In this document: one piece after another, positions 1 through 64,000 of the stretch
Numbering within the stretch: the stretch's first letter is position 1
How the letters are laid out: every line of letters starts with the position of its first letter
Made by a program: the position numbers and the translations under genes
Source: Candidatus Bathyarchaeia archaeon
Lineage (GTDB): Archaea > Thermoproteota > Bathyarchaeia > Bathyarchaeales > Bathyarchaeaceae
Assembly (NCBI GenBank): GCA_035283685.1
Contig: DATETJ010000002.1
Coordinates: 421,362 to 485,361, forward strand
DNA: 64,000 nt
Direction of reading: 5' to 3'
Notes under the pieces: model-generated
What the model was told of the DNA's origin: nothing
Databases searched by the model: none
Seen by the model: only the letters and a program-made list of their open reading frames with translations

Positions 1-805
1 CGCGAAAGGTAAGTTTGCCCTCGATTACAGTTGTGGGCGTCTCGACTTCGATGTCAAGTGCGACTCTTCGAAATTCGGGAACAGGATACTCCAGCAGCCT
101 TGCCCAGTTCTCGATGGGTTGAAGGAACTCTTTGGGTTCGTTTGTGAACAGAGTCTGAATTTTCCTCACGCTGCTTTCTGCAGCTTCGTCCTTTACAGGG
201 ACAAGTTCGCCTTTCTCGACCTTGTAAATCATGCCCGGCGCCAGTTGATTGTCGTAAATGTAGTTTTGGTAGTATTTGATGGCGGCTTCCCAGACTTTGG
301 CGGGTTGTTTCATGCCCATTTTTTCCCATTGTTGAGGAATGATGTCGCGAAGTGTGCCCTGCGGTTGACCGCCTACAGCCAACGGGTCCTTAGTTACAAG
401 CCTTGTCAATTGCACTTCCCGGTTGAGTAACGGGTCTTTTTTTTCAACGATTTCAAAGTGGTCGAACCCGGGATGTTTAATGACCTGGTCTATCTTCTCC
501 AGTTCTATGGGAGATAGGTTTGTCAACAGGTAGGGTTTGTGCCCTTTGTTGTCGCGCCAGAAGTAGATTCGCTGAGACTTGGGTTCATAGAGTTTGATTA
601 AGGCTTTTCTCTGGTCGCCGTCGTACGTTGCGGAGACAAAATATGAGGCTGGAAGGTTTGGCGGGGCTTCAAAGTCTCTCTTTTGGGATCTCCTTTGCTC
701 AAGCGGGGCGCTCACTGATGGCCTGGGCTCGGTTTTCTCTTCCGTTTTGGCTTCCGCTTTGGGCTTCGCTGCCTCAAAGTACTGGTCGAGTCTGCTTCTG
801 CTCAT
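1..805 (-). CDS. polB: Family B DNA polymerase, N-terminal part (partial; continues beyond window start)
   Basis: It is truncated by the window edge, so it is absent from the ORF track. The minus-strand frame is open from the ATG at 803-805 down to position 2. My translation reads MSRSRLDQYFEAAKPK...ATYDGDQRKALIKLYEPKSQRIYFWRDNKGHKPYLL...PEFRRVALDIEVETP. The layout and the terminal D-I-E (ExoI) motif fit the archaeal PolB N-terminal/exonuclease region. Confidence 0.75.
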   Translation of the reverse strand, partial: MSRSRLDQYFEAAKPKAEAKTEEKTEPRPSVSAPLEQRRSQKRDFEAPPNLPASYFVSATYDGDQRKALIKLYEPKSQRIYFWRDNKGHKPYLLTNLSPIELEKIDQVIKHPGFDHFEIVEKKDPLLNREVQLTRLVTKDPLAVGGQPQGTLRDIIPQQWEKMGMKQPAKVWEAAIKYYQNYIYDNQLAPGMIYKVEKGELVPVKDEAAESSVRKIQTLFTNEPKEFLQPIENWARLLEYPVPEFRRVALDIEVETPTTVIEGKLTFR

Positions 806-883
806 TTTCTGTTTTTATCCCAACCCATATTCGGCTGACTGCCTTAAAATGTTCGCTAACACATCTCTGGCAAAACTCATATC

Positions 884-2266
884 TTGACGCATGGTTTCTG
901 TATCCAATCAAACGGAGCAACGTCATTGCTTAAAGATGCTTGGGCACTTGCCATAGAAACCCTGAGCTGGATCGAACTGCAGAGGCTTGGAGAACGCCTC
1001 GCGTTAGCTAGAGCCTCGAAGCAACTGGCAATCCAAGATCCAAAGGTTGTTGGCTTGGCTCACAAGCTTGTTTTCGAAACTCAGCGACGCCTAAACGTCA
1101 TTGACTCAGCTCTAGCTATTGCCCTGGCTCCAAAATCGCTGGGCGAATACAGACTAGGCGTTCAATCTTTTCTACGCTTGTACGCCTGCAGAGTGCTGTT
1201 CGAAAGCGCTGACCTAGAGGAAGCTGTTGCGATGGCGAGTATGGCACGCTCGATACTCGGTTGGCACCAGTTAAACGATGTTGAAGAGGCTTTAGGGAAA
1301 CTACTAAGCCTCCCGCTGACCGACGTCTACAAGGGCGCTGGAGACGAGGAGACAATGGCGCTTCGAACGTTCAACCCAACATGGTTCGTGAAATATTGCT
1401 TCAAGATGCTTGGAAGAGGCCAAGCACTGAATTTTCTTGAAAGCGCTGCTCTGTCGACACCCACATTCATACGCGTCAATGCACTCAAAGCCTCGGAGGA
1501 AACGTGTCTTCAAATGCTGAGGGAGGAAGGCGTGACCTTGGAGAAGGAGCCCCTCTTGAAACATGCTTACAGAGTGGTTGAGACTCGCAAACCGTTGATG
1601 CGCACTCAGAGCTTTCGCGAAGGCTACTTTTACATACAGGACAAGGCAAGTTCTTTCGCTGCTGAAGTAGCAGACCCCAAACCGGGCGACACAGTCTTGG
1701 ACATCTGTGCGGCGCCTGGAGCCAAGACCACATATCTAGCGCAGTTGATGCAGAATGAAGGCACCATTTACTCCATTGATTATTCTAGGCGGCGGATTCA
1801 GGAGTGGAAACGGGAGACCAAGAGAATGGGCGTCAAGAATTCGGTAGCAATCATTGCGGATGCACAAAGACAACTGCCAATAACCTTAGCTGCAGACCTT
1901 GTGGTTCTAGATCCGCCCTGTACCAGTACTGGAGCGTTCGGCAAAACTCCCTCAGCAAAGTGGCGCTTGACCAAGCGTTCTGTTTTCACAATGGCAGAGA
2001 TTCAATGGAACATGCTTAACAACTGCGCAGGCCAAGTGAAAGATGGCGGGCACCTGCTCTATTCAACCTGCAGCGTTGCGCTAGAGGAGAACGAGATGCT
2101 GATTGAGAGATTCTTGAGATGGCGCCCAGAGTTCAAGCTTGTAACCACGACGCCTCGATTAGGCTTGCCAGGTTTTCGTGGGCTAAGCGAGTGTCAGAGG
2201 TTATACCCACACATTCATGACTGTAATGGTTTTTTTGTGGCAAAACTTGTGAAAGAAGACGCTTGA
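884..2266 (+). CDS. NOL1/NOP2/Sun-family RNA cytosine-C5 methyltransferase (RsmB/Trm4-like)
   Basis: 460-aa ORF with the SAM-binding motif LDICAAPGAKTT and the catalytic Cys motifs DPPCTSTG and YSTCS. The track start is TTG, so the true start is uncertain. Confidence 0.85.
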   Translation: MTHGFCIQSNGATSLLKDAWALAIETLSWIELQRLGERLALARASKQLAIQDPKVVGLAHKLVFETQRRLNVIDSALAIALAPKSLGEYRLGVQSFLRLYACRVLFESADLEEAVAMASMARSILGWHQLNDVEEALGKLLSLPLTDVYKGAGDEETMALRTFNPTWFVKYCFKMLGRGQALNFLESAALSTPTFIRVNALKASEETCLQMLREEGVTLEKEPLLKHAYRVVETRKPLMRTQSFREGYFYIQDKASSFAAEVADPKPGDTVLDICAAPGAKTTYLAQLMQNEGTIYSIDYSRRRIQEWKRETKRMGVKNSVAIIADAQRQLPITLAADLVVLDPPCTSTGAFGKTPSAKWRLTKRSVFTMAEIQWNMLNNCAGQVKDGGHLLYSTCSVALEENEMLIERFLRWRPEFKLVTTTPRLGLPGFRGLSECQRLYPHIHDCNGFFVAKLVKEDA

Positions 2267-2300
2267 CTCCTTAAGCCTCTTTTTCTCAATTCCGCTAATT

Positions 2301-3182
2301 TCAAGAGCTTTCAAGTACGGACAGAATCTCGAATATGGTTCTCGCAGCCTGTATGCTTGTTACACCATTGTCGTATGGAGGCGCGACCTCAACGAGGTCA
2401 AAAGCAATAATCCGTTCGTCGCAGATTTCGCTTAGCAAGTCGTAAAACATGTGCGCGCATAGGCCGTCAGGCTCAGGGTTCTGAACCGCTGGCGCGAAAG
2501 CAGGATCTAACACGTCCATGTCAACAGTCAAGTAGATTTTTTTGATGTCGCCAAGCATTTTGGAGATTTTCTCTGTAGTCTTTTTGATTCCTTCTTCTCG
2601 GATTTGCTGAGTAGTTATGAAGCTGATTCCTGCTTTCTTGGCGTAGTCTAATTCTTCCTTGCAAACCGCGCGAGTGCCTATTTCAACTATCTTGGTGGGC
2701 TTTGCTTGCTCGTTGATGCGTCTCATGAATGTAGTGTGCGAGATCCTCAGATTCATGTACTCATCTCGCAGATCCAGGTGGGCGTCGAAATCGAGTATGG
2801 CGAAGTTTTTGCCCACTGCTTGAGCTGCGCCTAAAGTAATTGTGTGTTCTCCGCCGATCAAGGCTGGAATCTTTTTGGCGCCAACGAGTTCTTTCTCGAC
2901 GAGTTCAAGGCGTCTCAGCGTCTCTTTTACGTCGCTGGTTACGTGCAGGTCGCCTGAGTCGTGAAGGCGGACGTTCTCGATGTCGATTCCCGAGCGGAAA
3001 CTGTAGGTTTCGATGTTCAGAGATGCGTCTCGAATAGCTAGTGGTGCGAATCTGGATCCAGTTCGGTATGTGCTCGTTATGTCGAATGGAACGCCTAAAA
3101 TAACGTAAGGCGCTTGGACAAATGGCTTCTGGACACCACTAAATATTGCTGATGGTGATGAGTAGAGTTCACGATAGCTCAT
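2301..3182 (-). CDS. speB: Agmatinase (arginase/ureohydrolase family)
   Basis: 293 aa with the Mn-binding motifs GGEHTIT, DAHLDLRD and DMDVLDPAFAP. Confidence 0.85.
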   Translation of the reverse strand: MSYRELYSSPSAIFSGVQKPFVQAPYVILGVPFDITSTYRTGSRFAPLAIRDASLNIETYSFRSGIDIENVRLHDSGDLHVTSDVKETLRRLELVEKELVGAKKIPALIGGEHTITLGAAQAVGKNFAILDFDAHLDLRDEYMNLRISHTTFMRRINEQAKPTKIVEIGTRAVCKEELDYAKKAGISFITTQQIREEGIKKTTEKISKMLGDIKKIYLTVDMDVLDPAFAPAVQNPEPDGLCAHMFYDLLSEICDERIIAFDLVEVAPPYDNGVTSIQAARTIFEILSVLESS

Positions 3183-3573
3183 GCCATCTTATTGATATGT
3201 AATTGTTCTAAACTCTTTGCCCGAGTTAGCGGATGTCTGAGCGCAAATGTTAAATATGCCGTATGTCATAGTCTAAGTTGAGCAATGCCCGAAACCGTTG
3301 AGGTCAACGAAGACAAGACCCTGCGTGGATTTCTGTGAAAAGGCGTGCTCCTTTGAAGTGAACGCCCACAACATAACGGTAACTGCTGGCTCTAGCATCC
3401 GATCGAAGTAAACTGATCCTCAACGGCGGGAAATGGCGCGGGCGAGTGATTTTCTCTCTCTTCTTTCCGACTTTCCGATGAGCTCCGCGCCGTCCGCTTT
3501 CCTAACAGCACATAGCCAAGACACCGTAACAGATTTATTAATTCGCATGCACTAGCAATAGGCTAAAAAGAGG

Positions 3574-3963
3574 ATGAACCAGTTGGCTTCATGGTTGAAG
3601 GTCAAACGTCGCGACGCTCTGCTACTTACGGTCTTCTACGCCGCCGTTGGTGTACTACAACTAGCAACATTGGCTTTAGTGGACATTAAAATGGTGTGGA
3701 TAGGCATCTTGGCCATTCTAAGCCTGATCGCAGCGTACGGGTTGTTCACAGTTAAAAAGTGGGTTGTCTGGCTTGTAGTCGCCTTGTTCTTTCCGCAAGT
3801 TGTATTTGGAACAACAACTCTCTACGGCTCAATTTCGCTTTACTCATTTAGCTCAGAACTGACTCTATTACTCTTGGACGTTAGCTTGGTCGTATTCATT
3901 GTTCTTTCATTCGTCTCTTTCGTATATGTTGCAGCCAAGAGGAAAACGTTTCAACCAGCGTAA
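3574..3963 (+). CDS. Small integral membrane protein (about 4 TM), function unknown
   Basis: 129-aa ORF with four hydrophobic helices. I recognise no family. Confidence 0.5.
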   Translation: MNQLASWLKVKRRDALLLTVFYAAVGVLQLATLALVDIKMVWIGILAILSLIAAYGLFTVKKWVVWLVVALFFPQVVFGTTTLYGSISLYSFSSELTLLLLDVSLVVFIVLSFVSFVYVAAKRKTFQPA

Positions 3964-3969
3964 GAACGC

Positions 3970-4665
3970 TTAACGCACTTTCTCGTAGCGTCGCCTCTGT
4001 CTAGCTCTGAAGCTTGTCCACATGCCAGTCAGCCAAGCGACATAAAGCCTGAGTCGTCCCCATTTCTGCAGTCGTCGCGGATTCTCCACAACATAAAAGT
4101 CAAGTAGAAACAAGTATCGTCCAAATCTCAAGGCGCGTCTGACCAGTTCCTGTTCTTCAGCCACAATTATGTTTGGGTTGAAGCCACCAATTTGCTTGAA
4201 GATTGATCTCCTTATGAGCATGCAGTTACCATGGGCACCTCCCAGCCTCAACTTACTTGACGCAAAAGTCGAAAAGTTCACGAACTCGTACATCACGCGG
4301 TCTATTATGCCACCACTCTGCGGGATTTTTCGGCAGCTGACGCCCACTACGCTTTCATCCTTCATTAGTTTGGCAAACCGTTCAAGCGCATCAAAGGGCA
4401 AAAAAGTGTCGGCATCCATGAACACCAAGATCTCGCCGTGCACGTGGCGTGCGCCCTGATTTCTGGCATCTGCCGCGGAGCGGTCTGAAGCAGAAATGAC
4501 TGTGTCTGCCAGTTCCTTCGAGGTTCGTGCGGTTCGATCTTGACTTTTTCCATCTTTTACTATTACTTCATAATCAGTGTAGGTTTGTTTCCTCAGAACC
4601 TGCAGTGTCTTCCTGATGTATTTCTCTTCGTTGTAGGCTGGAATAACAATTGAGAATTTCACCAT
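3970..4665 (-). CDS. Family 2 glycosyltransferase
   Basis: It has the N-terminal FSIVIPAYNEE motif and a DAD acidic motif (VFMDADTF), typical of the GT2 GT-A fold. Confidence 0.8.
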   Translation of the reverse strand: MVKFSIVIPAYNEEKYIRKTLQVLRKQTYTDYEVIVKDGKSQDRTARTSKELADTVISASDRSAADARNQGARHVHGEILVFMDADTFLPFDALERFAKLMKDESVVGVSCRKIPQSGGIIDRVMYEFVNFSTFASSKLRLGGAHGNCMLIRRSIFKQIGGFNPNIIVAEEQELVRRALRFGRYLFLLDFYVVENPRRLQKWGRLRLYVAWLTGMWTSFRARQRRRYEKVR

Positions 4666-4681
4666 TCTTTTCGACGCACGC

Positions 4682-6586
4682 CTACCTTCGGAGACGAAGC
4701 CGCAATTCCGTCTTGACCAATTGGGTAATGTTGTTCTTGGACAGTGTTGGACGGCTGAATTTGCATTTGACCGTGTTTATGTCTTCGCCTACGAAGTGGA
4801 TTCTTTGTGGGTCTATTTCGCCCATGTTTTGCTGATGCGCTCGCCATAGAGGTTCAACGGCATACGGGTTCAATCCGGCGATTTGGCAACATGCGGCGTC
4901 AACTGTCACAGCGTTGCGACCGCTGATGATCAAGCCTAAATCCACTTTGTTGCCTAGAATTGGTCCCAAGCCTTCCATGGCTACTATCCCATCTGTTATG
5001 ATCAAGTCTTGGCGAACAATCTTGTTCAGATACACGACGACTTCGGCGAGACGTGAATGAAGGTATGTTTTCTTCTGGGGAGCCACAAACCCAAACATGT
5101 TCTTCATTGCGATGGAAAGGATGACGTCCATGTTGGTTTTGAACTTTGGCACGTTGATTATGTAGTCGGCTCGCAACGCCATCTTAGGCAAAGCCAAAGT
5201 CAAGCCTGCAACTTTGTGTTCTTCCACATCATCCTTGCTAAGATTGAAGAACTCAGCGCCACATTTCTTGACTACGTCCAAGGTGCCTGTGTTTGATAGT
5301 CGTTTTTCAGCGGTGCCCGAGGCAGCGTCGGACTCGACTACTATTACATTCTTGCTTTTTTTCTTGGCGAGGTCCAAGACAGCCCCTAAGAGTTTCGGGT
5401 CGGTGATTATCATGCCGTCTGGGTTTTTCGGAAAGCAGACGTTCGGCTTGACCAACACTAGGTCGTTTTTCTTGATGCCTAAGCCGCCTAACATGTCAAC
5501 TGATTTTTGCACCGTTGCGTCGATTGTGTCTCCGTTTTCACGCAGAACAACTACCGTGTCTCCTTTGAGCAGTGAAGCACATGCGTTGCCTTGGTAGCAG
5601 TCTGTCACCGTGTTCAAAGCGCGGACGAGTTCTACGCCGTCATCTACTGACACCTGCGGCTCAGTTTCTCCTTGAGCGCACTTGAGAAAGTGCAAATGCT
5701 CATTGGCATAAGAGGGATGCTTGAAACGCAGAACATCTATGTACTGACGCAGCCGTGGCCCCAGACTTATTGAGCGAGATTGACCATTTTCCGTCACAGC
5801 GATATTGTATGGCGTGCGTAGGATGTTCATTTCGATCTCGCCGTTTTCACCAATCACATCAAACTTCAATGTTGGCATAAGTCCAATCCACTTAGCCGTC
5901 AGTTCAGCTTGGGCACCATGCGCTAGCGAGGCTTTAACATCCACAACGCTGACTACGCCGCCTTTCAACTGAGGTTCAATGCAATCAACTTTCTCCAGTG
6001 GGCCGCCCAAACGTTGCACAAGATACAGCAGATGGGGAAACAGGTCTTCTAAAACGCCACATTTGGCTTGATTGCGAAAGTCCGATTTAGCTCCATAGAA
6101 CTGCAAATTGGTGGCGATGCAAGCATCAATTTTCTTTATTTTCCCGATTCTGCCGCTTTCAACTACTTTGAGAGCTTCAACGAAACAAGGCGTGAAAATG
6201 AAGTTGTGCGCAGGCATGAGAAAGAGTTGTTGCGGCGCGGTTTTGCGCTGCATCTCATAGGCTTTCTTCACCGTCAATGCTTCATCAAAGGTTGAAGCAA
6301 GCGGCTTCTCACACAATACATGTTTGCCCCATTCAAGCGAGTCCATAACTACTTGAAAATGGTGTTCAGGCGGCGTGCAAACAAGAACAGCGTCAATGTC
6401 CGCCTTGGCCAGCATGCGCCTGTAATCGTCGTAAGCTTCGTCTATCTCAAACTTTTGCTTGACTTCTTCAAGTCGAGCCTGATTCAAGTCGGAGGCTGCA
6501 ACCAAGTCGTAGCCTTGGATGTGCTTCAGAGAGGGCATGTGTACCGCTGTGGCGATTCGGCCGCAGCCCACAACTCCGACTTTCAC
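4682..6586 (-). CDS. Fusion protein: Gfo/Idh/MocA NAD(P)-dependent oxidoreductase (N-terminal) + DUF362 domain (C-terminal)
   Basis: 634 aa. The N-terminus has the Rossmann motif MKVGVVGCGRIA and the EKP motif (VLCEKPLA). The C-terminal half (VLVKPNVCFPKN...ITDGIVAMEGLGP) resembles DUF362. The GTG start overlaps the upstream MoeA stop (GTGA). Confidence 0.7.
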   Translation of the reverse strand: MKVGVVGCGRIATAVHMPSLKHIQGYDLVAASDLNQARLEEVKQKFEIDEAYDDYRRMLAKADIDAVLVCTPPEHHFQVVMDSLEWGKHVLCEKPLASTFDEALTVKKAYEMQRKTAPQQLFLMPAHNFIFTPCFVEALKVVESGRIGKIKKIDACIATNLQFYGAKSDFRNQAKCGVLEDLFPHLLYLVQRLGGPLEKVDCIEPQLKGGVVSVVDVKASLAHGAQAELTAKWIGLMPTLKFDVIGENGEIEMNILRTPYNIAVTENGQSRSISLGPRLRQYIDVLRFKHPSYANEHLHFLKCAQGETEPQVSVDDGVELVRALNTVTDCYQGNACASLLKGDTVVVLRENGDTIDATVQKSVDMLGGLGIKKNDLVLVKPNVCFPKNPDGMIITDPKLLGAVLDLAKKKSKNVIVVESDAASGTAEKRLSNTGTLDVVKKCGAEFFNLSKDDVEEHKVAGLTLALPKMALRADYIINVPKFKTNMDVILSIAMKNMFGFVAPQKKTYLHSRLAEVVVYLNKIVRQDLIITDGIVAMEGLGPILGNKVDLGLIISGRNAVTVDAACCQIAGLNPYAVEPLWRAHQQNMGEIDPQRIHFVGEDINTVKCKFSRPTLSKNNITQLVKTELRLRLRR

Positions 6587-7854
6587 TTGCGCTCTCCTCT
6601 CAATAGAGAATAATAGGTGCTGGGCTTAAACAATTCTGCATTCACGGTTGCGCCTTTCTCGACAAACTGCTGGCTCTCATGAATGACGATGAAGCCGTCT
6701 GCCTTGGACAGGGTTGTAATCGCTCCTGATAAGCCCGTGGGCACAGGTGTAGCCACAAGTTTGCCGGAACGCCCCTTGCTCAACGTGACTGTAACGTAGG
6801 TTCGTCTGCCTCTAGATGGAAAAAGCCGCTCTGGCACAGTGGCCTTCACGGTTATAGGTGGCGCTTCTTTTCTGCCAGCCATACGCATAAGGATGGGTCG
6901 CACGAAAATATGGAAGATCAACAGCGACGAAGCAGGATGTCCAGGTAGAGAGAAAATAGGCTTCCTATTTACAATCGAAATCGATGTCGGCTTTCCGGGT
7001 CGGATAGCAACCCCATATACTATCACGCCAGGCTTGCCCAACGTATTGAGAACTTTCGGAATAACGTCAGTAGGCCCAACAGACACTCCACCAGAAGTAA
7101 TGACAACATCAGCAGTCTCAAGTGCTTTCCGCAGAGCCGATTTCATTCTCTCAGGCTGGTCTTGAACAATGCCCATGTTCAAAGGCTCGCAGCCACATTC
7201 CAAAACAGCACTGCTCAAAGCATGAGCATTAATATCGAAGATTTTGCCCGACGTCAACGGCTTACCAGGTTCAACCACTTCTGCACCAGTTGAAAATATA
7301 GCAACAAGCGGACGCCTATACACATCAACCTTGGCAGATCCAACAGCAGCCAGAGCGCCGATTTCATAGGTCCAAAGCTCCTTATCCTTCTTCAGTACGA
7401 CTTCGTCCTTGTGGATGTCGGAGCCGGCCTTCATCACATTCTCGCCAACTGACACCGCTTGGCGAATTAGAACAAACTTGTCGTGTCGCTCCGTGTACTC
7501 AACCATAACAACTGCGTCTGCACCCACAGGTACAGGCGCGCCCGTCACAATTTCGGCTAAAGCGCCTTTCTGAATCCTCAGCTTAGGAGCTTCGCCAACG
7601 CTGACCCTTCCAACAAGCCTCAGTCTTAATGGCTGGTCTTCTTCAGCGCCAAACGTGTCCGCAGCCTTAACAGCGTAGCCATCAACTGTTGAACGGTGAA
7701 AAGGCGGAATATCAAACGCTGAGACCACATCTTTGGCTAGGACGCGGCTGTAGGCTTCCGAAAGCGAAACCACTTCGACTCCTACGGGTTTAGGCACATA
7801 GTGCCGATCTAAGATGCTCTTAGCCTCGTCCACTGACACCAGCCTTCTGAACAT
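6583..7854 (-). CDS. moeA: Molybdopterin molybdenum/tungsten transferase MoeA
   Basis: 423 aa with MoeA hallmarks: STVDGYAV, ITSGGVSVGPTD and SLPGHPAS. Confidence 0.85.
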   Translation of the reverse strand: MFRRLVSVDEAKSILDRHYVPKPVGVEVVSLSEAYSRVLAKDVVSAFDIPPFHRSTVDGYAVKAADTFGAEEDQPLRLRLVGRVSVGEAPKLRIQKGALAEIVTGAPVPVGADAVVMVEYTERHDKFVLIRQAVSVGENVMKAGSDIHKDEVVLKKDKELWTYEIGALAAVGSAKVDVYRRPLVAIFSTGAEVVEPGKPLTSGKIFDINAHALSSAVLECGCEPLNMGIVQDQPERMKSALRKALETADVVITSGGVSVGPTDVIPKVLNTLGKPGVIVYGVAIRPGKPTSISIVNRKPIFSLPGHPASSLLIFHIFVRPILMRMAGRKEAPPITVKATVPERLFPSRGRRTYVTVTLSKGRSGKLVATPVPTGLSGAITTLSKADGFIVIHESQQFVEKGATVNAELFKPSTYYSLLRGERK

Positions 7855-7860
7855 GTAATT

Positions 7861-9102
7861 TCACTTCTCCTCATCAGAGACTGAGCTGAAAAGATGCACA
7901 GTTACCATTTCTCCCTCAAGTAGGCCTTCCCTATCTTCAGGAATAATCACATACCCGTTAGCCTTAGTCAGCGAGGACAAAAGCCCTGAACCCTTTGCAA
8001 CCATGGGCTGCACATTAAACGCGCCTTTGCGCAATGAAACCTTGACTCTAAGGTAAACTCGGCGTCCTAAGGCTCCCGCCACACGCCTCGAGAGTTGCGC
8101 TTGAATCATCGGGCGAGTCTCTTTTTCCGCTCCCGACAGCTTTAGCAGAGTTGGTCTCACAAACACCTCGAAACCAACAGCCGCGGCAACTGGATAGCCG
8201 GACAAGACGAAAATTGGCTTGCCTTTGAGCACTCCAAGCGCAGTCGGCATGCCAGGTCGAAGAGCAACGCCGTGTACGACGATTCCCGGCTTACCCAATT
8301 TGCTCACAACAATGGGCACAAGGTCGGCGGCGCCCACGCTTGTTCCACCAGTCGTTATAACGATGTCGGCTTTCTCTAAGCCTTCCTCAATTCTTGACGC
8401 AATGGCGTTTTCGTCATCCTTAACTATGCCCAGATACACTGGGTCAGCGTCCAATTCTCGACACAAACCGGCGATCAAAAAGCGATTAGAGTTCACAATC
8501 TGGTTCGCCGAGGGTTTTTGGCCAATTTCCACTAGCTCATTGCCAGTTGACAATGTGGCTACTCGGGGTTTTCTCACAGCTCTGACTTGGGTTATTCCAA
8601 GCGCAGCCAACAGAGCAAGATGATGCGATTGAAGTCTTGTTCCAGCCCAGACTGCCACTTCGCCTTTCTTAATATCTTCGCCCTTTTTCGAAACATTTTC
8701 GCCGGGCGTAAGAGACGCTGCTATTTCTATGGCGTTTTTTGTTGTTTGAGTATGTTCCAGCATTACGACTGCGTCGGCACCGATGGAAAGCGGGTTGCCA
8801 GTCCATATTTGTCTGCCTTGTCCCTTGCTTATGCTACTCTTAGCGGTTAGCCTGAGGACTTTGGGCTTAAGCTGAGAAGCCTCAAAAGTGTCTTCCGCCT
8901 TGACCGCATAGCCATCGACTGCGGAGCGGTCGAATTGGGGCAGATCAGTAGGCGCAACTATGTTTTCTGCAGCAACGCGTCCAAGCGCGTTCTCAATTGC
9001 GACTGGACCGGCGTTGAGTGTCTTTGGTTTGAGTGCCTTGAAGAAAACGGCTAAGGCTTCGTCTATGCTGGTGAGCTTTTCGAATCCCTTAAGCCTGACC
9101 AA
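7861..9102 (-). CDS. moeA: MoeA paralogue (molybdopterin molybdenum/tungsten transferase)
   Basis: The ORF runs to 9234, but a MoeA-like N-terminus starts at LVRLKGFEKLTSIDEAL (TTG at 9102). A longer start would overlap the divergent gene at 9222. Motifs are SAVDGYAV, ITTGGTSVGAAD and LSGYPVAA. Confidence 0.8.
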   Translation of the reverse strand: MVRLKGFEKLTSIDEALAVFFKALKPKTLNAGPVAIENALGRVAAENIVAPTDLPQFDRSAVDGYAVKAEDTFEASQLKPKVLRLTAKSSISKGQGRQIWTGNPLSIGADAVVMLEHTQTTKNAIEIAASLTPGENVSKKGEDIKKGEVAVWAGTRLQSHHLALLAALGITQVRAVRKPRVATLSTGNELVEIGQKPSANQIVNSNRFLIAGLCRELDADPVYLGIVKDDENAIASRIEEGLEKADIVITTGGTSVGAADLVPIVVSKLGKPGIVVHGVALRPGMPTALGVLKGKPIFVLSGYPVAAAVGFEVFVRPTLLKLSGAEKETRPMIQAQLSRRVAGALGRRVYLRVKVSLRKGAFNVQPMVAKGSGLLSSLTKANGYVIIPEDREGLLEGEMVTVHLFSSVSDEEK

Positions 9103-9221
9103 ATGCTTCTTCCCCGCAAGCGATTGACAACAGTGTCTAAGCAAACCAAAATTTAAACTATTTATCTGGATACGTAAGAGGTATGAGGCAACATTAATGT
9201 TGCTGAAAAGGTCGTGAAGCA

Positions 9222-9560
9222 ATGGGCAAAGCAATCAGTTTCGACGATTTTCTTAGGGTTGACATGAGGGTTGGGCGAATCATCAAGGTTGAAGGCTTCC
9301 CTGAGACTCACAAACCAGCCTACAAGCTTGTCATAGACTTCGGAAAGCTTGGCGTTAAGAAGTCCAGCGCTCAAATAACCCAAAGATACACTAAGGAGCA
9401 GCTTTTGGGGCGACTAGTTGTGGCTGTTGTAAATTTTCCTCCTAAGCAAATAGCCAGCTTTGTCTCTGAAGTCCTGGTTCTCGGCGCTGTGACCAAAAAT
9501 CACGAGGTTGTCCTATTAAAGCCAGATGAGAATGTTGATCTTGGCGACAAGATCGCTTAA
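9222..9560 (+). CDS. tRNA-binding domain protein (CsaA/Trbp111-like OB fold)
   Basis: 112 aa. The stretch FLRVDMRVGRIIKVEGFPETHKPAYKLVIDFG...SSAQIT matches the CsaA/EMAPII-type tRNA-binding domain. Confidence 0.75.
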   Translation: MGKAISFDDFLRVDMRVGRIIKVEGFPETHKPAYKLVIDFGKLGVKKSSAQITQRYTKEQLLGRLVVAVVNFPPKQIASFVSEVLVLGAVTKNHEVVLLKPDENVDLGDKIA

Positions 9561-9564
9561 GAGC

Positions 9565-10452
9565 TCATTCTTTTGGGCTTTTGCGCTTGTGCTTCATTTC
9601 CTGCAATACTGTGTCGCGTAGCTTCTGTGCATCAATGTCTAGGTTGGGAGTCTCACAAGCGACAACCGGGTTCAGGCCGCGTTCAACTATGAGTTTTGCC
9701 AGAAACTTGAAATCCGGTCCATATTCACCTTCATCTATGTTGTGATGTCGCCTCTCGCCCTTATCTGTAAACTCTATATGGCTGTAATGGCAGTGAAGAT
9801 TCCGTAAGGCTTCTGCGCCCAGCTTCTTTTCGATTTCGTCCATGACTTTGCCCAAGTCTTCGATTGTCTTGAATCTTCCGCGCTCCCTCGCATGCAAGTG
9901 CGCCCAGTCAACGTTAGGTTCGGTTAAGTCAACATTTTCACACAAGGCCAACACCTCTTCAACGCTGCCAAACTGAGACGGTTTGCCCATCATTTCAGGA
10001 GCTAGGTGCACTTTTGTGATTCCCATTGAGCGCATCGTTTCGACGACTTCTTTCATCGCTTTGGCGCAGATTTCAAACACATGTTTCGGAGGTCTACCAG
10101 CATATGAGCCGGGATGAAAGACTACTACATGTGCGCCCATCCAGCTGGCGCCTTGGACGCAGGCTAATAGTCGCCTTTTGCTTGCTTCGAGTTTTTCCTT
10201 GTCTGGCGAGGTTAAGTTGATGAAGTAGGAGCCGTGGGCTGTTAACCAAATGTCATGCTCAACTGCTCTTCTGCCCAGCTCTTCAGCCGTCTCCTGTTTG
10301 ATTTGAGGTTTTGGTCCCCAACGCACCATTTCGTATTCAAAAGAGTCTAGGTTTTCAGCCCTTAGGTATCGCGGCATCTCGGTCACAGGTTGCTTCAGAA
10401 GCTTAAATCCCAGCGGCATACCTGCTGGACCGAAACGGGGGTGATCAGCCAC
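9565..10452 (-). CDS. AP endonuclease family 2 / endonuclease IV-like TIM-barrel protein
   Basis: 295 aa. The metal-ligand pattern is HGSYFINL, VVFHPGS, APEMMG, DWAHLHA and HCHYSHIEF. Confidence 0.7.
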   Translation of the reverse strand: MADHPRFGPAGMPLGFKLLKQPVTEMPRYLRAENLDSFEYEMVRWGPKPQIKQETAEELGRRAVEHDIWLTAHGSYFINLTSPDKEKLEASKRRLLACVQGASWMGAHVVVFHPGSYAGRPPKHVFEICAKAMKEVVETMRSMGITKVHLAPEMMGKPSQFGSVEEVLALCENVDLTEPNVDWAHLHARERGRFKTIEDLGKVMDEIEKKLGAEALRNLHCHYSHIEFTDKGERRHHNIDEGEYGPDFKFLAKLIVERGLNPVVACETPNLDIDAQKLRDTVLQEMKHKRKSPKE

Positions 10453-10525
10453 TCAGAACGCGCGCTCCACACGGCTAACTTATCTTTTTTAACGAGGAGT
10501 AAACTTATGAATTGCTTGCTTCTGG

Positions 10526-11398
10526 CTACCGTCCTTTTACTCGACGACGATGACGGGTGGAAACATATGTTCCATATACAAGTGCAAGTATGGCAGGTGT
10601 CCACGCGGCTAGGTTCTGACTCACAGCGTACTTGCCCACAACGTCTAACTGGAAAATAGGTCGTGTGATGGATGTTCCTGTAACTTCAAGTGAATGCCTG
10701 AAACCTGGGGCTCCTTGAATTAAAGCGTTGGTAATAGATGCTCCCAAGTCGCCTATGGGTTGGACAGCCATGCTGACTCCGCGGAGCCATTGGCCAGTGC
10801 CTGAGACAAAGTCAACCAGTGCAGGAGAACCTCTGTAAAGATTCAATGTCACATAATAGATCAGGCTTGGGTATTCAACTAGGAAAAGCCCTAAGGCGAT
10901 CGACCCGAAGATGAACAGAATTGTTATGGCGCTTTTAGCCGCACTTTGAGAGTAGGATAGACGCCGTGAAACGGATGAAATTCCCGGCAGCTTCCCCATT
11001 CCAGTCCTCAAAGATGTGCCGAACCGTTGGATTCTTCGGCTCAGTTTTCTCCAGAAACGCTTCGCTGACTTGAATCTTCCAGTTTCCTGTGCGTGTCGAG
11101 TTGGCGGCGGAAGGCGTCTGGTAGTTCCCTGTCGAGTAATGAAGATCGCGGATTTTGTCATGTATGACCAGCTTGCTAACAGAACAATGATTACGCTGAG
11201 GGGAAAGATGTGGAAAATGAGGCTCACAGATGCCGTAAATGACCAGTTCGTGCCTGGAACGAGTAAGGTTGAGGTCCAAGCGTTTGAATCAGATAGACCC
11301 AGCGTCTGAAACGCGGAGATCAGCAGAACTTCGAATGTTACGCCTATGATAAAGAATAGAATCAAGGCAGCTGAGTTTCTTGGTGCAATCCATTTCAA
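10526..11398 (-). CDS. Polytopic membrane protein, unknown function
   Basis: 290-aa ORF with several TM helices and a basic loop. No family recognised. Confidence 0.5.
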   Translation of the reverse strand: MKWIAPRNSAALILFFIIGVTFEVLLISAFQTLGLSDSNAWTSTLLVPGTNWSFTASVSLIFHIFPLSVIIVLLASWSYMTKSAIFITRQGTTRRLPPPTRHAQETGRFKSAKRFWRKLSRRIQRFGTSLRTGMGKLPGISSVSRRLSYSQSAAKSAITILFIFGSIALGLFLVEYPSLIYYVTLNLYRGSPALVDFVSGTGQWLRGVSMAVQPIGDLGASITNALIQGAPGFRHSLEVTGTSITRPIFQLDVVGKYAVSQNLAAWTPAILALVYGTYVSTRHRRRVKGR

Positions 11399-11523
11399 TG
11401 GCAGGTATCTCCCTTCAATTGCGTCCTATATTCACATACTACCATGGATTTTGGGTCTTATTTGTGTAAAGCATTCGTGTACTTAAGCCAATTGGATACT
11501 GCATACCCTTTCGGCAGTGCTTC

Positions 11524-12795
11524 TTATGGCAGGAAGAGCACCACAAGCCCAGCGGCTAACGGCATAGTCAAGTTGTCATTTAGCGGGGCTGGAAGAGTTT
11601 CAACAATCATTGCGGTCGCTGCCCCAACAACGGCTTTCAACGGGTTCACAAAGACCAATGCCCCGAGCAACGCGAATATGAAGCCGAATACTGTTCCCTC
11701 GACTTTCTTGCCTTTGTTATAAGGGAAAACATGTGTGCCAATGGTTTTTCCGAAGATTGTGGCGAAGCCGTCGCCCAAGGCGAATATTGCGATGGATGCG
11801 TAGCTGACAGGTACGGGGAACAAGAGCAGAGCGAGCATTATGCCAAACGCGAAGAAGATTGGCGCAGTGACGAACTCATAGACTTCCGGGTGTAAGGCGG
11901 CATTCCATGTTATTGTCGACACGATCGGGATGTTTACTCCCAGCATTCTGGATAGTTCGGATACGATGTAAGTCAGCGTAACCATTAATATGACAAACGC
12001 GACCCAGAAATGACTCAACGAGAACCACATCGTAAACAGTGCGACCAGGAAACCTGAAATGTGGATGTTTTCGCGCAGCAGATCTCTTTTCGAAACTGAA
12101 TGCAGCTTGGGCGCGGAATCCTCGGTCAAGGTTGGAAGAATCTCTCTTAGGTCACCTTTGACAACGATGTCTGATTTGTAAGTTAAGAGGAAGTCTGGAT
12201 TGTAGCCAATTCTGATGGAGCATAGGTTAAACATGGGGTAGTTGTTTCGATCGTCTGCAACTAAGACACAGTTTTGGGGGGTTAAGGCTTCTTTTTTCAT
12301 TATGTCCTGCAGCACTAGCGCTTTGCCTCTGGCCTTGATGACATCGCCGCTGATTTTCCCTGTTAATCGTCCATCAGCGACCTCGGGTTCAAAGCCGTAG
12401 GCGTAGTCGCAGTCTAATTTAGCTGCCAAGTCCTCGATGAAGGCTTGGGGCAGACCAGAACTTATCAGTGCGATTTTGAACTCAGCCTGTTTCAATCGGT
12501 GAAAAACCTCTTTCACGCCGGGTATCAGTGGAATTCTTTTGAAAAGCTGGAGCAAATCGTCTGCGGCTAATCCGTGCAGTTGTCGATAGATTCCGCGCAA
12601 CGCTGTTTCCAACGGAGTCAATCCTGCTTCGTAGAGAAGTCCTGCCCACAGCATTTTTATGAAGCTTGAGATGCTGACTCGTCGCGATGCTTCGAAGAGG
12701 AGGTAGCGTCGTTTGGGGATTACTATTCCTTCGACGTCGAAGACGATTAGGCGTCGATTTCTCTGTTGAGTTGGCTGAGTTACTGTTGTTGCCAC
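11524..12795 (-). CDS. Fusion protein: HAD-superfamily (PSP-like) hydrolase + polyprenol/dolichol kinase-CTP transferase-family membrane domain
   Basis: The N-terminus has HAD motif I (VFDVEGIV) and later VADDRNN. The C-terminal TM domain has ALGDGFATIFGKTIG...KKVEGT, typical of the dolichol kinase/phytol kinase/CdsA superfamily. Confidence 0.65.
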   Translation of the reverse strand: MATTVTQPTQQRNRRLIVFDVEGIVIPKRRYLLFEASRRVSISSFIKMLWAGLLYEAGLTPLETALRGIYRQLHGLAADDLLQLFKRIPLIPGVKEVFHRLKQAEFKIALISSGLPQAFIEDLAAKLDCDYAYGFEPEVADGRLTGKISGDVIKARGKALVLQDIMKKEALTPQNCVLVADDRNNYPMFNLCSIRIGYNPDFLLTYKSDIVVKGDLREILPTLTEDSAPKLHSVSKRDLLRENIHISGFLVALFTMWFSLSHFWVAFVILMVTLTYIVSELSRMLGVNIPIVSTITWNAALHPEVYEFVTAPIFFAFGIMLALLLFPVPVSYASIAIFALGDGFATIFGKTIGTHVFPYNKGKKVEGTVFGFIFALLGALVFVNPLKAVVGAATAMIVETLPAPLNDNLTMPLAAGLVVLFLP

Positions 12796-12837
12796 ATGGT
12801 TGTCCTCTGAGGTTAGAGAATGCTGCGAATTTGATTC

Positions 12838-13062
12838 TTATATTCTGTATGTGCTGGGGCTTTTGCCGTATTTCGTATAGGCGTTGGGCTGTTGTCCCGG
12901 AAGAGGGAACTCGTGTCCGCATTTTGGGCACTTAGCCTTGTTGCATTGAACGACTGATGCGCAGCCGCCGCAGGCAAAAGCTCTGCCGTAGCTTATGTCG
13001 AATCTGAAGCTGCATTTTGGACAGCTAACTATATTTCTTCCTTGCGCCATGTCCTGATGCAC
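12838..13062 (-). CDS. Small double zinc-ribbon protein
   Basis: 74 aa with four CxxC pairs: CPKC, CGGC, C..C and CPKC. Confidence 0.5.
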   Translation of the reverse strand: MHQDMAQGRNIVSCPKCSFRFDISYGRAFACGGCASVVQCNKAKCPKCGHEFPLPGQQPNAYTKYGKSPSTYRI

Positions 13063-13245
13063 TCTGTTTTCTAGGGCTTTTAAGACGGTTGGCGTGTGTT
13101 AAAAATGTTGTTGAAACGGCTACGGCTGAAACTGTGTGGAAGAAGAAGGCGCCATACCCTTAAGGCCTTCTTCTACAATGTTGCTGGAGAGTATGCATGG
13201 ATCATGGCGGTAGCGTTTTCCGCCTATTTCTTTCTTGTTGGTGGT

Positions 13246-13860
13246 TTATGTGCAGGGTTTTTCTCGTCGTTGCATCAGGATGCTGTAGAAGAATCTTGTG
13301 GAGCCGTTGCCTTCAACGGATCCAAAATGATCTAGGCTTATGAATCGGAATCTTCCAGCGAAATAACGGGCAAGTCGTTCCTTGGTGAAGTGGTTCCACG
13401 CTACTCCGTTTCTGTCGCTGAAGCAAGTGAGCTGGTAATGGGCTTTTGGCTTCAGGACTTGGCAAATGCCGCGAATGAACTCTTTTCTGTCTTCGATTTC
13501 GACGTGGTGGAAGCAACCCATGTCGAACACAAAGTCAAATGCTGCTTCTTTAAATGGCAACGTGACAAAGCTTGCCAATGCAAACTGAATGTCAACTCTT
13601 GCCTTTCGTGATTTCTGTTTTGCGAGTTTAAGGGCGTGTTTGGAAATGTCAATTGCCACGGCTTGAAAGCCTTTCTCAGCCATGTATACTGTATTGGTTC
13701 CAGTTCCACAGCATAGATCCAGCGACTTTCCAAGCTTGACCGTGCCACTTTCGATCAAGTCGACCAGAGTTTTTCTTGGTCTACCGAGTTCCCAGGGTAG
13801 TACCTCAGCGGGATACTCTCTGTAGACAAGGTTCCAGTCCTTGTAGCTGGAATCCGTCAA
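13246..13860 (-). CDS. Class I SAM-dependent methyltransferase
   Basis: 204 aa with motif I LDLCCGTGTNTVYMA and a post-I acidic residue (AIDIS). Confidence 0.8.
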   Translation of the reverse strand: MTDSSYKDWNLVYREYPAEVLPWELGRPRKTLVDLIESGTVKLGKSLDLCCGTGTNTVYMAEKGFQAVAIDISKHALKLAKQKSRKARVDIQFALASFVTLPFKEAAFDFVFDMGCFHHVEIEDRKEFIRGICQVLKPKAHYQLTCFSDRNGVAWNHFTKERLARYFAGRFRFISLDHFGSVEGNGSTRFFYSILMQRREKPCT

Positions 13861-13947
13861 TGCTTAGACCCTTGAGGAAGTCTGTCTAAGATATCCATTT
13901 CTAAACCTAAGGGAGAATGGAACAGATAAAGAAAGGGGTTTTATGGT

Positions 13948-14280
13948 TTAATGGCAGCCGCCGTTTCCCATGGTTTGCATGCCGTCTGTGCCCATGTGGT
14001 CAGAGTTCATCGTATTGCCATGATTGGAATTGCCCATCATCGAGCCGCCCATCGAGCTGTGATGGTCAGAGTTGTGCATTTCTGCCATCATGGATTCACA
14101 TTGCTCGGCTGTCATGTTCTGCATCATGCTTTCGCATTGCTCTTCAGACATCCCGTTATGTGCGCCGTTGCGTTGTTGGGTCATCATGTTGTTAGCGTAG
14201 GTTGCGGTTGCGGCAGTGGCTATGAAGGCTAGGACTATTACGGATAAGACGACTGCAAGTGTTGTGGTCTTCATTTTCAT
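13948..14280 (-). CDS. Secreted Met/His-rich small protein (putative copper/metal-binding)
   Basis: 110 aa with an N-terminal signal/TM segment. It then has the repeated EQCESMM motif and dense M/H runs (HNSDHHSSMGGSMMGNSNHGNTMNSDHMGTDGMQTMG). Confidence 0.6.
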   Translation of the reverse strand: MKMKTTTLAVVLSVIVLAFIATAATATYANNMMTQQRNGAHNGMSEEQCESMMQNMTAEQCESMMAEMHNSDHHSSMGGSMMGNSNHGNTMNSDHMGTDGMQTMGNGGCH

Positions 14281-14397
14281 GTTACCTCCCGTTGTGTGTT
14301 CTCAACATAGTATATATGTGAAGGTTCTGTTAAGGGTTTTTCCAAGAAATAAGCGTAATTTATGCTTGTTTTCCAGAGAATCCGTTCCAAAGCGTTT

Positions 14398-14946
14398 CTA
14401 GGCGTTTTTAGACTCAGAAACGAGTTTATCTGACAGTTTTATCCAATAAGTCCATTTGTGCTTCTGCCGAGTGATAACGCCCATTGTCTCAAGGCTCTTA
14501 ACCAACTTGCTCACAGTAGCCTTGGAGAAATCTGATTTTTCAGGAAGATCGCTCTGCAAGATCTCACCACCAGCCTTGACAACTTCGTTGACTATGCGCC
14601 GCTCATCATACGTTAATGTGGGTCTAACCAGCTCCAAAGCCTTTCTAAGCTGGTTCGTCTTGGTCGCGGGTTTTTCAACTTCCTGAATTGTGATTTCTGC
14701 CGGGGGGTTCACTATTGGCTGAGTGGGCTGAACTGGTGCAGGTGTTGTTGACGGTGCTCTACGACCCGGGCGTGTTAACAGAAAAAGCGGCACTGTTACA
14801 GCCAAAATCAGAACGACCGCAAAGAGAGCAATCCACACCCACATATCCGCCATGTTCATGGGCATACCCATCTGCAAGGCTGATTTCTGCGTAACGACTT
14901 GAAAGCCGAGCATGGCTGACAGCGAGACCAGCGATGTTATTTCCAT
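14398..14946 (-). CDS. Membrane-anchored winged-helix (MarR/TrmB-like) DNA-binding protein
   Basis: 182 aa with N-terminal TM helices, a Pro-rich linker and a C-terminal wHTH (ILQSDLPEKSDFSKATVSKLVKSLETMGVITR). Confidence 0.6.
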   Translation of the reverse strand: MEITSLVSLSAMLGFQVVTQKSALQMGMPMNMADMWVWIALFAVVLILAVTVPLFLLTRPGRRAPSTTPAPVQPTQPIVNPPAEITIQEVEKPATKTNQLRKALELVRPTLTYDERRIVNEVVKAGGEILQSDLPEKSDFSKATVSKLVKSLETMGVITRQKHKWTYWIKLSDKLVSESKNA

Positions 14947-15139
14947 TCCAATCAGAAAACTATGCCATCCCGTGACTAATTAACCCTTCTCGCGTAACAA
15001 TCCAATCCCCCCTCAAGCCAATCTTTCAGTGGTTGGTACGAGTTCTCTAGAAGTTTGTTTCAGAAATGATTATTAAAAGCGATTGATGAGTAGATTTGGA
15101 AAAGATTATGGAGAAAACTACGATGAGGTCGAGGAAAAA

Positions 15140-16504
15140 ATGAAGAGTGCAATATATGTTACCGTGGTAGCGATCGTTCTTTCATTTGTGCTAGTTACTT
15201 CAACTGTTGCGCGGCCGCCTATGTTGCTTCCTCGCAGAGGAACATGGGACGCTGATACCATAAACGTCGAATCACTCTTTTCTCAGGGAGACACTGGTGA
15301 AGGAGTGCACGTTGCGGTTCTGGACACAGGGCTAGTTCCCAACTGGCGCGACTACTTCCCTAGCGACAGAATAGCGGCACATTTAGGCAAAGGCTTCCGA
15401 GAGCCCGTGCATGTTGACCCAGTAAGTGGCGAGCTTGTCGAAGCAGGCTTTGTCGAAGAAACTTCTTGGGTGGGCTCAACTCTGTCTTCGCATGGAACAC
15501 ATGTGACGAGCACTATCATTGGCTACAATTATTATGCTCCAGCGGATGCAGCCTCTGGTTTGCCGCTTCCACCACTTTACATCGAAGGGATAGCACCAAA
15601 AGCGACTGTAATCCCAGTCAAAGTGTTGAGTACGTATAATCTGCCGCCCTACACGGGGCCGGAGGGTCTAGTCTTTGGCACTTGGGGAGCTGTGGCTGCA
15701 GGCATCTACTACGCAACCGAGCTGAAAATACAGGGTTATAGCCCAATGGTTATTTCAATGAGTCTTGGCGGTGGCGAGCCTTCGCCCGAGATAGAGATTT
15801 CGATCGACTATGCCATAGCTAATGGCGTCATCGTTGTCGCTGCGGCAGGCAATGATGGACTAGAGGGAATGGATTGGCCGGGCGCTTATCCACAGGTGAT
15901 ATCAGCTGGTGCAAGCGGATGGAAGTACGAATGGTATTGGCCGAATCTGACACCGCCTAACCCGCCGTCAGTACCAAGATATAGGCTCTGGTGGCTTCAA
16001 GACCAGACATATGGGTTCAATGACATCGCTGAACCGACACCTGCGTCAGATGTTTACGTCACTGACTTTAGTGGCAGAGAAAACGACACTAGACTCGGAT
16101 TCTTCGTAGATCAAGAACTCGATGTGCTTGCTCCTGGAAGTTGGGTTAGAGGGCCGTTCCCAGGCTATCCAAGCTATCAGCATCTTCCGTGGTGGGCTCC
16201 CGGAAACGGCTGGATTGTGGCTCCTCCGAACCTAGTGAACTTCTTCTATGCAGGCGGCACAAGTATGGCGACGCCGCACGTGTCGGCTGTCGCAGCTTTG
16301 ATGTTGCAGAAGAATCCAACATTGACGCAGGCGCAAGTCGAGGGCATTCTAAAGAGCACGGCTTTGCCCGTTCCACAGAACACTTGGATGATTGTGTTTG
16401 ACATTTCACCAACTCTAGGCTTTTACAATAGAACATGGGGCGGGTTTGAAGCTACAGGCTCAGGTCTTATACAAGCCGACGCAGCAGTTGCAGCAGTTCC
16501 GTAG
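15140..16504 (+). CDS. Subtilisin-like serine protease (peptidase S8), secreted
   Basis: The catalytic triad motifs are VAVLDTGL (Asp), HGTHVTSTI (His) and GGTSMATPHVSAVAAL (Ser). The likely start is MKSAIYV (15140), after a GAGG-like RBS; the track ORF starts at 15083. Confidence 0.85.
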   Translation: MKSAIYVTVVAIVLSFVLVTSTVARPPMLLPRRGTWDADTINVESLFSQGDTGEGVHVAVLDTGLVPNWRDYFPSDRIAAHLGKGFREPVHVDPVSGELVEAGFVEETSWVGSTLSSHGTHVTSTIIGYNYYAPADAASGLPLPPLYIEGIAPKATVIPVKVLSTYNLPPYTGPEGLVFGTWGAVAAGIYYATELKIQGYSPMVISMSLGGGEPSPEIEISIDYAIANGVIVVAAAGNDGLEGMDWPGAYPQVISAGASGWKYEWYWPNLTPPNPPSVPRYRLWWLQDQTYGFNDIAEPTPASDVYVTDFSGRENDTRLGFFVDQELDVLAPGSWVRGPFPGYPSYQHLPWWAPGNGWIVAPPNLVNFFYAGGTSMATPHVSAVAALMLQKNPTLTQAQVEGILKSTALPVPQNTWMIVFDISPTLGFYNRTWGGFEATGSGLIQADAAVAAVP

Positions 16505-16668
16505 CATTCGACCAATACAAAGCCCTGCATCTTCATTTCCCCCTCTTTTATCATTCCTATAATTGAAAGGGCCATAGTCATAGCAGTCCAAAATTCATGT
16601 CCGGTGTTCTAGATTCTACCGCTCACTACAAAGTCTTCAACACGGATATTCATTCCAGATAATATTGT

Positions 16669-16809
16669 TGGCGCCGGGTGTGGGATTTGAACCCACGCGA
16701 CCCTTTCGGGTCACAGGCTACCTGTTGTTCCTAGTTTTTGTGACTCCAGGCTTGAGCTTAAGCTGTGCCCCATGCCTAACTGCTCCCTACCAGACTAGGA
16801 GAACCCGGC
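16669..16809 (-). tRNA. Intron-containing tRNA (141 nt including encoded CCA); best model is class II tRNA-Ser(GGA) with two introns
   Basis: On the minus strand the acceptor stem is GCCGGGT/ACCCGGC. The D-arm is TCCT-AGTCTGGTA-GGGA and the T-arm is GTGGG-TTCAAAT-CCCAC. The discriminator is G, followed by CCA. The gene is about 52 nt longer than the 89-nt mature class II model. In my model the anticodon stem CAG|GC pairs with GCCTG and the loop is CTGGAG|A. The variable arm is GACCC-GAAA-GGGTC. The putative introns lie at 16752-16779 (non-canonical, within the anticodon stem) and 16720-16743 (position 37/38). Confidence 0.85.
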
Positions 16810-16863
16810 GTTTCCATGACTTGATTTACGAATGAAGAGAGTACGTGTTTAAAGGTTTTGAGT

Positions 16864-17880
16864 TTAGTGGCTGGTTTTGCTCCACATTTTTGGATAGACG
16901 CCGCGTGGCATCAGCACTCGTGCGGTTTTCGTGATGATGCCGCGGTTCAGCTCAAGTGCCTCTTCTGCTGAAACCGTTGCTCTAGCTAAAGCGACAGCCT
17001 CTCCCTTCTGTGTCATAACCGCTACTGTGTCTTTGGGTTTGATGTCTGAGTCTAAGGCTAACACACCTGGAGCGGCAAGGTTGGCTCCGTGGCATATTGC
17101 GTCGATGGCTGAGTCTCGGATAATTATTTTTGGCAAAGGGTCCAGCGCTTTCTCCATGGGTTGGACAAATCGGCGTAGCGTTGACGCGTCCTTTGTCTGT
17201 TGCCACAAGTCTTGGTAATACGCAACGTCATGCAAAGTAACCAAGCTGTTGTTTTCTGTGAAAGGCCCAGCTCTTGTCCGCCTCAGCTCTTGCATGTGAG
17301 CGCCTACGCCCAAAGCCTCGCCCATGTCATAGCAGAGCTTGCGTATGTAAGTGCCTGCTTCGCAGCCCACTTGAAACAGCACATTCTTGTTACTGGTTTC
17401 TAACAGGTTGAGGTAGTAGATTTTTCTTATGCGTAGTTGCCGTTTAACCGAAGCCCGAACAGGCGGAAGCTGATAGATTGGACCTGTGAACTCTTCAAAC
17501 GCTGATTTGACGCTGGTCTCAGACGAGTCTCGATGAAGCCGCATTACACAAACATATTCCTTGCCTGAAAGAAGCAAGGCTTGAACGACTTTGGTGGCTT
17601 CCTCCAAGGTTACGGGTAATATGCCGGTTACTTTGGGGTCTAGAGTGCCGCCGTGTCCTGCATGTGTTAGACCTAAGAGCCGTTTAACCCACGCTGTAAC
17701 CTCGTGGCTGCTTGGACCTGACGGTTTGTCTAGGTTTATGACTCCAAACCGCGTGTAGTCTTCAGGCGAGCGATCTTGGGGTTTGCAGCCGAAGCTTAGG
17801 TCGGTTTCCTCTTCAGCCTTAACGAGTAACGTGCGTTTGATCTCCCACGGCGCAACCAGTTTGGGCATTCTTCGGGTCAC
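16864..17880 (-). CDS. cbf5: H/ACA RNP pseudouridine synthase Cbf5 (TruB family with PUA domain)
   Basis: 338 aa. It has the catalytic motif GHGGTLDPKVTG and a C-terminal PUA-like region, as in archaeal Cbf5. Confidence 0.9.
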   Translation of the reverse strand: MTRRMPKLVAPWEIKRTLLVKAEEETDLSFGCKPQDRSPEDYTRFGVINLDKPSGPSSHEVTAWVKRLLGLTHAGHGGTLDPKVTGILPVTLEEATKVVQALLLSGKEYVCVMRLHRDSSETSVKSAFEEFTGPIYQLPPVRASVKRQLRIRKIYYLNLLETSNKNVLFQVGCEAGTYIRKLCYDMGEALGVGAHMQELRRTRAGPFTENNSLVTLHDVAYYQDLWQQTKDASTLRRFVQPMEKALDPLPKIIIRDSAIDAICHGANLAAPGVLALDSDIKPKDTVAVMTQKGEAVALARATVSAEEALELNRGIITKTARVLMPRGVYPKMWSKTSH

Positions 17881-18078
17881 TTGCTTTTGGAAGTCTGATG
17901 CTAAAGACGTTAATAGACTTAGTGTTAATGGAGTTTGACACTGAGTTCGTGCTGGAAGAGTTTAGCCATAGACTTAGCAGATCGTGCTGCTTAAGAAAAC
18001 AGATGCGAAAAGATTAAGGCAGAAGAAGGGAGAAGGGTTGGTCGAGAGGGCTAAAAATCTTTCGGGCGCATCGCCTTC

Positions 18079-18318
18079 CTACTTCGTAATTCTCCTAAAG
18101 AGGGATGTTGCTTGGACTTTTGCTTTCAGTAGCTGCTTTAATGTGGCGTTGCTGACTTTGTAGTACGCCACGAGGAGCGTCAATTTGGGGCTCCGCCTTA
18201 TCAGCTTCGTTTTCCACAGAGTCTCGATTTTATCGACTTTTCGTTGGCGTCGCGCAACCACAGACCAAACATCCACATACATTCTACTCGACCTCATTCC
18301 CTCAACAGCTGGCAGCAA
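18079..18318 (-). CDS. Hypothetical small basic protein (weak call)
   Basis: 79-aa K/R-rich ORF in an otherwise empty 630-bp gap. It has no recognisable motif and may be non-coding. Confidence 0.3.
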   Translation of the reverse strand: MLPAVEGMRSSRMYVDVWSVVARRQRKVDKIETLWKTKLIRRSPKLTLLVAYYKVSNATLKQLLKAKVQATSLFRRITK

Positions 18319-18514
18319 GATTAACTATATAGGAAGACTTAATATAGCAGTTGTTTCAGACTCCGCAACGTTTCCAAAACAGAAAATTCCCATTTCGACA
18401 TATATCCCAAAAGAGTCACATCAATGATGGAAGAAAGCGGCGAGTCCCTGTTTAGAAGAAGAAAGCAGATACCCCTTAAGACACCTTCTACCACATTTCT
18501 GATGGAGCTGTCCT

Positions 18515-19387
18515 CTAGGATTTGGGTGCGAGTTCTCTTGCTCTTTCGGCTGCTTTAGTGACAGCCATTATCATTGCGGCTTTGACTCCACTTCTCTCCA
18601 GCTCCAGCAAGCCTTCAATTGTGGTTCCCGCCGGCGTAACCACCATATCCTTCAGTTTGGCAGGGTGCTCACCTGTCTCAACCACCATCTTTGCAGCGCC
18701 TAACGTGGTCTGCGCAGCCAGTGTCACCGAAACGTCTTTTGGCAACCCAAGTCTGACGCCCGCATCCGCTAAGGCATCGATTATAAGGTAAATGTATGCT
18801 GGTCCGCTACCCACCAAGCCTGTAGCCAGATTCAGGTATTTCTCGTCCAACTGTTTAACCAGTCCAAGTAAGCTGAGCACTTCGATTGTAGTCTTCAGCT
18901 GATCTTTAGTCACGCTTTCGGATGGGCAGAACGTTAGCATTCCTTCGCGAACTTGTACAGCCATGTTTGGCATTACTCGGATGATTGGTACGTGTTTAGG
19001 CAAATGCTGCTTGTAGAAGTCAAGCGTTACGCCTGCAGCGATTGAGACCAGAATTTTTCCAAGTTTCAATGCTGGCGCGATTTCCTGCAAAACCTTTCCC
19101 ACGTCAGCTGGCTTAACTGCAATTATACTGATGTCTGCGAAAGCTACAGCCTTCTTGGCATCAGCAAGGCACTCGATCTTGTATGTTTTCGCCATGTACT
19201 TGGCTCGGTCTTCAAGGATTTCGTAGGCTTTGATTTGCTCTGGGCTGTAGGCACCTGATTTCAGTAGGCCTGCGATTATGCCTTCGCCCATCTTGCCCGC
19301 GCCTATTAAAGCCACTTTGGGCATTTTCCTTGATTTGCTCAAATGGGGTTCGATCTCCTGCGGTGCGTTTGGATTTGTACCGCTCAA
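18515..19387 (-). CDS. proC: Pyrroline-5-carboxylate reductase
   Basis: It has the NADP-binding motif KVALIGAGKMGEGI and the conserved C-terminal region PAGTTIEGL. Confidence 0.85.
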   Translation of the reverse strand: MSGTNPNAPQEIEPHLSKSRKMPKVALIGAGKMGEGIIAGLLKSGAYSPEQIKAYEILEDRAKYMAKTYKIECLADAKKAVAFADISIIAVKPADVGKVLQEIAPALKLGKILVSIAAGVTLDFYKQHLPKHVPIIRVMPNMAVQVREGMLTFCPSESVTKDQLKTTIEVLSLLGLVKQLDEKYLNLATGLVGSGPAYIYLIIDALADAGVRLGLPKDVSVTLAAQTTLGAAKMVVETGEHPAKLKDMVVTPAGTTIEGLLELERSGVKAAMIMAVTKAAERARELAPKS

Positions 19388-19523
19388 GCAATTAAGTCTT
19401 TCATCTCAGAGCCACAGAAGATTGAAAATGCAATCTGGGACTTGCTGGTGAAAAGGTCGGGGTAAAGTGACGACAAACAAAAAAAGAGAAGGAGATGGTG
19501 TTTGTTTTCGATTTTTCGTGTTT

Positions 19524-21479
19524 CTATGGTGTGACTATTTGTCGGCGCATCATTTCGTTGTCTTCGTGGTCGATGATGTGGCAGTGCCAAACGTATCCGG
19601 GTGCAAACGGGTCAGCTGGGTCAAAGGCGTAGAGATTGATTCTTGGCGTTGTGATCACTGCATCTTGAGGTGCGTAGCGGACTCTGATCGTCGTAACTTC
19701 ACCTGGGTTCATTTGAACAGTGTCTTTCCAGCCCATCTCATTTGGTGGCGCTGGAGTCACAGGTCCTTTCAGGTATGGAGCCAGTGGCACATTGATCGTC
19801 GGCTGATCGAGTGGAGGCATCCCGTTAGCTGCCATCCAAGCCATCATGTAGCCGTTGACATCGAATTTTTGGCGGCTGACAACCGTGAACTGCACGAGGT
19901 GCAAGTGTATGGGGTGTGTGTCCGCTGTTGGATTGACTATCACCCAATCCACGGTCGATCCGACGCTTGTGAATTCAGATGTTGGAGCTGCCCACTTTTG
20001 TCCGTCTAGCAGGATTTCTGTTGGTCCTAGTGCGCCCATGACTTCGATTAGAGTTAACTGCTTTGCAACAGTATCTGGAGTCAGAGCTGGCATGGTTATT
20101 GGCCATGGAGTTGGCAAAGGTGTTGCAGGCACTGGTGTCCCGGCGACTGTGAACTGCATGATCTGACCGATAGTTGATCCGTCTGCTGGAGCGCCTGTTG
20201 GAAACGGAGCTTTGGCATTATTCCTGAGCAGGATCTTGCTACCAGCTGGTAGTCCTGAGAAATCAATCAGTATGTCGGCTCTTTCACCTGGCGCAACGGT
20301 CAACGAAGTTAGTGGAGCTGGCGCTGGCAAATAACCGCCGTCGCTTCCAATCTGAACGAACGGAACAACGGCCTTTGTCACTCTGTCTACAAAGGATAGA
20401 CTGTAGAATCTGGCGTTGGAACCGTCGAGAAGTCTGAGCCTGTACTGTCTGGGCTCCACGTTAAGGTTCGGCCACACTCTGCCGTTCACCATGATGGTGT
20501 TGCCGAAGAATTCGGGTTGCCAGTATGGGTGGACTGAGGGATCTAAGCCGACTGGTGGGAACCAGATTGAACCGTCCAGGTTAAACGACCTGTCCTGTAT
20601 CGCAATTGGAACCTCGTATTGCCCGCTGGGTAGAACTGAAGCCAGAGGATCAGCTGGGTCTCTTAGCATGTAGAAGCCTGCGAGCCCCGACATCACGTTA
20701 ATACGAGTGATGCCTAGAGCATGATCATGATACCAGAGAGTAGCTGCTCTTTGCTCGTTCGGATAATAGTAGACTGCTGCGTTGGGGTCAGTAGCCATGA
20801 TTGATCTATAGTCGTTGCCATGCATTCCATCTGGGGTCCACCATTGTTCTGGACCACCGTCAGAGCCAGATGGGACTTCTCCTCCGTGTAGATGTGTTGC
20901 TATAGGAACTGGCGTCTGTGCATCTGGGAAGCCTGGCGGGAAGGCAGGCCAAGGCTGAGGCGGCTCCATCGACATCATGTTTGGATTTGCCCAGTGAAGT
21001 GTAGGATCAACAGGAAACATGTGCGGTAGTGGATTTCCTTGAGCATCTACCAAATTGTTAACCCACTTTACCTGAACTGGAATGTCCCTAGTACCTTCGA
21101 ATGTTCCTGATGGCGAGTGACTGAAGGGAACAATGTTTCCGCCAATGTTGACAAGGCCTTCATAACCCCAGACTTTTGTCGCGGGAAATCCTGTCGGACG
21201 ACCTTTCTCATCAAAGGCTGGAAGAATCTGTTGATAGAATTCGGTGACGTTTATGGTATATTCGTGGCGAATTACTTCGCCTGTTGTCTGGTTTATCACA
21301 ACTGTAGGCTCGTATGGCGGTGGGATAGGTAGCTGATTAACGAACTTCGGAATCGTCTTAGGATTCAATGTGGGCGCTAGTGGCATTGCTGCGTTGGTTG
21401 AGTTGATAATTCCTATCGCTGCCATGCTTGCTATGATCAATAAGACAGTCAACGAGATGCTTACGATTTTACTCCTCAT
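19524..21479 (-). CDS. Secreted multicopper oxidase (CotA/bilirubin-oxidase-like)
   Basis: The copper-ligand motifs are HLHGG, WYHDHA, HPIHLHLV and HCHIIDHEDNEMM. The likely start is MRSKIVSISLTVLL (signal/TM) at 21479; the track ORF extends to 21632. Confidence 0.85.
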   Translation of the reverse strand: MRSKIVSISLTVLLIIASMAAIGIINSTNAAMPLAPTLNPKTIPKFVNQLPIPPPYEPTVVINQTTGEVIRHEYTINVTEFYQQILPAFDEKGRPTGFPATKVWGYEGLVNIGGNIVPFSHSPSGTFEGTRDIPVQVKWVNNLVDAQGNPLPHMFPVDPTLHWANPNMMSMEPPQPWPAFPPGFPDAQTPVPIATHLHGGEVPSGSDGGPEQWWTPDGMHGNDYRSIMATDPNAAVYYYPNEQRAATLWYHDHALGITRINVMSGLAGFYMLRDPADPLASVLPSGQYEVPIAIQDRSFNLDGSIWFPPVGLDPSVHPYWQPEFFGNTIMVNGRVWPNLNVEPRQYRLRLLDGSNARFYSLSFVDRVTKAVVPFVQIGSDGGYLPAPAPLTSLTVAPGERADILIDFSGLPAGSKILLRNNAKAPFPTGAPADGSTIGQIMQFTVAGTPVPATPLPTPWPITMPALTPDTVAKQLTLIEVMGALGPTEILLDGQKWAAPTSEFTSVGSTVDWVIVNPTADTHPIHLHLVQFTVVSRQKFDVNGYMMAWMAANGMPPLDQPTINVPLAPYLKGPVTPAPPNEMGWKDTVQMNPGEVTTIRVRYAPQDAVITTPRINLYAFDPADPFAPGYVWHCHIIDHEDNEMMRRQIVTP

Positions 21480-21660
21480 TCTTTTTCTCTCCTTTCTTTC
21501 TTGCGGTGCTTTACAATATGTAAAGAAAACAGTTATAACAATTATGGAAATCAATACTATAAGGAAATTCTTTTCCGTTTTGCGTGAATTCTGTTGGCTT
21601 TTTGGGCGTTTTTGGCAAGACTTATCAAGCAAATTGTCACAACTGAATGGAGAGGGGCCT

Positions 21661-22230
21661 TTGTTGTCTCACAAACTGGACAAGGTCGACTTGAGAATAA
21701 TGCACTCCTTAGCACAAGACGCAAGAAAGGCAATAACTCAACTATCCGTGGACGCAGGAATTTCCAGGCCGACAGCAATCAACAGGCTAAAGAAGCTGAG
21801 AGAGAACGGCATCCTTAGTGTTCACGCCACAGTCAACATCACAAAGCTTGGATTCAAACTGGCATTGGTTACCTTCAGAACCAAGAGTAACAATGCTGGT
21901 CAAGAACCAAGAACGGGTCTGGCTGTTTGTCCAAGGGTCCTGTTGCTTGTTCAAAAAAGTGGAGACCGTGACTGTTCGGCTCTTCTGTACAGTGAGAACA
22001 CCGAGACTCTCTTGTCTGTGGTTGAATGCGTTAAGAGTGTTTCAGGGGTTGAACTAACCTCGTGGCACCGTTTAAGCCCACCCTTACTGCCCGAAGCATT
22101 TGAACTAAAATTATTTCCTCACAAAGGCAAACTGACACCTTGCGGGAAGAAATGTGGCGTTTGTTCTAACTACCAAAATCAGGAATGCTTGGGCTGCCCT
22201 GCAGTAGTGGAATACAAAGGTCCGTTCTAA
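21661..22230 (+). CDS. Lrp/AsnC-family transcriptional regulator with Cys-rich C-terminal extension
   Basis: The HTH is KLDKVDLRIMHSLAQDARKAITQLSVDAGISRPTAINRLKKLRENGIL, followed by an RAM-like domain. The tail is CGKKCGVCSNYQNQECLGCP. The track ORF (from 21370) overlaps the MCO gene, so I chose the in-frame TTG at 21661. Confidence 0.65.
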   Translation: MLSHKLDKVDLRIMHSLAQDARKAITQLSVDAGISRPTAINRLKKLRENGILSVHATVNITKLGFKLALVTFRTKSNNAGQEPRTGLAVCPRVLLLVQKSGDRDCSALLYSENTETLLSVVECVKSVSGVELTSWHRLSPPLLPEAFELKLFPHKGKLTPCGKKCGVCSNYQNQECLGCPAVVEYKGPF

Positions 22231-22444
22231 GTAAACACAGTTTTCTGTTTTTGAATTCAACTTCGTTTTATTTTGCCAAGAGTTCTTTTTGTACCTGTGA
22301 TGCCAAAGTGCTGTCTAAAGCAAAGAACCCGATGGATCTGTGCACAGAGTTGGCTAGAGCACATGGCGCTATCTTATTTGCTGGTGTAGACCATAAACTG
22401 GGAAGAATCGACATCCGAGAAAGGCATAGATTTCCAGCAACAGC

Positions 22445-24568
22445 TCACAAGTGTTTCTGAAGAACTTCCACCACGCTTGGGAAGTCTATGCCGAGAGATT
22501 TCACTTTCTCAGGAGTTGGCACTCCGTTAGGGGTCCAGCCGCGTCTCTTGTAAACAGCGTCTTTAAGCTTCTCATATTCTGCCTCACGATATTTCCTCAA
22601 AGCCGTCAGTTTCTCCTCAGTTGACTTGCCCTTTGGTTCGAAGCCGACCTTCTCCTTAAGCTGTTTGTCGTAGCGTTCTGCACGACTCTCGTATTCTTTT
22701 ATGGTCACTGGACCAACTGCTCGGTAAGGTATAGCGTCATATTCTCGTGTTCCGAAGCCCATCCTCAAATTGAAGATGCGCTGCAAATTGTAGACTCGCT
22801 CGCTCATCGAGATGATGTCGTCAACAGTGATTTTTCTGCCGGTCACGGCTGAGAAGAAGTTCATGTAGTTTTCAACGTGCCCCATAATCTTCGCTGGCTC
22901 TTTTGTCTGCTTGTTGTCCAAGGGAATGACATCGTTCCACGGAAGTTTGCACAAACCATTTAGACCAAACCACGTTCGGAACATGGGGAACCAATGTAGG
23001 TTTTCTGCTTTCTGCTCGAACGTTGGCATTTCGTTGCGCACCATGTCCGAGAATATAAGCCACGCTTCATCATGTTGTGGTCCCTTTAGGGCTAAGCCAT
23101 AACCGCCTTGCTGAGCCAATGACTCCTTGGTGACGTATTCTGAGAATTCCAAACCTTTGGCCTCCATGCCGATGTCCTGCATAATCTTGGGATCAGCGCC
23201 ATATTTCTCGGCGAAGAGCTTCTTCATCCTCTTTATACCTTGCCCAACCACAACGCCGAAACCCTCCCCCTTCGCCATCTGGTGAACCAGCTCAAGCGCG
23301 GCTGCGGCGTTGCCAAATCGAAGGTCCATTCCGCCAGTTGCTTTTTTGTCAATCAAGCCCATCTCGTAACATTCCATGGCGAAAGCCGTGGCTGTGCCCA
23401 CAGAAATCGTATCCAAACCATAGATGTCGCAGTAAAAGTTCATCTCAATCACATAGTCTGCGTCAAAAATGCCACAGCTGCTACCAACTCCAGCAATCGT
23501 CTCATACTCTGGACCGTTAACGAAAACCTTCTGCCCTTTGTACGGGCCAGTCTTAAGTTCGAAGTCTTTGACGCCGTGAGCGCACGCCAATGCGCAGCCC
23601 ATCCAGCAGCCATCGAAGCCCTTATGAAACTTCTTTCTATACACCTCTCTGCCCAAATTCTCAGCTTCCGAGTGACTGCCAAATCTAAAGTTGTTAGTTG
23701 GCAGAAGATCAAAATCATTCATAATCAAGACCAGATGCGTGGTGCCAATTGTCGCCATCTCATTCTGCTTGGGGTCAAGAGCCCTAATCTCTTGACTGTG
23801 CGTGTGACCAACCTGCTTAATCGATTCAGGGTCAGCTGGGCCGTTGCTGTCCACGGATATTTTGCCCGAATACTTGACCGCTATTGCCTTTATTTTCTTG
23901 TTGCGCAGAACACTGCCTATCCCGCCTCTTCCCGCTTGCTTAAATCGATGGATCTTGCGGCCCACATCAAACCACGAGGAGTTCAAGCACCCAAAACGTG
24001 TGTACTCGGCTCCTGGACCAGAAGAAAGCACAGATATGCATTGGTCTTTATCTTTCGAATACTTCTTCGCCATCCAATCCGTGATCAAATGTGTCTCCGA
24101 AGACAGTTTCGATGCGTCTTCAACCAGAACCTTGCCCTCGTCTCCGTCGATGAGGATAGCCACCTCGGACTTCGGCTTTCCCTGAACTTCCAACGCGTCC
24201 CACCCAGCAAACTTCAAGTACGGCCCGAAGTACCCACCGACGTTTGAATCCACGACAGTGTCAGTTAACGGCGAGATTGTGACCGCTATGCTCTTTCCAC
24301 TTCCCGGATAAACAGGCGTTCCTCCCAGCGGGCCAGCGGCCATGCAAATCTCGTTCTCAGGATCATCCCACTTCGCAACGCGGTTTCTTGGCAGGGCATT
24401 CCAGAGCAGCCACAGGTTGAAGCCGCGTCCGCCTGTGAATTTTTCTTTCATCTCATCTGAAACAGGTTTGCTGGCGATTTTCATGTTTGAGAGGTCTATG
24501 TGCAGTGTTCGATTGTTGTAACCTCTGACAACTTTGCCCAATTGATAATTGAACTCGGCAAGCGCCAT
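22445..24568 (-). CDS. Aldehyde:ferredoxin oxidoreductase-family tungstoenzyme (long form)
   Basis: About 707 aa, with an AOR N-terminal domain (GYNNRTLHIDLS...GGRGFNLWLL) and a pterin/4Fe-4S region (CWMGCALACAH, GPEYETIAGVGSSCG). The start is taken at MALAEFNY (24568); the track ORF extends to 24676. Confidence 0.85.
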   Translation of the reverse strand: MALAEFNYQLGKVVRGYNNRTLHIDLSNMKIASKPVSDEMKEKFTGGRGFNLWLLWNALPRNRVAKWDDPENEICMAAGPLGGTPVYPGSGKSIAVTISPLTDTVVDSNVGGYFGPYLKFAGWDALEVQGKPKSEVAILIDGDEGKVLVEDASKLSSETHLITDWMAKKYSKDKDQCISVLSSGPGAEYTRFGCLNSSWFDVGRKIHRFKQAGRGGIGSVLRNKKIKAIAVKYSGKISVDSNGPADPESIKQVGHTHSQEIRALDPKQNEMATIGTTHLVLIMNDFDLLPTNNFRFGSHSEAENLGREVYRKKFHKGFDGCWMGCALACAHGVKDFELKTGPYKGQKVFVNGPEYETIAGVGSSCGIFDADYVIEMNFYCDIYGLDTISVGTATAFAMECYEMGLIDKKATGGMDLRFGNAAAALELVHQMAKGEGFGVVVGQGIKRMKKLFAEKYGADPKIMQDIGMEAKGLEFSEYVTKESLAQQGGYGLALKGPQHDEAWLIFSDMVRNEMPTFEQKAENLHWFPMFRTWFGLNGLCKLPWNDVIPLDNKQTKEPAKIMGHVENYMNFFSAVTGRKITVDDIISMSERVYNLQRIFNLRMGFGTREYDAIPYRAVGPVTIKEYESRAERYDKQLKEKVGFEPKGKSTEEKLTALRKYREAEYEKLKDAVYKRRGWTPNGVPTPEKVKSLGIDFPSVVEVLQKHL

Positions 24569-24728
24569 TTCCTTTTTTCTCCAAGGAAATTTGAGAGTAG
24601 CAACCTTCGCCAAGCATATTAATAGACTTTGTGGAGTAATGTAGGCGGATGTTACTTTTGTTTTGAAAGAAAACAACTAATATCAGAAAACTGGAATATC
24701 TATAGCAAAACCCTTGAAGGTGAGGACG

Positions 24729-26564
24729 ATGCATGGTTGGACAGGAAAAATCTTGCGTGTAAATCTCACAAAGAAGAAAGCAGTCTTCCAAGAGTTCGAT
24801 GCGGATTTTGCCCAAACTTGGATAGGTGGAAGAGGCTTTGCCGCAAAAATCCTCTGGGACGAACTGAAACCCGGCACAGACGCGCTCTCTCCTGAGAACA
24901 GGCTGATTTTCGCAACTGGACCCTTAACTGGCGCGTCGTTGCCCAGTAGCGGCAAGCTGGTTGTAGCAGCGAAAAGCCCCTTAACAGGCGGCTATGGCGA
25001 CGGCAATGTTGGCACATGGGTCTGCGTGAACATGCGCAAGGCGGGATACGAAGCCATGGTTTTCGAAGGCAAAGCTGAAAAACCCACAGTTCTACTCGTC
25101 GAAAACGACAAAATCGAATTTCTCGACGGCAAAGACTACTGGGGAAGAGGGGTCTTCGAAACCGAAAAAGACCTCAAGAAAAGATACGGCAACGTCACAG
25201 GCGTTGTTTCAATCGGTAAAGCGGGCGAGAACAAAGTCAAATTCGCCAACATGATTTCGCAGGAGGGTCGAGGAGGCGGAAGACCAGGCATCGGCGCCGT
25301 CATGGGTTCCAAAAACCTGAAAGCAGTTGCAGTGAAAGGAACTAAAGAGTTGCCTGCAGCCAACATGACCGAGTTGAAGAAACTCGGGTTAGACGGGTAC
25401 AAGGAAATCTTGGCTAAACCCAATTACAAGTTCTGGAAGCGACAAGGCACGGTGTCAACGATTGAGTGGAGCCAAGAGAACAGTTGCCTGCCGACCTGCA
25501 ACTTCAGAGAAGGAGTCTTTGACCAAGCAGAAGCGATCGGCGGCTTCGCAATGGAGAAATTGAAAATCTCAAACCGCGGATGCCCGCAATGCAATATGAC
25601 CTGTGGCAATGTGATACCCGACATTGACAACGAGCCCGTGGAAGTGGACTACGAGAACGTCACATTGTTGGGATCAAACATCGGCTTAGGCAATTTGAAG
25701 CAAGTGGCTCACTTGAATCGCTTATGCGACGATTACGGATTGGACACGATTTCAATGGGCAACGCAATCGGCTTCGCCATGGAAGCCTCAGAGAAGAAGC
25801 TTATTCCAGAGAAGATTGAATGGGGAGATTTCGAAAAGGCGAAGGAGTTAGTTGAAAAAGTGGCTGACAACAAAGGCGAAATGGGCACACTATTGGCGCA
25901 AGGCGTGCGTCATGCTTCAGAAAAAATCGGCAAAGACTCGAAAAACTGGGCAATGCACGTGAAAGGCTTAGAGATCTCAGCATACAACTGTCACACAACA
26001 CCCGCTATGGCATTAGCCTATGGAACCGCAGCCTCAGGCGCACACCACAAAGATGCATGGGTCATTTCGTGGGAAGTCAAATACGGACGCGAAAGCTACG
26101 ACGAAACCAAAGTCGACAAGATCATAGAGTTGCAGCGCCTCAGAGCAGGCATGTTTGAGCTTTTGACCATCTGCCGATTGCCATGGGTTGAAGTTGGCTT
26201 CGAACTGGACTGGTACCCGCGCTACATTAAGGCGGCAACAGGCCTGACCCTGACGCTGGAAGACATGTACAAAGTCGCTGACAGAACATTCACGCTGATT
26301 AGAGCATTCTGGGTTCGCGAATTTGGCGAGCAGTGGAACAGCAACATGGACATGGTGCCAAACAGGTGGTTCTTTGACCCCTTAACTAAAGGTCCACTTA
26401 AAGGTGCAAAACTCGACAAATCGAAATACGAAGCCATGCTGCAAATGTACTGCAAAAAGCGAGGCTGGGACAGCAGAGGCATACCCACAAGATCCACGCT
26501 GACGAAACTTGGCTTATCGGACGTAGCTCAAGAACTAGGCTCACATGTGCCATTGACAGCCTAA
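24729..26564 (+). CDS. aor: Aldehyde:ferredoxin oxidoreductase
   Basis: It has the classic N-terminus MHGWTGKILRVNLT, then GGRGFAAKILWDE, RGCPQCNMTC and YENVTLLGSNIG. The start is taken at 24729. Confidence 0.9.
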   Translation: MHGWTGKILRVNLTKKKAVFQEFDADFAQTWIGGRGFAAKILWDELKPGTDALSPENRLIFATGPLTGASLPSSGKLVVAAKSPLTGGYGDGNVGTWVCVNMRKAGYEAMVFEGKAEKPTVLLVENDKIEFLDGKDYWGRGVFETEKDLKKRYGNVTGVVSIGKAGENKVKFANMISQEGRGGGRPGIGAVMGSKNLKAVAVKGTKELPAANMTELKKLGLDGYKEILAKPNYKFWKRQGTVSTIEWSQENSCLPTCNFREGVFDQAEAIGGFAMEKLKISNRGCPQCNMTCGNVIPDIDNEPVEVDYENVTLLGSNIGLGNLKQVAHLNRLCDDYGLDTISMGNAIGFAMEASEKKLIPEKIEWGDFEKAKELVEKVADNKGEMGTLLAQGVRHASEKIGKDSKNWAMHVKGLEISAYNCHTTPAMALAYGTAASGAHHKDAWVISWEVKYGRESYDETKVDKIIELQRLRAGMFELLTICRLPWVEVGFELDWYPRYIKAATGLTLTLEDMYKVADRTFTLIRAFWVREFGEQWNSNMDMVPNRWFFDPLTKGPLKGAKLDKSKYEAMLQMYCKKRGWDSRGIPTRSTLTKLGLSDVAQELGSHVPLTA

Positions 26565-26665
26565 TCCTTACCCCTTTGACTTTCCGTGAATTAAGAATCT
26601 CAAGATAGCAACGTTTAAACACATCAAAGACCAATTCGCAGAGAAAACAGAGAAGAAGAGCACGC

Positions 26666-27289
26666 TTGCAACTCGAGGAATTTTTCAACGGTGTTTGGCA
26701 GCTCTTAATGCAGTATGGTTACCTTGGAATCTTTGCAATTAGCTTTATCGGAACCGCTTCAATAATCATTCCTGTGCCCTACACGCTCATTATTTTCTCA
26801 CTTAGCACAACGGGTCAGTGGGACCCAGTTCTGCTCATAATTGCTGGCGGCACGGGCTCCGCAGTAGGCGAACTATCTGGGTACGCATTAGGATACTTTG
26901 GAAGAAGAATAGTGAGCGAAGAACGACAAAGAAAAATGACCTACTTAGTTAAACTGTTTGACCGCTACGGACCACTCGCCATCTTCGCCTTCGCTATGAC
27001 GCCCTTGCCAGACGATGTGCTGTTCATACCGTTAGGAATTCTGCGGTACAAGCTCTACAAGGTGTTCATTCCGGCACTTATCGGAAAAATATTGATGATT
27101 TCCCTCTTGGTGTATTTCGGAGGAGTATGGGGCAACATCCTTCTTCAGGCTTTTGGAGACAGTGGAAGTCTGTATGGCATGGTAATCACAACTGTATTGT
27201 TGGTAATCGTTATAATCGCCCTATACCGTATTGACTGGGAGAACGTTCTCAAAAAATACGTCGGCGAAAAAGGCGAACCGAAAAATTGA
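26666..27289 (+). CDS. DedA/VTT (SNARE-associated) family membrane protein
   Basis: 207 aa. It has the GYLGIFAISFIGTASIIIPVPY and TPLPDDVLFIPLG motifs typical of DedA. Confidence 0.75.
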   Translation: MQLEEFFNGVWQLLMQYGYLGIFAISFIGTASIIIPVPYTLIIFSLSTTGQWDPVLLIIAGGTGSAVGELSGYALGYFGRRIVSEERQRKMTYLVKLFDRYGPLAIFAFAMTPLPDDVLFIPLGILRYKLYKVFIPALIGKILMISLLVYFGGVWGNILLQAFGDSGSLYGMVITTVLLVIVIIALYRIDWENVLKKYVGEKGEPKN

Positions 27290-28572
27290 GAGTAATCACA
27301 GATCTGCATGTTCACAGTAGATTCAGCCGAGCCACAAGCGAAAAGATGACCATTGGTGAAATCACGCGGTTCGCTCGCATTAAGGGCTTGCAGCTTGTCG
27401 GCACGGGTGACTTCACTCATCCCAAATGGCTAGAGGAACTTCGGCAGAACCTAGTTGAAGTCCCAGGCGCAAACCTCTACAAACCCGTAGGTCCACCAGA
27501 GTCTAACGTCAGCTTCATGGCTACAGGCGAAGTTGCCACCATTTTCACTTTTGAAGGCGAGATCAAAAAGATACATCATGTCATCTTGACTCCGAATTTC
27601 GAGACTGCGCTTCAAATCAACGATCGACTGAAGCGATATGGCAACTTGGGAAGCGATGGTAGACCAATACTCGACATGTCTGCACCACAGCTCGTGGACG
27701 AAATAATGAAAGTCAGCTCACAAAATGCTGTTATTCCCGCTCACGTTTGGACACCTTGGTTCAGTTTGTTCGGAGCCTTCAGCGGCTTCAACCGCATAGA
27801 AGACTGCTACCAAGATGCGACAAAACACATTTTCGCACTTGAAACAGGCTTATCCTCTGACCCACCCATGAACTGGCGGCTAAGCAGCCTAGACAAATAT
27901 ACGCTGGTTTCAAACAGCGACAGCCACAGCCACTGGCCATGGAGAATAGGAAGGGAAGCCAACGTATTCGAGCTGGAGAATGTAACCTACGGGGAAGTTG
28001 TAGACGCCGTGCGCACAAAAGACAACCGACGTTTCAAATTCACTATTGAAACTGACCCCGCCTATGGAAAATATCACTGGACAGGACACAGAAACTGCAA
28101 GGTCTCACTCTCACCTCAAGAAGCAATTAAGTTTGGAAACCGCTGCCCCATGTGCCGCAGAAGTCTGACCAAAGGCGTCGAGCAAAGAGTCGAAGAACTA
28201 GCCGACAGACCACCCAAGTTTAAGCCACCAAACGCAATAGGCTTCAAACATTTAATGCCCCTCTCAGAAATAATTGCAGCTGTGCTTGGTGCGAGTTATC
28301 CAAGCGTTCTGAAGGTCTGGGACGTTTACAACTTGCTAGTTGGGAAGTTCGGCGACGAATACACCGTGCTTATGGACGCGCCTATGGAAGAGTTGGCTGG
28401 GATCGTCGAACAACGAATCGCCGACGCTATAGTACGCGTGAGAGAAGAGAAAGTGCATGTGACGCCCGGCTACGATGGCGTGTACGGTCAACTTGTCCTG
28501 TCTGAACAACCGAATGAAACGGAACTGAAGAAAGAATCGATCAAACAGCGAAGCTTAGCGGACTTCGTATAG
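27286..28572 (+). CDS. Endonuclease Q (PHP-like fold plus Zn finger)
   Basis: The N-terminus is VITDLHVHSRFSRATS...GLQLVGTGDFTHPKW. Further motifs are PAHVWTPWFSLFG, SNSDSHS, GKYHWTGHRNC and CPMCRR. The sequence is colinear with Pyrococcus EndoQ as I recall it. The TTG start overlaps the DedA stop (TTGA). Confidence 0.8.
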   Translation: MRVITDLHVHSRFSRATSEKMTIGEITRFARIKGLQLVGTGDFTHPKWLEELRQNLVEVPGANLYKPVGPPESNVSFMATGEVATIFTFEGEIKKIHHVILTPNFETALQINDRLKRYGNLGSDGRPILDMSAPQLVDEIMKVSSQNAVIPAHVWTPWFSLFGAFSGFNRIEDCYQDATKHIFALETGLSSDPPMNWRLSSLDKYTLVSNSDSHSHWPWRIGREANVFELENVTYGEVVDAVRTKDNRRFKFTIETDPAYGKYHWTGHRNCKVSLSPQEAIKFGNRCPMCRRSLTKGVEQRVEELADRPPKFKPPNAIGFKHLMPLSEIIAAVLGASYPSVLKVWDVYNLLVGKFGDEYTVLMDAPMEELAGIVEQRIADAIVRVREEKVHVTPGYDGVYGQLVLSEQPNETELKKESIKQRSLADFV

Positions 28573-28592
28573 TGCAAAAAAAGGAAGGGAGT

Positions 28593-31391
28593 TTAGAGGT
28601 AGCGCTTCTTTTCTTTTCGCCAAAGCAACAGCATGCCGCCGATGAGCCCTATAGAAGCTATTGACAAAGCAGCCATCTTCGGAGTCTCACGTTCCCATGT
28701 GGATTTGACAACGAAGGTCCTAATGTTTGTTCCAGAAGCCAACATCGTCTCTGTTGCTTGACTGGCTCCAACAATCAGAGTGTAAGTTCCTGTCATTGAA
28801 CCTTTTCCCTCGATGACGCACTTGACGCTGTAAAGACCCACTGCAACTCTGTTAGGCGTCAGCTCTTGAGTTGTTCCATCTGGTTTCTGAAGTTGAACAT
28901 TAAGAGACGTGACATCGATTGCAGTTCCTTTGAACACTGTTTGTATGTGGAATTCAGCTGTCTCGCCTTTGAAGTAGATGGCGCCGACGTCCAAATTGAC
29001 ATCTATGGGTGAGGTTTCAATTACTGTAAATGCTGCTTCAACTGTATAGTAACGTGTTGGGTAAGTGTAGGACATCAGGAGCGCTTTGATGACGTGAAGG
29101 CCGGGTGAAGCAGGCGGCACATTGATCGTGGCTTGTAGGTTTCCGCGCTCATCAACTATTGCAAACGAGTAAAACTGATCGTCGAACAACAGCAGTTGTG
29201 TGATTCCATAGCTATAGTATGGAAAACCAGTGCCCATAACCCTAACTGTCGTAGCGGCGGGGCCTGAAGTTGGGTCTATGCTGAGATAGGGAATGACTTC
29301 GAAGGCTCTTTCGGCGACAGCTCTAGTTGTCACATCTTGAACTCGCGTATACTGCACACCCTCGATCGAGGGTGGAACGTTGAAAGAGAACCCAAAGTCC
29401 CCGTTTGGGTTTGCCGTAGCTGTACCTATTAAGGTGTAGTTGTAGAACCAGCCGCCGTAAGGGGTAAAGGCACGTGAGCCCCAGTAGATATTCACGTAGC
29501 CATTTGGGGTGGCACGGGAACCCGTAATGGAGACCAAAGTGCCCACGATTCCCTTTTCTGGCATGATTGAAACCTCTATCCTTGGCAAGACAACTAGTAG
29601 AGCTTGAACTGTAACTGTAAATCCATCGTTGTCGATGGCTGTTAAAGTCACTGTGTAAGTTCCAGCGGTAGCATAGATGTGGGACGCGCTGGGGCCAGAG
29701 CCAAATGCTCCGTCGCCGAAGTTCCATGAGTAACTGACGATCCAACCGTCTGGGTCATAAGCATTAGCAATGAAAACTACTGTCTCATTTTCCACTGGGT
29801 TCTGTGGCATCCATTCAGGAGATAGCGTTGGCTGAGCGTACACTCGTACCATTTTCCGTATACTGCTCGTCTTTTCCTCGTTGTCAACAACTGTCAGGGT
29901 GACCCAGTAGTAACCCATCGCGCCAAAGGCGTGGGCGACTTCAGGAGTCGACCTGACCGCTGTGGTTCCATCATTGAAGTCCCAGATGTATCTCTCTATC
30001 ATGCCGTCAAGATCGTAACTGAGTGAGGCATCAAATGCTATCGTTTCATTCAAGAGCGGTTTTGACGGGGCGTACGCGTAGTTTGCTATTGGCACACCAG
30101 ACGGTGCTTCTGAAATAACGTAGCCGTCAGTTGCTGTATGTTCAATTGGATTCGGAATAGAATCTCTCAGCTTGGTATCAAAGAGATCCAAAACACTGTT
30201 GCCAACATCGCTCACAAAGAATCGAACCGTGGCTAACGTTCCGCTTCCGCTCACCCCTTGAACGCCTGCGCCGAGCCTAGTGCATCCGACTACAACGTAG
30301 TCACTTCCAATCTGATCTTCGTAGGTCGCGCTTATGAAATATGTTGCTTGCTGCTCGATTCCTTTGAGGAAGTCGCCTTCCTCGACGCTGACAAAGTCAA
30401 GCAGACGGGCCTCCCAACCAAGTTTTATTTCCCACGCGAAGACGTTTGTGGCATTTGCTATTCGTATGTCGACCGTGAAGAACTCATGGGGAATCGTGGT
30501 TACTGAAGAGGGAGCAATATAGATTGATGTCAGGGGGCTAGGCGGCGGCTCAGTTGTGACAGTTATGAGAGCTGTTGCATTATCGGTGAATCCATCATTG
30601 TCGGTGACAGTCAAGGTCACAAGGTAAGTGTCTGCAATTGCATAAGCATGAGTCGTGATTGGATCAGCTTCAGCTGAATAAGTGGTATCGCCAAAATTCC
30701 AGATGTAAGTAGCGATTGTTCCATCTGCATCGTAGCTCAATGAGGCGTCGAAGACTACCGTGACACCCACACTTGGAGCGAGAGGTGAGTAAGTGAAAAC
30801 AGCTTGAGGTGCGCTGCCGATGAAGTATCCATCGGCTACATCGTGGGGTATCCCTGCGCTGGTTGAGTCTAGGAGTATGGTGTCGTGGAGGTCGAGTGGG
30901 CTTTCGCCACCTCCAACCACTTCAAAGATCACTGTTGCTAACCAGCCGTCTCCGTAGACACCCCCCACTTGGCCAAGGATAGTGGCGGCGGCTCGAACCA
31001 AGCCAGCGGCATTGTTAGTGTTCCAGGTGAAGTAGGTTGTGCCACCTATCATCAGGAAGTCGCCCTCAATGACGTCGGTGACACTCAACACTCCGTCGAT
31101 AAGGCCGCTGAACGACATTTGGAACTGCCACGATTTCAAGTCCATGACTGCCTCTATCATAATGTTAACTGCAAAGACATCGCCAGGCACCAGACCTTCC
31201 GTCAATTGTGGATCAACATAAACTCTTGTCAAAGCTTGAGCTGAAGCCGGAGGAACAAAAGAGCCAGGAATCATCGTGCTTGCGTGCATTGTTGCTGGGA
31301 AGATGGTTACAATCAGGATCACAAGCCACAGAAACTTGCGACAAATTATCTTGTTTAGCATTCTTTTGTACATTCCTTTTTCTCTCTCCAA
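28593..31391 (-). CDS. Membrane-anchored surface protein with two cohesin-like modules, three PKD domains and Ig-like repeats (scaffoldin-like)
   Basis: 932 aa with a signal/TM segment. Cohesin class 1 covers aa 57-192 (nt 30816-31223; VYVDPQ...KSWQFQMSF...GDGWLATVIF). Cohesin class 2 covers aa 289-427 (nt 30111-30527; NVFAWEIKLGW...GSGTLATVRF). The PKD motifs are FDASLSYDxDG...WNFGD/WDFND. A C-terminal TM helix plus KEKKRYL follows. Confidence 0.8.
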   Translation of the reverse strand: MEREKGMYKRMLNKIICRKFLWLVILIVTIFPATMHASTMIPGSFVPPASAQALTRVYVDPQLTEGLVPGDVFAVNIMIEAVMDLKSWQFQMSFSGLIDGVLSVTDVIEGDFLMIGGTTYFTWNTNNAAGLVRAAATILGQVGGVYGDGWLATVIFEVVGGGESPLDLHDTILLDSTSAGIPHDVADGYFIGSAPQAVFTYSPLAPSVGVTVVFDASLSYDADGTIATYIWNFGDTTYSAEADPITTHAYAIADTYLVTLTVTDNDGFTDNATALITVTTEPPPSPLTSIYIAPSSVTTIPHEFFTVDIRIANATNVFAWEIKLGWEARLLDFVSVEEGDFLKGIEQQATYFISATYEDQIGSDYVVVGCTRLGAGVQGVSGSGTLATVRFFVSDVGNSVLDLFDTKLRDSIPNPIEHTATDGYVISEAPSGVPIANYAYAPSKPLLNETIAFDASLSYDLDGMIERYIWDFNDGTTAVRSTPEVAHAFGAMGYYWVTLTVVDNEEKTSSIRKMVRVYAQPTLSPEWMPQNPVENETVVFIANAYDPDGWIVSYSWNFGDGAFGSGPSASHIYATAGTYTVTLTAIDNDGFTVTVQALLVVLPRIEVSIMPEKGIVGTLVSITGSRATPNGYVNIYWGSRAFTPYGGWFYNYTLIGTATANPNGDFGFSFNVPPSIEGVQYTRVQDVTTRAVAERAFEVIPYLSIDPTSGPAATTVRVMGTGFPYYSYGITQLLLFDDQFYSFAIVDERGNLQATINVPPASPGLHVIKALLMSYTYPTRYYTVEAAFTVIETSPIDVNLDVGAIYFKGETAEFHIQTVFKGTAIDVTSLNVQLQKPDGTTQELTPNRVAVGLYSVKCVIEGKGSMTGTYTLIVGASQATETMLASGTNIRTFVVKSTWERETPKMAALSIASIGLIGGMLLLWRKEKKRYL

Positions 31392-31628
31392 TTAAATCTG
31401 TTGATGCGTTCTCATGAGAGCAGCGCATCGCTTAATCATTGATCAAGTTGATATTTATGGCTTGTGAAAATGTGTTCTATAAGGGCATTCTTGGCAGTTT
31501 CCGAAAACTGGCGTCAACTAGCCTCTGTGCAAACAGTTTTAAGTTGCCAGATCGCTCTAGCTCTTCTCACATGTTGAAGAATGCGCGAACGCTCACTTTC
31601 AAAACGTGAAACAGATGGGGGAGAGAGG

Positions 31629-31916
31629 ATGGATTACAATTACCTCGTTGGAATTGTGGACAAATCAAAATGGCAACCTCTTTCAGACAAGCTCGTTGAT
31701 CTGATCCTCACAACAAAGAACGATGAAAAGATACCAAGCAATCTGGCCAATAACGTTCTTCATCTCTGGAAACAAGACCGTCTAGTCAGCGAGTCGGGCT
31801 TAGCCGCATTGCTAGAGGCAGCACTTAAACTGGAGCCCGAAAAAACCTTGCTTGCCATATCTGATCTTCAACTCGCGGAACTCGGATTCAAAATCAAAGA
31901 GGCCTTGCAACCCTAA
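31629..31916 (+). CDS. Hypothetical protein
   Basis: The start is taken at MDYNYLVG, after a GGGGGAGAGAGG RBS-like stretch. It is 96 aa with no recognisable family. Confidence 0.45.
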   Translation: MDYNYLVGIVDKSKWQPLSDKLVDLILTTKNDEKIPSNLANNVLHLWKQDRLVSESGLAALLEAALKLEPEKTLLAISDLQLAELGFKIKEALQP

Positions 31917-31935
31917 GTGGGAGATGTAGCAAAAA

Positions 31936-32931
31936 ATGGTCAAATTTGGAATCGAGTTTGTCCCTCGAGAACCCTATTGGAAGATCATGTACTATGCTAT
32001 CCAAGCTGAACGCGGCGACTTCAGCAACCTGTGGATAACGGATCACTTTAACAACCGAAACGTATACGCCACACTGGCAACAGCCGCGATCTATACGAAT
32101 AAGATAACGTTTGGTCCGGGCGTAACTAACCCGTACATGGTGAATCCCGTTTTAACTGCACAGGCCATCGCCACACTGGACGAGATGGCGCCGGGCAGAG
32201 TGGTGCTTGGAATTGGCGCGGGAGACAAGACGACCCTTGACACAGTGGGCGTTGAAATGCGGAAGCCACTAACAGCCATTCAAGAATCAATCGCCATCAT
32301 AAGACAAATGATCAAAGGCGAAACAGTAGCCTATCAAGGCGAAGTTTTCAAGACTGCAGGTGCCAAATTCCTTTTCAAACCTCGCGGCAAGATTTCCGTA
32401 TATGTGGGTGCTCAGGGTCCAAAAATGCTGGCGCTTGCTGGAAAAATCGGTGACGGCGTACTCATCAACGCCTGCCACCCAAGAGACGTGGAATACGCTG
32501 TGAACTGCGTAAAGGAAGGCGTCAGCGAAGCAGGTAAACAGCTAGGTGAAGTGGATGTTGCTGCCTACACATCCTTTAGTGTGCACGAAGACATAAAGAA
32601 AGCCAACAAAGCAGCAATACCAGTAGTATCCTTCATCGTGGCTGGGAGCCCGCCCCAGTTGCTGGAGCGCCACGGCATAGACGTGAAAAAAGCAGAAGAA
32701 ATCAAAGAAGCGCTTAAAGCGAATGATTGGGGGCGAGCCTTTGGAGGAGTAACGCCTGAAATGATAGGTGCATTTTCGGTGTGCGGCACTCCAGACATGT
32801 GTGCAGAGCGCATAGCCGAACTCTTAAAGTCAGGTATATCTCAATTCGTGGTAGGTTCGCCGATAGGCGTCAATGTCAGAGAAGCCATAAAACTCATCAG
32901 CGAGAAAATAATTCCGCACTTCAAAACGTGA
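31936..32931 (+). CDS. Luciferase-like (LLM) F420-dependent oxidoreductase, Mer-like (methylene-H4MPT reductase family)
   Basis: 331 aa. The stretches MVKFGIEFVPREP...LWITDHFNNRNVY, LGIGAGD and VGAQGPKML are characteristic of the Mer/LLM family. Confidence 0.75.
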   Translation: MVKFGIEFVPREPYWKIMYYAIQAERGDFSNLWITDHFNNRNVYATLATAAIYTNKITFGPGVTNPYMVNPVLTAQAIATLDEMAPGRVVLGIGAGDKTTLDTVGVEMRKPLTAIQESIAIIRQMIKGETVAYQGEVFKTAGAKFLFKPRGKISVYVGAQGPKMLALAGKIGDGVLINACHPRDVEYAVNCVKEGVSEAGKQLGEVDVAAYTSFSVHEDIKKANKAAIPVVSFIVAGSPPQLLERHGIDVKKAEEIKEALKANDWGRAFGGVTPEMIGAFSVCGTPDMCAERIAELLKSGISQFVVGSPIGVNVREAIKLISEKIIPHFKT

Positions 32932-32942
32932 CTATGAACGCG

Positions 32943-34133
32943 CTATTTGAAGCAGTATTTGATTTCTCGAAACTCTTTAACAAACCTCGCCACTTCCTTC
33001 CTGACTCTTGCGGGCTCTTCGCGGTCTTTAACCACTCGCTTGATGAACTCAGCAACTCTATGCATTTCTTTCTGTTTCATGCCTCTCCGTGTGATCTCGC
33101 CTAGGCCAAGTCTTACACCGCAATCAGCGATTATGTTAGCTCTTTCCAGTTTTCCAGCGATTCTTCGACCATTTCCGAAGCCTCCGTAGTTCAGAAAGAT
33201 CTGATGAGACTTGGTGAATCCCAGACCTGCTCCAGCGACTGGAAAGTCGTACTCTGCAAGAGTCTTAGCCAATGCCCTTGCGTTACTGACAACTTGCGAG
33301 GCGTATTCCTCTCCAAACCTCTTCATCTCTGCCAGAGACAGAGTCAGTGCGGCAATGCGATTCCAGTGGGCATTGTCGACCAAACCGGGGAAGATGTGAC
33401 GCTTCAAGATCTCGCCGTGCTCTTTGTCCGCCAGAATTATCCCTCCTTGAGGTCCAAAGAAGCTCTTATGGGTCGATCCGAACAACATTGTGGCGCCTTC
33501 GCGAAGTGGGTCTTGAAACTTCTTGCCGGCAATCAAGCCTAGCACATGGGAGCCGTCATAGGCAACCTCAGCGTTTACTTCGCGCGCCACTTTTGCCAAC
33601 GCCCTGATTGGATGGGGAAATAGGAAGAGGCTAGCTCCAAAAACAACCAAGCGCGGTCTCTTCTTCGTAATAAGCTCAATGGCCTCGTCTACTGCTATGT
33701 TCATCTGGTCTTTCAAAAAGGGAAACCCGGCTACCTTGATTTGTAGAAAGCGTGGAATCCCCTGTTTCCAGATTCCTGGATATCCCCCATCCTTTGCTGA
33801 AACGCACATCACTGTGTCGTTCGGTTTTGTGAACAAGGAAAGCACTATCAGGTCAGCGATGTGCCCTGATAGTGGGCGCAGGTCAGCGGTTTCAGCGCCG
33901 AAGACCTGTTTTGCCAGTTCTTCGCCGTGTGATTCGATTTCGTCAATGAAGCGTGTACCTTTGTAGAACTTGTCTTTTGAGGTGTACCTGTGTCCAAGGT
34001 CTGATGACAAAAGCGAACGAACCATGGGGCTTGTGACGTTTTCGGAAGGAATGAGGTTGAGGGTTTCTTCTTCACGCCATTCCTCATGTCGCCTAGTGAG
34101 AGAGATCACTTCATCAATCATATGGCTACCCAC
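32943..34133 (-). CDS. glyA: Serine hydroxymethyltransferase
   Basis: It has LNLIPSENVTSPMV and GSTHKSFFGPQGG (PLP lysine motif), with overall SHMT colinearity. Confidence 0.9.
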   Translation of the reverse strand: MGSHMIDEVISLTRRHEEWREEETLNLIPSENVTSPMVRSLLSSDLGHRYTSKDKFYKGTRFIDEIESHGEELAKQVFGAETADLRPLSGHIADLIVLSLFTKPNDTVMCVSAKDGGYPGIWKQGIPRFLQIKVAGFPFLKDQMNIAVDEAIELITKKRPRLVVFGASLFLFPHPIRALAKVAREVNAEVAYDGSHVLGLIAGKKFQDPLREGATMLFGSTHKSFFGPQGGIILADKEHGEILKRHIFPGLVDNAHWNRIAALTLSLAEMKRFGEEYASQVVSNARALAKTLAEYDFPVAGAGLGFTKSHQIFLNYGGFGNGRRIAGKLERANIIADCGVRLGLGEITRRGMKQKEMHRVAEFIKRVVKDREEPARVRKEVARFVKEFREIKYCFK

Positions 34134-34558
34134 GCAGTTTGGGAAGCATGTTCCGCTCTATTTATGTTTTATTTAAAACTGGAACCGATCGAAAGGGACA
34201 GAAAGATGGAAACGGTGTGGAGGCTACTTTGAACGCTGTCTTCTTACGGCGTCTACAGTTGCGGCGCCCAGAGTCAACAGTGCAAACAGTGACCAAATGG
34301 CTATGGTTCTGACGATCTCATTGTTCAATCCTAAGAAGAGGCTGAAAACATACCAAAGCGCGACCACTGCTGATGGAATTGCTGCAACGAGCCAAAGCTC
34401 CCACCAAGTGTAGATCTCAAGTAGGTCTCTGAGCCACCCGAGGATGAAAAGCCCTCCCTTTCAGTGAAGTTACAAAAGTGAAATGAGTATTTTTAGCTTT
34501 CTGTTAGTCTAAACCATAATTGCATATAGTGCCAACGCGGGACATCAGAAAATCGTTC

Positions 34559-36886
34559 TCATGCTTTTCTGCGAATTCTGAAGAAATAGACTAAGATGGC
34601 TATTACTGCGATGATTATTGCCGAGATTGTTATGATGACCCATGTTGGTGGAAATGGTGTTGGTGGCGGTTCTTCCGTGGCTTCTATGGTGAAAACCCTT
34701 TTTTCGGATGCTCCTGCGTTTCCAACGGCATCCAGAGCATAGACTGTAATGCTGTGAAAGCCTATGGGTAAATTGGTCAGCGTGATATTGCCTGTGACGG
34801 TTACGTTTGGTCGGTTGTCGAGGCTGTATGCCATCCATGTCGCTGGTTCGTTTACTGTGAAGGTCAATGGTATGTCAATTGTGTCTTGGGTTGTAGTGTA
34901 GGTTTTGTTTTCCGGGGAAACAATCGTGATTATTGGAGGCGACGTGTCGTTGGATGTAACTAAGATGGTGAAGTAAGTTCTTTCTGAGTAGCCCATGTTT
35001 CCCAGCGTGTCGTTTGCGTAGATTGCAACTGCGTGGGTTCCGTTCGACAGGTTGGTTATTGTGGTGTTGCCGCTTATTGACAGGTTCGCAGTGCTGTCTA
35101 AGCTGTAGCCAATCCACGCCGTAGTTTCACTAATGGTGAATGTTAACGGAACGCCTCTTGCGTTGTAAGTTGCGTTCTGAGGTGACAGTATCTGAATGAA
35201 GGGTGGTGTGGCGTCGACTGAAAAATTGATTGTTGTGGAGTTGCCGAAGTTTCCTGCCGTGTCATTTGCGTAGACTGCTATTGTGTGTGGTCCATCCGTT
35301 AAACTAGTAAGAGTTGTGTTACCGCTTATGGTTGCGTTGCCTTGGCCGTTTAGGCTGTAGCCTATCCACGAGGCTGGTTCGTTTACTGTGAAGGTTAGTG
35401 GAACGTCTCTTGTGTTGTAAGCCTTAGGTTGGGGTGAGAGTATCGAGATGCTTGGCGATGTAATATCTGGCGGTATGCCTTGAATTGATATCTCGTGCGT
35501 TGAGTGCGGATATGCGAAGTAGATCCATCTGTGAGTTGCATTGTCGTACAATGTACCATTCAGAACAAGCGGAACAGTCTGTCCGTTGTCGATTAGGATC
35601 GTGTAAGGTGGGCCTATCAGAGCCTTTTGAATGGTCACGCGTATGAAGCCAGATAACTGAGTTTGAGACGAATTAGTAACGCGCATTTTGATCGTCCCAT
35701 TATCGTTAAAGTAGGCGAAGTCCTCGATTGTTGAGTTTGAAATTGTATTAACGCGGCGGTCTGGAAATGGCTGAAAACTTGAAAACCGCCCGACCAAAGG
35801 ATAGGTGTCATTGTTGTTTGCATCTACTGCATGCGAGGTGTCTCCTATTCCATCGCTCCCAGTCACATTTCGGCCTGCACCGCTGTAAAAATCGACTCCA
35901 ACGTAGTTGTCCCAGAAGTTGCCGCCAACAGGATAGTCATCATCGAAAAGATTGGAGTAAATGGAAAAGCTAGGGGGATTTACATGGATGCTGTTGTCGA
36001 TGAAATTGTTTTGGGCGATTCTGTTGTTGGATGAGTTGACGATCTGAAGTCCATACGGGTTGTTGATTAGTGTGTTTCCTGAGATGGTGTTGTTGTTTGA
36101 TGTAGGCAAAAAGTAGATACCGCCAAACGTGTTATTTGCTATGGTATTTCCGATGATCGTGTTGTTGAACGATGAAGAAAGATAAATGCTCCACTGGCTG
36201 CCTGTCATCATGTTCTCGGAGATCGTGTTAAGAGATGTGAGTCGGAACCAGACGCCGAACGAGTTTCGTCTCAGTGTGTTATTATGAAAGGTATTGTAAT
36301 TTGATGCTCCGTCAAACGTTGCGCCGAAGTATGTGTCTGTTATGTTGTTTTCAAAAATTCTGTTAAAGGTCGAGGAGGACAGGCACTCGATGCCGTTGGT
36401 TTGAACTATCGCAGTGGCGTTTCCGGCAATTGTATTCTTGGCGATGATGTTGTAAGAGGAGTCGGTCAGCTGCACGCCATGCATGCCATAGAGAGCGCGC
36501 GATTGTATGTAGTTTCCTGTGATGTTGTTGTTATTTGAGATGTCAAGGGAAATTCCAAACTCGAAATTAATGATTCTGGTTTTCCTGATTGTTACATTGT
36601 TTACTTGGTCTATAGTGAAGCCGACTCCTATGCCGACTCCATTCAGCGCGTAGCCGTTGCCGTCGATTATGATATTGCTCCTCTGGATTATAATTTCGTC
36701 AGAAATGTTAGCGGTCAAGGCGTACAAGTCGCCGACTCGTTGAATGGCGGAGGTTGGGGGTTCAACCAAGCCGTTGGATCTGATAAAAATAGCTGGGCTC
36801 GCTCTCGCTACGTTGATTCTAGCTGTGGTGAATAGAATAGAACAGGCAAGCGTGAGAATAATTAGTCCTGATGATGTTTTGTTCAT
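34559..36886 (-). CDS. Surface protein: right-handed parallel beta-helix (PbH1/NosD-like) repeats + three tandem Ig-like modules + C-terminal TM anchor
   Basis: 775 aa with a signal peptide. It has many N-x-I-x-G-N/NNTI repeats and numerous N-x-S/T sequons. The C-terminus is a Pro-rich linker, a TM helix and RIRRKA. Confidence 0.75.
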   Translation of the reverse strand: MNKTSSGLIILTLACSILFTTARINVARASPAIFIRSNGLVEPPTSAIQRVGDLYALTANISDEIIIQRSNIIIDGNGYALNGVGIGVGFTIDQVNNVTIRKTRIINFEFGISLDISNNNNITGNYIQSRALYGMHGVQLTDSSYNIIAKNTIAGNATAIVQTNGIECLSSSTFNRIFENNITDTYFGATFDGASNYNTFHNNTLRRNSFGVWFRLTSLNTISENMMTGSQWSIYLSSSFNNTIIGNTIANNTFGGIYFLPTSNNNTISGNTLINNPYGLQIVNSSNNRIAQNNFIDNSIHVNPPSFSIYSNLFDDDYPVGGNFWDNYVGVDFYSGAGRNVTGSDGIGDTSHAVDANNNDTYPLVGRFSSFQPFPDRRVNTISNSTIEDFAYFNDNGTIKMRVTNSSQTQLSGFIRVTIQKALIGPPYTILIDNGQTVPLVLNGTLYDNATHRWIYFAYPHSTHEISIQGIPPDITSPSISILSPQPKAYNTRDVPLTFTVNEPASWIGYSLNGQGNATISGNTTLTSLTDGPHTIAVYANDTAGNFGNSTTINFSVDATPPFIQILSPQNATYNARGVPLTFTISETTAWIGYSLDSTANLSISGNTTITNLSNGTHAVAIYANDTLGNMGYSERTYFTILVTSNDTSPPIITIVSPENKTYTTTQDTIDIPLTFTVNEPATWMAYSLDNRPNVTVTGNITLTNLPIGFHSITVYALDAVGNAGASEKRVFTIEATEEPPPTPFPPTWVIITISAIIIAVIAILVYFFRIRRKA
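34679..35467 (-). repeat. Three tandem in-frame modules of about 85-90 aa inside the beta-helix surface protein
   Basis: The repeated pattern is I(S/Q/T)ILSPxN.TY....(V/I)PLTFT(V/I).E...W(I/M).YSL......(I/V)(S/T)GN(T/I)T(L/I)TNL..G.H...(V/I)YA.D..GN, seen at aa 474-558, 559-645 and 646-736. Confidence 0.7.
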
Positions 36887-37114
36887 CGTTGAAGACCGAT
36901 TAAACGTTCTCTTTCTGATTCTTATGAGTTGTGGAAGAGTATTCCAGAAGCGTGCAACTTAGAACTAGGCTAATCGCTTCGCATCATTTATGCATTCCAG
37001 CATTCAGATCACGGTGAACTATGGAATCATTAATCACAGCATGTCATGCTCAGCCACATCAAAGTATATTAACCTCTTTAAAGTTACATAGAAATCCCGG
37101 GAGAGAGAAGCAGC

Positions 37115-37303
37115 ATGGCTGCATGGCGGTACATAACGATACAGCCTAATCTGTACAGCCGTTTTGAAGGCGAAATCAAGTGTTCACGATGCGGCCACAA
37201 TATGGCTTTAGGCGAAAAGGCGTGGGCGCACATGTGCCCGAGAAAACAGGAGTCGTACACGGAGTATTTCTGTTTGCTTTGCTTCAAGAAACTGTGGATA
37301 TAA
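37115..37303 (+). CDS. Small Cys-rich (zinc-ribbon-like) protein
   Basis: 62 aa with CSRC...C and CLLC pairs. It lies directly upstream of the CcdA-like gene. This is a weak call. Confidence 0.4.
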   Translation: MAAWRYITIQPNLYSRFEGEIKCSRCGHNMALGEKAWAHMCPRKQESYTEYFCLLCFKKLWI

Positions 37304-37361
37304 GAGTATCAAGTGATCACCTGTTACATCTCCTGAGCGCAGGTCCATTTGGAGGAGAATT

Positions 37362-38633
37362 ATGAAACTAAAGATATTCACTGTGCTTCTCGTTGTGGTC
37401 ACTTTCTTCGTTCTCATCGGGCACACGCGCTCTGCGGACCCAGTGAGAATTGAATACTTTTACGTTGGTGTTTCCGACAGTTGTCCAACATGCCCTAGAG
37501 ATCTTGATGAGAAACGTGTCACAGAAGAAGTCGTCAGACCTCTTCAAACAGAATACAGCGATCAGATAACTGTAGAAGAAATAAACATCGTGACATCTCA
37601 GGGCTTGGAGAGATGGAACGTTTACAAGTCCGCCTATGGTCTAACGTTGCCTCGTCCCACTGTAGTAGTTAGCCCAACCGCCGCGGTCAACAGCACATTG
37701 GTAAAACAGGATTTCCCCCAAGACCCAATAACAAAAGACTGGCTTGCAGCCACAATCGACCAGTATCTCGGAAAAGTCGACACTAATCCCTTCAAACCAG
37801 TTGTAGGTTCGTTTCAACGCTTGCTTTCTTCACCTGGGTTTGTTGCTTTTTCCATGGGCTTTATCAACGGCTTTTCACCGTGTTTGATGGCGATGTTAGC
37901 CTTCATTCTCACATACAGCGCAGGCACCAGTAAAGGCCTTAAGAGCGGCATCAGCAGAACTATGATTTTTGGGCTGGGTCTAGTGACAGCAATCATGATT
38001 GTGGGCATTTCGATTCTTCTTTTGCAAGTCCCATTGCATCCAGTGCTAATCTACTTGCATTCGCTCACTTGGATCTCCGCAATCATCATGGTGATCATTG
38101 GCTTGAACCTAATGGGTCTGCTCAACCTGCCTATTAGCACCAAGCCCTTTATACAACGGTTAACTGGCAAATTCGGTCATAGTCAAACGGGGCTCTTCTT
38201 TTTCGGTATAATATTCTTTTTTGTTAAGGCGCCGTGCGCTTTCCCCTTGTTTATTTTGCTCTTAGCCAATATCATGGTGGAAGCCAGCCTGGCAAGCGTA
38301 GGCTATTTTCTGGCATTTAGCCTCGGTCTACTGATCCCCTTCATTGCCGTTGGCATTATCGGTGGCGGGACACCAGAACTGGCCAAAGCGATTCGCGAGA
38401 AGCATCGGCTTAAGATTCGCGCTCTCAGCGGATTTATCCTCATAGTTTACGCTGTACTTCTGGTTTTATCTGTCGCAGGTTACCCTGTATTTGGCGATTC
38501 AACAAGCTCATTAATCATAAGCTGGTTTCCCGCTACGTTGTTGCTGGTTGCAGCAATCATCCTAGGTTATCTGGTGTTAGTCAGACTAGCTAGAAGGAGA
38601 AAACAGTCTTTGCCACCTGCAACTGTAGCTTGA
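37362..38633 (+). CDS. CcdA/DsbD-family thiol-disulfide transporter with N-terminal CxxC domain
   Basis: It has a GGAGGAG RBS and a signal peptide. An extracytoplasmic domain carries CPTCP. The membrane domain has NGFSPCLMAMLAFIL and KAPCAFPLF (the two conserved Cys of CcdA). Confidence 0.75.
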   Translation: MKLKIFTVLLVVVTFFVLIGHTRSADPVRIEYFYVGVSDSCPTCPRDLDEKRVTEEVVRPLQTEYSDQITVEEINIVTSQGLERWNVYKSAYGLTLPRPTVVVSPTAAVNSTLVKQDFPQDPITKDWLAATIDQYLGKVDTNPFKPVVGSFQRLLSSPGFVAFSMGFINGFSPCLMAMLAFILTYSAGTSKGLKSGISRTMIFGLGLVTAIMIVGISILLLQVPLHPVLIYLHSLTWISAIIMVIIGLNLMGLLNLPISTKPFIQRLTGKFGHSQTGLFFFGIIFFFVKAPCAFPLFILLLANIMVEASLASVGYFLAFSLGLLIPFIAVGIIGGGTPELAKAIREKHRLKIRALSGFILIVYAVLLVLSVAGYPVFGDSTSSLIISWFPATLLLVAAIILGYLVLVRLARRRKQSLPPATVA

Positions 38634-38689
38634 GGTTTTGATGCGCAAGCGCAGAGCGAGTTGATATGTCCCTTGGAGACCTCGCAATT

Positions 38690-39100
38690 CTAGTCATGCT
38701 CAATCTCTGAAAACGCGTCGCCAACAAAACAGCCAGCGAAGACCCCTATCATGAGAAACGGCACGCTAACTACAAAGAGCTTCGAAATAGCTGACAGTGC
38801 CACGCTGACTGAAGCATCAATTCCTCCTGCACTTTCTGCAAGTATTGCAGGCATTGCAATTAGGATGGTTGCAAGGCCAATTCCCATGATGATAGACCCG
38901 ATTGTGTAGAACAAGGTTCTTTTGATATCAACGATGAGCGATCCAAACAGTAGGCTGACAACGAGCATCACTAGAAGGTGGACGTACAGTTCGGAGTCTG
39001 GATCTGGCCAATTCCAGATAAACGCTATTACCCAAGCCCCGGCGTAGTTGACGCCTAATGCTAGCATAGCGCCGAGCTCAAGCAATGTTCTCCTGGTCAT
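38690..39100 (-). CDS. Integral membrane protein, unknown function
   Basis: 136 aa with 4 TM helices. It is co-oriented with, and downstream of, the opp genes. Confidence 0.5.
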   Translation of the reverse strand: MTRRTLLELGAMLALGVNYAGAWVIAFIWNWPDPDSELYVHLLVMLVVSLLFGSLIVDIKRTLFYTIGSIIMGIGLATILIAMPAILAESAGGIDASVSVALSAISKLFVVSVPFLMIGVFAGCFVGDAFSEIEHD

Positions 39101-39104
39101 TTCG

Positions 39105-39569
39105 TCACAGCATCCTCGTGCAGTATATGTAAAACACTATCTCAGAAATGCCCATTCCCGCCGCCACACCGGCCAAGATTATGAACCAACTGTAGATGTC
39201 AAGGCTTCCCGCAGAAAGGAAAAGCAGGAATGGAAGCAAGATAATTGCGGCAAACGCGGCTACCAAGAGATAGAACTTTCTTCGACTCAGCGACTCTGCA
39301 GGGCTTGCTTGTTGATGTGGCCTTTGGACGTTGATAACTGGCCGTATCTTCAGGACAAACAATGCGACTGTTACGAGAGATGTTAACCCGAGAAAGATCA
39401 AAAAGAGGGTGGGTTCAGCCAAGAGCACTGCCGCCATGAAAAAAGCCAAAAACGTCGTGGCAATGTTCACGTATAACCTGCTTGTTTTGAACGGATACTT
39501 CTTCTCTTTGCTGATTCGTTCATCTTGATCCATCAATGGGTCCTCATTAGAACGTGTTGGCACTTCCAA
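39105..39569 (-). CDS. Integral membrane protein, unknown function
   Basis: 154 aa with 4 TM helices. It sits 4 nt upstream of the next gene. Confidence 0.5.
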   Translation of the reverse strand: MEVPTRSNEDPLMDQDERISKEKKYPFKTSRLYVNIATTFLAFFMAAVLLAEPTLFLIFLGLTSLVTVALFVLKIRPVINVQRPHQQASPAESLSRRKFYLLVAAFAAIILLPFLLFLSAGSLDIYSWFIILAGVAAGMGISEIVFYIYCTRML

Positions 39570-40068
39570 AAGTGGAGAGTTTGAATCTGCCCACGAGGGG
39601 GCCTTCGCAGAAGACGTCTATGAATGTAACCCAGTTTTTGTTTATTGTCGGGTCTAAGAGCCATTCTGCCTGTTCTGGTTCAACAAACAGGTTAAGAATA
39701 TTTATGTTAAGTCGTAACGTGTAGTTTGTGTTTGGATTTGAGAGGACTCGTAGCGGATTGGTTTGCGAGAAAGTGGCTCTAGTGGTTCCTGCATATGTCT
39801 CGTTTACATACACTTGTTGTTCAATAAATAAGACAGTGAACACAAACGAGGAAGTATTGTTGACAGTGATCTCTGTGCTCACTACTATGTGCGTCTCATC
39901 TACAAGTTCAACATCGAAGTCGAGAATGGACGTGGACAACGAACGAATTGCGAGTGAAACTTGGACATAGTGCGTTGACGAATAGGCAATCACAACCGCT
40001 GACAGTGCTGTAGCGATAATAAAAGCTACTGCAATTGCTTTCTGAGACCTGCTCGCCATCTCAATCAT
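39547..40068 (-). CDS. N-terminally anchored extracytoplasmic protein, unknown function (LEA-2/NDR1-like beta-sandwich is possible)
   Basis: 173 aa with a single N-terminal TM helix and then a beta-rich domain. It overlaps the next gene by 23 nt. Confidence 0.5.
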   Translation of the reverse strand: MIEMASRSQKAIAVAFIIATALSAVVIAYSSTHYVQVSLAIRSLSTSILDFDVELVDETHIVVSTEITVNNTSSFVFTVLFIEQQVYVNETYAGTTRATFSQTNPLRVLSNPNTNYTLRLNINILNLFVEPEQAEWLLDPTINKNWVTFIDVFCEGPLVGRFKLSTFGSANTF

Positions 40069-40098
40069 CTAACAATCAAAAAATGAAGAGGTTGGAGG

Positions 40099-41127
40099 CT
40101 ACTTGCCGGTGCCATAGGTGTATTTGTGGCATGCCACGATTCTTTTTTCTTCAGTGGGAAGCAGCTTTGGTTCTTCTTTCTTGCAGCGGTCCCACGCGTA
40201 GGGGCATCTTGTGTGGAATCGGCATCCCGGGGGAGGATTAACAGCGCTTGGGACTTCGCCCTTAATCACAACCTCAGTTCGACGAGCTGTCGGATCTGGA
40301 ACTGGCACGGCTGCAATTAGGGCTTCTGTGTATGGGTGTTGGGGTTTTTGAATGACGTTTTCCGCAGGTCCTTGCTCCACAATCTGTCCTAAGTACATGA
40401 CTGCTATGCGGTTACACATGTATCTGGCCAAAGCGATGTCGTGTGTGATGTACAGAAAAGAGCAGTGGAACTTCTTCACAATGCCTAGCAGTAGTCGAGC
40501 AACTTCACTGCGTATTGATGCGTCAAGCATTGAAAGCGGTTCGTCAGCGACCATGAACTCTGGCTTCAGGACGAATGCTCTCGCAATTGCAATTCTTTGC
40601 CTCTGTCCGCCACTCAACTCGTGGGGAAATCGATAGATATATTCCTCGGGGGGAACTAGGTCCAGATCTTCGAGCACATTGACGACCCTCTCGTGGACTT
40701 CACTCTCGCTTTTTGCCACTCTCTGGATTCGCACTGGTTCAGAAACTATGTCAAAGATGCTCATTCGCGGATTTAGCGACTCGTAGGGATCTTGGAATAT
40801 TATCTGCATTTTGCGCCGCATCTTCCTCATTTCATCCGGCGTCATCGCAGTAACGTCTGTTCCCTTGAAGATAATCTTGCCATCGGTGGGTTCGATCAGC
40901 CTGAGCAACAGTCTGCCTGTAGTCGTCTTGCCGCAGCCACTCTCGCCTACCAAGCCAAAGACTTCCTCTTTTCCTAGGGAGAGGTTTACGTTCTCAACCG
41001 CATGAACATATGGAACAGATTTGGACATCAACGTCTTCATGAAACCCATCTTCAACTGAAAGTACTTCTTCAAGTTGTGTGCTTCTAGAATTGTGTCTTC
41101 ATTGTGTGTTTCGATTTTTTCTTTCAT
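40099..41127 (-). CDS. oppF: Oligopeptide/dipeptide ABC transporter ATP-binding protein (OppF-like)
   Basis: It has Walker [10 protein letters not shown], signature LSGGQRQR and Walker B MVADEP. The C-terminal oligopeptide domain is [12 protein letters not shown]. The start is taken at MKEKIETH (41127). Confidence 0.85.
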   Translation of the reverse strand: MKEKIETHNEDTILEAHNLKKYFQLKMGFMKTLMSKSVPYVHAVENVNLSLGKEEVFGLVGESGCGKTTTGRLLLRLIEPTDGKIIFKGTDVTAMTPDEMRKMRRKMQIIFQDPYESLNPRMSIFDIVSEPVRIQRVAKSESEVHERVVNVLEDLDLVPPEEYIYRFPHELSGGQRQRIAIARAFVLKPEFMVADEPLSMLDASIRSEVARLLLGIVKKFHCSFLYITHDIALARYMCNRIAVMYLGQIVEQGPAENVIQKPQHPYTEALIAAVPVPDPTARRTEVVIKGEVPSAVNPPPGCRFHTRCPYAWDRCKKEEPKLLPTEEKRIVACHKYTYGTGK

Positions 41128-41132
41128 GTTTT

Positions 41133-42065
41133 TCACTTTCCTACAAGGTGGCATGCTACGAGATGCTGTGAGCCGTCGACTTCGGTTACCTCTGGTTCTT
41201 TGCGTTTGCATATATCCATCGCGTAGGGGCATCTTGGGTGGAATCTGCATCCTGGTGGCGGGTTAAGCAAGTCTGGTGGAAAGCCAGGAATTGACTGCAG
41301 TTCTCTTTTAACGCCTAGAATGCTGGGAAAGGCACCAATCAGTTTCTGCGTGTACGGATGCAAGGGTTCTTTGTAGAGGGGCGCACTTTCACCGTACTCA
41401 GCGATTTTTCCTGCATACATAATTGCAACTTTGTTACAAGTGTCCGCGATCATCGACAAGTCATGTGAAATCAATATGAGTGAAAGGTCTAGCTTCTTTT
41501 GAAGCTCCTTCATGACTTTTAGCACCTGAGCCTCAATGATCACGTCAAGGGCTGTCGTTGGTTCGTCCGCGATAACAAGTGTCGGGTTACAGGCCAAAGC
41601 CATCGATATCATTGAGCGCTGCTTCATGCCTCCGCTCAGCTCGTGTGGATAGCGAGCGAATTTGGAGGCGCCTATTCCTACAAGGTCTAGTAAGCGCTCA
41701 GTTCTCTTTCTCGCTTCGTCTTTGCTTACATCTTCGTGGGCAAGTATTGGTTCAGCAATCTGACTCCCGATGCTCTTGTTGGGGTGAAGCGCGTTCATGG
41801 CTCCTTGGAAAACAACTGAGATTTTCTTCCACCGAATTTCTTTGTTGAATTTGTCTGGAGGCATTTTCAGGATTTCTTCGCCGCCAAATCGTATGTTGCC
41901 GCCGTAGATTTTTCCGTTCCATGGCAGAAGCTTCAAAATCGAGAGTGCAGCGCTGGTTTTGCCGCAGCCTGACTCTCCGGCTAATCCAATTGCGTCTCCT
42001 TTCTGGACTTCGAAGCTGACATCGTCTACTGCTTTAACTTCTCCTCTCATTGTGTGGAAATACAT
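41133..42065 (-). CDS. oppD: Oligopeptide/dipeptide ABC transporter ATP-binding protein (OppD-like)
   Basis: It has Walker [10 protein letters not shown], signature LSGGMKQR, Walker [11 protein letters not shown] and C-terminal [12 protein letters not shown]. The N-terminus may extend a few codons. Confidence 0.85.
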
Positions 42066-42097
42066 TCTCAGGTTGTTGACTTCTAAGAGTGCCAGTT

Positions 42098-43558
42098 CTA
42101 ACGTCTCCTTCTAAGTCGCGGGTTCACGATTTCGTCAATTGCGAATCCCATGAACACGAATGTCAAGCTCAACATAGTAATGGCAATTCCCGGCGGCACA
42201 AACCACCACCAGGCGCCGTTTTCGAATGCGCCGTGTCCGAATGCGTAGTTCAGCATTTTTCCCCATGTGGGGACTCGCGGATCGCCGAATCCAAGGAAGC
42301 TCAGCGCGGCTTCTGCGAGTACCGCTCCTGGAACGCTTAGCACTAGTGAAGCTAGGGCTACTGGAAAGATGTTGGGGACAAGATGTCGAGCCATAATATA
42401 GGGTTTGCTTGCTCCCGAAGCGAAAGCGGATTCTACAAAAGTTGTCTCTCGGAGGTAAAGAACTTGTGACCTAATTACTCTAGCCAAGCCGAGCCAGCCG
42501 AAGATTGCTATGAAGAGAACGATGTAGAAGATGTTTTTCCCAAACAGTCTAACTAGGGTTAGAAGTAATGGGAGTCCTGGAAGGCAGAGCAATACGTCCA
42601 CGATTCGCATGGTAACTTCGTCAACTGCTCCCCCCAAATATCCTGCCACTGTGCCAACAATGACGCCGATGGATGTCGAAATGGCTGCCGCCATTAGCCC
42701 AATAACCAGTGATATTCGCGATCCGTAGACGAGCTGTGAAAAAACGTCTGTGCCAAGATAGTCTGCACCTAATATGCCATGAATGAGCCCTGGGATGAAG
42801 AACTTGAATCTTGTGAGACTTACATCAGCCTTCATTGATTCAGAGTCTTCGGCAGGTCTCATGGCTACGCGGAAGGTAAGGCGGTAGAGACTTTTCGTTG
42901 GGTTTGAGAAGATTATGTGCGCGAGGTTTGTAGCTCCAACTTCTATGTACCCTATTTTCTTGAGTAACCAATAGTCATTTGAGTCGCCTTCCACGCCTAG
43001 ATTGATGTTCTGATCCGTATACGGTTCGAACCAGATTCGGGTGGAGGAGCCATTAAGTTCGTTCGTCAATATGAGTTCGGCTGACCACCACACATTTGAA
43101 AGATTCTGAACGCTCCAAGCGAATGAGGAAACGAATCTCATTGGAGGCACATCGTGCGGGTACTCGAAGGTTGTGGAGGCAGTGACTTCTATTGCTCTCG
43201 CATTTCTTGCGGGTATGCTAATCTGTGTCTCCACGTTTTTTCCGCCAGCTGTGTGAATTTCGGGTGGGCTCTCGCCTCCTGTGATGTTCCAGGAGGGGGT
43301 GATTTCCATGGTGTAGGGGTGATCTTGGTATTGTGGAAGGGCTTGCATGAAGCTTGGCATCGCATAGCTTTCAGCGACACGGGTTGATGATAGCGGATCG
43401 TATGGTGTCAGCCATGGAGAAAAGACTGCCATTATAATGTATCCGGCGAGAAGCAGCAGCCCTACGAAACCGATTCTGTTGTGGCTGAATTCATCCCAGA
43501 ATCCCCTTATTCGACGCGAATATATCTTTCGTGTATCTTCTGAAATCAAAGGTGACAC
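42098..43558 (-). CDS. oppC: ABC peptide transporter permease (OppC-like) with an extracytoplasmic insertion of about 200 aa
   Basis: The C-terminal half has the BPD-transporter permease core (EAA-like region ESAFASGASKPYIMARHLVPN). About 200 non-TM residues follow the first TM helix. Confidence 0.85.
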   Translation of the reverse strand: MSPLISEDTRKIYSRRIRGFWDEFSHNRIGFVGLLLLAGYIIMAVFSPWLTPYDPLSSTRVAESYAMPSFMQALPQYQDHPYTMEITPSWNITGGESPPEIHTAGGKNVETQISIPARNARAIEVTASTTFEYPHDVPPMRFVSSFAWSVQNLSNVWWSAELILTNELNGSSTRIWFEPYTDQNINLGVEGDSNDYWLLKKIGYIEVGATNLAHIIFSNPTKSLYRLTFRVAMRPAEDSESMKADVSLTRFKFFIPGLIHGILGADYLGTDVFSQLVYGSRISLVIGLMAAAISTSIGVIVGTVAGYLGGAVDEVTMRIVDVLLCLPGLPLLLTLVRLFGKNIFYIVLFIAIFGWLGLARVIRSQVLYLRETTFVESAFASGASKPYIMARHLVPNIFPVALASLVLSVPGAVLAEAALSFLGFGDPRVPTWGKMLNYAFGHGAFENGAWWWFVPPGIAITMLSLTFVFMGFAIDEIVNPRLRRRR

Positions 43559-43572
43559 TGATCATCTCTCCT

Positions 43573-44565
43573 TTATCTTCTGAATCCAACGCGTATTCTC
43601 GGGTCCAATATTCCGTACAGTATGTCTGCGGCAAGGTTGCAGATGATGGTAAGCACAGCGTATATGAAGAGCACTGCTTGGACAACTGGATAATCATCTG
43701 CTTGGAGAGCACTTATATACCAAGATCCGATTCCTGGCCACGTGAATATGTACTCGGTTATGATTGCTCCGGTCACTAAGCCTGGTATGGCGAGAGTGAT
43801 CATTGTGGCGATGGGTGGCAGCACGCTTCTGAAAGCATGTCGGTAGAGAACTGTTCGTTCACTTAGTCCTTTGGCTCGTGCTGTGAGCACATAATCTTGT
43901 GTGAGAGCGTCTATCATCAGGTTTCTGACGTACAGTGCGTATCCTCCGAAGCCTGCTAATATGAGTGTTAATGCGGGCATTGTCATGTGCCATGCAATGT
44001 CTGCCATGAGAGCTAAAGATTCAGTGGGAGCTGGAACGCTGACCATTCCACGAGGTGGGAACACTTGGATGCCGAACCACATCACGAAGAAGTAGGAAAA
44101 GAAGAGTAAAAATATCATTTGGATGAAGAATGTCGGCACTCCGTCTGCAAAGAGTCCGGCTGCCATTGAGACCATGTCCGTTTTGGATCCTCTTCTGGAT
44201 CCTGCGAGTATTCCCACGGGTGTGCCTAGCAGAATCGAGCCTATTAGCACTGTTCCCAGAAGTAGAAGCGTGTTTGGCAGTCGTAGGGCGAGGCCTTCGT
44301 TTATGGGTTCTCTTGTTTTGAATGAGAAGCCGAAGTTCCAGGTGAATACGCTCTGAATGTATAGACCGTACCGGGTCGTTAGAGTCTCATTCAGTCCGTA
44401 TTGGAGAAACAGTTGGTCTTTTTGTTCTTTTGTGAAGTTTGGATCAATGATGGTTCTGGTTGGGTCTCCTGCGTAGACGACTTGGAATATTACGAAAGTG
44501 AGTGTTGCGATGATGTAAAGTGTAACTAGTCCAATTGCAACTCTTTTTAGCAGATAACCTCTCAA
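43573..44565 (-). CDS. oppB: ABC peptide transporter permease (OppB-like)
   Basis: 330 aa. The N-terminus is MRGYLLKRV and the EAA motif region is LTARAKGLSERTVLYRHAFRS. Confidence 0.85.
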   Translation of the reverse strand: MRGYLLKRVAIGLVTLYIIATLTFVIFQVVYAGDPTRTIIDPNFTKEQKDQLFLQYGLNETLTTRYGLYIQSVFTWNFGFSFKTREPINEGLALRLPNTLLLLGTVLIGSILLGTPVGILAGSRRGSKTDMVSMAAGLFADGVPTFFIQMIFLLFFSYFFVMWFGIQVFPPRGMVSVPAPTESLALMADIAWHMTMPALTLILAGFGGYALYVRNLMIDALTQDYVLTARAKGLSERTVLYRHAFRSVLPPIATMITLAIPGLVTGAIITEYIFTWPGIGSWYISALQADDYPVVQAVLFIYAVLTIICNLAADILYGILDPRIRVGFRR

Positions 44566-44618
44566 GTTGGGTATTCTCCTTTATTATTGAGTTTTCCAAA
44601 ATTTCTGATGTCTGAAAC

Positions 44619-44666
44619 CATTTAAAGTTATCTTCGATGGTTAGAGAATGGCATTTAAAATTATCT
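44619..44666. promoter_or_regulatory. Direct repeat CATTTAAARTTATCT x2 in the divergent opp / cohesin-operon control region
   Basis: The copies are at 44619-44633 (catttaaagttatct) and 44652-44666 (catttaaaattatct), with 14/15 identity. Their starts are 33 bp apart. Each contains a TTTAAA TATA-like core. Confidence 0.4.
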
Positions 44667-44706
44667 GGGAGTGTAGAGGTGGCTTCTATGTGTCTGTTAT
44701 ATAGAA

Positions 44707-44719
44707 CTTTATATAATAA
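44707..44719 (+). promoter_or_regulatory. Candidate archaeal TATA box for the cohesin/dockerin operon
   Basis: The sequence ctttatataataa lies about 70 nt upstream of the ATG at 44787. A Shine-Dalgarno-like GGAGAAGGG sits at 44769-44777. Confidence 0.35.
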
Positions 44720-44786
44720 CTCTTATATTTCTGCTTGAAGTAGTTAATGGTGCTGAAAAAAAGAGATAGGAGAAGGGAAAATACTT

Positions 44787-46832
44787 ATGGACAATAGTAT
44801 GTTGAAGCGAGTATGCTTGACAGTGATTTGCATATCGATGCTCGCAGCAATGTTCTCCATTAGCCCCGCGTTTGCGCAACAGAGAGGTCCAAAACTAGAT
44901 CTCTATCGACTTAAGGTCACGAGGTCTCCGGCTGCTCAGTTGATTGAGATGACTACGGGTGCCAGTGAAGCGTGGGATGGTCTCATCCGACCCACTGACA
45001 TTGAAGAGATGGACCGCCAGGGTAAAGTTATCAGTTCTCGTGGTGGCTTCCACTACTGCCGTATCATCTTGAACTACAGGGTGCATCCACTTGACGATGC
45101 GAACTTCAGGCACGCCTTGTTCCATTTGGTGCCTAAAGACCGCATCATCGGCAACCTATTCAAGTACATCGTTGTGAAGGTTGACACTCCAGTGCCTCCA
45201 GCTCAAGCGTTGTGGTACAACCCCGCGGTTGACCCCCACGCCTACAGCCCTACAGAAGCAGAAGCAATTCTGGCTGCTGCAGGCTACCAGAAGATTGGAG
45301 GCGAGTGGAAGGACACGGATGGCTCAAACCTGCCTACTCTGCGCTTCTTCGTGCCGCTTGAAGTTGTGGCGCCTACGTCCTACACTATCGGTAGGATGGT
45401 GGTTGAGGAAGCTCAGGGCATCGGCTTGAACAACATTGACCTTCAACCAACTGACTTCGCCACGTACGTTGACAAGACTTTCAACCTGTGGGACTATGAG
45501 ATGTCGTGGGTTTGCCACGGTTTGGGCAGGTTCCCAACCCACTTGTTCTACCAGTTTAGTTCTGAAGAGAACTATCTGGGAAGCGGCAACCCTCACGGCA
45601 TAGTCTACCCAGCCCTGGATGCTAAGTTGTCCACTTTGTTGAGGAGCTTGAACCACGCGGACAAAGTTATTGCCGTGCGTGAGGCTCAGGTTCTCTTGAT
45701 GGGTGGATCAAGCAGCAGTCCAATGCCTCAAAATGTGCCGGCTACAGACCAAGCTTTGCCAACAGTTCCAATCTACTCTAGAAACTACTATGACATTCAA
45801 CAGCCCTACTTGCGCGGCGCCGTCAACATGTTCGGCTATGGCATTGCCAACGGCTGGACAATGTTGAACATTGAGAAAACCGCTGATCCTAACGGTCACG
45901 GAGCCAAAACCCTTGTGTGGATTGAGGACGAGTTCCCGGAGAGGTTGAACCCAACCTGGGCGTCAACGGTCTACGCGTGGGATTTCATGGAGAATTCATT
46001 TGACGGCTTGATGGCAACCAACCCATTCACTCACCGAGATGAGCCTTGGCTTGCCTCGAATGTAAGCGGATGGTCGTACGCGACTGAGCCGGGCGGCATG
46101 GCAGTAACCTTTAACATTAGGCTGAATGACCTGCACGGTTCACCAGTCCAATGGGCTGACGGTGATCCAGTTCAAGTGAGCGACATCAAGTTCTCGTGGG
46201 ACTTCCTCAAGAACAACACTATTCCAGCCTACTGGGGTGCTTTCAGGTTCTTCAAGAACGCCACTATCGTGGACGCGGACACTATTGTGGCTCACATGAC
46301 CACGACGAGCCAGTGGCTGGTCTACGATTTGGCTGGCACTGCTTACCTACTGCCGCCTCAAGTGTGGACTGTGGATCCACGTGATGGCTTGCCATGGGTT
46401 AACACCGCTGAGATAACAAGCTTTGACCCGTCTGCGCTGGCGTATCCTGATCCGGATGGTGGTGGACCGCTTCGTGCGCTTCCAAACCACTTGTTCGGGA
46501 CAGGCCCGTTCATACTGCAGCACTCAACCGCGTTCATGGCGACTAACGCTTACGGTGACCAGACTGCTAACCGCAACTACTGGTTAACTACGGCTGACAT
46601 CGATGCCATTATTGAGGACATGTTCTGGAGATCAGGTGACACCGTTGACAACGACGAAGTTGACATCACCGACCTAGACTTGATCGCCACATGGTTTGGC
46701 CAAAACGTGCCCCCAGCGCCTGTAAACGCTGACATCACCCGAGCTGCAGGTGGACCACCAGACACACTAGTAGACATCGACGACCTCGCAACAACTGGCA
46801 AATACTTCGGTGAAACCGAATCAGTGCCGTAA
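44787..46832 (+). CDS. ABC transporter substrate-binding protein (family 5, OppA/DppA-like) with C-terminal dockerin-like module
   Basis: 681 aa with a signal peptide (MLAAMFSISPAFA). The body is SBP_bac_5-like. The last 66 aa (nt 46632-46829) form two dockerin-type segments: GDTVDNDEVDITDLDLIATWFG and PPDTLVDIDDLATTGKYFG. Confidence 0.8.
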   Translation: MDNSMLKRVCLTVICISMLAAMFSISPAFAQQRGPKLDLYRLKVTRSPAAQLIEMTTGASEAWDGLIRPTDIEEMDRQGKVISSRGGFHYCRIILNYRVHPLDDANFRHALFHLVPKDRIIGNLFKYIVVKVDTPVPPAQALWYNPAVDPHAYSPTEAEAILAAAGYQKIGGEWKDTDGSNLPTLRFFVPLEVVAPTSYTIGRMVVEEAQGIGLNNIDLQPTDFATYVDKTFNLWDYEMSWVCHGLGRFPTHLFYQFSSEENYLGSGNPHGIVYPALDAKLSTLLRSLNHADKVIAVREAQVLLMGGSSSSPMPQNVPATDQALPTVPIYSRNYYDIQQPYLRGAVNMFGYGIANGWTMLNIEKTADPNGHGAKTLVWIEDEFPERLNPTWASTVYAWDFMENSFDGLMATNPFTHRDEPWLASNVSGWSYATEPGGMAVTFNIRLNDLHGSPVQWADGDPVQVSDIKFSWDFLKNNTIPAYWGAFRFFKNATIVDADTIVAHMTTTSQWLVYDLAGTAYLLPPQVWTVDPRDGLPWVNTAEITSFDPSALAYPDPDGGGPLRALPNHLFGTGPFILQHSTAFMATNAYGDQTANRNYWLTTADIDAIIEDMFWRSGDTVDNDEVDITDLDLIATWFGQNVPPAPVNADITRAAGGPPDTLVDIDDLATTGKYFGETESVP

Positions 46833-46849
46833 ACTTGGAGGTGAATAGA

Positions 46850-48256
46850 GTGAGAGGAAAAAGCATTTTGTGGTTGGCTCTTGCTGCGTTGCTGTTGGCT
46901 ATGCCTGCAGTTAACGTGCGGGCGCAGACCACAACTGTATATATAGATCCTCCATTGACCACTGGCCTAATGCCTGGCGACATCTTTGCGGTGAACCTGA
47001 TGGTGATGGGTGCTGTTGATCTGAAGTCATGGCAGGTTGAGTTGTCCTTCTCGAAGTACATGGCCACGCTAGCTGTCACCGACGTCATTGAGGGCGACTT
47101 CATGATGATTGGTGGCGATACCTTCATGGCTAAGTACGTGGATGCGTTCCACGGCTTGCTGAAGGTTGGTGTCACTATCCTCGGACAAGTCGGCGGCGTC
47201 TACGGTGATGGATGGCTAGCTACAATAATCTTCACTGTGCTAGAAGCAGGCGAAACTCCATTAGACCTACATGACACTATACTGTTGGACTCCATGGGCG
47301 TTGAGATGGCGCACGATGCAGTTGACGCCTATTATCTTGGACTCACTGCGGATATGTACAACGTGCCTGGCAGCAACCAGACAAGAGAAGGTGGCTGGAA
47401 GGCAGGAGACACCCGCAAGTTCAAGATGATAGTCCAAAACACAGGCTATGCACCACTCTATGTGCGTGCAAAGCACTCAACTGTGCGCGGCTCAGACAAC
47501 AAGGTGTTCAACCTGTACAGCGGCCAACACATGTACACAACAGTGCCTAGACCAACAACGTACTACAACGTGAGTGGCTACACACCCGCAGGCTTCTCTG
47601 ATTGGACAACAGTCGGTACAAGTCCATTCCTAGCCCCATGGGGACCAGCGGCAGGTGCTGGCGCGGACGGTAGCTACGTTCAAGCGAGCGACTACAGCCA
47701 GTTGACAGGCATAATTGACTTCCAGGACATCAGCTTGAACCCAGGAGACGTCATCCTGAGTGTAACGCTTGAAGCGTTCACAAAGGCAGACAGCACTGCA
47801 ATTGATATGGACGTCTACACGTATCCAGACTTTGCTTGGCTAGGTTCCTTGTGGGGTTCTGGAAGCTACGGCTGGAAGACTCAGAGATGGATAACAGGTC
47901 CAATTTCCGACTCTATGCCGTCGCTCAAGACCGCCGCAGGATTCAATAGCCTGAAGCTAGTGATTCACTACTGGACAGAAACTGGCGCTACGATGGGCAA
48001 CGCTTTCATGGAAGCGATCAGATTGAGAGTGGCTTTCACTGGAATTGATCCGTTGACTCCAGGCTTCTACACTATCATGCCAGGCGAACAGAAAGTCCTG
48101 CCAGCAGCGTTATGGGATCTATGGGCATTCGACGCAAACACCTACACAACAACTTCAACCCTTGAGTATCGATACAACTTCCCAGACCCACGATTCCCAA
48201 TGGTTTGGCAAACTGGTCAGCATACCAAAACGTTCACTTGGTGGGTCCGACCGTAA
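46850..48256 (+). CDS. Secreted cohesin-domain protein (class-1 cohesin + uncharacterised C-terminal module)
   Basis: GGAGGTG precedes the GTG at 46850 (the track ORF starts at 46835), and a signal peptide follows. The cohesin is at nt 46937-47341 (VYIDPP...KSWQVELSF...GDGWLATIIF). There is no TM anchor and no dockerin. Confidence 0.75.
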   Translation: MRGKSILWLALAALLLAMPAVNVRAQTTTVYIDPPLTTGLMPGDIFAVNLMVMGAVDLKSWQVELSFSKYMATLAVTDVIEGDFMMIGGDTFMAKYVDAFHGLLKVGVTILGQVGGVYGDGWLATIIFTVLEAGETPLDLHDTILLDSMGVEMAHDAVDAYYLGLTADMYNVPGSNQTREGGWKAGDTRKFKMIVQNTGYAPLYVRAKHSTVRGSDNKVFNLYSGQHMYTTVPRPTTYYNVSGYTPAGFSDWTTVGTSPFLAPWGPAAGAGADGSYVQASDYSQLTGIIDFQDISLNPGDVILSVTLEAFTKADSTAIDMDVYTYPDFAWLGSLWGSGSYGWKTQRWITGPISDSMPSLKTAAGFNSLKLVIHYWTETGATMGNAFMEAIRLRVAFTGIDPLTPGFYTIMPGEQKVLPAALWDLWAFDANTYTTTSTLEYRYNFPDPRFPMVWQTGQHTKTFTWWVRP

Positions 48257-48354
48257 ACGGATTCATCACGTGACGTCCCAAACTCCCTTTTTTCTTTTCT
48301 TGTAAATTAACACAATGTCACAGGAGACCCCACCCTACGAGAAGACAGAAACTC

Positions 48355-50265
48355 GTGCTTCTGACGATGCTCGTTTCTTCGGTTTTGTTACTCGCAAATA
48401 TACATTCTGTGTCGCCCATTGTTTGGTCAAGCGAGAAACCGCTCCCAACTAACACGTCGTACTATGATGGATCTGCTTCGGTTACCCAGACATCGGATGG
48501 AAAAATTTGGGTAGTCTGGGACAAGGAGGTGCAGTCGCGCTGGTCTATTTTCTATACGACGTCGTCTGATTACGGCGCGACTTGGGCGCTTGAGCAAAAC
48601 CTCACCGCGGTTCCAAGTCAAGACTTTAACAAAGATCCGTCAATTGTTCAGCTGTCGAACGGAACAATAATAGTTGTGTGGGCAGCGCAGAAGAATCCGC
48701 CGCTTCTTCCCAATGATTTTGAAATGAGTGCATCGCCTAACGCGCTCACAATTCCTAGGGGAAGTTCAGGTTTTTCCAATATCACAGTCCATTCGCTGAA
48801 CGGCTTCAGTGACTTGGTGAGTTTGTCAACGAGGATTGGACCACCCACTCCACATATTACTACGGGTTTTAGCCCTCCTCAAGTGACGCCTCCGCCGAAC
48901 GGGAACGCTTATTCAGGTCTTACAATAAATGTTGGCGTGCAGACCCCTGTGGGCACGTACACTGTAACAGTGAGAGGCTACAACCAGGCGCTCGACGTAA
49001 CTCGAACCACGATTGTCACTGTGACTGTTCCTTCCACCTTAAGTTCACCTTCTTCGATGGTTAGCGACTTCTCGCCTGCGGCTGAGCCTACACAGTCTCC
49101 TTATGAACTTGTCTACAGAACCTCGTCAGATAATGGAACCACCTGGTCAGCTGAAAAGAAGCTTCCGCTTGACGATGCTTCTGGGGATAATTTGGCGCCT
49201 TCCATAATGCAGGCTGCTAATGGCTCTATTTGGCTTGTCTGGGTTTCTGGTCGGACGGGTAATTCCGAATTATATTATAAGACTTCGCCGGATGGGATTT
49301 CTTGGTCTAGTGATTTTCGGCTCACGTATAATGCGAGTGTGGATGGCAGCCCATCCATTGCGCAAATGCAAAATGGCAACATATGGGTTGTTTGGTCTAC
49401 GGACAGGTTTGGGTTAAACGAAGAGCTGATTTACAACGTTTACAATGGAACATCTTGGCTGGGTGAACAGCGGCTCACTAGCACCGTAGATTACATTGAC
49501 GTGTATCCCGCGATTCTTCAGGCATGGAATGGAACGATACGCGTATTCTGGACTATAATTGGTGTTCCAGGCGATGGCACAGGCGACATTTACTATGTGG
49601 AGTCAAATAACAATGGAACTTCGTGGTCAAGTCCGATTCCATTTACAACCGACACTCGGGAGGACCAGTGGGTTGCTGTGGCTGAGTCTGTGGACACGCG
49701 TATGTGGGTTGTGTGGACTTCGAATCGAACTGGTGGCTTTGACCTTTATTACAGAACTTCGCTTGTGCACAACTTGGCTGTCACTGTAGTTGATCCTTCG
49801 CCGCTCAGAGTCTACCAGAAAGAAAATGTGACGATAGATGTGACTGTGCGGAATTGGGGTGACTTTGGTGAATCCTTCACTTTGTCCTGTTACGCTAATA
49901 CTACCTTGGTATATTCTCGTCCAGTTACTTTAGCGTCTGGGGCTTGGACAACAGTGACTTTTGGATGGAATACGTCTGGTTTTGAGCGGGGCAACTACTA
50001 TGTGACCGCAGTGGCAAGCGTGGTCCTAGGTGAGATTTATGCTGGAGATAATTCTCTGACGCATTCAACTATTCGTGTGAAGCTTTTAGGTGACGTAGAT
50101 GACAGTGGGTTGGTCAACACGCGTGACATGTTTAATCTGGGAAAGGCTTTCGGATCTGTGCCTGGAAACCCTAATTGGAATGAAGAGGCAGACATGAACG
50201 GAGACAACGCAGTCAACACTGTTGATTTGTCGGAGTTAGTCGGCAACTTCGGCGCAACTGGCTAA
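48355..50265 (+). CDS. BNR/Asp-box repeat beta-propeller protein + Ig-like insert + CARDB + C-terminal dockerin
   Basis: The Asp-box motifs are SSDYGATW, SSDNGTTW, SPDGISW and SNNNGTSW. The CARDB region is HNLAVTVVDPSP...VTVRNWGD. The dockerin is at nt 50083-50262 (GDVDDSGLVNTRDMFNLGKAFG / ADMNGDNAVNTVDLSELVGNFG). Confidence 0.8.
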   Translation: MLLTMLVSSVLLLANIHSVSPIVWSSEKPLPTNTSYYDGSASVTQTSDGKIWVVWDKEVQSRWSIFYTTSSDYGATWALEQNLTAVPSQDFNKDPSIVQLSNGTIIVVWAAQKNPPLLPNDFEMSASPNALTIPRGSSGFSNITVHSLNGFSDLVSLSTRIGPPTPHITTGFSPPQVTPPPNGNAYSGLTINVGVQTPVGTYTVTVRGYNQALDVTRTTIVTVTVPSTLSSPSSMVSDFSPAAEPTQSPYELVYRTSSDNGTTWSAEKKLPLDDASGDNLAPSIMQAANGSIWLVWVSGRTGNSELYYKTSPDGISWSSDFRLTYNASVDGSPSIAQMQNGNIWVVWSTDRFGLNEELIYNVYNGTSWLGEQRLTSTVDYIDVYPAILQAWNGTIRVFWTIIGVPGDGTGDIYYVESNNNGTSWSSPIPFTTDTREDQWVAVAESVDTRMWVVWTSNRTGGFDLYYRTSLVHNLAVTVVDPSPLRVYQKENVTIDVTVRNWGDFGESFTLSCYANTTLVYSRPVTLASGAWTTVTFGWNTSGFERGNYYVTAVASVVLGEIYAGDNSLTHSTIRVKLLGDVDDSGLVNTRDMFNLGKAFGSVPGNPNWNEEADMNGDNAVNTVDLSELVGNFGATG

Positions 50266-50353
50266 CTGAGACCTGTCTCCTTCAATTATGGATAAGTTTA
50301 AATGTTTTATCTTCTCTGTTTTCCTACGAATCCTATTCACGCCTAAAGAGGAA

Positions 50354-51634
50354 ATGAGGATGCCGAAGCCTAAACATGTGTTGCTTTTGTTGAGTTTGTT
50401 TGTTTTGAGTCTTTCAGCTTTGAGTTTGGTCCCTTCGTCTGTGGAGCAGGTGAAGCCGCTTGTTTATGTTGATCCGACTCCTATTGATTTTGAGCCTGGC
50501 GAAAGTTTCAATATAAATATCACAATCAAGTCTGCTGTGAACGTGTTTGCTTGGGAGTTCAAGTTGTTGTGGAATGCGTCAGTTCTTAATTACACTGGAG
50601 CTGTTGAAGGCGACTTTCTTAAGGGTTTTCAAAACGCGTCCACTTATTGGGTTAACCCGGTGCTGACTCAAAACGTCAGTGACAAATATCGTGTTCTTCT
50701 TGGGGTTACTCGTTTAGGCGCTGATATTCCTGGGGTTAGCGGAAGTGGTAAGCTTGCTATGATAAGTTTTGATGTTTTGACCAAGGGCGAAACAACCTTA
50801 GATTTGGTGGAAACCAAATTGAGAGACAGCGTTCCAAATCCAATTGATCACGATTCGCGGGATGGTTTGTTCTCGAATACAGCTGGTTTTCCGCGACCTG
50901 ATTTTTCGTTCACTCCTGCTAAAGCGAATATTAATGAGACCATTACGTTTGATGCCAGCAATTCGACTGATGTTGATCAGGGCGTAGATCATTACATTGT
51001 TCTTTATTCTTGGAATTTCAGCGATGGCACTCCCGTCGTGGAGGAGGCTGGCGCCATTACTTATCATGCTTATTCTGAGGGTGGCACTTATGACGTGACT
51101 TTGACTGTTATGGACAATGATCGCTGGAACAGGTCGATTACTAAGGCGGTGAAGGTTCGGTTCACGTACGATGTCAAGGTCGCCGAGGTTAAAGCTGCGG
51201 TTGAGTCTGCTACAATTGGCGACAAAGTGGCTATTACGGTGAAGGTTAGCAATGAGGGTTCAGGCGATTTGACGAGTGTGAGTGTCACGGCTTATTATAG
51301 TGTAGGGTTGCAGTTGGGTACTGCTTTGGGTCCAGCGCAGACTACGTCGTTAGTTGTTGATCAGACTAAGACTTTGTCTTTCGAGTGGGACACTTCAGGT
51401 GTGGCTAAGGGCAGCTACCGAATTAACGCGGCGGTTGCTCCTGTTGCAGGTGAGCCTGAACAAGCTCAGGAGGATAATACGAGCCGGGGTGGCACGGTTA
51501 CGTTGGTTGAGGTTCAGGAGACTCCTTGGCTCTTGTACGGTGGCATTATCGCCGGAGTTGCCGTGGTGGCTGTTGTCGGTTTCCTGTTTATGAGGCGCCG
51601 AGGCGGCGGTGGCAAGCAAACTCCAATTCGCTAG
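50354..51634 (+). CDS. Membrane-anchored cohesin (class 2) - PKD - CARDB surface protein
   Basis: The start is taken at MRMPKPKHVLLLL (the track ORF starts at 50288). The cohesin is at nt 50459-50875 (NVFAWEFKLLW...GSGKLAMISF). The PKD motif is FDASNST...YSWNFSDGT and the CARDB motif is VTVKVSNEGSGD. A C-terminal TM helix plus RRRGGGG follows. Confidence 0.8.
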   Translation: MRMPKPKHVLLLLSLFVLSLSALSLVPSSVEQVKPLVYVDPTPIDFEPGESFNINITIKSAVNVFAWEFKLLWNASVLNYTGAVEGDFLKGFQNASTYWVNPVLTQNVSDKYRVLLGVTRLGADIPGVSGSGKLAMISFDVLTKGETTLDLVETKLRDSVPNPIDHDSRDGLFSNTAGFPRPDFSFTPAKANINETITFDASNSTDVDQGVDHYIVLYSWNFSDGTPVVEEAGAITYHAYSEGGTYDVTLTVMDNDRWNRSITKAVKVRFTYDVKVAEVKAAVESATIGDKVAITVKVSNEGSGDLTSVSVTAYYSVGLQLGTALGPAQTTSLVVDQTKTLSFEWDTSGVAKGSYRINAAVAPVAGEPEQAQEDNTSRGGTVTLVEVQETPWLLYGGIIAGVAVVAVVGFLFMRRRGGGGKQTPIR

Positions 51635-51848
51635 ACCCGGAAACTTCTAGCATCTCTTTTTTCTTGTGGTCTTTTTGGAAATCTGTTTCTTAGTAGAGGC
51701 AAGTTCTGGCGTTTGATGCGCCTTTTTCCATTATAGTGTGGTTACAATAATCGTCTAGTATTGTGTTTAGTAGATGTGTTCAGCAACTTTTAAATTGTGT
51801 CTTGCATTTAGTTTCACATGTTCAACGTTGGAGAGAGAAGGCGAGGAC

Positions 51849-54761
51849 ATGAAGAAACCTAATCCGCGTCAGGTTTACGGCATAATTGTTTTACTCACGG
51901 TTTTGATCACTCCATTTCTGCCATTAGTACCAACGGCGAAATCACAAGCTTCAACAATCGTGTATGTCGATCCCCCTTCCACTACGGGCTTATTGCCCGG
52001 AGACATTTTCGCTGTTAACATAATGATCTCGGGCGCTGTCGATCTGAAATCATGGCAGTTCAAAATGTCTTTTCAAGGAGTCATCGACGGAGTGCTAATG
52101 GTCACCGATGTCATTGAAGGCGACTTCCTGATGATAGGAGGCACAACCTACTTCACCAAGAACATTAACAATGACGCTGGCTGGGTTCAAGCCGCCGCCA
52201 GCATTCTGGGTCAGGTGGGCGGCGTGTACGGAGACGGCTGGTTGGCAACAGTGATCTTTAAAGTTGTTGGAGGCGGCGAAAGCCCGCTCGACCTGCATGA
52301 CACGATACTTCTTGATTCAAACAGTGCTGCGATTCCGCATGATGTAACTGACGGGAGTTATGTTGGTGCTGCACCTTATGCCTCTTTCAGTTACCGTCCG
52401 TATGAGGTGATTGATGGCTATGAGCCTGCAGCTAATCAAACAGTCACGCTTAATGCTACTGACAGCTACGATCCAGAAGGAACGATTATAGCAGACTATG
52501 CCTGGAACATCACCACAGCTGATTTGGCGGAAGTTATCGCAGCTTTCAGTACAACTGATAAAATCTCAACGCACAGCTTCACAAAAGAAGGGCTATACCT
52601 TGTGAAACTCAATGTTACTGACAGCGATTCGCCGAATCCCCATTGGGATGCGACTAACAAGACTATTAACATTGTAAGAAGAGACATAAACGTCACTAAG
52701 GTCGAAGTCGTGCCCATTGGAGAGATCATACCTGGGACTTTGATAAGCATCAATGTTACTGTCCAAAACATTGGAACTGGACAAGAAGACTTCGGTGTAA
52801 CCACATTCTATAATGGCGTTCCAATAAGCACCACGCAGATAATAGGACTGAGCCCGAAAACTCCCGGGACACCATATTTGCAGTACACTAAAAGCACAGT
52901 GCATACTTGGGATACAACGGGCATCCCAGAAGCTGTATACGCCATAAAAGGCGTGGCAATCACAGACCCCGGCGAGAACAACATAACAAACAACGAGCTT
53001 GTTGGCGGAAGCGTAACGATTGCATCCGCGAGCAGGCTCATATACAATATTCCAGTTTTTGGCAGAACGTTCACAGTCGGGATACGCACGGACTCGCTGG
53101 CGTCTGCTGATGCGAATGAAATGTTTGTTCACGGCGAGAAAAAATTGACCTTTAACGTCACAGGACAACAAGGAATCTTACGCTTCTCAAACGTAACATT
53201 ACCGCATGATCTACTGAACGCCTCAAGTCCAACAGCGTGGATTGTTAAACTAAACGGCTCCAACACCAACTACATGGCAATATTCAACAGCACTCATTAC
53301 TTCATATACCTCAACTACACATTCGCAAGCGCTTACACAGTGAGTATAATAGGAGAAAGCGTTGCCGACCCACCACAGCCTATCCTAATAATCACACCAA
53401 CACGAGGGGTCGCCGGTCAACCTGTGACACTTGATGCCTCCTCGAGCACAGATCCTGACGGTCACGGTTTCACCGAGTTCTTTTACTGGGCTTACAGGGT
53501 TTCTGCGCAGGGTGACAAAATCAATTTCTGGAACAAAACCACGACCGACGATTCAGTTACCGTGGTGTTTAACCAGTCTGCCCTCAGTCTGAACTCGCTA
53601 CGAGTGACCTTGACCATTACGGACAGCTGGGGAATGGAGAACACGACTCAAGAGCAAATTCTCGACGTGTTGTGGCCGTTTGACATAGCCTTAGTAGACA
53701 TTGACGTCTCCAAGGACTCCATCAACATAGGTGAAGCAATTTTCATCAATGTGACAGTGACAAGTGTCCTCGATACTCATGGCGACAAAGTGCTGTTCAA
53801 AGTCACAATATATGGCAATGATACCACATTGACGACGAAGCTGGTCAAACCTAACATACAACCTCCGGAAATCCAAGTGCCCGAAGTTGGCATTAATGCA
53901 CGAGCGGATTTCGAATGGAACACAACAAGCTTGGCAATCGGCACTTACACGCTGAAAGCAACTGTAACAGTCGTCGAGTATTCCACTATACGCACGAATC
54001 TTCCTGCGGAAATCAACATCACAGATAACATGCTGACTTACGGCGAGGTAACAATAAAGAAATGGGGAAGTCTAGTAACCATGGTACTGTCGCCTTCAAC
54101 AATTAACATAGGACAAGACACCAAGATCAGCGGGGCGGTAACTCGTTCAGCAACTTCGCTTACAGATGTCCCCGTAACCGTTCAGTACAGAGGCTCTGGA
54201 CAAACCGGCGCATGGACTGACGCTGCAACAGTGAACACAAACGTTCAAGGACAATATCAATACACATGGAAGCCCCTCTTGGCTGGCAACTATGACATAA
54301 GAGCTAGTTGGGCTGGAGACAGCATCACGTCGGCTAACGTGAGCACAACCAGAGCTTTAGTAGTTCGTCAAGCAATAAGTGAGATAACCATCGAGGTCAC
54401 AGCCAGATCAGCAACTGCAGGCTCCACAATAACCATTAGTGGCACAATCACCCCTTATGCGCCTGCTGTATCAGTGACAATTAATGTGCGGAAAGACGGC
54501 GGAACTTGGACAACGCTGGTTACAGTGACAACTGACGCTCAAGGCAACTATCAGTATGGATGGAAGCCAGGCGAAGCTGGAAGCTACGAACTGCAAGCAA
54601 CATGGGAAGGTAACGTTAACGCCGGGGCGAGCGAAAGCGACATCAAAACCGTGTCAGTGTCCGCTGATGGATTACAAAGCATCTACATATACATCGCTGT
54701 GGGAGCAATCATACTTATCGCTGTGGTTGCGGCAGTGTTCTTCCTTAGAAAGAGAAAATAA
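51849..54761 (+). CDS. Large membrane-anchored cohesin (class 1) protein with PKD/CARDB/Ig-like array
   Basis: The start is taken at MKKPNPRQ (the track ORF starts at 51774). The cohesin is at nt 51960-52367 and is close to the module at 30816-31223. It has PKD-like motifs (LDASSSTDPDG), CARDB-like segments and two tandem Ig-like repeats (NVQGQYQYTWKP / DAQGNYQYGWKP). A C-terminal TM helix plus FLRKRK follows. Confidence 0.8.
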   Translation: MKKPNPRQVYGIIVLLTVLITPFLPLVPTAKSQASTIVYVDPPSTTGLLPGDIFAVNIMISGAVDLKSWQFKMSFQGVIDGVLMVTDVIEGDFLMIGGTTYFTKNINNDAGWVQAAASILGQVGGVYGDGWLATVIFKVVGGGESPLDLHDTILLDSNSAAIPHDVTDGSYVGAAPYASFSYRPYEVIDGYEPAANQTVTLNATDSYDPEGTIIADYAWNITTADLAEVIAAFSTTDKISTHSFTKEGLYLVKLNVTDSDSPNPHWDATNKTINIVRRDINVTKVEVVPIGEIIPGTLISINVTVQNIGTGQEDFGVTTFYNGVPISTTQIIGLSPKTPGTPYLQYTKSTVHTWDTTGIPEAVYAIKGVAITDPGENNITNNELVGGSVTIASASRLIYNIPVFGRTFTVGIRTDSLASADANEMFVHGEKKLTFNVTGQQGILRFSNVTLPHDLLNASSPTAWIVKLNGSNTNYMAIFNSTHYFIYLNYTFASAYTVSIIGESVADPPQPILIITPTRGVAGQPVTLDASSSTDPDGHGFTEFFYWAYRVSAQGDKINFWNKTTTDDSVTVVFNQSALSLNSLRVTLTITDSWGMENTTQEQILDVLWPFDIALVDIDVSKDSINIGEAIFINVTVTSVLDTHGDKVLFKVTIYGNDTTLTTKLVKPNIQPPEIQVPEVGINARADFEWNTTSLAIGTYTLKATVTVVEYSTIRTNLPAEINITDNMLTYGEVTIKKWGSLVTMVLSPSTINIGQDTKISGAVTRSATSLTDVPVTVQYRGSGQTGAWTDAATVNTNVQGQYQYTWKPLLAGNYDIRASWAGDSITSANVSTTRALVVRQAISEITIEVTARSATAGSTITISGTITPYAPAVSVTINVRKDGGTWTTLVTVTTDAQGNYQYGWKPGEAGSYELQATWEGNVNAGASESDIKTVSVSADGLQSIYIYIAVGAIILIAVVAAVFFLRKRK

Positions 54762-54894
54762 GGCGGGCATTGAACTCGTAGACGCTTTCTCCCATCTTTC
54801 TGTATGCTCTGGCTTATAGACGACAATTACACAAACGATTTATATTTGACTGCAGTTTTATTACGTGTAGTTGGCAGTAGAGGGAGAGAAAGAG

Positions 54895-56076
54895 ATGAAA
54901 CGTGTACTAGCAATAGCACTATTTATGATTATAGGTTTCAGCGCAGTTTTCAGCATGGTAAAAATAACTTCAGCAACAACAATCATAACTTTGAGTATTG
55001 ACCCCCTGAAAGTTCCTGGAAAAGTCGGAAGAAACATCACATTCGACATCGCCATCAGCGGAGTCAACTCATCCGTCCTTGACTTGTGGGCGTGGGAACT
55101 CAAACTCAACTGGACAGACATTGACTTCAACTACGTCAGCGCAGTGCAAGGTTCGTTCCTTGCACAAAGCGGCACCACCTTCTGGGTCTCACCAATTAGG
55201 AGCGGCACAGGAGGCAACGAAACTTTGACTTTGGCTTGCACGCGTACGGGAGCCGGATCAGGCTCCTTGGGTAGCGGTGTTCTAGCCACCATAACCCTAT
55301 ATGTGGTCGGTGGAACATCAGGATCCAAATTTGACCTTTACTCCATCAAGCTGCGGAACAGCCTCCTTAATCCAATTGAGCCGCCAACATACGATGTAAG
55401 CGTGCTCGATCAAGTGGGCGAGTTTGCACGACCAAGAAGCTATGATCTCGAACCGGTGTTTGGCGAGGTTGACATTTATGATCTAGCGGTCGTAGGAGTG
55501 AACTACGGAACAAACGTTATCCGCGTCACAAAGATTGCCACACAATGGGCAGTAGCAGGTGGAGCTGGATGGCTCAATCCAGAGTTTGTGGGATCTTCTG
55601 ATGACACTCGGGCATCCGAAACGACTCTCAACGATGCACATAGATGGACTAACTTCGGCTTCAACACAACATCTTGGACGGGAGTGAGTAAAGTCGAAGT
55701 GGGGCTGGAGAGAATGGTTGACAGCAGCTTCAGATTGATAACCGTTGCAATGTCCAACGACAATGGCGGAACTTGGAGCGCCACGACGTTTACTCACAAC
55801 GCCTCTGACCAATTTGACACTCTCGTCTGGGTCGATGTAACCACAGCATACGCTTGGACCAAAGCAATGGTGAATAACATCGCGGTCAGACTGACCTATG
55901 CTTCGGCTACAGGAACAACATTCCGTCTTGACTACTTGGCTATTAGGGTCACTCCGTCTCCAGTGCTTTTGCCGCCAGAGGTATTTGATCCAGAAGCGGA
56001 TGTAGACAACGACCTTAACGTTGACATTGATGACTTGGTCAGAGTGGCGACCAATTATGGGGAGTACGAACTATAA
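54895..56076 (+). CDS. Cohesin + split-dockerin protein (putative adaptor)
   Basis: The start is taken at MKRVLAIALF (the track ORF starts at 54871). The cohesin is at nt 54982-55425 (LWAWELKLNW...GSGVLATITL). The dockerin half-sites are at nt 55441-55512 (GEVDIYDLAVVGVNYG) and 55978-56073 (DVDNDLNVDIDDLVRVATNYG). They are separated by about 155 aa. Confidence 0.75.
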   Translation: MKRVLAIALFMIIGFSAVFSMVKITSATTIITLSIDPLKVPGKVGRNITFDIAISGVNSSVLDLWAWELKLNWTDIDFNYVSAVQGSFLAQSGTTFWVSPIRSGTGGNETLTLACTRTGAGSGSLGSGVLATITLYVVGGTSGSKFDLYSIKLRNSLLNPIEPPTYDVSVLDQVGEFARPRSYDLEPVFGEVDIYDLAVVGVNYGTNVIRVTKIATQWAVAGGAGWLNPEFVGSSDDTRASETTLNDAHRWTNFGFNTTSWTGVSKVEVGLERMVDSSFRLITVAMSNDNGGTWSATTFTHNASDQFDTLVWVDVTTAYAWTKAMVNNIAVRLTYASATGTTFRLDYLAIRVTPSPVLLPPEVFDPEADVDNDLNVDIDDLVRVATNYGEYEL

Positions 56077-56092
56077 TTTGGAGGGAGCGTGA

Positions 56093-57685
56093 ATGAACAA
56101 AGCAATCAAGATTATGTTGCTTCTGCTTGCACTTGCACTAGCTTCAGTCCTTACAGCTTCAGACAAAGTTGCGCCTTTCCAAATCGAAAGCGCTAGCGCA
56201 CCTCCAGTTACCGGTACGTATGCTTCCCGCCCCAGCAATTACACATTTAGTAGTGGGGTATTCGCGAGATTCCCAGACAGAGCGTACGATGGCAGCAACG
56301 CAACAACAAACGTTGCCAATTGGGCCCACACCAACGGAGCAGGTTACGGCACATCTAACGGCTACTTTGAGCTAAACGTCTACGGTCCGAGGGCAGCACC
56401 GCCTAGGGGTTCAAGAATCACGCGGGTTGATCTGCATGTTGTTTTCTTTGTGGTATCGCAGACGTCAGATACCGGAGCCACAATGTACATCAACTATCGG
56501 GTAAGTCCGAGCACTACTAACACTACTCTTCAATCGTGGACTCGAGCACAGCTAAACGTTAGTGCTCCCTGGCATAACAGAACTTATACCAATCAAGCAG
56601 ATCCCAACGGCGGCGGATGGGCTTGGGAAGACTTATCCAACCTGAAGTTCCGGTTCAACAGACAAGACCCGAGTACGCCAAGCACCAGCGGCGTCTTACG
56701 AATCCATGAGGTTTGGGCAACTGTTTACTACGAGTTTACGCAAACAGTCGCCATCTATCCAAAGATTCAATCGCCTATTCCTTCCCAAGTCAAAATAAAC
56801 GTCACAGGAATAGAGGAGCTGTACGGCTTTGAGTTTAAGATGACCTACAACGCAACAGCGATAACTGTGACAAGCGTCCAATTAGGACCATATCTGAACA
56901 CCACGGCTGGTGCAGGAAACACTTATGGCGCTCTACTCAAACTGAATGACACAGCAGGCTTCGTTTGGGCTACACAATCAATTCGAGGAAACATTAGAGG
57001 CGGAAACATAGCTTACGGAACTTGGCAAACGCTAGCCACAATAAACATCGCTACCCAATCTGGTGGACCAACCAACCTCAACTTCGAAGTCAAACTCGCA
57101 GGACACAACTACCTCATAAAGAAGGCATACCCCGGTTCCTTCACACTAATCCAGCCTGGACATGACGTTGCAGTAACAAACATCGTTCCAACACCAACAA
57201 CGGTAACGCGAGGAGACAACGTAACAGTTGACGTCACAGTCAGAAACGACGGCGACTACATCGAAACATTCTACCTATCAACCTACGCTAACACATCAGC
57301 CGCAACCTCGCTAATAGAAACCAAAACCGTGAGCGGCTTAGGCTTAGGCGCAACCCAAGTAGTGTCCTTCACATGGAACACCCGCGACTTCCCGAGAGGC
57401 AACTACACAGTCAGCGCAGTAGCAGCTACAATAGGCGTACTAGACACAGACTCAACTGACAACACACTATACAACCTAGCCTCAGTAGTAGAAGTCAACC
57501 CACTCTTCGGCGACATAAACGAAGACGGCTGGGTAAGCAGCGCCGACCTCGCAGCCATCAACTTCTCATGGGGAACCCAACCCGGAGACCTACTCTGGAA
57601 CTTGAACGCTGACCTAAGCAGCGACAGCTTCATAGACGCTGAAGACCTCAGACTACTCGGCGAAGCCTGGGAACCACCAGCATAA
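56093..57685 (+). CDS. Unknown N-terminal module + cohesin + CARDB + C-terminal dockerin protein
   Basis: It has a GGAGGGAG RBS and a signal peptide. The cohesin is at nt 56744-57151 (LYGFEFKMTY...WQTLATINI). The CARDB region is HDVAVTNIVP...VTVRNDGD. The dockerin is at nt 57500-57673 (GDINEDGWVSSADLAAINFSWG / ADLSSDSFIDAEDLRLLGEAW). Confidence 0.8.
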   Translation: MNKAIKIMLLLLALALASVLTASDKVAPFQIESASAPPVTGTYASRPSNYTFSSGVFARFPDRAYDGSNATTNVANWAHTNGAGYGTSNGYFELNVYGPRAAPPRGSRITRVDLHVVFFVVSQTSDTGATMYINYRVSPSTTNTTLQSWTRAQLNVSAPWHNRTYTNQADPNGGGWAWEDLSNLKFRFNRQDPSTPSTSGVLRIHEVWATVYYEFTQTVAIYPKIQSPIPSQVKINVTGIEELYGFEFKMTYNATAITVTSVQLGPYLNTTAGAGNTYGALLKLNDTAGFVWATQSIRGNIRGGNIAYGTWQTLATINIATQSGGPTNLNFEVKLAGHNYLIKKAYPGSFTLIQPGHDVAVTNIVPTPTTVTRGDNVTVDVTVRNDGDYIETFYLSTYANTSAATSLIETKTVSGLGLGATQVVSFTWNTRDFPRGNYTVSAVAATIGVLDTDSTDNTLYNLASVVEVNPLFGDINEDGWVSSADLAAINFSWGTQPGDLLWNLNADLSSDSFIDAEDLRLLGEAWEPPA

Positions 57686-57710
57686 AAAACACCAGCTCTC
57701 ACACATCATC

Positions 57711-57720
57711 TTCTTTTTTC
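57711..57720 (+). terminator. Oligo-T tract; candidate archaeal terminator of the cohesin/dockerin operon
   Basis: The sequence ttcttttttc lies about 25 nt after the stop codon at 57683-57685. Confidence 0.35.
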
Positions 57721-57972
57721 GTTACACGCAGAACAGCAGAGAGCCTTAAACAACCTGAATCTAGCCAGCGCCTCCAAAGCAACACACGCTGGCATCTGCA
57801 CACCCAAACCACACTCCTGCAACACAAGACTTGACGACGACACTACAACGAATACCTAGCCATCAACACGCACACAGCAAAGAAGACCCTGCAACAAAGG
57901 AAGCAGTTGTGGCAAAAGCACGAGCGCCCTTCAACAAGCTCCCACACAGCCACACAGGCGCACTCAAAAAGG

Positions 57973-58017
57973 TCGTTATTATTACGGTTTCTAAGCGGAA
58001 GTTAATAACACCTGAAA
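57973..58017. repeat. Copy 1 of an intergenic repeat of about 45 bp (22-nt exact core ttctaagcggaagttaataaca at 57989-58010)
   Basis: The core is identical to 58290-58311, and the flanks are similar (tcgttattatt.. / ..ctgaaa). The copy contains the GTTATTA/TAATAAC inverted repeat. Confidence 0.8.
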
Positions 58018-58215
58018 CAGAAACCAGCCCCCCACGCCATCCCTTGGCGAAACCATGCCCAAACAGTGACAAAACTTGACACAAGACACCAGGCAAACAG
58101 CGCCCAAAACACCATACAAAGACCCAAACAGACCCCAAAACACAACGCTCAAACCTTGTTGATGACACTAAGAACGATTGGGCATCAACACCCACACAGC
58201 CAGACGCCTACAACA

Positions 58216-58260
58216 TAGAAGTAGTAGTCAACGTACACGCGGCGCAGACTACTACTTCTA
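58216..58260. other. Perfect 14-bp inverted repeat (stem-loop) in non-coding region
   Basis: The arm tagaagtagtagtc (58216-58229) pairs with gactactacttcta (58247-58260). The loop is 17 nt. Confidence 0.8.
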
Positions 58261-58273
58261 AACCTGAAGCACC

Positions 58274-58318
58274 TCGGTATTATTGCTTGTTCTAAGCGGA
58301 AGTTAATAACATCTGAAA
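58274..58318. repeat. Copy 2 of an intergenic repeat of about 45 bp (22-nt exact core at 58290-58311)
   Basis: It has the same 22-nt core and similar flanks as 57973-58017. The cores are 301 bp apart. Confidence 0.8.
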
Positions 58319-58496
58319 AGAAACCCACCTCCAACATCCAAGATGTTGTTGTGGCAAACCCTTCAACGTCAACAACAACTTCAAAACAGCCACAGCCCTT
58401 AACACGTAACATTGAGAGGCGTTAATGCCACCGGGAACAGTCGTATGACGACATCCACGCAGCTTTCAGCCTCTAAACGCATCCGCAACACTGTTA

Positions 58497-58545
58497 GAAG
58501 AAGGTATAAGAGGCTAACCGCCTTCTTCTTTTGAAATTTCTTTTT
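58497..58545 (+). terminator. Hairpin followed by a T-rich tract (intrinsic-terminator-like, + strand)
   Basis: The arm gaagaagg (58497-58504) pairs with ccttcttc (58521-58528). It is followed by ttttgaaatttcttttt. Confidence 0.4.
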
Positions 58546-58592
58546 CCGCAGAGCCACATGCACCCTAACATAGAGGCTCAGCAACAGTCAGT

Positions 58593-58626
58593 TGTTAGTG
58601 TTTCTTAGGCAACGTCAACACTAACA
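58593..58626. other. 10-bp perfect stem-loop just downstream of the minus-strand gene that ends at 58680
   Basis: The arm tgttagtgtt (58593-58602) pairs with aacactaaca (58617-58626). The loop is 14 nt. Confidence 0.7.
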
Positions 58627-58679
58627 TCCACGCAAATGCAACCGCACAAACCGACAATTCATAAAGCTGGAAACTACGC

Positions 58680-59246
58680 TTACTTTCTCTTAACCTTCAT
58701 CGGCTTCCTAGACTTCGCAACCAACCCAAAAATCATGACAACCACACCCAACAAAGCCGCCAACGTTCCCACAACTGAATACGGGGAACCAACACGATTC
58801 TTAGCCACATTCTCCTTCGCATACACATTACTGCCAGGCAAAACATCAACTGGAACCGCGCCCTCATTCACCAAATCCACCTGATACGTACCATTCCCAC
58901 CCACATCCACCCTCTGACCAAAAACCGCTCCAACCTCACTAAAAACGGGAACCAAAGTCTGACTACCCTCCGCATCCCTCTGCACACTCGACACCGACAC
59001 CCTAACAACCCCAGAAAAACTCAAATTCAACTTAAACCACGAACTCCTCGACATAAACCTACCCCAAAACCCCCTGTCCCCAGAACTCCCCGACGCATTC
59101 AACCGCGAAGGCCAAATAGGCCTCACAACAGAACCCCAAACCTCAACCACATTCTCCTCAAAATAAACCTCACGAACCGAATACAACGTCAACGCAACAC
59201 CCACAATAACCAGAACCAAACCTGCAACAACAAATAACCGCCTCAA
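58680..59246 (-). CDS. Hypothetical membrane protein (N- and C-terminal TM helices, extracytoplasmic middle)
   Basis: 188 aa with MRRLFVVAGLVLVIVGVAL at the N-terminus and LLGVVVMIFGLV plus a basic tail at the C-terminus. Codon usage is GT-rich. Confidence 0.45.
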   Translation of the reverse strand: MRRLFVVAGLVLVIVGVALTLYSVREVYFEENVVEVWGSVVRPIWPSRLNASGSSGDRGFWGRFMSRSSWFKLNLSFSGVVRVSVSSVQRDAEGSQTLVPVFSEVGAVFGQRVDVGGNGTYQVDLVNEGAVPVDVLPGSNVYAKENVAKNRVGSPYSVVGTLAALLGVVVMIFGLVAKSRKPMKVKRK

Positions 59247-59261
59247 CCCAACCGCCTCATC

Positions 59262-59759
59262 CTAACTCTGCTTCACAACCGCCGAACCCCTAAGCTCAAC
59301 CACTTGCTTATCAACATACTCCCAGAACAAACTTTCAAACTCGCTCATCGCCTCTTGCAGCCTCACATCCCTCAAAAAAAGCCCTCCCCCACCAAAAACC
59401 GAACCAACATAACCCAAAACCATCCCCAACGAAAACCCACTAGTCTTCCTCCCAGGCACAAACTCCACCTTAAAAAACTCCGGACTACCAAAAACCCTCA
59501 CATTAACCCGGAAATGAACATTCACCGCCTCTATTTTGAAACCCGAGCCAAAACGCTCCAACTTAGTCTCAAACTTGTTGTCAACGAAAAAACGCTCTAC
59601 ACCCTCACTGAACAACCGGAGATCCACATTCTGATCAGACCACTCATCTTTCACAGTTTCAATCCCTACATAACCAGAAAGCAGAAACGATGTTTTAAAA
59701 CCTTTTTGACGCCGACCAACGTCACTTAGACTTCCTCCGCTTCCGCCAAAAAACAACAA
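59262..59759 (-). CDS. Hypothetical protein
   Basis: 165-aa ORF whose 5' end overlaps the upstream gene by 38 nt, so the start is uncertain. No family recognised. Confidence 0.4.
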   Translation of the reverse strand: MLFFGGSGGSLSDVGRRQKGFKTSFLLSGYVGIETVKDEWSDQNVDLRLFSEGVERFFVDNKFETKLERFGSGFKIEAVNVHFRVNVRVFGSPEFFKVEFVPGRKTSGFSLGMVLGYVGSVFGGGGLFLRDVRLQEAMSEFESLFWEYVDKQVVELRGSAVVKQS

Positions 59760-61716
59760 TCACAACAAAAGCCACAGCCGCTACAACCACAATCACCAGA
59801 CCAGTAAGCCACACATCCAAAAACCTAGGCGACACAACCACATCTCGCTGACTCTGACCACTCCAATAACCATCCTTAGACGCATTCACCACTAGCTCAA
59901 CAACCTGCCGCTCAGCGATCGAGGGCACCGTGAACTTCACCTGAAAACTCCCCTCCAAATCAGTTACACCCCTCTGCAGAGAGAAAACCCCAGACGCATT
60001 AGAAAAAAACGTAATATTAACTCCAGCAACCGCACTCAAACCATCAGTAACATAAACGTCAATAATCAACTCGCCACCCACACTCACACTCGGAGCATTA
60101 AGAACCATCGCGACAACCAAAGTTGGCAACGCCCTCAAAACCAGAGAGGCATTACTGCCACTCCCAAACCCTAAATCATCAATCACACTCAAAAACACCG
60201 TGAAATTGCCAGGCAACACATACGCATGAATCACGGTGGGCTCAAAAACCCAGCCACTGTCAGAACCGTCGCCAAAATCAAAAAAATAACGCTCAATTCG
60301 CCCATCATCACCTGACTTGGACGCATTAAAAGTAACCGCTTCGTTAACAGCCAACAAACTCTTATCCGCTTCCAACAATGCAAAGGGTCGCTCATTAGCC
60401 ACTGCACTCAAGAGAAACGGCGTGAAATCCAAATCCACGCCATTGCCGTCCACAGGATTCCCCTTTCCACCAGGGTTTAGAGCTGGGTGATATGGACCGC
60501 TGGCGTCACCCCAGAAATTGAACTCCGCATTCACAACAGCCTCGTCAGTAACGTTCATCCCGTAAACATTGCCATAAATGTCGTTCATGCCAGCAACATT
60601 ATACGTGTCACCAGTAACATTGACCCCGTAACCATTGTACGAAATCGAATTCCCTGCAATCTTGGTTTTAACCCCCTCCTCAACAGGTCTCGACCGTCCT
60701 CCAGAAATAAAAATCCCAAAACCCACATTCTCAGAAATGACGTTCTCAGACACCAGCACATCAAACTCAGAACTCACATGGTGGAAATTTGCGTAAACAT
60801 AAAGCCCAGCTTGGTTGAAAACCACTCGATTACCTAAAACAGATGCATTGTAAATGGAGCCAAACCACGGTCCACCGCTGTACAAGTAGATCCCATCAAA
60901 ATTGTAAGCCACAGTATTGTTCGAGATCACGACATTCAGAATTCGACTTATGTCATAATCAAAGAAGCCCGCCCAAATGAAAAAGTACAAACCCCGCCCA
61001 TTGTGAACAACATTGTTGCCAATGATCGCCACATCTGAAATAGTTGCACCTCGCGTGGCCCACGCCTCAAGACGAATCCCATTCTCATTATGCTGAATTA
61101 CACTATCGACGATGCTTAGACCCGAGACGATGTCACCGCTACTTGACACACCGTTTCCATTGATTTCGATCAGCGAATCTCTTATGTTAACATGATTTCT
61201 GCCTTCGACATGGACGCCGCTGATCAGACAGTGGGCGATTTTGGAGCTTTCGATTTCAGCTGTTCCCAGACTTTGCACAGTAATCCCGTACCGGGCATAT
61301 TCCACGACTGCGTTTCTCATTTGAAATCGCTCGTTTTGTGTGCCGTTGAATTTTATTGTGCCCCAGTCTCCTGGCGTCGGTTGAGGCTTGCCTGACGTGA
61401 AAACTATAGAGCTGGTCTCGGTTCCGAGGGCTTGCAGACTTCCGCTCACTATCAGAGAGTAGTTGCCTTGAAACTTGATTTCAACCCCGGGTTCGATCGT
61501 GAGTGTGGCACCGCCCTCTACGAGGATGTCGCTTGTGATTATGTAAGGGCTGCCAGAAACCGTCCACGTAGTGTTTTGGGATATTTGAGCTCCAATCAAA
61601 CCTGAGCTCAGGCCAGCTGCATTCATGAATAGGGGTACGCCGGCAAGAGAGCTGAAGAGCAACGCAGCCTGCAAGATTAACAAAACTGGTTTCATGACTT
61701 TGCTTGGAATCGACAT
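59722..61716 (-). CDS. Surface protein: parallel beta-helix (PbH1/NosD-like) + PKD + Ig-like + C-terminal TM anchor
   Basis: 664 aa with a signal peptide and beta-helix repeats (VISNNTVAYN, VLGNRVVFNQ, ISENVISEN). The PKD motif is FNASKSGDDGRIERYFFDFGDGS. A C-terminal TM helix plus WRKRRKSK follows. Confidence 0.75.
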   Translation of the reverse strand: MSIPSKVMKPVLLILQAALLFSSLAGVPLFMNAAGLSSGLIGAQISQNTTWTVSGSPYIITSDILVEGGATLTIEPGVEIKFQGNYSLIVSGSLQALGTETSSIVFTSGKPQPTPGDWGTIKFNGTQNERFQMRNAVVEYARYGITVQSLGTAEIESSKIAHCLISGVHVEGRNHVNIRDSLIEINGNGVSSSGDIVSGLSIVDSVIQHNENGIRLEAWATRGATISDVAIIGNNVVHNGRGLYFFIWAGFFDYDISRILNVVISNNTVAYNFDGIYLYSGGPWFGSIYNASVLGNRVVFNQAGLYVYANFHHVSSEFDVLVSENVISENVGFGIFISGGRSRPVEEGVKTKIAGNSISYNGYGVNVTGDTYNVAGMNDIYGNVYGMNVTDEAVVNAEFNFWGDASGPYHPALNPGGKGNPVDGNGVDLDFTPFLLSAVANERPFALLEADKSLLAVNEAVTFNASKSGDDGRIERYFFDFGDGSDSGWVFEPTVIHAYVLPGNFTVFLSVIDDLGFGSGSNASLVLRALPTLVVAMVLNAPSVSVGGELIIDVYVTDGLSAVAGVNITFFSNASGVFSLQRGVTDLEGSFQVKFTVPSIAERQVVELVVNASKDGYWSGQSQRDVVVSPRFLDVWLTGLVIVVVAAVAFVVIVVFWRKRRKSK

Positions 61717-61872
61717 TGGTCAGCCTTCAGCCTACCATAATTCACTGTGGATTCCGCGGGTATTATTCTTAGCGACGCAAGAGATCGTCATCGCTAGGCT
61801 GGCTTCCGATGGCTGTTTATAGATTTGTTTAAATGGTTTCTCTCGAAAGCAATATTTTTGGAGGTTGCAACA

Positions 61873-63372
61873 GTGAAGAGGTTGCCGATTCTTGTTGTTA
61901 ATCTGCTGATTCTGGTTTGTGTTCTTCCCTCGGTGTTTGTGAAAGCTGCGGCTGATGGCACGTTTAGTGGTCCAATGGACGTGGCTCAGGTTGCGCCAAA
62001 TCCGGTTGTCGAGACCAACTCGACTAGTTTGATAGTTTTGGTTCTTGTGAATTCTACAATTTATGGTGGTGTTGAGGCGTCGTTGATGCGGTACAGGGCG
62101 GATTTGGTTGGCTTCGGTTTTGAGGATGTTAAGGTTTTGAACTGGTCAGAGCCGAATCCTGCTCTTATCCGGGGGACTTTGCAGGATTTCTATTTGAATA
62201 GTAGCTTGGCTGGGGTGCTTTTGGTTGGCGATTTGCCCGCTGCTGAGTATGAGATGTTCACTGAGTGGGATTATGAAAGGTTTCCAATGGATTTGTATTA
62301 CATGGACCTAGACGGCAACTGGACCGACAGCGACAGAGATGGCATATTAGATACGCATTCCGGGAGGAAAGTGGCGCCTGAGATTTGGGTTGGCAGAATA
62401 AAGGCTTCGAACTTAGGGGAGGACGAGGTTTCGTTGGTGAACAACTATTTTGCTAGGAATCATCAGTACCGGTCAGGTTTGCTTTCGGTTCCAAAGAGAG
62501 CGTTGATGTACATTGACGATGACTGGGCTGATTACGCGACCATGGATAGTTACTCTCTGGGTCTGTTGTACGATAACGTCACTGAGGTTTTTGATAAGCG
62601 AACTACCAGTGTGGCTGATTTCAAGGAGCGACTGAATCAAGGTTACGAGTGGATTCATTTGCGCGCTCACGGCGATTGGAAGCAGACTGGTTTTTTGGTG
62701 CCCGGCGAAAGTGGTGGTCTGATTTATTCAACCGAATATAAGGCTCTTAATCCTCAGGCATTGTTTTATCAGCTGTTTGTGTGTTACGCCGCTAGGTTCA
62801 CTGAGCCGAACTATCTCGCGGGTGAGATTGTGTTCAACACGGATTCTGCATTGATGGCTATTAGCTCTACGAAGCTTGGCGGCATGTTGATGTATTGGAC
62901 TTTTTATGAAGCTTTAGCGAACGGCAAAACTGTTGGCGACGCTTTCAAAGAATGGTTTGTCAAGTGGGGAGAAGGGAAACTTTCGATTTCTAGTAATTGG
63001 ATTGGCAGAAAATGGTTCTATGGATTAACTGTTATTGGTGATCCGACGCTTAGGCTGCGTTGGCTTGGGGAGAAGGAAATTGCAGATTTGCAGAGAAGGG
63101 AGGAGGAGGTTATTGACGATTTGCCGCTTGTTCAAGGGCTGTTTGAGCAGATTGAGAATTCGGAGTCAAGTTACGATTCGTTGAACGCGCAGTATAATAA
63201 TTTGAAGGATTCTCATTTGGCTTTGCGTTTGACTTATGACGGAGTAATCGTTCAGTTGGGTGATATTCGTGATTTGGTGTATTTCTTTCTGTTAGTCGTT
63301 GGCGGGCTTGCGGTTTCCAATGTGTATTTGGTTAGGACGAGGCCTAAACCTAAGAGGTTAAATTTGGATTAG
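61873..63372 (+). CDS. Gingipain-like (peptidase C25 / clan CD) cysteine peptidase homologue with C-terminal coiled-coil and TM anchor
   Basis: GGAGGT precedes the GTG at 61873 (the track ORF starts at 61825). The C25-like landmarks are LLVGDLPAAEY, DLYYMDLDGNW, EIWVGRI, WIHLRAHGDW (His-Gly), LFVCYAARF (Cys) and VIGDPTLRL. Confidence 0.6.
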   Translation: MKRLPILVVNLLILVCVLPSVFVKAAADGTFSGPMDVAQVAPNPVVETNSTSLIVLVLVNSTIYGGVEASLMRYRADLVGFGFEDVKVLNWSEPNPALIRGTLQDFYLNSSLAGVLLVGDLPAAEYEMFTEWDYERFPMDLYYMDLDGNWTDSDRDGILDTHSGRKVAPEIWVGRIKASNLGEDEVSLVNNYFARNHQYRSGLLSVPKRALMYIDDDWADYATMDSYSLGLLYDNVTEVFDKRTTSVADFKERLNQGYEWIHLRAHGDWKQTGFLVPGESGGLIYSTEYKALNPQALFYQLFVCYAARFTEPNYLAGEIVFNTDSALMAISSTKLGGMLMYWTFYEALANGKTVGDAFKEWFVKWGEGKLSISSNWIGRKWFYGLTVIGDPTLRLRWLGEKEIADLQRREEEVIDDLPLVQGLFEQIENSESSYDSLNAQYNNLKDSHLALRLTYDGVIVQLGDIRDLVYFFLLVVGGLAVSNVYLVRTRPKPKRLNLD

Positions 63373-63417
63373 TGCATGTGTCTTCGGTTTGGTGGGTGGG
63401 AGATTGGTGTGGGTTTC

Positions 63418-64000
63418 ATGAGTTGCAGAGCTGTTCGCTTGACCCTTGTGCTGTGTCTTGGTTTGTCTATGGCGTTTGCTGGTTTCCTGACTAGTTTCGT
63501 TGTTGCTGAACCTGTTGAGCGTGTTGTTGGGGTTCAGGTTGGAGCTTGGGTTAAGTATGGGGGTTTTTTGGCTTTGTGGGATTCTGAGAATCCTGCGGCT
63601 TATCCGACGTTGGATATTTTGGATATTAACAATACTCTTTCGGTTGTTAATACTGTGCTTAATGTTTCTGGGTCTGCGGTGACTTTTGATGTTTCGACTC
63701 GTTATAGGAATGGTAGTGTTGTTTCCAGTGTGGTGGAGGTTGATGTGCGGACTGGTGTGGGTGAGGGTAATTTGACTTTTGTGTCTGCTGGGCTTGTTGC
63801 TGATGACAGGGTTTATACGTCCGGTGAGTTGGCGGTAGCGCGTGTTAATTCAACTATGCTTAGTGGGTTTGCTGGGGTTTTTAGGGAGACGAATTTGTTG
63901 AATGTGACTCAGACGTCTATTGGGCTTGAGAGTTCGTCGGCGTATTGGGCTGAGTATTTTTGGGATAGGTTGACGGGTGTTTTGGTTAGGCAGTTTTGGA
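63418..64000 (+). CDS. Secreted hypothetical protein (partial; continues past window end)
   Basis: It is truncated by the window edge and absent from the track. The frame is open from the ATG at 63418 to 64000. The translation reads MSCRAVRLTLVLCLGLSMAFAGFLTSFVVAEP... (signal peptide), then a V/G/N-rich beta-type sequence with N-x-S/T sequons. Confidence 0.55.
   Translation, partial: MSCRAVRLTLVLCLGLSMAFAGFLTSFVVAEPVERVVGVQVGAWVKYGGFLALWDSENPAAYPTLDILDINNTLSVVNTVLNVSGSAVTFDVSTRYRNGSVVSSVVEVDVRTGVGEGNLTFVSAGLVADDRVYTSGELAVARVNSTMLSGFAGVFRETNLLNVTQTSIGLESSSAYWAEYFWDRLTGVLVRQFW

What the first reader, a model, noticed from the sequence alone, without database searches (positions are those of the whole stretch)
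28593..31391. Distal two-cohesin, TM-anchored scaffoldin-like gene that carries one module of each cohesin class
This gene lies 13 kb from the operon and on the opposite strand. Its 932-aa protein combines a class-1 cohesin (nt 30816-31223, KSWQFQMSF type) with a class-2 cohesin (nt 30111-30527, NVFAWEIKLGW type). The two are separated by PKD domains, and the protein ends in a TM anchor. It is the only protein in the window with both classes. It could therefore co-localise two different dockerin specificities on the cell surface, acting as a primary anchoring scaffoldin.
Basis: partly seen in the sequence, partly recalled or inferred. Interest (0 to 1): 0.6.

Follow-up and report, generated by a model that had tools for sequence, protein, structure and literature searches.

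The report
Membrane-anchored two-cohesin archaeal surface protein
This gene from a Bathyarchaeia archaeon encodes a membrane-anchored cell-surface protein with two genuine but divergent cohesin modules, which most likely tethers dockerin-tagged secreted proteins to the cell; it is a real but fairly ordinary new member of the known non-cellulosomal cohesin–dockerin systems.

Summary
ORF 28593–31391 (−) encodes a 932-aa protein; the probable true start is ATG 31373, giving 926 aa. Its layout is: signal peptide, cohesin A, PKD, cohesin B, PKD, PKD, three Ig-like stalk domains, C-terminal TM helix, basic tail.

- **Fold:** Both modules fold confidently as cohesins (pLDDT 94). The best structural match for each is the Archaeoglobus fulgidus cohesin 2xdh.
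- **Two clades:** A and B are 38% identical. Identity is 25–40% between clades and has a median of 45–49% within them.
- **Conserved order:** The order A→B(→B) recurs in five related metagenomic proteins. These include a positional orthologue (P0003) and an operon-internal paralogue type (P0023).
- **Counts:** The window holds seven cohesin modules, not eight. It has two canonical dockerins plus two atypical dockerin-like tails.
- **Naming:** "Class 1/2" are lineage-specific subclades, not the canonical type I/II cohesins.

Interpretation is partly supported. An anchoring, scaffoldin-like role fits the topology and the link to a dockerin-containing operon beside an Opp ABC transporter. Distinct specificities are plausible, because class-specific changes lie on strands β3, β5, β6 and β8, but this is untested. 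"Primary" is not supported: two other membrane-anchored cohesin proteins carry the same classes. I rate it a new member of a known kind, of moderate interest.

The parts
28593..31391 (-). Whole ORF (932 aa from TTG; probable true start ATG at 31373, giving 926 aa = P0001)
31236..31373 (-). N-terminal Sec-type signal peptide (basic n-region, hydrophobic core FLWLVILIVTIFPA, ...ASAQA)
   Evidence: Hydropathy; read by eye, no dedicated predictor was run
30795..31235 (-). Cohesin module A (aa ~53-199; strand beta-3 = KSWQFQMSF)
   Evidence: AF2 pLDDT 94.3. Foldseek top hit is 2xdh, E 1.4e-15, TM 0.76/0.82. 78% identical to the cohesin of gene 51774. Class HMM scores A 245 vs B 97.
30540..30794 (-). 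PKD domain 1 (the only PKD between the two cohesins)
30090..30533 (-). Cohesin module B (aa ~287-434; strand beta-3 = FAWEIKLGW)
   Evidence: Pfam Cohesin 27.4 bits. AF2 pLDDT 94.2. Foldseek top hit is 2xdh, E 9.3e-11, TM 0.75/0.83. Class HMM scores B 231 vs A 103.
29838..30083 (-). PKD domain 2
29592..29831 (-). PKD domain 3
28692..29585 (-). Membrane-proximal stalk of about three beta-rich Ig/TIG-like domains (aa 603-900); 56-59% identical to the C-terminal parts of P0002-P0005 and P0039
   Evidence: Weak TIG hit of 17 bits, below the cut-off. No PDB sequence hit. Conservation. Domain boundaries are approximate.
28620..28676 (-). C-terminal transmembrane helix MAALSIASIGLIGGMLLLW
   Evidence: Kyte-Doolittle 2.0 over 19 aa. 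No CTERM sorting-signal family hit in NCBIfam.
28596..28619 (-). Short basic cytoplasmic tail RKEKKRYL (conserved as KREKKRYL in P0002-P0005)
44787..46832 (+). Candidate partner: OppA-like solute-binding protein. It has a signal peptide, no TM anchor, and an atypical dockerin-like C-terminal tail.
   Evidence: SBP_bac_5. Tail DTVDNDEVDITDLDLIATWFG...PPDTLVDIDDLATTGKYFG, partly conserved in the L085 orthologue. Not recognised by Pfam.
46835..48256 (+). Secreted protein with an A-type cohesin (58% identical to the target's A) plus a 295-aa domain of unknown family; no anchor and no dockerin
48355..50265 (+). Candidate cargo: BNR beta-propeller + CARDB + canonical dockerin
50288..51634 (+). Second membrane-anchored cohesin protein (B-type cohesin, PKD, CARDB, TM)
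51774..54761 (+). Third membrane-anchored cohesin protein (A-type cohesin, PKD, CARDB, ..., Big_3_5 x2, TM)
54871..56076 (+). Adaptor-like protein: divergent cohesin plus an atypical dockerin-like module whose two repeats are split by a ~165-aa insert
   Evidence: Pfam does not detect a dockerin
56093..57685 (+). Adaptor-like protein: unknown N-terminal domain, highly divergent cohesin, CARDB, canonical dockerin
40099..44565 (-). Opp-type ABC transporter (two ATPases, OppC, OppB), divergently transcribed from the SBP/cohesin operon
   Evidence: the same arrangement occurs in L085

Best explanation
The gene encodes a type-I-topology surface protein of a Bathyarchaeia archaeon. The protein is secreted through Sec and held in the cytoplasmic membrane by one C-terminal TM helix with a basic cytoplasmic tail. 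Outside the cell, a stalk of about three Ig-like domains and two PKD domains lifts two cohesin modules away from the membrane. B is proximal, and A is distal beyond one more PKD.

Each cohesin most likely acts as a receptor for a dockerin-type module on other secreted proteins. The protein would then be a small anchoring scaffoldin that pins up to two partners to the cell surface. Likely partners are encoded in the operon 13 kb away, which sits beside an Opp ABC transporter:
- an anchorless OppA-like binding protein with a dockerin-like tail;
- a BNR propeller protein with a canonical dockerin;
- two cohesin-plus-dockerin adaptor proteins.

A and B most likely recognise different partners.

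**Shown:** gene, domain order, cohesin folds, two clades, conserved A-then-B order, synteny, presence of dockerins.

**Inferred:** dockerin binding, which partner binds which module, and non-redundancy.
For: **Fold**
- AF2 models have pLDDT 94 for both modules.
- About 50 solved cohesins are the top Foldseek hits for each module. The best is the A. fulgidus cohesin 2xdh.
- A profile of the modules hits PDB cohesins at E down to 2.4e-10.
- Pfam Cohesin scores above its cut-off for the whole protein and for module B.

**Topology**
- Signal peptide and C-terminal TM helix plus basic tail.
- No sorting-signal family was detected.

**Partners in the genome**
- Canonical dockerins on genes 48355 and 56093.
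- Atypical dockerin-like tails on the SBP and on gene 54871, conserved in the L085 orthologues.

**System linkage**
- The target's A module is 78% identical to the cohesin of operon gene 51774. Its B module is 44% identical to that of gene 50288.
- In L085, a colinear operon carries A+B+B on the internal anchored protein.

**Non-redundancy**
- Two clades in the NJ tree.
- A-B identity is 25-40%, against within-class medians of 45-49%. Tandem B-B modules are 64-68% identical.
- The A-then-B(-B) order is kept in P0002, P0003, P0004, P0023 and P0056. P0003 is a positional orthologue.
- Class-specific differences fall on beta-3, the beta-5/6 hairpin (3 residues longer in B), beta-6 (I to R) and beta-8 (I/L to K/R). 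In solved type-I complexes this is the dockerin-binding sheet 8-3-6-5 (established knowledge, Carvalho et al. 2003, recalled from memory).

**Precedent**
- Per PMC9012536, archaeal cohesin-dockerin pairs bind specifically, and ANME archaea carry dockerins on OppA/NikA binding proteins.
Against: - No binding data exist, and no complex could be modelled (structure jobs exhausted).
Class-specific residues could only be assigned to strands, not to the exposed face.
- By simple counts, conserved-different columns are not clearly enriched on the 8-3-6-5 strands.
- Module A alone fails Pfam Cohesin.
- Two of the four dockerin-like modules are not recognised by Pfam.
- The same cohesin classes occur on two other anchored proteins, so this protein may be functionally redundant within the system.
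- The gene is not in the operon, so co-expression is unknown.
- Strict A/B classes were seen in only six proteins.
Confidence: 0.55

Rival explanations
1. It is a redundant double receptor. A and B bind the same dockerin(s), and the protein simply doubles the valency or avidity of surface tethering. The two 'classes' would reflect old duplication and drift, not different specificity.
For: - A and B are clearly homologous over their full length.
- Both have the same best structural match.
- Many core and several strand-8 positions are identical between the classes.
- All dockerin-like modules in the window are similarly acidic, pI ~4.1.
Against: - The two clades are kept apart across genomes. 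Between-class identity never exceeds 40%, whereas tandem B modules stay at 64-68%.
- The order A then B is conserved at two paralogous loci.
- Class-specific charge changes lie on beta-6 and beta-8, and a hairpin indel lies at beta-5/6.
- The window holds at least two clearly different dockerin flavours.
Confidence: 0.2
2. It is an adhesin or cell-envelope structural protein. The cohesin-fold modules, together with the PKD and Ig-like domains, would bind something other than dockerins, such as polysaccharide, another cell or an S-layer component. Alternatively they act only as spacers.
For: - PKD, TIG-like and CARDB domains are typical of adhesion and surface proteins. PMC5244752 discusses cohesin/dockerin domains in ANME archaea under cell adhesion.
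- PMC9012536 states that the role of cohesin/dockerin outside cellulosomes is not clear from presence alone.
- The gene lies outside the dockerin operon.
Against: - The same cohesin classes sit in an operon that also encodes dockerin proteins, and that operon is conserved between genomes.
- According to PMC9012536, archaeal cohesins have been shown experimentally to bind dockerins.
- The modules are the most distal, exposed parts of the protein, as expected for receptors.
Confidence: 0.15
3. It is a receptor only for the adaptor proteins (genes 54871 and 56093). In this reading it is the base of a hierarchical, multi-layer assembly and not a direct tether for cargo such as the SBP or the BNR protein.
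For: - Two operon proteins combine a cohesin with a dockerin or dockerin-like module, like the adaptor scaffoldins of bacterial cellulosomes.
- Their own cohesins are of further, different subtypes.
Against: There is no evidence about which dockerin binds which cohesin. This is a sub-case of the main explanation, not an alternative to it.
Confidence: 0.1

Closest known systems
Non-cellulosomal cohesin of Archaeoglobus fulgidus (PDB 2xdh) and its cohesin-dockerin protein pair
   Same: It is the best structural match for both modules (TM 0.75-0.83). Both are archaeal, about 140-150 aa, and unrelated to cellulose degradation. Per PMC9012536, archaeal pairs bind specifically.
   Different: Sequence identity is only about 19%. 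Here two divergent cohesins sit on one membrane-anchored polypeptide with PKD and Ig-like spacers, inside a larger multi-protein system.
Scaffoldin-like multi-cohesin proteins and dockerin-bearing OppA/NikA binding proteins of ANME archaea (Chadwick et al. 2022, PMC9012536; Timmers et al. 2017, PMC5244752)
   Same: Both are archaeal, non-cellulolytic and carry several cohesins per protein. Dockerins sit on ABC-transporter binding proteins, and CARDB/PKD-type surface domains are present. One small cohesin relative comes from a Methanogasteraceae MAG.
   Different: The ANME proteins are described as a dockerin plus up to five cohesins. The target has no dockerin, has a TM anchor, and comes from Bathyarchaeia. 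The held literature describes no Bathyarchaeia cohesin-dockerin system.
Anchoring scaffoldins of bacterial cellulosomes (for example C. thermocellum OlpA/OlpC/SdbA; R. flavefaciens ScaB, which carries cohesins of two specificities); recalled from memory
   Same: These are cell-bound proteins whose cohesins dock dockerin-bearing partners. Solved cohesins from such proteins are strong structural matches (3ul4, 4dh2, 5n5p). Mixed specificities on one scaffoldin are known.
   Different: Bacterial anchors use SLH modules or sortase. Here the anchor is a C-terminal TM helix, with no SLH or sorting signal found. No CBM is present, and no glycoside hydrolase cargo was found in the window. The system is linked to an Opp transporter.

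Membership tests
Cohesin domain (Pfam PF00963; cohesin fold) | Nine-stranded beta-sandwich (jelly-roll) of about 140-150 residues | tested here: met
   Both modules have pLDDT 94 and nine main strands by DSSP. The top ~50 Foldseek hits are all cohesins, E down to 1.4e-15 for A and 9.3e-11 for B.
Cohesin domain (Pfam PF00963; cohesin fold) | Sequence-profile match above the curated threshold | tested here: met
   The whole protein scores 34.4 bits against a cut-off of 24.1, with 2 stretches. Module B alone scores 27.4 bits. Module A alone gives no Pfam hit at E<=1. A is tied to the family through homology to B (E ~1e-16) and through a mixed A/B-module profile that hits PDB cohesins at 2.4e-10.
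Cohesin domain (Pfam PF00963; cohesin fold) | Ca2+-dependent, specific binding of a dockerin module | not testable with these tools
   This needs binding assays or complex prediction.
Cohesin-dockerin system | Dockerin-bearing proteins encoded in the same genome | tested here: met
   Pfam Dockerin_1 on gene 48355 (28.2 bits, above the 22.9 cut-off) and gene 56093 (21.9 bits, just below it). Ca-loop motifs are present. There are two further atypical dockerin-like tails that Pfam does not recognise.
Cellulosomal anchoring scaffoldin | Two or more cohesins on one polypeptide | tested here: met
   Two modules.
Cellulosomal anchoring scaffoldin | Cell-wall attachment through SLH modules or a sortase signal | tested here: not met
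   No SLH or sorting-signal family appears in Pfam or NCBIfam. Attachment is by a C-terminal TM helix instead. That is a functional analogue, not the defining module.
Cellulosomal anchoring scaffoldin | Cargo consists of dockerin-bearing carbohydrate-active enzymes; a CBM is present in the system | tested here: not met
   The dockerin proteins in the window are a BNR propeller, an OppA-like SBP and adaptors. No glycoside hydrolase or CBM family was found in the proteins scanned. Only this 64-kb window was examined.
   Module B is about 148 aa and all-beta by DSSP, with no helix. The best matches for both A and B are 2xdh and type-I cohesins. Type-II chains align with lower TM-scores normalised to the target. 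A/B are therefore lineage-specific subclades, not type I/II.
Archaeosortase/CTERM-sorted surface proteins (PGF-CTERM and similar) | Conserved sorting motif immediately before the C-terminal TM helix | tested here: not met
   There is no NCBIfam CTERM-domain hit at E<=1. The six C-terminally anchored proteins in the window share no pre-TM motif.

The most novel reading that the evidence does not exclude
The protein is one anchor of a Bathyarchaeal 'uptake-some'. This would be a non-cellulosomal cohesin-dockerin assembly with at least two orthogonal specificities (A and B). It would hold an otherwise anchorless OppA-type binding protein and a BNR propeller (possibly a hydrolase) at defined heights above the Opp ABC transporter. 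In this reading, cohesin-dockerin pairing replaces lipid or TM anchoring of the binding protein and couples extracellular substrate capture to import.
Probability: 0.3. Interest if true: 0.6.

Novelty: new member of a known kind. Interest (0 to 1): 0.4.

Why it matters
Bathyarchaeia are abundant, uncultured sediment archaea, and how they capture substrates is largely inferred. A membrane-anchored scaffoldin with two conserved cohesin classes, tied to a dockerin-containing operon beside an oligopeptide-type ABC transporter, leads to a concrete and testable idea. The idea is that these cells assemble nutrient-capture proteins on their surface through cohesin-dockerin pairs, and that binding proteins lacking their own anchor may be retained this way. 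It also offers new, possibly orthogonal cohesin-dockerin pairs for protein-assembly engineering. For the cohesin field it extends a known theme (A. fulgidus, ANME) and does not change it.

Tried and rejected
1. **Single-sequence PDB searches.** Module A gave no hit. Module B gave only E 0.46. They were uninformative until a profile was used.
2. **The search for related loci on GTDB genomes with the whole protein.** All 80 loci were PKD-only matches in bacteria.
3. **The search for homologous proteins with module A alone.** It returned nothing, not even the self-hit. With profile A1 it returned only nine small cohesin proteins. The planned independent test of the A-then-B rule and the taxonomic survey could not be done.
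4. **AFDB fold search.** The library was unavailable.
5. **Recent gene conversion between the target's A module and gene 51774.** Rejected: DNA identity is a uniform 78% over 410 nt, with no near-identical tract.
6. **Archaeosortase-type sorting signal in place of a TM anchor.** Rejected: no family hit and no shared pre-TM motif.
7. **Reading 'class 1/2' as type I/II cohesins.** Rejected.
8. **Shared fold among the unknown domains of genes 46835, 54871 and 56093.** No similarity was detected by phmmer or Pfam.
9. **Stalk region against PDB sequences.** Only noise.
10. **Enrichment of class-specific positions on the dockerin-binding sheet.** The simple strand counts were inconclusive without model coordinates.
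Full report
**What is there**

The window carries an uninterrupted ORF at 28593..31391 on the minus strand (932 aa from a TTG). An identical protein of 926 aa (P0001) is on record from four contigs, one of them 802 kb. A neighbouring protein from that contig is labelled Candidatus Bathyarchaeia archaeon. The archaeal origin fits the neighbours:
- a Mer-like F420 oxidoreductase and SHMT;
- an aldehyde:ferredoxin oxidoreductase.

The ATG at 31373 is preceded by GGAGAGAGAAAAAGGA and matches the start of P0001, so it is the likelier start codon.

**Domain map**

Pfam on the whole protein finds Cohesin (34.4 bits against a cut-off of 24.1, two stretches), three PKD domains and a sub-threshold TIG hit. 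Internal comparisons place the parts as follows:

| Part | Residues |
|---|---|
| Signal peptide | to ~aa 52 |
| Cohesin A | aa ~53-199 |
| PKD1 | 200-284 |
| Cohesin B | 287-434 |
| PKD2 | 437-518 |
| PKD3 | 521-600 |
| About three beta-rich Ig-like units | 603-900 |
| Hydrophobic helix | 906-924 |
| Tail RKEKKRYL | 925-932 |

Only one PKD separates the cohesins; the other two follow B.

**Are both modules cohesins?**

- **Module B.** Alone it passes the Pfam threshold (27.4 bits).
- **Module A.** Alone it gives no Pfam hit and no PDB hit by single-sequence search.
- **Homology between them.** A is homologous to B over its full length (E ~1e-16 in the window's ORF set).
- **Profile search.** A profile of these modules hits solved cohesins at E down to 2.4e-10, including the A. 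fulgidus cohesin 2xdh.
- **Structure.** AlphaFold2 models of both modules are very confident (pLDDT 94.3 and 94.2, pTM 0.87) and all-beta with nine main strands.
- **Structural neighbours.** In Foldseek against the PDB, the top ~50 matches for each module are cohesins. The best in both cases is 2xdh (A: E 1.4e-15, TM 0.76/0.82; B: E 9.3e-11, TM 0.75/0.83).

**Are there two classes?**

A six-frame HMM scan finds seven cohesin modules in the window, not eight.

| Gene | Module type | Relation to the target |
|---|---|---|
| Target | A and B | A vs B 38% identical |
| 51774 | A | 78% identical to target A |
| 46835 | A | 58% identical to target A |
| 50288 | B | 44% identical to target B |
| 54871 | divergent, leans to B | class HMM 79 vs 54 bits |
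| 56093 | very divergent | unclassifiable, 25 vs 26 bits |

- **Two clades.** Adding modules from database relatives gives two clades in a neighbour-joining tree.
- **Identity ranges.** A-A is 38-89% (median 49), B-B is 34-84% (median 45), and A-B is 25-40% (median 33).
- **Within one protein.** Tandem B modules are 64-68% identical, whereas A against B in the same protein is 32-38%.
- **What the classes are.** They are real but lineage-specific. Both modules are ~145-aa, type-I-like/archaeal cohesins with the same structural neighbours, so they are not the canonical type I and type II cohesins.
- **Uniqueness.** The target is the only protein in the window with two modules and with both classes.

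**Conservation of the arrangement**

- **Recurrence.** Five relatives carry A followed by one or two B modules: P0002 (A-B-B), P0003 (A-B-B), P0004 (A-B), P0023 (A-B-B) and P0056 (A-B).
- **Shared stalk and anchor.** P0002-P0005 and P0039 share the target's stalk and anchor, down to ...WKREKKRYL.
- **Positional orthologue.** P0003 lies in the same neighbourhood as the target: NosD-like, SHMT, Mer-like and a 95-aa gene on one side, and MJ0043_C-like, VTT and AFOR on the other. It is therefore a positional orthologue with a longer spacer region.
- **Operon-internal paralogue.** P0023 lies inside an operon colinear with the window's 40099-57685 region. The gene order is Opp ABC transporter, SBP, cohesin protein, dockerin protein, cohesin-PKD-CARDB protein, large anchored protein, then two further proteins. 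It occupies the place of gene 51774.

The A-then-B order is therefore maintained at two paralogous loci. This is the best indirect argument that the two classes are not interchangeable.

**The surrounding system**

All operon proteins have signal peptides.

- **Anchored cohesin proteins.** Three proteins end in a TM helix plus a basic tail: the target, gene 50288 and gene 51774.
- **A general anchor type.** Two NosD-like proteins and a C25 peptidase end the same way, so this is the organism's general surface anchor and not a scaffoldin-specific feature.
- **Canonical dockerins.** They occur on a BNR-propeller/CARDB protein (gene 48355) and on gene 56093.
- **Atypical dockerin-like modules.** There are two further modules with the consensus VDIxDL..ATxYG. 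One is at the C-terminus of the OppA-like binding protein (gene 44787), which has no membrane anchor. The other is in gene 54871, where the two repeats are separated by a ~165-aa insert.
- **Support for the atypical modules.** They are largely conserved in the L085 orthologues, but Pfam does not recognise them.

The Opp permease and ATPase genes are transcribed divergently from the SBP gene.

**Mechanism**

The topology places the cohesins outside the cell at the tip of a long stalk, with A the more distal. The best-supported reading is a small anchoring scaffoldin that docks dockerin-tagged proteins made by the Opp-linked operon.

Class-specific differences between A and B lie at these positions:
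- strand beta-3 (KSWQF... against FAWE...);
- a 3-residue insertion after beta-3 in A;
- the beta-4/5 loop;
- a beta-5/6 hairpin that is 3 residues longer and acidic in B;
- beta-6 (I to R);
- beta-8 (I/L to K/R).

From established structural work on type-I complexes (recalled, not tested here), strands 8-3-6-5 form the dockerin-binding sheet. That makes different partner preferences plausible.

Several limits apply:
- I could not obtain model coordinates.
- Simple strand counts show no clear enrichment.
- No complex could be predicted.

Specificity therefore remains an inference.

"Primary" anchor is not supported, because genes 51774 and 50288 provide the same classes on their own anchors.

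**Comparison with what is known**

Cohesin-dockerin modules outside cellulosomes, including in archaea, are established. PMC9012536 cites the A. fulgidus pair and binding assays. It also reports ANME proteins with up to five cohesins and dockerins on OppA/NikA binding proteins. PMC5244752 reports the abundance of these domains in ANME-1 and ANME-2a.

A profile of these modules finds 21,345 cluster representatives at E<=1e-3. Many have 4-10 cohesin stretches, and at least one is a Clostridia scaffoldin. Multi-cohesin proteins of this general kind are therefore common.

I found no description of a Bathyarchaeia cohesin-dockerin system in the held literature. That library omits most subscription journals.

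The target fails two defining features of cellulosomal scaffoldins: SLH or sortase anchoring, and CAZyme cargo with a CBM. It plausibly works like an anchoring scaffoldin all the same.

**Verdict**

- **Observation:** confirmed, with minor corrections.
- **Interpretation:** partly supported.
- **Novelty:** a new member of a known kind.
- **Interest:** moderate (0.4). It stems mainly from the conserved two-class arrangement and from the link between a cohesin-dockerin system and an Opp transporter in an uncultured archaeal lineage.

Noticed in passing
window 54871-56076 (+); orthologue L085:14574-15761: This 401-aa protein has a divergent cohesin followed by what looks like a dockerin split in two. 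Repeat 1 (...FGEVDIYDLAVVGVNYG, aa ~192-212) and repeat 2 (DVDNDLNVDIDDLVRVATNYG, C-terminus) are separated by a ~165-aa domain of unknown family. The repeats and the insert are conserved (54% identity) in the orthologue. Pfam sees no dockerin.
   Followed up: partly
window 44787-46832 (+); orthologue L085:2995-5022: The OppA-like SBP_bac_5 protein has a signal peptide and no membrane anchor. Its C-terminus carries an atypical dockerin-like tail (DTVDNDEVDITDLDLIATWFG ... PPDTLVDIDDLATTGKYFG). The second repeat is conserved in the orthologue. This suggests the binding protein is tethered through a cohesin, as proposed for ANME OppA/NikA proteins. Pfam does not detect the tail.
   Followed up: partly
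window 40099-44565 (-): A complete Opp-type ABC transporter (two ATPases with oligo_HPY, OppC, OppB) is transcribed divergently from the SBP/cohesin-dockerin operon. The same arrangement occurs in L085.
   Followed up: yes
window 46835-48256 (+): This secreted protein has an A-type cohesin plus a 295-aa C-terminal domain with no Pfam match. It has neither a TM anchor nor a dockerin, so how it is retained and what it does are unexplained. An orthologue (41% identity) sits at the same operon position in L085.
   Followed up: partly
window 56165-56737 (+) (N-terminal ~190 aa of gene 56093): An N-terminal domain with no Pfam match precedes a very divergent cohesin, CARDB and a canonical dockerin. 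By eye, a similar N-terminal region precedes the cohesins in database protein P0025.
   Followed up: no
window 34559-36886 (-), 59722-61716 (-), 61825-63372 (+): Two NosD/beta-helix surface proteins and a peptidase C25 (gingipain-family) protein all carry signal peptides and the same type of C-terminal TM helix plus basic tail. The window is rich in surface-displayed proteins, possibly degradative ones.
   Followed up: partly
window 31373-31391 (-): The ORF's TTG start is probably not used. An ATG six codons downstream is preceded by a purine-rich GGAGAGAGAAAAAGGA and matches the database protein P0001 (926 aa).
   Followed up: yes
window 30795-31235 (-) versus 51945-52354 (+): The target's A module and the cohesin of gene 51774 are 78% identical at both the protein and the DNA level. 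This is closer than the target's A is to the A modules of its positional orthologues (54-65%). There is no near-identical tract, so no recent gene conversion. An older exchange between the two loci is possible.
   Followed up: partly

Follow-up and report, generated by a model that had tools for sequence, protein, structure and literature searches.

The cellulosomes of C. thermocellum, A. cellulolyticus and R. flavefaciens combine anchored cohesins, adaptors with both cohesin and dockerin modules, and dockerin-bearing cargo, and the same logic is seen in the Bathyarchaeial gene cluster described here. Unlike cellulosomes, however, this cassette encodes no glycoside hydrolases and no CBM, has at most two cohesins per protein, and is anchored by a transmembrane (TM) helix, not through SLH domains or a sortase; its cargo also differs, being a transporter binding protein and a propeller. 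Another archaeal means of assembling binding proteins is the 'bindosome' of Sulfolobus, an archaeon without an outer membrane, in which sugar-binding ABC proteins are held in a dedicated surface structure. The idea is the same as that of the cassette, but the bindosome employs type IV pilin-like signal peptides and the Bas assembly ATPase system, not cohesin-dockerin pairing, and we know of no sequence relationship between the two. Archaeoglobus fulgidus possesses a couple of isolated cohesin and dockerin genes of unknown role, for which, to our knowledge, there is no substrate-binding protein (SBP) cargo, no set of anchors and adaptors, and no linkage to a transporter. Cohesin-dockerin assembly beyond cellulose degradation occurs in the Ruminococcus bromii amylosome and the Limousia mucinolysome (PMC4611034, PMC12997984); these are bacterial enzyme complexes, whereas the Bathyarchaeial cassette has no identified enzyme cargo.

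The closest precedent comes from ANME archaea, in which dockerin-tagged NikA/OppA-type binding proteins and scaffoldin-like proteins have been reported (Chadwick et al. 2022, PMC9012536); as many as 80 cohesin domains and 149 dockerin domains were counted in an ANME genome (Timmers et al. 2017, PMC5244752). Archaeal cohesin-dockerin pairs bind specifically, according to work cited in the former paper (Bayer 1999, Haimovitz 2008, cited in PMC9012536). The original prediction for this locus had regarded such a system as undescribed and archaeal genes of this kind as scattered. Neither statement can be upheld, as the same principle, with dockerin-tagged SBPs, is already on record in the ANME genome papers, and genes present in such numbers are not merely scattered. 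Like the cassette, the ANME proteins are archaeal and non-cellulolytic, include dockerins on ABC substrate-binding proteins (NikA/OppA, TroA) as well as proteins with both cohesin and dockerin, and show co-occurrence of CARDB/PKD-type domains. The ANME data, however, list domains across whole genomes and define no operon, whereas in Bathyarchaeia, a different phylum, a compact syntenic cassette is coupled to oppBCDF. Set against those lists, the Bathyarchaeial cassette, the parts of which are real and conserved, has an SBP in permuted order, stalks that each present one cohesin from a TM anchor, and a dockerin in two halves.

Gene content of the cluster

The window, a 64,000-nucleotide stretch of DNA from Candidatus Bathyarchaeia, an uncultured archaeon, was analysed by means of Pfam, family profiles compared with solved structures, and two AlphaFold (AF2) models. 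Seven co-directional genes for secreted cohesin/dockerin proteins (44787-57685, + strand) had been proposed, and this was confirmed; every product was a signal-peptide protein with cohesin and/or dockerin modules. These genes are given below as longest ORFs, together with a scaffoldin gene outside the cluster, the importer genes and adjoining ORFs.

44787-46832, + strand: g1, signal peptide, circularly permuted family-5 SBP (aa 32-612), then dockerin (Pfam, AF2)
46623-46829, + strand: C-terminal dockerin of g1 (aa 613-681; tail profile against PDB, Pfam of relatives, AF2)
46835-48256, + strand: g2, signal peptide, A-type cohesin (46922-47335), 300-aa C-terminal module without a recognised fold (BLASTP, cohesin HMM)
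48355-50265, + strand: g3, signal peptide, BNR/Asp-box β-propeller (48427-49764), CARDB (49792-50016), canonical dockerin (50077-50262) (Pfam)
50288-51634, + strand: g4, short-stalked membrane anchor with signal peptide, B-type cohesin (50447-50905), PKD, CARDB, TM (51530-51586), basic tail (Pfam)
51774-54761, + strand: g5, long-stalked membrane anchor with signal peptide, A-type cohesin (51945-52370), C-terminal TM (54687-54743) (HMM, Pfam)
54871-56076, + strand: g6, signal peptide, then cohesin (54976-55425), followed by a dockerin in which repeats 1 (55426-55533) and 2 (55963-56073) flank an Asp-box β-sandwich insert (55534-55962) (AF2, Foldseek, joined-half profile)
56093-57685, + strand: g7, signal peptide, unknown N-terminal module (56207-56734), divergent cohesin (56738-57142), CARDB (57191-57466), canonical dockerin (57509-57682) (Pfam, hhalign, HMM)
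28593-31391, - strand: two-cohesin membrane-anchored scaffoldin, 16 kb upstream of the cluster; cohesin 1 (30747-31238), cohesin 2 (30072-30539) (Pfam, HMM)
43573-44565, - strand: oppB (Pfam BPD_transp_1+BPD_transp_1_N)
42098-43558, - strand: oppC (Pfam BPD_transp_1+OppC_N)
41133-42065, - strand: oppD (Pfam ABC_tran+oligo_HPY)
40099-41250, - strand: oppF (Pfam ABC_tran+oligo_HPY)
38690-40068, - strand: three short ORFs for membrane proteins (173, 154 and 136 aa) following oppF, hydrophobic by reading

An N-terminal hydrophobic segment was present in all seven proteins, and the signal peptides of g2, g4, g5 and g6 were a better fit with the later starts chosen in the original prediction than with the longest ORFs. 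A C-terminal TM helix with a basic tail was found only in g4, g5 and the scaffoldin at 28.6 kb. A TATA-like sequence (TTTATATAA) precedes g1 by about 70 nt, and g7 is followed by a T-run; a single operon is a candidate arrangement, as the 110-215-nt gaps before g5 and g6 could accommodate internal promoters. As predicted, oppBCDF (40099-44565, - strand) encodes an Opp/Dpp-type ABC importer and is divergent from g1. The 173-aa ORF downstream of oppF gave no Pfam match, and three size-matched ORFs also follow oppF in two related loci (L015 and L016). The cluster is surrounded by further membrane-anchored surface proteins, namely two of the NosD/β-helix type and a C25 peptidase, which together form an island.

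A permuted binding protein with a C-terminal dockerin

The description of g1 as a family-5 SBP with a terminal dockerin was correct as to both modules, but had overlooked a circular permutation of the SBP. In the SBP_bac_5 match (Pfam, 107 bits), aa 32-247 corresponded to model positions 143-349 and aa 420-609 to positions 4-152, placing the N-terminus created by the permutation at about position 143 of the family model and the C-terminus at about 152. The re-ordered sequence gave a single collinear match over model 4-349 (115.9 bits). The AF2 model (pLDDT 91.7, pTM 0.87) was a complete, compact cluster-C fold, and the only solved structures matched by Foldseek were cluster-C SBPs, with partial coverage at E about 1e-15 and no alignment beyond about 370 columns. 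The closest of these SBPs, which bind peptides, nickel chelates or oligosaccharides, were about equally well matched. Fold and family are shared with canonical cluster-C SBPs (DppA, OppA, NikA, AppA, TM1223 and the chitin-oligosaccharide SBP), next to which g1 is also alike in adjoining an OppBCDF-type permease and ATPases; unlike them, it is circularly permuted and carries a C-terminal dockerin in place of a lipid or TM anchor. No lipobox or TM segment was found in g1, the signal of which ends in AFA-QQ without a Cys, leaving the dockerin as its sole candidate anchor. A second SBP for oppBCDF was not found in the window, g1 being the only one that adjoins the importer.

The g1 tail was itself missed by Pfam. 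Among 19 orthologous tails, 10 matched Pfam Dockerin_1, and the 19 best PDB matches of a profile of all 19 were dockerins, the top being 2y3n_B at 2.4e-6. Two helices (627-635 and 664-672) were confidently modelled by AF2, and the second Ca loop contained a 6-residue insertion, which reads GPAGxPP in relatives. The dockerin directly followed the SBP in 67 of 69 g1 relatives, down to 30% identity.

Cohesin and dockerin modules of the other proteins

Cohesin and dockerin folds were recovered as anticipated, through Pfam and profile matches to solved structures and, for the g6 cohesin, through AF2 and Foldseek. The division of the proteins into TM-anchored cohesins (g4, g5), proteins with both modules (g6, g7) and dockerin-only cargo (the SBP g1 and the BNR propeller g3) likewise stood. 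For g2, no Pfam match, anchor or dockerin was found; its N-terminal module was 54% identical to that of g5 and 36% to that of g4 (BLASTP, 1.6e-49 and 7e-14), and the identical protein in NCBI is named 'cohesin domain-containing protein'. An HMM of the g6 family recovered the cohesins of both g2 (2e-16) and g5 (1e-15). The g5 stalk consists of about 7 β-sandwich domains (PKD, as Pfam PKD_4, CARDB, an unknown domain and two Big_3_5). The g4 cohesin scored 25.9 bits, above the Pfam cut-off, alongside PKD and CARDB matches, and every g4 orthologue ends in a TM helix followed by RRRK. Cohesin genes in the window are not confined to the cluster, as the scaffoldin (Pfam Cohesin, 34.4 bits) gave two cohesin HMM matches, one A-type and 75% identical to the g5 cohesin, the other B-type and 43% identical to that of g4; it also contains four PKD and further β-sandwich domains and a C-terminal TM helix. 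Group A is thus made up of g2, g5 and scaffoldin cohesin 1, and group B of g4, scaffoldin cohesin 2 and, loosely, g6, with the g7 cohesin being divergent.

The modelled N-terminal domain of g6 matched solved cohesins at TM-scores of 0.65-0.77, including the non-cellulosomal A. fulgidus cohesin of the same fold (2xdh, 0.71). An uncharacterised Asp-box β-sandwich of ~145 aa is inserted between its dockerin halves (aa 186-221 and 365-401), which are kept in 23 relatives and, when joined, matched a whole dockerin at 5.5e-8. In distant relatives, Pfam Dockerin_1 model positions 2-24 precede the insert and 36-52 follow it, and a dockerin split by such a β-sandwich was also found in about 25 other protein clusters. 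Both g6 halves had an AF2 pLDDT below 50, and the first repeat was without most canonical Asp/Asn ligands.

The BNR_2, CARDB and Dockerin_1 matches of g3 were all above the Pfam cut-off; its propeller has an inserted Ig-like domain and three Asp boxes, and its dockerin matched the solved 2y3n_B at 6.8e-9. In g7, CARDB exceeded the cut-off, while Cohesin (23.0 bits, cut-off 24.1) and Dockerin_1 (21.9 bits, cut-off 22.9) did not; the cohesin was matched to the other six window cohesins with 92.7% probability (hhalign) and the dockerin was recovered by the g1-tail HMM at 1e-8. Over CARDB plus dockerin, g3 and g7 were 40% identical. This part of g3 aligned with the X-module and type II dockerin of CipA (2b59_B, 3e-6), a likeness to the cellulosomal X-Doc in that an Ig-like module directly precedes the dockerin in g3 and g7. 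Two dockerin types were distinguished, one with a 'VDIxDL' motif (g1, g6) and one with the canonical repeat and CARDB in front (g3, g7). The g1 and g6 dockerins, having altered Ca loops, may bind weakly or without Ca. In total, 7 cohesins and 4 dockerins were counted in the window (cohesin HMM, g1-tail HMM), making it likely that partners are encoded elsewhere in the genome and that the cluster is no closed system.

Conservation and alternative interpretations

Gene order (SBP-Doc / Coh-X / BNR-Doc / Coh-PKD-CARDB-TM / long Coh stalk / g6-like) was retained at identities as low as 34%, in at least six diverged metagenome loci, and the suggested synteny search placed opp next to the cassette, divergent from the SBP gene, in three diverged loci (L012, L015 and L016). 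Fusions between components were also seen in relatives, as SBP-Doc-Coh-g2C (P0049 and P0060, whose clusters include members from independent samples), SBP-Doc-Coh-Doc (P0051, P0052 and P0056) and BNR-SBP-Doc (P0097). The retention of this arrangement in diverged relatives favours a cassette that works as a unit with the importer, and the cassette is probably a non-covalent surface tether, holding the importer's SBP and a BNR partner on Ig-stalk anchors near the membrane.

One locus, L013, has the cassette without adjoining opp genes, which counts against an importer tether and would suit an adhesive envelope matrix instead, that is, a surface coat attaching to particles or partner cells in which the SBP-like domain is a ligand-recognition head and not a transporter part. 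CARDB, PKD and HYR-type domains with cohesin/dockerin have been interpreted as adhesive in ANME (PMC5244752, PMC9012536), and the island of surface proteins around the cluster points the same way. Adhesion is nevertheless unlikely to be the main role, given that oppBCDF lies divergently beside the SBP in four diverged locus versions, that the importer has no other SBP in the window, and that the modelled SBP is complete and compact.

A degradative multi-enzyme complex, as an archaeal counterpart to cellulosomes, amylosomes or mucinolysomes, would have the g3 propeller as a sialidase-like exo-glycosidase, with hydrolases encoded elsewhere filling the spare cohesins and the SBP taking the products. 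Non-cellulolytic complexes of this type are known in bacteria, BNR_2 is a sialidase-type propeller family, g3 weakly matches the GH33 candidate sialidase 4fj6 (E 0.0044), and the surplus of cohesins over dockerins would fit; among relatives, dockerins also occur on a NosD/β-helix protein (L007) and, in split form, on a Peptidase_S8 subtilase (P0116). However, g3 is without the F/YRIP motif (by reading), and its blades are near-repeats of each other, as in binding propellers. No CAZyme or CBM was recognisable in the cluster, in agreement with the original prediction, and the window contained no CBM, no scaffoldin of more than two cohesins and no dockerin-bearing enzyme; by dockerin HMM, its S8, C25, NosD and multicopper-oxidase proteins have no dockerin, and the C25 and NosD proteins have TM anchors of their own. 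Such a complex was therefore considered quite improbable.

That the modules are decayed relics, in secreted proteins which act independently of one another and have β-sandwich and EF-hand-like domains in common but no longer pair, would explain why Pfam misses the g1 and g6 dockerins, misses or scores far below cut-off the g2 and g5 cohesins and scores those of g6 and g7 below it, why Ca loops are degenerate in g1 repeat 2 and g6 repeat 1, and why AF2 confidence is low for the g6 dockerin, but is very hard to reconcile with module order, dockerin motifs and gene order kept from 73% to about 30% identity, with the full D-x-[DN]-x-[DS]...D loops of the g3 and g7 dockerins, and with the recurrent fusions, which argue for physical association.

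Proposed assembly and function

In the surface tether favoured here, all seven proteins are exported, as shown by their signal-like N-terminal segments. The short-stalked g4, the long-stalked g5 and the two-cohesin protein at 28.6 kb are fixed in the membrane by their C-terminal helix, each displaying cohesin at the tip of an Ig-like stalk. As g1 has a terminal dockerin but neither lipobox nor TM helix, docking in a cohesin would be its only way of remaining at the cell, and g3 would be docked likewise through its own dockerin. The putative adaptors g6 and g7 would extend or branch the assembly, while g2, as a free cohesin protein, would bind or pass on a dockerin-bearing partner, most likely g1, because g2 is fused to the SBP-dockerin in some relatives. 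The cohesin groups and two dockerin types make two binding specificities plausible, with SBP and propeller on one scaffold; a pairing hierarchy and Ca-dependent binding are likewise putative. The conserved Bathyarchaeial cassette thus most likely assembles surface proteins via predicted cohesin-dockerin pairing, and could plausibly serve in substrate capture and uptake, the substrate class lying among peptides, metal chelates and oligosaccharides.

A cohesin and dockerin gene cluster beside an Opp-type importer

The seven-gene cohesin/dockerin feature is real. Seven co-directional ORFs (g1 to g7) were found on the + strand within 44787-57685 of the window, and the importer genes oppB, oppC, oppD and oppF, which are carried on the opposite strand, begin 221 nt upstream of g1, the gene for a substrate-binding protein (SBP) ending in a dockerin. 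The locus and its surroundings comprise the following features.

44787-57685, + strand: g1 (SBP and dockerin), g2 (cohesin and C-terminal module), g3 (BNR propeller, CARDB and dockerin), g4 and g5 (membrane-anchored cohesin stalks), g6 (cohesin and split dockerin), g7 (N-terminal module, cohesin, CARDB and dockerin)
40099-44565, - strand: oppBCDF, encoding two OppB/OppC-type permeases and two ATPases with an oligo_HPY C-terminal region, beside the SBP gene
38690-40068, - strand: three small ORFs (173, 154 and 136 aa) that immediately follow oppF, of no recognised family
28593-31391, - strand: a small, membrane-anchored 932-aa scaffoldin with two cohesins (one each of groups A and B, see below), four PKD domains and a C-terminal transmembrane (TM) helix, outside the range originally reported
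34559-36886 (- strand), 59722-61716 (- strand) and 61825-63372 (+ strand): two NosD/right-handed β-helix proteins and one Peptidase_C25 (gingipain-like) protein, flanking the cluster

An N-terminal hydrophobic, signal-like segment is present in all seven proteins, and among them only g4 and g5 end in a C-terminal TM helix followed by basic residues. The later start codons put forward in the original prediction for g2, g4, g5 and g6 are the more plausible, as the signal peptide then becomes N-terminal. An NCBI entry identical to g1 is named 'ABC transporter substrate-binding protein [Candidatus Bathyarchaeia archaeon]', g2 is named 'cohesin domain-containing protein', and the same locus also occurs in metagenomes, on contigs as long as 0.8 Mb. 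Read by eye, the two shorter ORFs (154 and 136 aa) seem to span the membrane several times, and a single hydrophobic segment stands at the N-terminus of the 173-aa ORF; in two diverged relatives (loci L015 and L016) oppF is likewise followed by ORFs of corresponding size and position, and the three may be accessory importer subunits. No tRNA, Rfam family or tandem repeat bearing on the finding was detected in the window. The approximately 1 kb that follows g7 (57690-58680) is without a convincing ORF, shows a strong excess of C and A on the + strand and gave no Rfam match or tandem repeat; in the 58-60 kb bin, GC skew falls to -0.47 and AT skew reaches +0.32.

Cohesin modules fall into two groups

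Against the Pfam Cohesin model (PF00963, cut-off 24.1 bits), g4 (25.9 bits) and the scaffoldin (34.4 bits) scored above the cut-off, while g7 (23.0), g6 (15.3) and the excised g2 module (15.7) fell below it. The cohesins of g2 and g5 were missed by the full-protein Pfam scan, and the use of excised segments did not help. As Pfam alone missed these two, together with the dockerins of g1 and g6, family profiles were needed. The N-terminal modules proved to be homologous (g2 vs g5, 54% identity, E 1.6e-49; g2 vs g4, 7e-14; g4 vs g6, 2.7e-12), and a profile HMM of the g6-family cohesin domain recovered g2, g4 and g5 at E values of 1e-15 to 1e-23, g7 weakly (7.4e-5), and both cohesins of the scaffoldin. 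Further confirmation was seen at the level of structure. The N-terminal domain of an AlphaFold model of g6 (pLDDT about 75-95) gave TM scores of 0.65-0.77 against over 40 cohesins of solved structure, 2xdh from Archaeoglobus fulgidus among them. The nine-stranded β-sandwich (jelly-roll) is modelled for g6 and, by homology, would be shared by the other cohesins.

By sequence, the cohesins divide into an A group, in which g5 is joined by scaffoldin cohesin 1 (75% identity to g5) and by g2 (56-59%), and a B group, in which g4 is joined by scaffoldin cohesin 2 (43% identity to g4) and, loosely, by g6 (32-34%). The divergent g7 cohesin is an outlier to both, and was matched to the other six with an hhalign probability of 92.7%.

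Two types of dockerin

The dockerin of g3 is canonical, scoring 28.2 bits against Pfam PF00404 (cut-off 22.9 bits) and matching the solved dockerin 2y3n_B at 6.8e-9, and that of g7 lies just under the cut-off at 21.9 bits. In both proteins a CARDB Ig-like module immediately precedes the dockerin; the two CARDB-dockerin dyads share 40% identity over 166 residues, and that of g3 can be aligned to the CipA pair of X-module and type II dockerin. The dockerins of g1 and g6 were not found by Pfam, either in the full proteins or in excised segments. The tails of g1 orthologues nevertheless grade into canonical dockerins, with 10 of 19 g1-type tails matching Pfam Dockerin_1. When a profile of the 19 tails was compared with the PDB, the 19 best matches were all dockerins (best 2.4e-6), and below these stood a few weak EF-hand calcium-binding proteins. 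The AlphaFold model of the g1 tail contains confident helices at 627-635 and 664-672. HMMs built from the g1 tails and from the g6 halves each find all four dockerins (g1, g3, g6 and g7), and when every ORF of the window was scanned, none beyond these four came to light.

Both repeats of g3, both repeats of g7 and repeat 2 of g6 show the full D-x-[DN]-x-[DN]...D pattern of calcium ligands; repeat 1 of g6 is degenerate. In g1, the pattern of repeat 1 is shifted and repeat 2, the second calcium loop, carries a 6-residue insertion. Two dockerin types can be told apart, one in g3 and g7 (canonical, with CARDB ahead) and the other in g1 and g6 (with a VDIxDL motif).

The substrate-binding protein is circularly permuted

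The g1 protein matched the Pfam SBP_bac_5 model with 107 bits (cut-off 32.4), with residues 32-247 corresponding to model positions 143-349 and residues 420-609 to positions 4-152. Each half alone scored above the cut-off, and the same reversal of N-to-C order was seen in alignments to solved SBPs and NCBIfam models. Upon artificial re-ordering of g1 (residues 356-612, then 32-355), a single collinear match to model positions 4-349 was obtained with a higher score of 115.9 bits. Judged by these alignments, g1 is circularly permuted and departs from the canonical domain order. The native sequence was modelled as a compact SBP (pLDDT 91.7, pTM 0.87), and its Foldseek matches were all cluster-C proteins (DppA, NikA, AppA, OppA, mannoside-binding TM1223 and chitin-oligosaccharide SBPs). 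These alignments extend over only 310-370 columns, with target-normalised TM scores of 0.40-0.53, a partial coverage that is expected from the permutation; so mixed a set of matches does not point to any one class of ligand. A search for relatives yielded 69 proteins with 30-73% identity, all aligned over most of their length, and in 67 of them the dockerin immediately follows the SBP. As g1 lacks both a lipobox cysteine and a TM helix, the dockerin is the sole candidate anchor.

A dockerin interrupted by an Asp-box domain

The original prediction of a split dockerin in g6 stood at the sequence level; AlphaFold, however, left both halves unmodelled (pLDDT < 50). From 33 relatives collected, 23 were aligned, and the dockerin-repeat-like segments (residues 186-221 and 365-401) are kept in every one of them; the most distant carry the canonical repeats DINANGIVSVSDL and DVNKDGIVNGADL. 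A profile of the joined halves matches a whole dockerin across both repeats (5.5e-8), and in other family members positions 2-24 of the Pfam Dockerin_1 model are found before the insert and positions 36-52 after it. The insert itself, about 145 aa between the repeats, is a confidently modelled β-sandwich with one Asp box (SNDNGGTWS). It belongs to no Pfam family, and its similarity to solved structures is limited to the Asp-box motif of sialidases.

A search of 1.84 billion representative proteins returned 156 relatives of the insert. The complete unit of half-dockerin, insert and half-dockerin is found at the C-terminus in about 25 clusters, attached, for example, to cohesins or a subtilase, and the insert without dockerin halves occurs in many more relatives, often in several copies. 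One relative also has the insert within its g7 orthologue, and a g7-like protein from a second relative contains two copies. An HMM search found no link that would unite the insert with the modules of g2 (residues 255-401) and g7 (residues 39-214) as one family, with hhalign probabilities of 31% for g2 vs g6 and of 0.5% and 1% for the other pairs. Two scans of GTDB representative genomes returned no relatives of g6, and the taxonomic labels encountered were Bathyarchaeia/Bathyarchaeota.

Conservation, natural fusions and neighbouring genes

The synteny of the cluster is deep. The order SBP-dockerin, g2-like cohesin protein, BNR-dockerin, cohesin-PKD-CARDB-TM, long cohesin stalk and g6-like protein is kept in related metagenome loci at g6 identities of 59% (L009), 54% (L012), 44% (L007) and 34% (L011), and also in L013, where the SBP is 34% identical. 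In the orthologues, g4 and g5 still end in TM+RRRK, and g3 and g7 still end in a dockerin. As in the window, oppFDCB and, after it, three small membrane ORFs are transcribed away from the SBP gene in L012, L015 and L016, though not in L013. Natural fusions were also observed. The SBP, dockerin, cohesin and g2 C-terminal module are joined in two protein clusters (P0049, which comes from independent samples, and P0060), and further proteins have the order SBP-dockerin-cohesin-dockerin, SBP-dockerin-cohesin-cohesin-dockerin or BNR-SBP-dockerin. One of these, the 1182-aa P0097 (L014, 5107-8655), consists of a BNR propeller, a permuted SBP and a dockerin and adjoins a second SBP gene; g3-type and g1-type components are thus joined in one polypeptide.

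The neighbouring S8, C25, NosD and multicopper oxidase proteins were checked for dockerins and contain none, including the subtilase at 15083-16504 and the multicopper oxidase at 19524-21632. The two NosD proteins and the C25 peptidase are each anchored by a C-terminal TM segment of their own; in L009 synteny extends to a NosD protein and the C25 peptidase, and L007 encodes a NosD-CARDB protein with a dockerin. Elsewhere in the window, a 423-aa protein (37362-38633, + strand) has an N-terminal secreted segment with CPTCP, then a multi-spanning membrane domain, and no Pfam match; judged by eye, it is similar to thiol-disulfide membrane proteins of the DsbD/CcdA kind. At 6583-9234 (- strand) and 22445-26564 lie a tandem pair of MoeA paralogues (molybdopterin/tungstopterin insertion) and two genes for aldehyde:ferredoxin oxidoreductase.

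Discussion

On the best-supported reading, the products of this locus probably form a cohesin-dockerin surface tether for the importer's SBP and a BNR partner, in which g6 and g7 would serve as adaptors and g2 would be a free cohesin protein that pairs with g1. What the analysis shows are the module identities, the export signals and anchors, the linkage to oppBCDF, the deep synteny and the fusions, whereas all pairings, their calcium dependence, the geometry of the stalks and the substrate are presumed. Going by the sequence groups, two binding specificities could reasonably be supposed to put the SBP and the propeller together on one stalk. Among the rival readings, an adhesion coat appears unlikely.

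Archaeal cohesin-dockerin modules of a non-cellulosomal kind have been known since 1999. The likeness to a cellulosome lies in the logic of anchor, adaptor and cargo, and the Bathyarchaeial set may be likened to a minimal one. In a cellulosome, however, dockerins are borne by glycoside hydrolases and a CBM binds cellulose, whereas the dockerin-bearing cargo here consists of an SBP and a BNR propeller. The g3 BNR/Asp-box β-propeller scored 45.8 bits against Pfam BNR_2 and has three S-x-[DN]-x-G-x-[ST]-W boxes; the RIP motif (the F/YRIP arginine of GH33) is absent from its sequence, as read by eye, and its sole match to a solved GH33 is weak (E 0.0044 over 120 residues). No GH or CBM families were found in g1-g7, as first predicted, or in the scaffoldin. 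The primary scaffoldin of a cellulosome also carries many cohesins, whereas no protein of the cluster has more than one and the ORF at 28593-31391 has two. A true enzyme complex with its hydrolases encoded elsewhere seems quite improbable. That the modules are non-pairing relics is very improbable.

The original view that such a system had not been described does not hold, as the principle of dockerin-tagged ABC binding proteins is in print for ANME archaea (PMC9012536, PMC5244752), whose genomes contain dozens to more than 100 cohesin and dockerin domains of each kind (PMC5244752). For a conserved and compact Bathyarchaeial operon that is coupled to oppBCDF, for circular permutation of an SBP family and for a dockerin split by an Asp-box domain, no description was found in literature of incomplete coverage, an absence of evidence only.

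Returning to the surface tether, a broader and decidedly tentative reading is that of a modular 'bindosome', in which Bathyarchaeia, and possibly other archaea, would use cohesin-dockerin as a general, exchangeable anchor for ABC binding proteins. The family-5 SBP would have been permuted so that a dockerin could sit at its newly made C-terminus, membrane stalks with two cohesin specificities would unite it with a substrate-capturing or -trimming BNR propeller, and a new, Asp-box-β-sandwich-split class of dockerin would add a ligand-binding or regulatory element inside the plug.

With four dockerins, five to seven cohesins, two clear membrane anchors and one transporter, the locus offers a small, conserved, self-contained test case for whether cohesin-dockerin modules tether transporter binding proteins. 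A naturally permuted cluster-C SBP family and a dockerin interrupted by a whole domain are structural oddities of wider interest. As Bathyarchaeia are abundant sediment heterotrophs, the manner in which they capture their substrates bears on carbon cycling.

What the first reader, a model, noticed from the sequence alone, without database searches (positions are those of the whole stretch)
46632..46829. An ABC substrate-binding protein that carries a dockerin instead of a lipid or TM anchor
Archaeal and Gram-positive SBPs are normally tethered by a lipobox or a TM helix. This OppA-like protein has an N-terminal signal peptide, and I saw no C-terminal TM helix. Instead it ends in two dockerin-type segments. 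The first is GDTVDNDEVDITDLDLIATWFG, which fits a 12-residue EF-hand loop with D/N at positions 1, 5, 9 and 12 and a hydrophobic residue at position 8. The second is GGPPDTLVDIDDLATTGKYFG. This implies non-covalent docking of the transporter's binding protein onto a cohesin. The cohesin gene starts within about 2-17 nt downstream (46850-48256). The second loop is degenerate (Gly at position 1), so Ca binding may be asymmetric.
Basis: partly seen in the sequence, partly recalled or inferred. Interest (0 to 1): 0.7.

Follow-up and report, generated by a model that had tools for sequence, protein, structure and literature searches.

The report
Archaeal transporter binding protein with dockerin
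A secreted nutrient-binding protein of an ABC importer in a Bathyarchaeia archaeon ends in a real but divergent dockerin instead of a membrane anchor. It is therefore probably held at the cell surface by plugging into a cohesin protein encoded next door, an arrangement already noted in passing for methane-oxidising archaea.

Summary
The last 66 residues of the 681-aa binding protein (44787-46832) are a genuine, divergent dockerin.

- **Identity.** Pfam misses it. A profile of its 11 closest relatives hits only dockerins in the PDB. AlphaFold gives pLDDT 95, and Foldseek's top 12 hits are all dockerins (2y3n_B, 1.5 Å).
- **Family trait.** Distant relatives carry a canonical dockerin in the same alignment columns.
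- **No other anchor.** The protein has a cleavable-looking signal peptide, no lipobox and no other hydrophobic helix.
- **Dockerin or TM, never both.** Among 169 family proteins, 139 end in a dockerin, 17 in a TM helix, 0 in both.
- **Cohesin partner.** A cohesin gene follows in 12 related loci. It is fused in frame in at least eight others and absent next to TM-anchored relatives.
Loop 2 starts at D649 and carries a conserved 6-residue insertion, so it is not "Gly at position 1". The window holds seven cohesin modules, not eight.
- **Extra finding.** The whole binding-protein family is circularly permuted.

Binding itself is untested. Dockerin-bearing OppA/NikA-type binding proteins were already noted in ANME archaea (PMC9012536), so this is a new variant of a known kind.

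The parts
44787..46832 (+). Gene for the 681-aa secreted, circularly permuted SBP_bac_5 (OppA/DppA/NikA-fold) binding protein with a C-terminal dockerin. It is 100% identical to a 'Candidatus Bathyarchaeia archaeon' ABC substrate-binding protein.
   Evidence: SBP_bac_5, 107 bits, cut-off 32.4; P0001; AF2 pLDDT 92.6; Foldseek hits to DppA, NikA and OppA.
44787..44876 (+). Signal peptide (aa 1-30: n-region KR, 17-residue h-region, c-region SPAFA followed by QQRGP). No lipobox.
   Evidence: only hydrophobic window; no [LVI][ASTVI][GAS]C. The AxA-(Q)RGP pattern is conserved in homologues. AF2 shows helix 3-22 followed by a low-confidence stretch at 24-29. Cleavage is inferred.
44883..45872 (+). 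First part of the permuted fold (aa 33-362). It corresponds to residues ~200-470 of canonical cluster-C binding proteins.
   Evidence: query 22-168 aligns to 8upi_A 200-347; query 43-304 aligns to 3m8u 219-467.
45873..46586 (+). Second part of the permuted fold (aa 363-600). It corresponds to the canonical N-terminal ~220 residues.
   Evidence: query 363-481 aligns to 8upi_A 2-109; query 566-611 aligns to 3m8u 178-219. In one search the de-permuted construct aligns in one stretch across the artificial junction.
46587..46631 (+). Connecting helix (aa 601-615, ...TADIDAIIEDMFWR) that joins the core to the dockerin with no flexible linker. F613 is invariant in the family.
   Evidence: helix 602-614, pLDDT ~96; invariant F613, G617.
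46632..46829 (+). Divergent dockerin module (aa 616-681).
   Evidence: Not detected by Pfam Dockerin_1.
46638..46673 (+). Dockerin Ca-loop 1, DTVDNDEVDITD (D618-D629). Ligand-type residues sit at positions 1, 5, 9 and 12. Position 3 is Val and position 6 is Asp instead of Gly.
   Evidence: The same columns read DVNRDGYIDVFD in canonical relatives.
46731..46784 (+). Dockerin Ca-loop 2, D649-I-T-[RAAGGP]-P-D-T-L-V-D-I-D-D666. Ligand-type residues sit at positions 1, 3, 5, 9 and 12, with a 6-residue insertion after position 3.
   Evidence: a 5-6 residue insertion in 36 of 67 relatives, none in 26. In one search, segment 2 plus the C-terminus is more conserved than segment 1.
46850..48256 (+). Downstream 'Coh-X' gene (alternative start TTG 46835). 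It encodes a signal peptide, one cohesin (about 46925-47347) and a ~300-aa conserved domain X of unknown fold. It has no TM helix.
   Evidence: Pfam Cohesin only 12.2 bits; 61% identical to the cohesin of ORF 51774; E 2.7e-19 to the Pfam-positive cohesin of ORF 50288.
48355..50265 (+). BNR-propeller / CARDB protein with a canonical C-terminal dockerin (about 50086-50247).
   Evidence: (Dockerin_1, E 3.7e-8).
50288..51634 (+). Small anchor protein: cohesin (about 50453-50884), PKD, CARDB, then a C-terminal TM helix with a basic tail.
   Evidence: C-terminal Kyte-Doolittle score 2.46.
51774..54761 (+). Large anchor protein (995 aa): an N-terminal cohesin (about 51951-52373) of the same type as the Coh-X cohesin, Ig-like/PKD domains, then a C-terminal TM helix with a basic tail.
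   Evidence: 61% identity; Kyte-Doolittle score 2.95.
40099..44565 (-). Divergently transcribed OppBCDF-type importer genes: OppB 43573-44565, OppC 42098-43558 (with a ~240-aa extracytoplasmic insertion), OppD 41133-42065, OppF 40099-41250 (true start probably internal).
   Evidence: The arrangement is conserved in about 18 related loci.

Best explanation
The C-terminal 66 residues are a functional, divergent dockerin mounted rigidly on a Sec-secreted, circularly permuted OppA/DppA/NikA-fold binding protein of a Bathyarchaeia archaeon. After signal-peptide cleavage the protein has no covalent membrane anchor.

The dockerin most likely binds, with Ca2+, to a cohesin of the type found in two places: the co-transcribed downstream protein Coh-X, and the N-terminus of the 995-aa protein that ends in a TM helix. 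That would hold the binding protein at the cell surface next to its OppBCDF importer. It would make it part of a cohesin-dockerin assembly that also recruits a BNR-propeller-dockerin protein.

Shown here:
- dockerin homology and predicted fold;
- absence of any other anchor;
- mutual exclusivity of dockerin and TM tail within the family;
- conserved adjacency to, or in-frame fusion with, the cohesin gene;
- conserved adjacency to oppBCDF.

Inferred:
- signal-peptide cleavage;
- physical cohesin binding;
- which cohesin is the partner;
- Ca2+ dependence;
- that tethering is the purpose.
For: **Dockerin identity**
- Column-by-column alignment of the tail with canonical dockerins in 31-36%-identical relatives.
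- PDB profile search returns only dockerins.
- HMM from distant relatives scores the tail 35.4 bits, level with bona fide dockerins.
- AF2 pLDDT 95.1; Foldseek top 12 hits all dockerins; 2y3n_B at rmsd 1.5 Å, TM-score 0.82 (target-normalised).
- The tail is strongly conserved within its clade: invariant D618, D629, D649, D659, D665, D666 and LAT.

**No other anchor**
-.

**Dockerin substitutes for an anchor**
- Of 169 family proteins of at least 550 aa, 139 have only a dockerin, 17 have only a C-terminal TM helix with a basic tail, none has both, and 13 have neither. Fisher p = 1.3e-15, uncorrected for phylogeny.

**Cohesin link**
- Coh-X lies immediately downstream in 12 loci besides the window.
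- In-frame SBP-Doc-Coh-X fusions that lack the second signal peptide occur in L003, L009, L010, L007 and L013 and in proteins P0013, P0016 and P0027.
- SBP-Doc-Coh-Doc fusions occur in L011, L020 and L035.
- The five loci of TM-anchored relatives contain no cohesin or dockerin, and in four of them ABC transporter genes lie next to the binding-protein gene (the fifth contig is too short to tell).

**Membrane connection**
- The Coh-X cohesin is 57-61% identical to the cohesin of the large TM-anchored protein in the window, L002, L008 and L033.

**Transport role**
- oppBCDF lies divergently upstream in the window and in about 18 loci.
Against: - Pfam Dockerin_1 does not detect the tail.
- Loop 1 lacks the position-3 ligand, and loop 2 carries a 6-residue insertion, so Ca2+ binding is uncertain.
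- No binding test or co-folding was possible.
- Coh-X itself has no TM helix in any locus. Docking to Coh-X alone would therefore not explain retention at the surface.
- In the fusion proteins the dockerin and cohesin share one chain, which raises the possibility of other partners.
- Several distant relatives (L001, L004, L022, L027, L031) are not next to ABC genes.
- The exclusivity statistic is not corrected for phylogeny.
Confidence: 0.7

Rival explanations
1. The SBP-like protein is mainly a ligand-capturing subunit of an extracellular, cellulosome-like complex, playing the role a carbohydrate-binding module plays in cellulosomes. It would not be the dedicated receptor of the neighbouring ABC importer. 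On this view the dockerin serves complex assembly, not tethering for transport.
For: - The order SBP-Doc, Coh-X, BNR-Doc, Coh-anchor, Coh-anchor is conserved even where no ABC genes are adjacent (L001).
- L004, L022, L027 and L031 lack adjacent opp genes.
- Fusions exist with a BNR propeller (L027) and with Coh-X.
Against: - oppBCDF is divergently adjacent in the window and about 18 loci, including distant clades at 30-34% identity.
- TM-anchored family members sit in classical SBP-oppBCDF operons.
- The two roles are not mutually exclusive.
Confidence: 0.15
2. The N-terminal hydrophobic segment is not cleaved and acts as a signal anchor. The protein would already be membrane-bound, and the dockerin would recruit other cohesin proteins such as Coh-X to it, rather than tethering it.
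For: - Cleavage is only inferred. The h-region is 17 residues long with a Kyte-Doolittle score of 2.1.
- Coh-X lacks any anchor of its own, so something must retain it.
Against: - A conserved small-x-small site lies directly before the conserved (Q)RGP start of the mature domain across the family.
- Relatives with an equally good N-terminal signal still carry a C-terminal TM anchor. That anchor would be redundant if the N-terminus already anchored the protein.
- AF2 shows a low-confidence linker straight after the helix.
Confidence: 0.1
3. The tail is a decayed dockerin that no longer binds a cohesin. It would be kept only as a Ca2+-binding or structural cap stabilising the new C-terminus created by the circular permutation.
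For: - Pfam misses it.
- Loop 1 has lost a ligand and loop 2 has an insertion.
- The module is attached without a flexible linker.
Against: - Helix 3 and the C-terminal segment are strongly conserved: column identity 0.81-0.89 among the 11 closest relatives.
- The insertion variant is old and conserved (36 of 67 relatives).
- Coupling to a cohesin gene, in-frame fusions and exclusivity with TM anchors all persist.
- TM-anchored relatives are permuted too and manage without this cap.
Confidence: 0.05

Closest known systems
Dockerin-bearing periplasmic substrate-binding proteins of ANME archaea (Chadwick et al. [quoted passage not shown]
   Same: The domain logic is the same: an archaeal ABC-transporter binding protein of the NikA/OppA type carrying a dockerin, in genomes rich in cohesin proteins.
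   Different: - The ANME cases were found by domain annotation and described in one sentence, with no partner, synteny or anchoring argument.
- The lineage differs (Halobacteriota rather than Bathyarchaeia).
- I did not test whether the ANME proteins are homologous to this permuted family.
- Here the dockerin is too divergent for Pfam.
Type II dockerins with solved complexes: Bacteroides cellulosolvens 2Y3N chain B and Clostridium thermocellum CipA X-Doc 2B59 chain B
   Same: - Best sequence-profile and fold matches.
- Two-segment, three-helix module.
- The CipA dockerin also has Val at loop-1 position 3 (GDIVKDNSINLLD in the alignment).
   Different: - Those are bacterial cellulosome components that link scaffoldins to cell-wall anchors.
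- They have no 6-residue insertion in loop 2 and are preceded by an X module or a linker.
- Here the dockerin sits directly on a binding-protein core.
Archaeal OppA-type binding proteins anchored by a C-terminal TM helix, the classical archaeal solution (general background from my own knowledge); in-family examples are P0180, P0138, P0165 and P0207
   Same: Same permuted fold family, same N-terminal signal peptide, and adjacency to oppBCDF genes.
   Different: They end in a hydrophobic helix plus a basic tail, have no dockerin and have no neighbouring cohesin gene.
Treponema pallidum Tp0684 (MglB-2), a glucose-binding protein with a circularly permuted topology (PMC4990184)
   Same: A natural circular permutation of an ABC-transporter binding protein.
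   Different: It belongs to a different structural cluster (sugar-binding, MglB type), is a bacterial lipoprotein and has no dockerin. I read only the listing, not the paper.
Non-cellulosomal cohesin-dockerin pairs of Archaeoglobus fulgidus (Bayer 1999 and Haimovitz 2008, as cited in PMC9012536)
   Same: Archaeal cohesin-dockerin pairs unrelated to cellulose degradation, reported there to bind specifically.
   Different: Different carrier proteins. No link to a transporter has been reported.

Membership tests
Dockerin module (Pfam PF00404 Dockerin_1; type I-III dockerins) | A module of about 60-70 aa made of two duplicated segments, each a 12-residue EF-hand-like loop followed by a helix | tested here: met
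   The two segments align column by column with canonical GDVNRDGxIDxxDL...ADLNxDGxVDxxDL tails of relatives. AF2 places helices at 627-635 and 664-672, with a short helix in the linker.
Dockerin module (Pfam PF00404 Dockerin_1; type I-III dockerins) | Recognition by the curated Pfam Dockerin_1 model (an operational detection criterion, not a biological property) | tested here: not met
   No hit at E<=10 for the last 66 or 76 aa. Relatives with the tail in the same columns do carry precomputed PF00404 hits (P0044, P0049, P0052, P0053, P0058, P0065, P0067).
Dockerin module (Pfam PF00404 Dockerin_1; type I-III dockerins) | Sequence-profile homology to experimentally solved dockerins | tested here: met
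   A profile of 11 close tails gives 2y3n_B at E 3.9e-4 over positions 2-69, and all eight listed hits are dockerins. An HMM of distant canonical tails scores the window tail 35.4 bits.
Dockerin module (Pfam PF00404 Dockerin_1; type I-III dockerins) | Dockerin three-dimensional fold | tested here: met
   AF2 pLDDT 95.1, pTM 0.83. Foldseek against the PDB: ranks 1-12 are all dockerins, and 2y3n_B aligns at rmsd 1.5 Å over 65 columns with target-normalised TM-score 0.82. This is a prediction, not a solved structure.
Dockerin module (Pfam PF00404 Dockerin_1; type I-III dockerins) | Ca2+-ligand residues at loop positions 1, 3, 5, 9 and 12 in both loops | tested here: inconclusive
   Loop 1 has 4 of 5 (Val at position 3). 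Loop 2 has 5 of 5 but with a 6-residue insertion between positions 3 and 4. Metal binding cannot be computed here.
Dockerin module (Pfam PF00404 Dockerin_1; type I-III dockerins) | Specific, usually Ca2+-dependent, binding to a cohesin | not testable with these tools
   Only indirect support: adjacency to and in-frame fusion with a cohesin gene, and exclusivity with TM anchors.
Cluster-C ABC substrate-binding proteins (Pfam SBP_bac_5; OppA/DppA/NikA) | Significant match to SBP_bac_5 and the cluster-C fold | tested here: met
   107.1 bits against a cut-off of 32.4. Foldseek E about 1e-15 to DppA, NikA, OppA and chitin- or manno-oligosaccharide binding proteins.
Cluster-C ABC substrate-binding proteins (Pfam SBP_bac_5; OppA/DppA/NikA) | Canonical N-to-C order of the fold's segments | tested here: not met
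   The canonical residues ~200-470 come first and ~1-220 second. A de-permuted construct aligns in one stretch through the artificial junction with better E-values. All 118 representatives with both halves detectable share this order. Foldseek aligns only about 310-365 columns, with target-normalised TM-score about 0.5.
Cluster-C ABC substrate-binding proteins (Pfam SBP_bac_5; OppA/DppA/NikA) | Genomic association with OppBCDF-type permease and ATPase genes | tested here: met
   Divergent oppB, oppC, oppD and oppF lie at 40099-44565. The same arrangement occurs in about 18 related loci.
Cluster-C ABC substrate-binding proteins (Pfam SBP_bac_5; OppA/DppA/NikA) | Ligand binding and delivery to the permease | not testable with these tools
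   No assay was possible. The ligand class (peptide, oligosaccharide or metal chelate) could not be resolved from the fold hits.
Covalently or TM-anchored archaeal/Gram-positive binding proteins | A lipobox Cys after the signal peptide, or a C-terminal TM helix | tested here: not met
   No [LVI][ASTVI][GAS]C motif. Cys10 and Cys15 lie inside the h-region and are not conserved. The best 19-residue Kyte-Doolittle window after residue 60 scores 1.09, and 0.57 within the last 150 aa. The method is crude (hydropathy only).
Cohesin (Pfam PF00963), for the proposed partner ORF 46850-48256 | Homology to cohesin modules | tested here: met
   The Pfam score is below threshold (12.2 bits against 24.1). 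However, BLASTP gives E 2.7e-19 to the Pfam-positive cohesin of ORF 50288 and 61% identity to that of ORF 51774. A window-derived cohesin HMM also hits it, but that HMM was built from an alignment that included this module, so the hit is not independent evidence.

The most novel reading that the evidence does not exclude
The conserved cluster would encode a cohesin-dockerin-assembled surface 'uptake complex' specific to Bathyarchaeia. The cluster is oppFDCB, then divergently SBP-Doc, Coh-X, BNR-propeller-Doc, a small TM-anchored cohesin protein and a large TM-anchored cohesin protein.

In this reading, a rigidly mounted, circularly permuted binding protein is positioned over its ABC importer by a scaffold. 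The unknown X domain of Coh-X and the ~240-aa ectodomain inserted in OppC would be parts of the docking site. A dockerin-bearing propeller enzyme would be held alongside, so that polymer processing and uptake are physically coupled.

It would be the first ABC importer whose receptor is recruited by a cohesin-dockerin bond, and the natural SBP-Doc-Coh-X fusions would be its covalent version.
Probability: 0.3. Interest if true: 0.8.

Novelty: new variant of a known kind. Interest (0 to 1): 0.6.

Why it matters
Cells without an outer membrane must stop their ABC-transporter binding proteins from drifting away. Textbook solutions are a lipid anchor, a TM helix or fusion to the permease. This family offers a fourth solution, a non-covalent cohesin-dockerin plug. 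It also supplies a natural control, because sister proteins use a TM helix instead and never both.

That makes a long-standing vague question concretely testable: what are the many non-cellulosomal cohesins and dockerins of archaea for? The candidate partners are defined, since there are seven cohesins in one locus.

Bathyarchaeia are among the most abundant uncultured sediment archaea, so how they capture organic substrates matters for carbon cycling.

The family-wide circular permutation of an OppA-type fold is also of independent interest for the evolution and engineering of binding proteins.

Tried and rejected
- **Pfam on the tail.** Dockerin_1 on the last 66 and 76 aa gave no hit even at E<=10. 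I rejected this as evidence of absence, because the family alignment, PDB profile search and fold search all agree it is a dockerin.
- **Species-representative genomes.** The scan gave only two loci, one of them a weak bacterial hit, so it was uninformative. The metagenome scan gave 40 loci and was used instead.
- **Domain X of Coh-X.** It has no Pfam, NCBIfam or PDB-profile match, so the retention mechanism of Coh-X stays open.
- **AFDB fold search for the tail.** The library was not available.
- **Co-folding the dockerin with cohesins.** Folding a natural fusion (P0016, aa ~600-880) would have been the better second job.
- **Peer et al. 2009 (PMC3035643).** This survey of non-cellulosomal dockerins is not held in the library.
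- **Other anchoring signals.** I considered and rejected a cryptic lipobox (the Cys residues lie inside the h-region and are not conserved) and PGF/PEF-type sorting signals (none present).
'Gly at position 1' is rejected by the family alignment.
- **Literature on Bathyarchaeia with cohesin or dockerin.** The searches found nothing specific.
Full report
**What is at the coordinates.** ORF 44787-46832 (+) encodes a 681-aa protein, and 46632-46829 encodes its last 66 residues (S616-P681). The protein is 100% identical to a database entry named 'ABC transporter substrate-binding protein [Candidatus Bathyarchaeia archaeon]' (P0001). Pfam finds SBP_bac_5 at 107 bits against a cut-off of 32.4. Pfam finds no Dockerin_1 in the tail, even at E<=10. 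The neighbouring ORF 48355-50265 scores 3.7e-8 for Dockerin_1 in the same call.

**Is the tail a dockerin?** Yes, by four independent lines.
- *Family alignment.* Sixty-nine full-length homologues at 31-72% identity nearly all carry a tail in the same alignment columns. In the distant ones it is a textbook dockerin (GDVNRDGYIDVFDL...ADLNQDGVVDARDL), several with precomputed PF00404 hits.
- *Profile against solved structures.* A profile built only from the 11 closest tails, none of them Pfam-positive, returns only dockerins from 177,635 PDB sequences. The best is 2y3n_B at E 3.9e-4, aligned end to end.
- *HMM from distant relatives.* An HMM built only from the distant canonical tails scores the window tail 35.4 bits. 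The two Pfam-positive dockerins in the window score 36.4 and 37.6 bits.
- *Predicted fold.* AlphaFold2 on a 49-sequence tail alignment gives pLDDT 95.1 and pTM 0.83. Foldseek ranks dockerins 1-12, and 2y3n_B aligns at rmsd 1.5 Å over 65 columns with target-normalised TM-score 0.82.

**Loop anatomy and a correction.**
- Loop 1 is DTVDNDEVDITD. Ligand-type residues sit at positions 1, 5, 9 and 12, and position 3 is Val. The solved CipA type II dockerin also reads GDIVKDNSINLLD in the alignment.
- Loop 2 does not begin at a Gly. It is D649-I-T-[RAAGGP]-P-D-T-L-V-D-I-D-D666, so all five ligand-type positions are occupied, with a 6-residue insertion after position 3.
- A 5-6-residue insertion occurs in 36 of 67 relatives, and 26 have none.
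- Segment 2 and the C-terminal ETESVP are more conserved than segment 1: column identity 0.81 and 0.89 against 0.62 among the 11 closest relatives. This hints at a single, asymmetric binding face. That last point is inference.
- The dockerin follows a confident helix (602-614) with no Pro/Thr linker, and F613 and G617 are invariant. It therefore appears rigidly mounted on the core.

**Is there another anchor?**
- The only hydrophobic stretch is the N-terminal signal peptide. The best 19-residue Kyte-Doolittle window scores 2.11 at residue 9, the best after residue 60 scores 1.09, and the best in the last 150 aa scores 0.57.
- No lipobox pattern exists. Cys10 and Cys15 lie inside the h-region and are not conserved. 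No PGF/PEF motif is present.
- A small-x-small site (AFA|QQ) directly precedes the conserved (Q)RGP start of the mature domain across the family. Cleavage is likely but inferred.

**The strongest comparative result.** An exhaustive phmmer search of 1.84 billion representative proteins found 1,236 relatives at E<=1e-3 and 89 at E<=1e-30.
- Among 169 family proteins of at least 550 aa, 139 have a dockerin and no C-terminal TM helix. Seventeen end in a TM helix with a basic tail and have no dockerin. None has both, and 13 have neither.
- Fisher p is 1.3e-15, not corrected for phylogeny.
- Five loci of TM-anchored relatives (38.5 kb) contain no cohesin or dockerin. In four of them ABC transporter genes adjoin the binding-protein gene: a permease gene follows in the same orientation in L048 and L051, L049 holds a complete SBP-oppBCDF operon, and L050 has oppBCDF divergently upstream. 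The fifth contig is too short to tell.
- So dockerin and TM anchor are alternative C-terminal appendages of one family.

**Context.**
- The downstream gene has a TTG start at 46835 or, more likely, a GTG at 46850 preceded by GGAGGTGA at 46837-46844.
- It encodes a signal peptide, a cohesin and a ~300-aa conserved domain X. Pfam scores the cohesin only 12.2 bits. BLASTP nevertheless gives E 2.7e-19 to the Pfam-positive cohesin of ORF 50288 and 61% identity to that of ORF 51774.
- Domain X has no match anywhere I searched, and the protein has no TM helix.
- The window holds seven cohesin modules in six ORFs: 28593-31391 (two), 46835, 50288, 51774, 54871 and 56093.
- It holds three full dockerins: this one, ORF 48355 and ORF 56093.

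**Synteny across 46 related loci.**
- Every complete binding protein carries the dockerin.
- Coh-X follows immediately in 12 loci.
- It is fused in frame, without its own signal peptide, in L003, L009, L010, L007 and L013 and in proteins P0013, P0016 and P0027.
- SBP-Doc-Coh-Doc fusions occur in L011, L020 and L035.
- oppBCDF lies divergently upstream in about 18 loci.
- The order oppFDCB, then SBP-Doc, Coh-X, BNR-Doc, small cohesin anchor and large cohesin anchor, recurs down to 30-34% identity (L001, L018, L024, L026).
- All complete small and large cohesin proteins end in a TM helix with a basic tail.
- In the window's clade, the Coh-X cohesin is 57-61% identical to that of the large anchor and only 32-37% identical to that of the small anchor.

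**Mechanism proposed.** After secretion and signal-peptide cleavage, the binding protein is retained at the surface through its dockerin. The partner would be a Coh-X-type cohesin. The copy on the 995-aa TM-anchored protein provides a route to the membrane. Coh-X may act as an adaptor through its unknown X domain.

The BNR-propeller-dockerin protein probably occupies the other cohesin type, since its gene directly precedes that of the small anchor. The result would be a surface assembly next to OppBCDF.

Homology, fold, lack of another anchor, exclusivity, synteny and fusions are shown here. Binding, partner choice, Ca2+ dependence and purpose are inferred.

**Circular permutation (outside the original finding).**
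- Residues 22-168 and 43-304 align to canonical positions ~200-470. Residues 363-481 and 566-611 align to canonical positions ~1-220.
- A de-permuted construct aligns to 3m8u in a single stretch across the artificial junction, and E improves from 3.3e-9 to 7e-12. For DppA the change is from 2e-7 to 1.4e-10.
- All 118 representatives with both halves detectable have the permuted order, including the TM-anchored ones.
- Foldseek on the confident full-length model (pLDDT 92.6, pTM 0.88) finds DppA, NikA and OppA at E about 1e-15. It aligns only ~310-365 columns, with target-normalised TM-score about 0.5, as expected for a sequential aligner on a permuted fold.
- A natural permuted binding protein is known in another structural cluster: T. 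pallidum MglB-2 (PMC4990184). I found no report for the OppA cluster, but the literature search was limited.

**Comparison with what is known.**
- Chadwick et al. [quoted passage not shown] NikA/OppA ... TroA'. The architecture is therefore already on record for archaea, as a domain-annotation remark without follow-up.
- Searches for Bathyarchaeota or Bathyarchaeia together with dockerin or cohesin found nothing specific.
- This instance is therefore a new variant. It has a Pfam-invisible dockerin with a conserved loop insertion, sits on a permuted binding-protein family, has defined candidate partners and comes with a natural TM-anchored control group.

**Verdict.** Novelty is moderate because of the ANME precedent. 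Interest is 0.6, mainly because the locus makes the function of archaeal non-cellulosomal cohesin-dockerin pairs directly testable.

Noticed in passing
window 44787-46586 (whole binding-protein core): The OppA/DppA/NikA-type fold is circularly permuted: canonical residues ~200-470 come first and ~1-220 second. All 118 representative relatives with both halves detectable share this order, so it is a family-wide trait and not an assembly artefact.
   Followed up: yes
window 42098-43558 (-), OppC permease: About 240 residues lie between the OppC_N TM helix (aa 17-54) and the BPD_transp_1 core (aa 297-483), where ordinary OppC proteins are ~300 aa in total. This large extracytoplasmic insertion is conserved (476-502 aa) in loci of dockerin-bearing relatives. 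The OppC beside one TM-anchored relative (L049) is only 307 aa. The insertion could be part of the docking site for the binding protein or for Coh-X.
   Followed up: partly
window 47348-48253 (domain X of ORF 46850-48256): A ~300-aa domain follows the cohesin. It is conserved in all Coh-X homologues and in the SBP-Doc-Coh-X fusions. It has no Pfam, NCBIfam or PDB-profile match and no TM helix.
   Followed up: partly
proteins P0013, P0016, P0027; loci L003, L007, L009, L010, L013, L011, L020, L035: These are natural in-frame fusions: binding protein-dockerin-cohesin-X, or binding protein-dockerin-cohesin-dockerin. They lack the second signal peptide and occur in at least three different architectures. 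They put a dockerin and a cohesin ~15-40 residues apart on one chain, which raises the question of cis binding versus head-to-tail polymerisation.
   Followed up: partly
window 54871-56076 (+): This 401-aa ORF has no Pfam hit, but it has a clear cohesin (aa 42-175, E 4e-20 with the window cohesin HMM) and a weak half-dockerin-like segment at its C-terminus (aa 371-398, 13.9 bits). A homologue in L002 has the same layout.
   Followed up: partly
window 28593-31391 (-): A 932-aa protein with two cohesin modules (aa 55-194 and 287-427) and several PKD domains. It is the only multi-cohesin, scaffoldin-like protein in the window, and its cohesins are of the ORF 50288 type (47% identity).
   Followed up: partly
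window 61825-63372 (+); also L003 1771-3360: A Peptidase_C25 (gingipain-like) gene lies near the cluster here and in a related locus. This fits extracellular protein degradation feeding an oligopeptide importer. No dockerin was detected on it.
   Followed up: no
window 34559-36886 (-) and 59722-61716 (-): Two large beta-helix/NosD proteins with PKD or Ig-like domains flank the region. Similar genes sit beside the opp genes in L002 and L003, together with three small conserved ORFs (compare window 39105-40068).
   Followed up: no
window 19524-21632 (-), 22445-24676 (-), 24714-26564 (+): A multicopper oxidase and two aldehyde:ferredoxin oxidoreductase genes lie upstream. They appear unrelated to the finding.
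   Followed up: no
locus L027 5875-9438: One relative is a single 1,188-aa protein with a BNR propeller fused in front of the permuted binding protein and dockerin. This links the two dockerin-bearing components of the cluster covalently.
   Followed up: no
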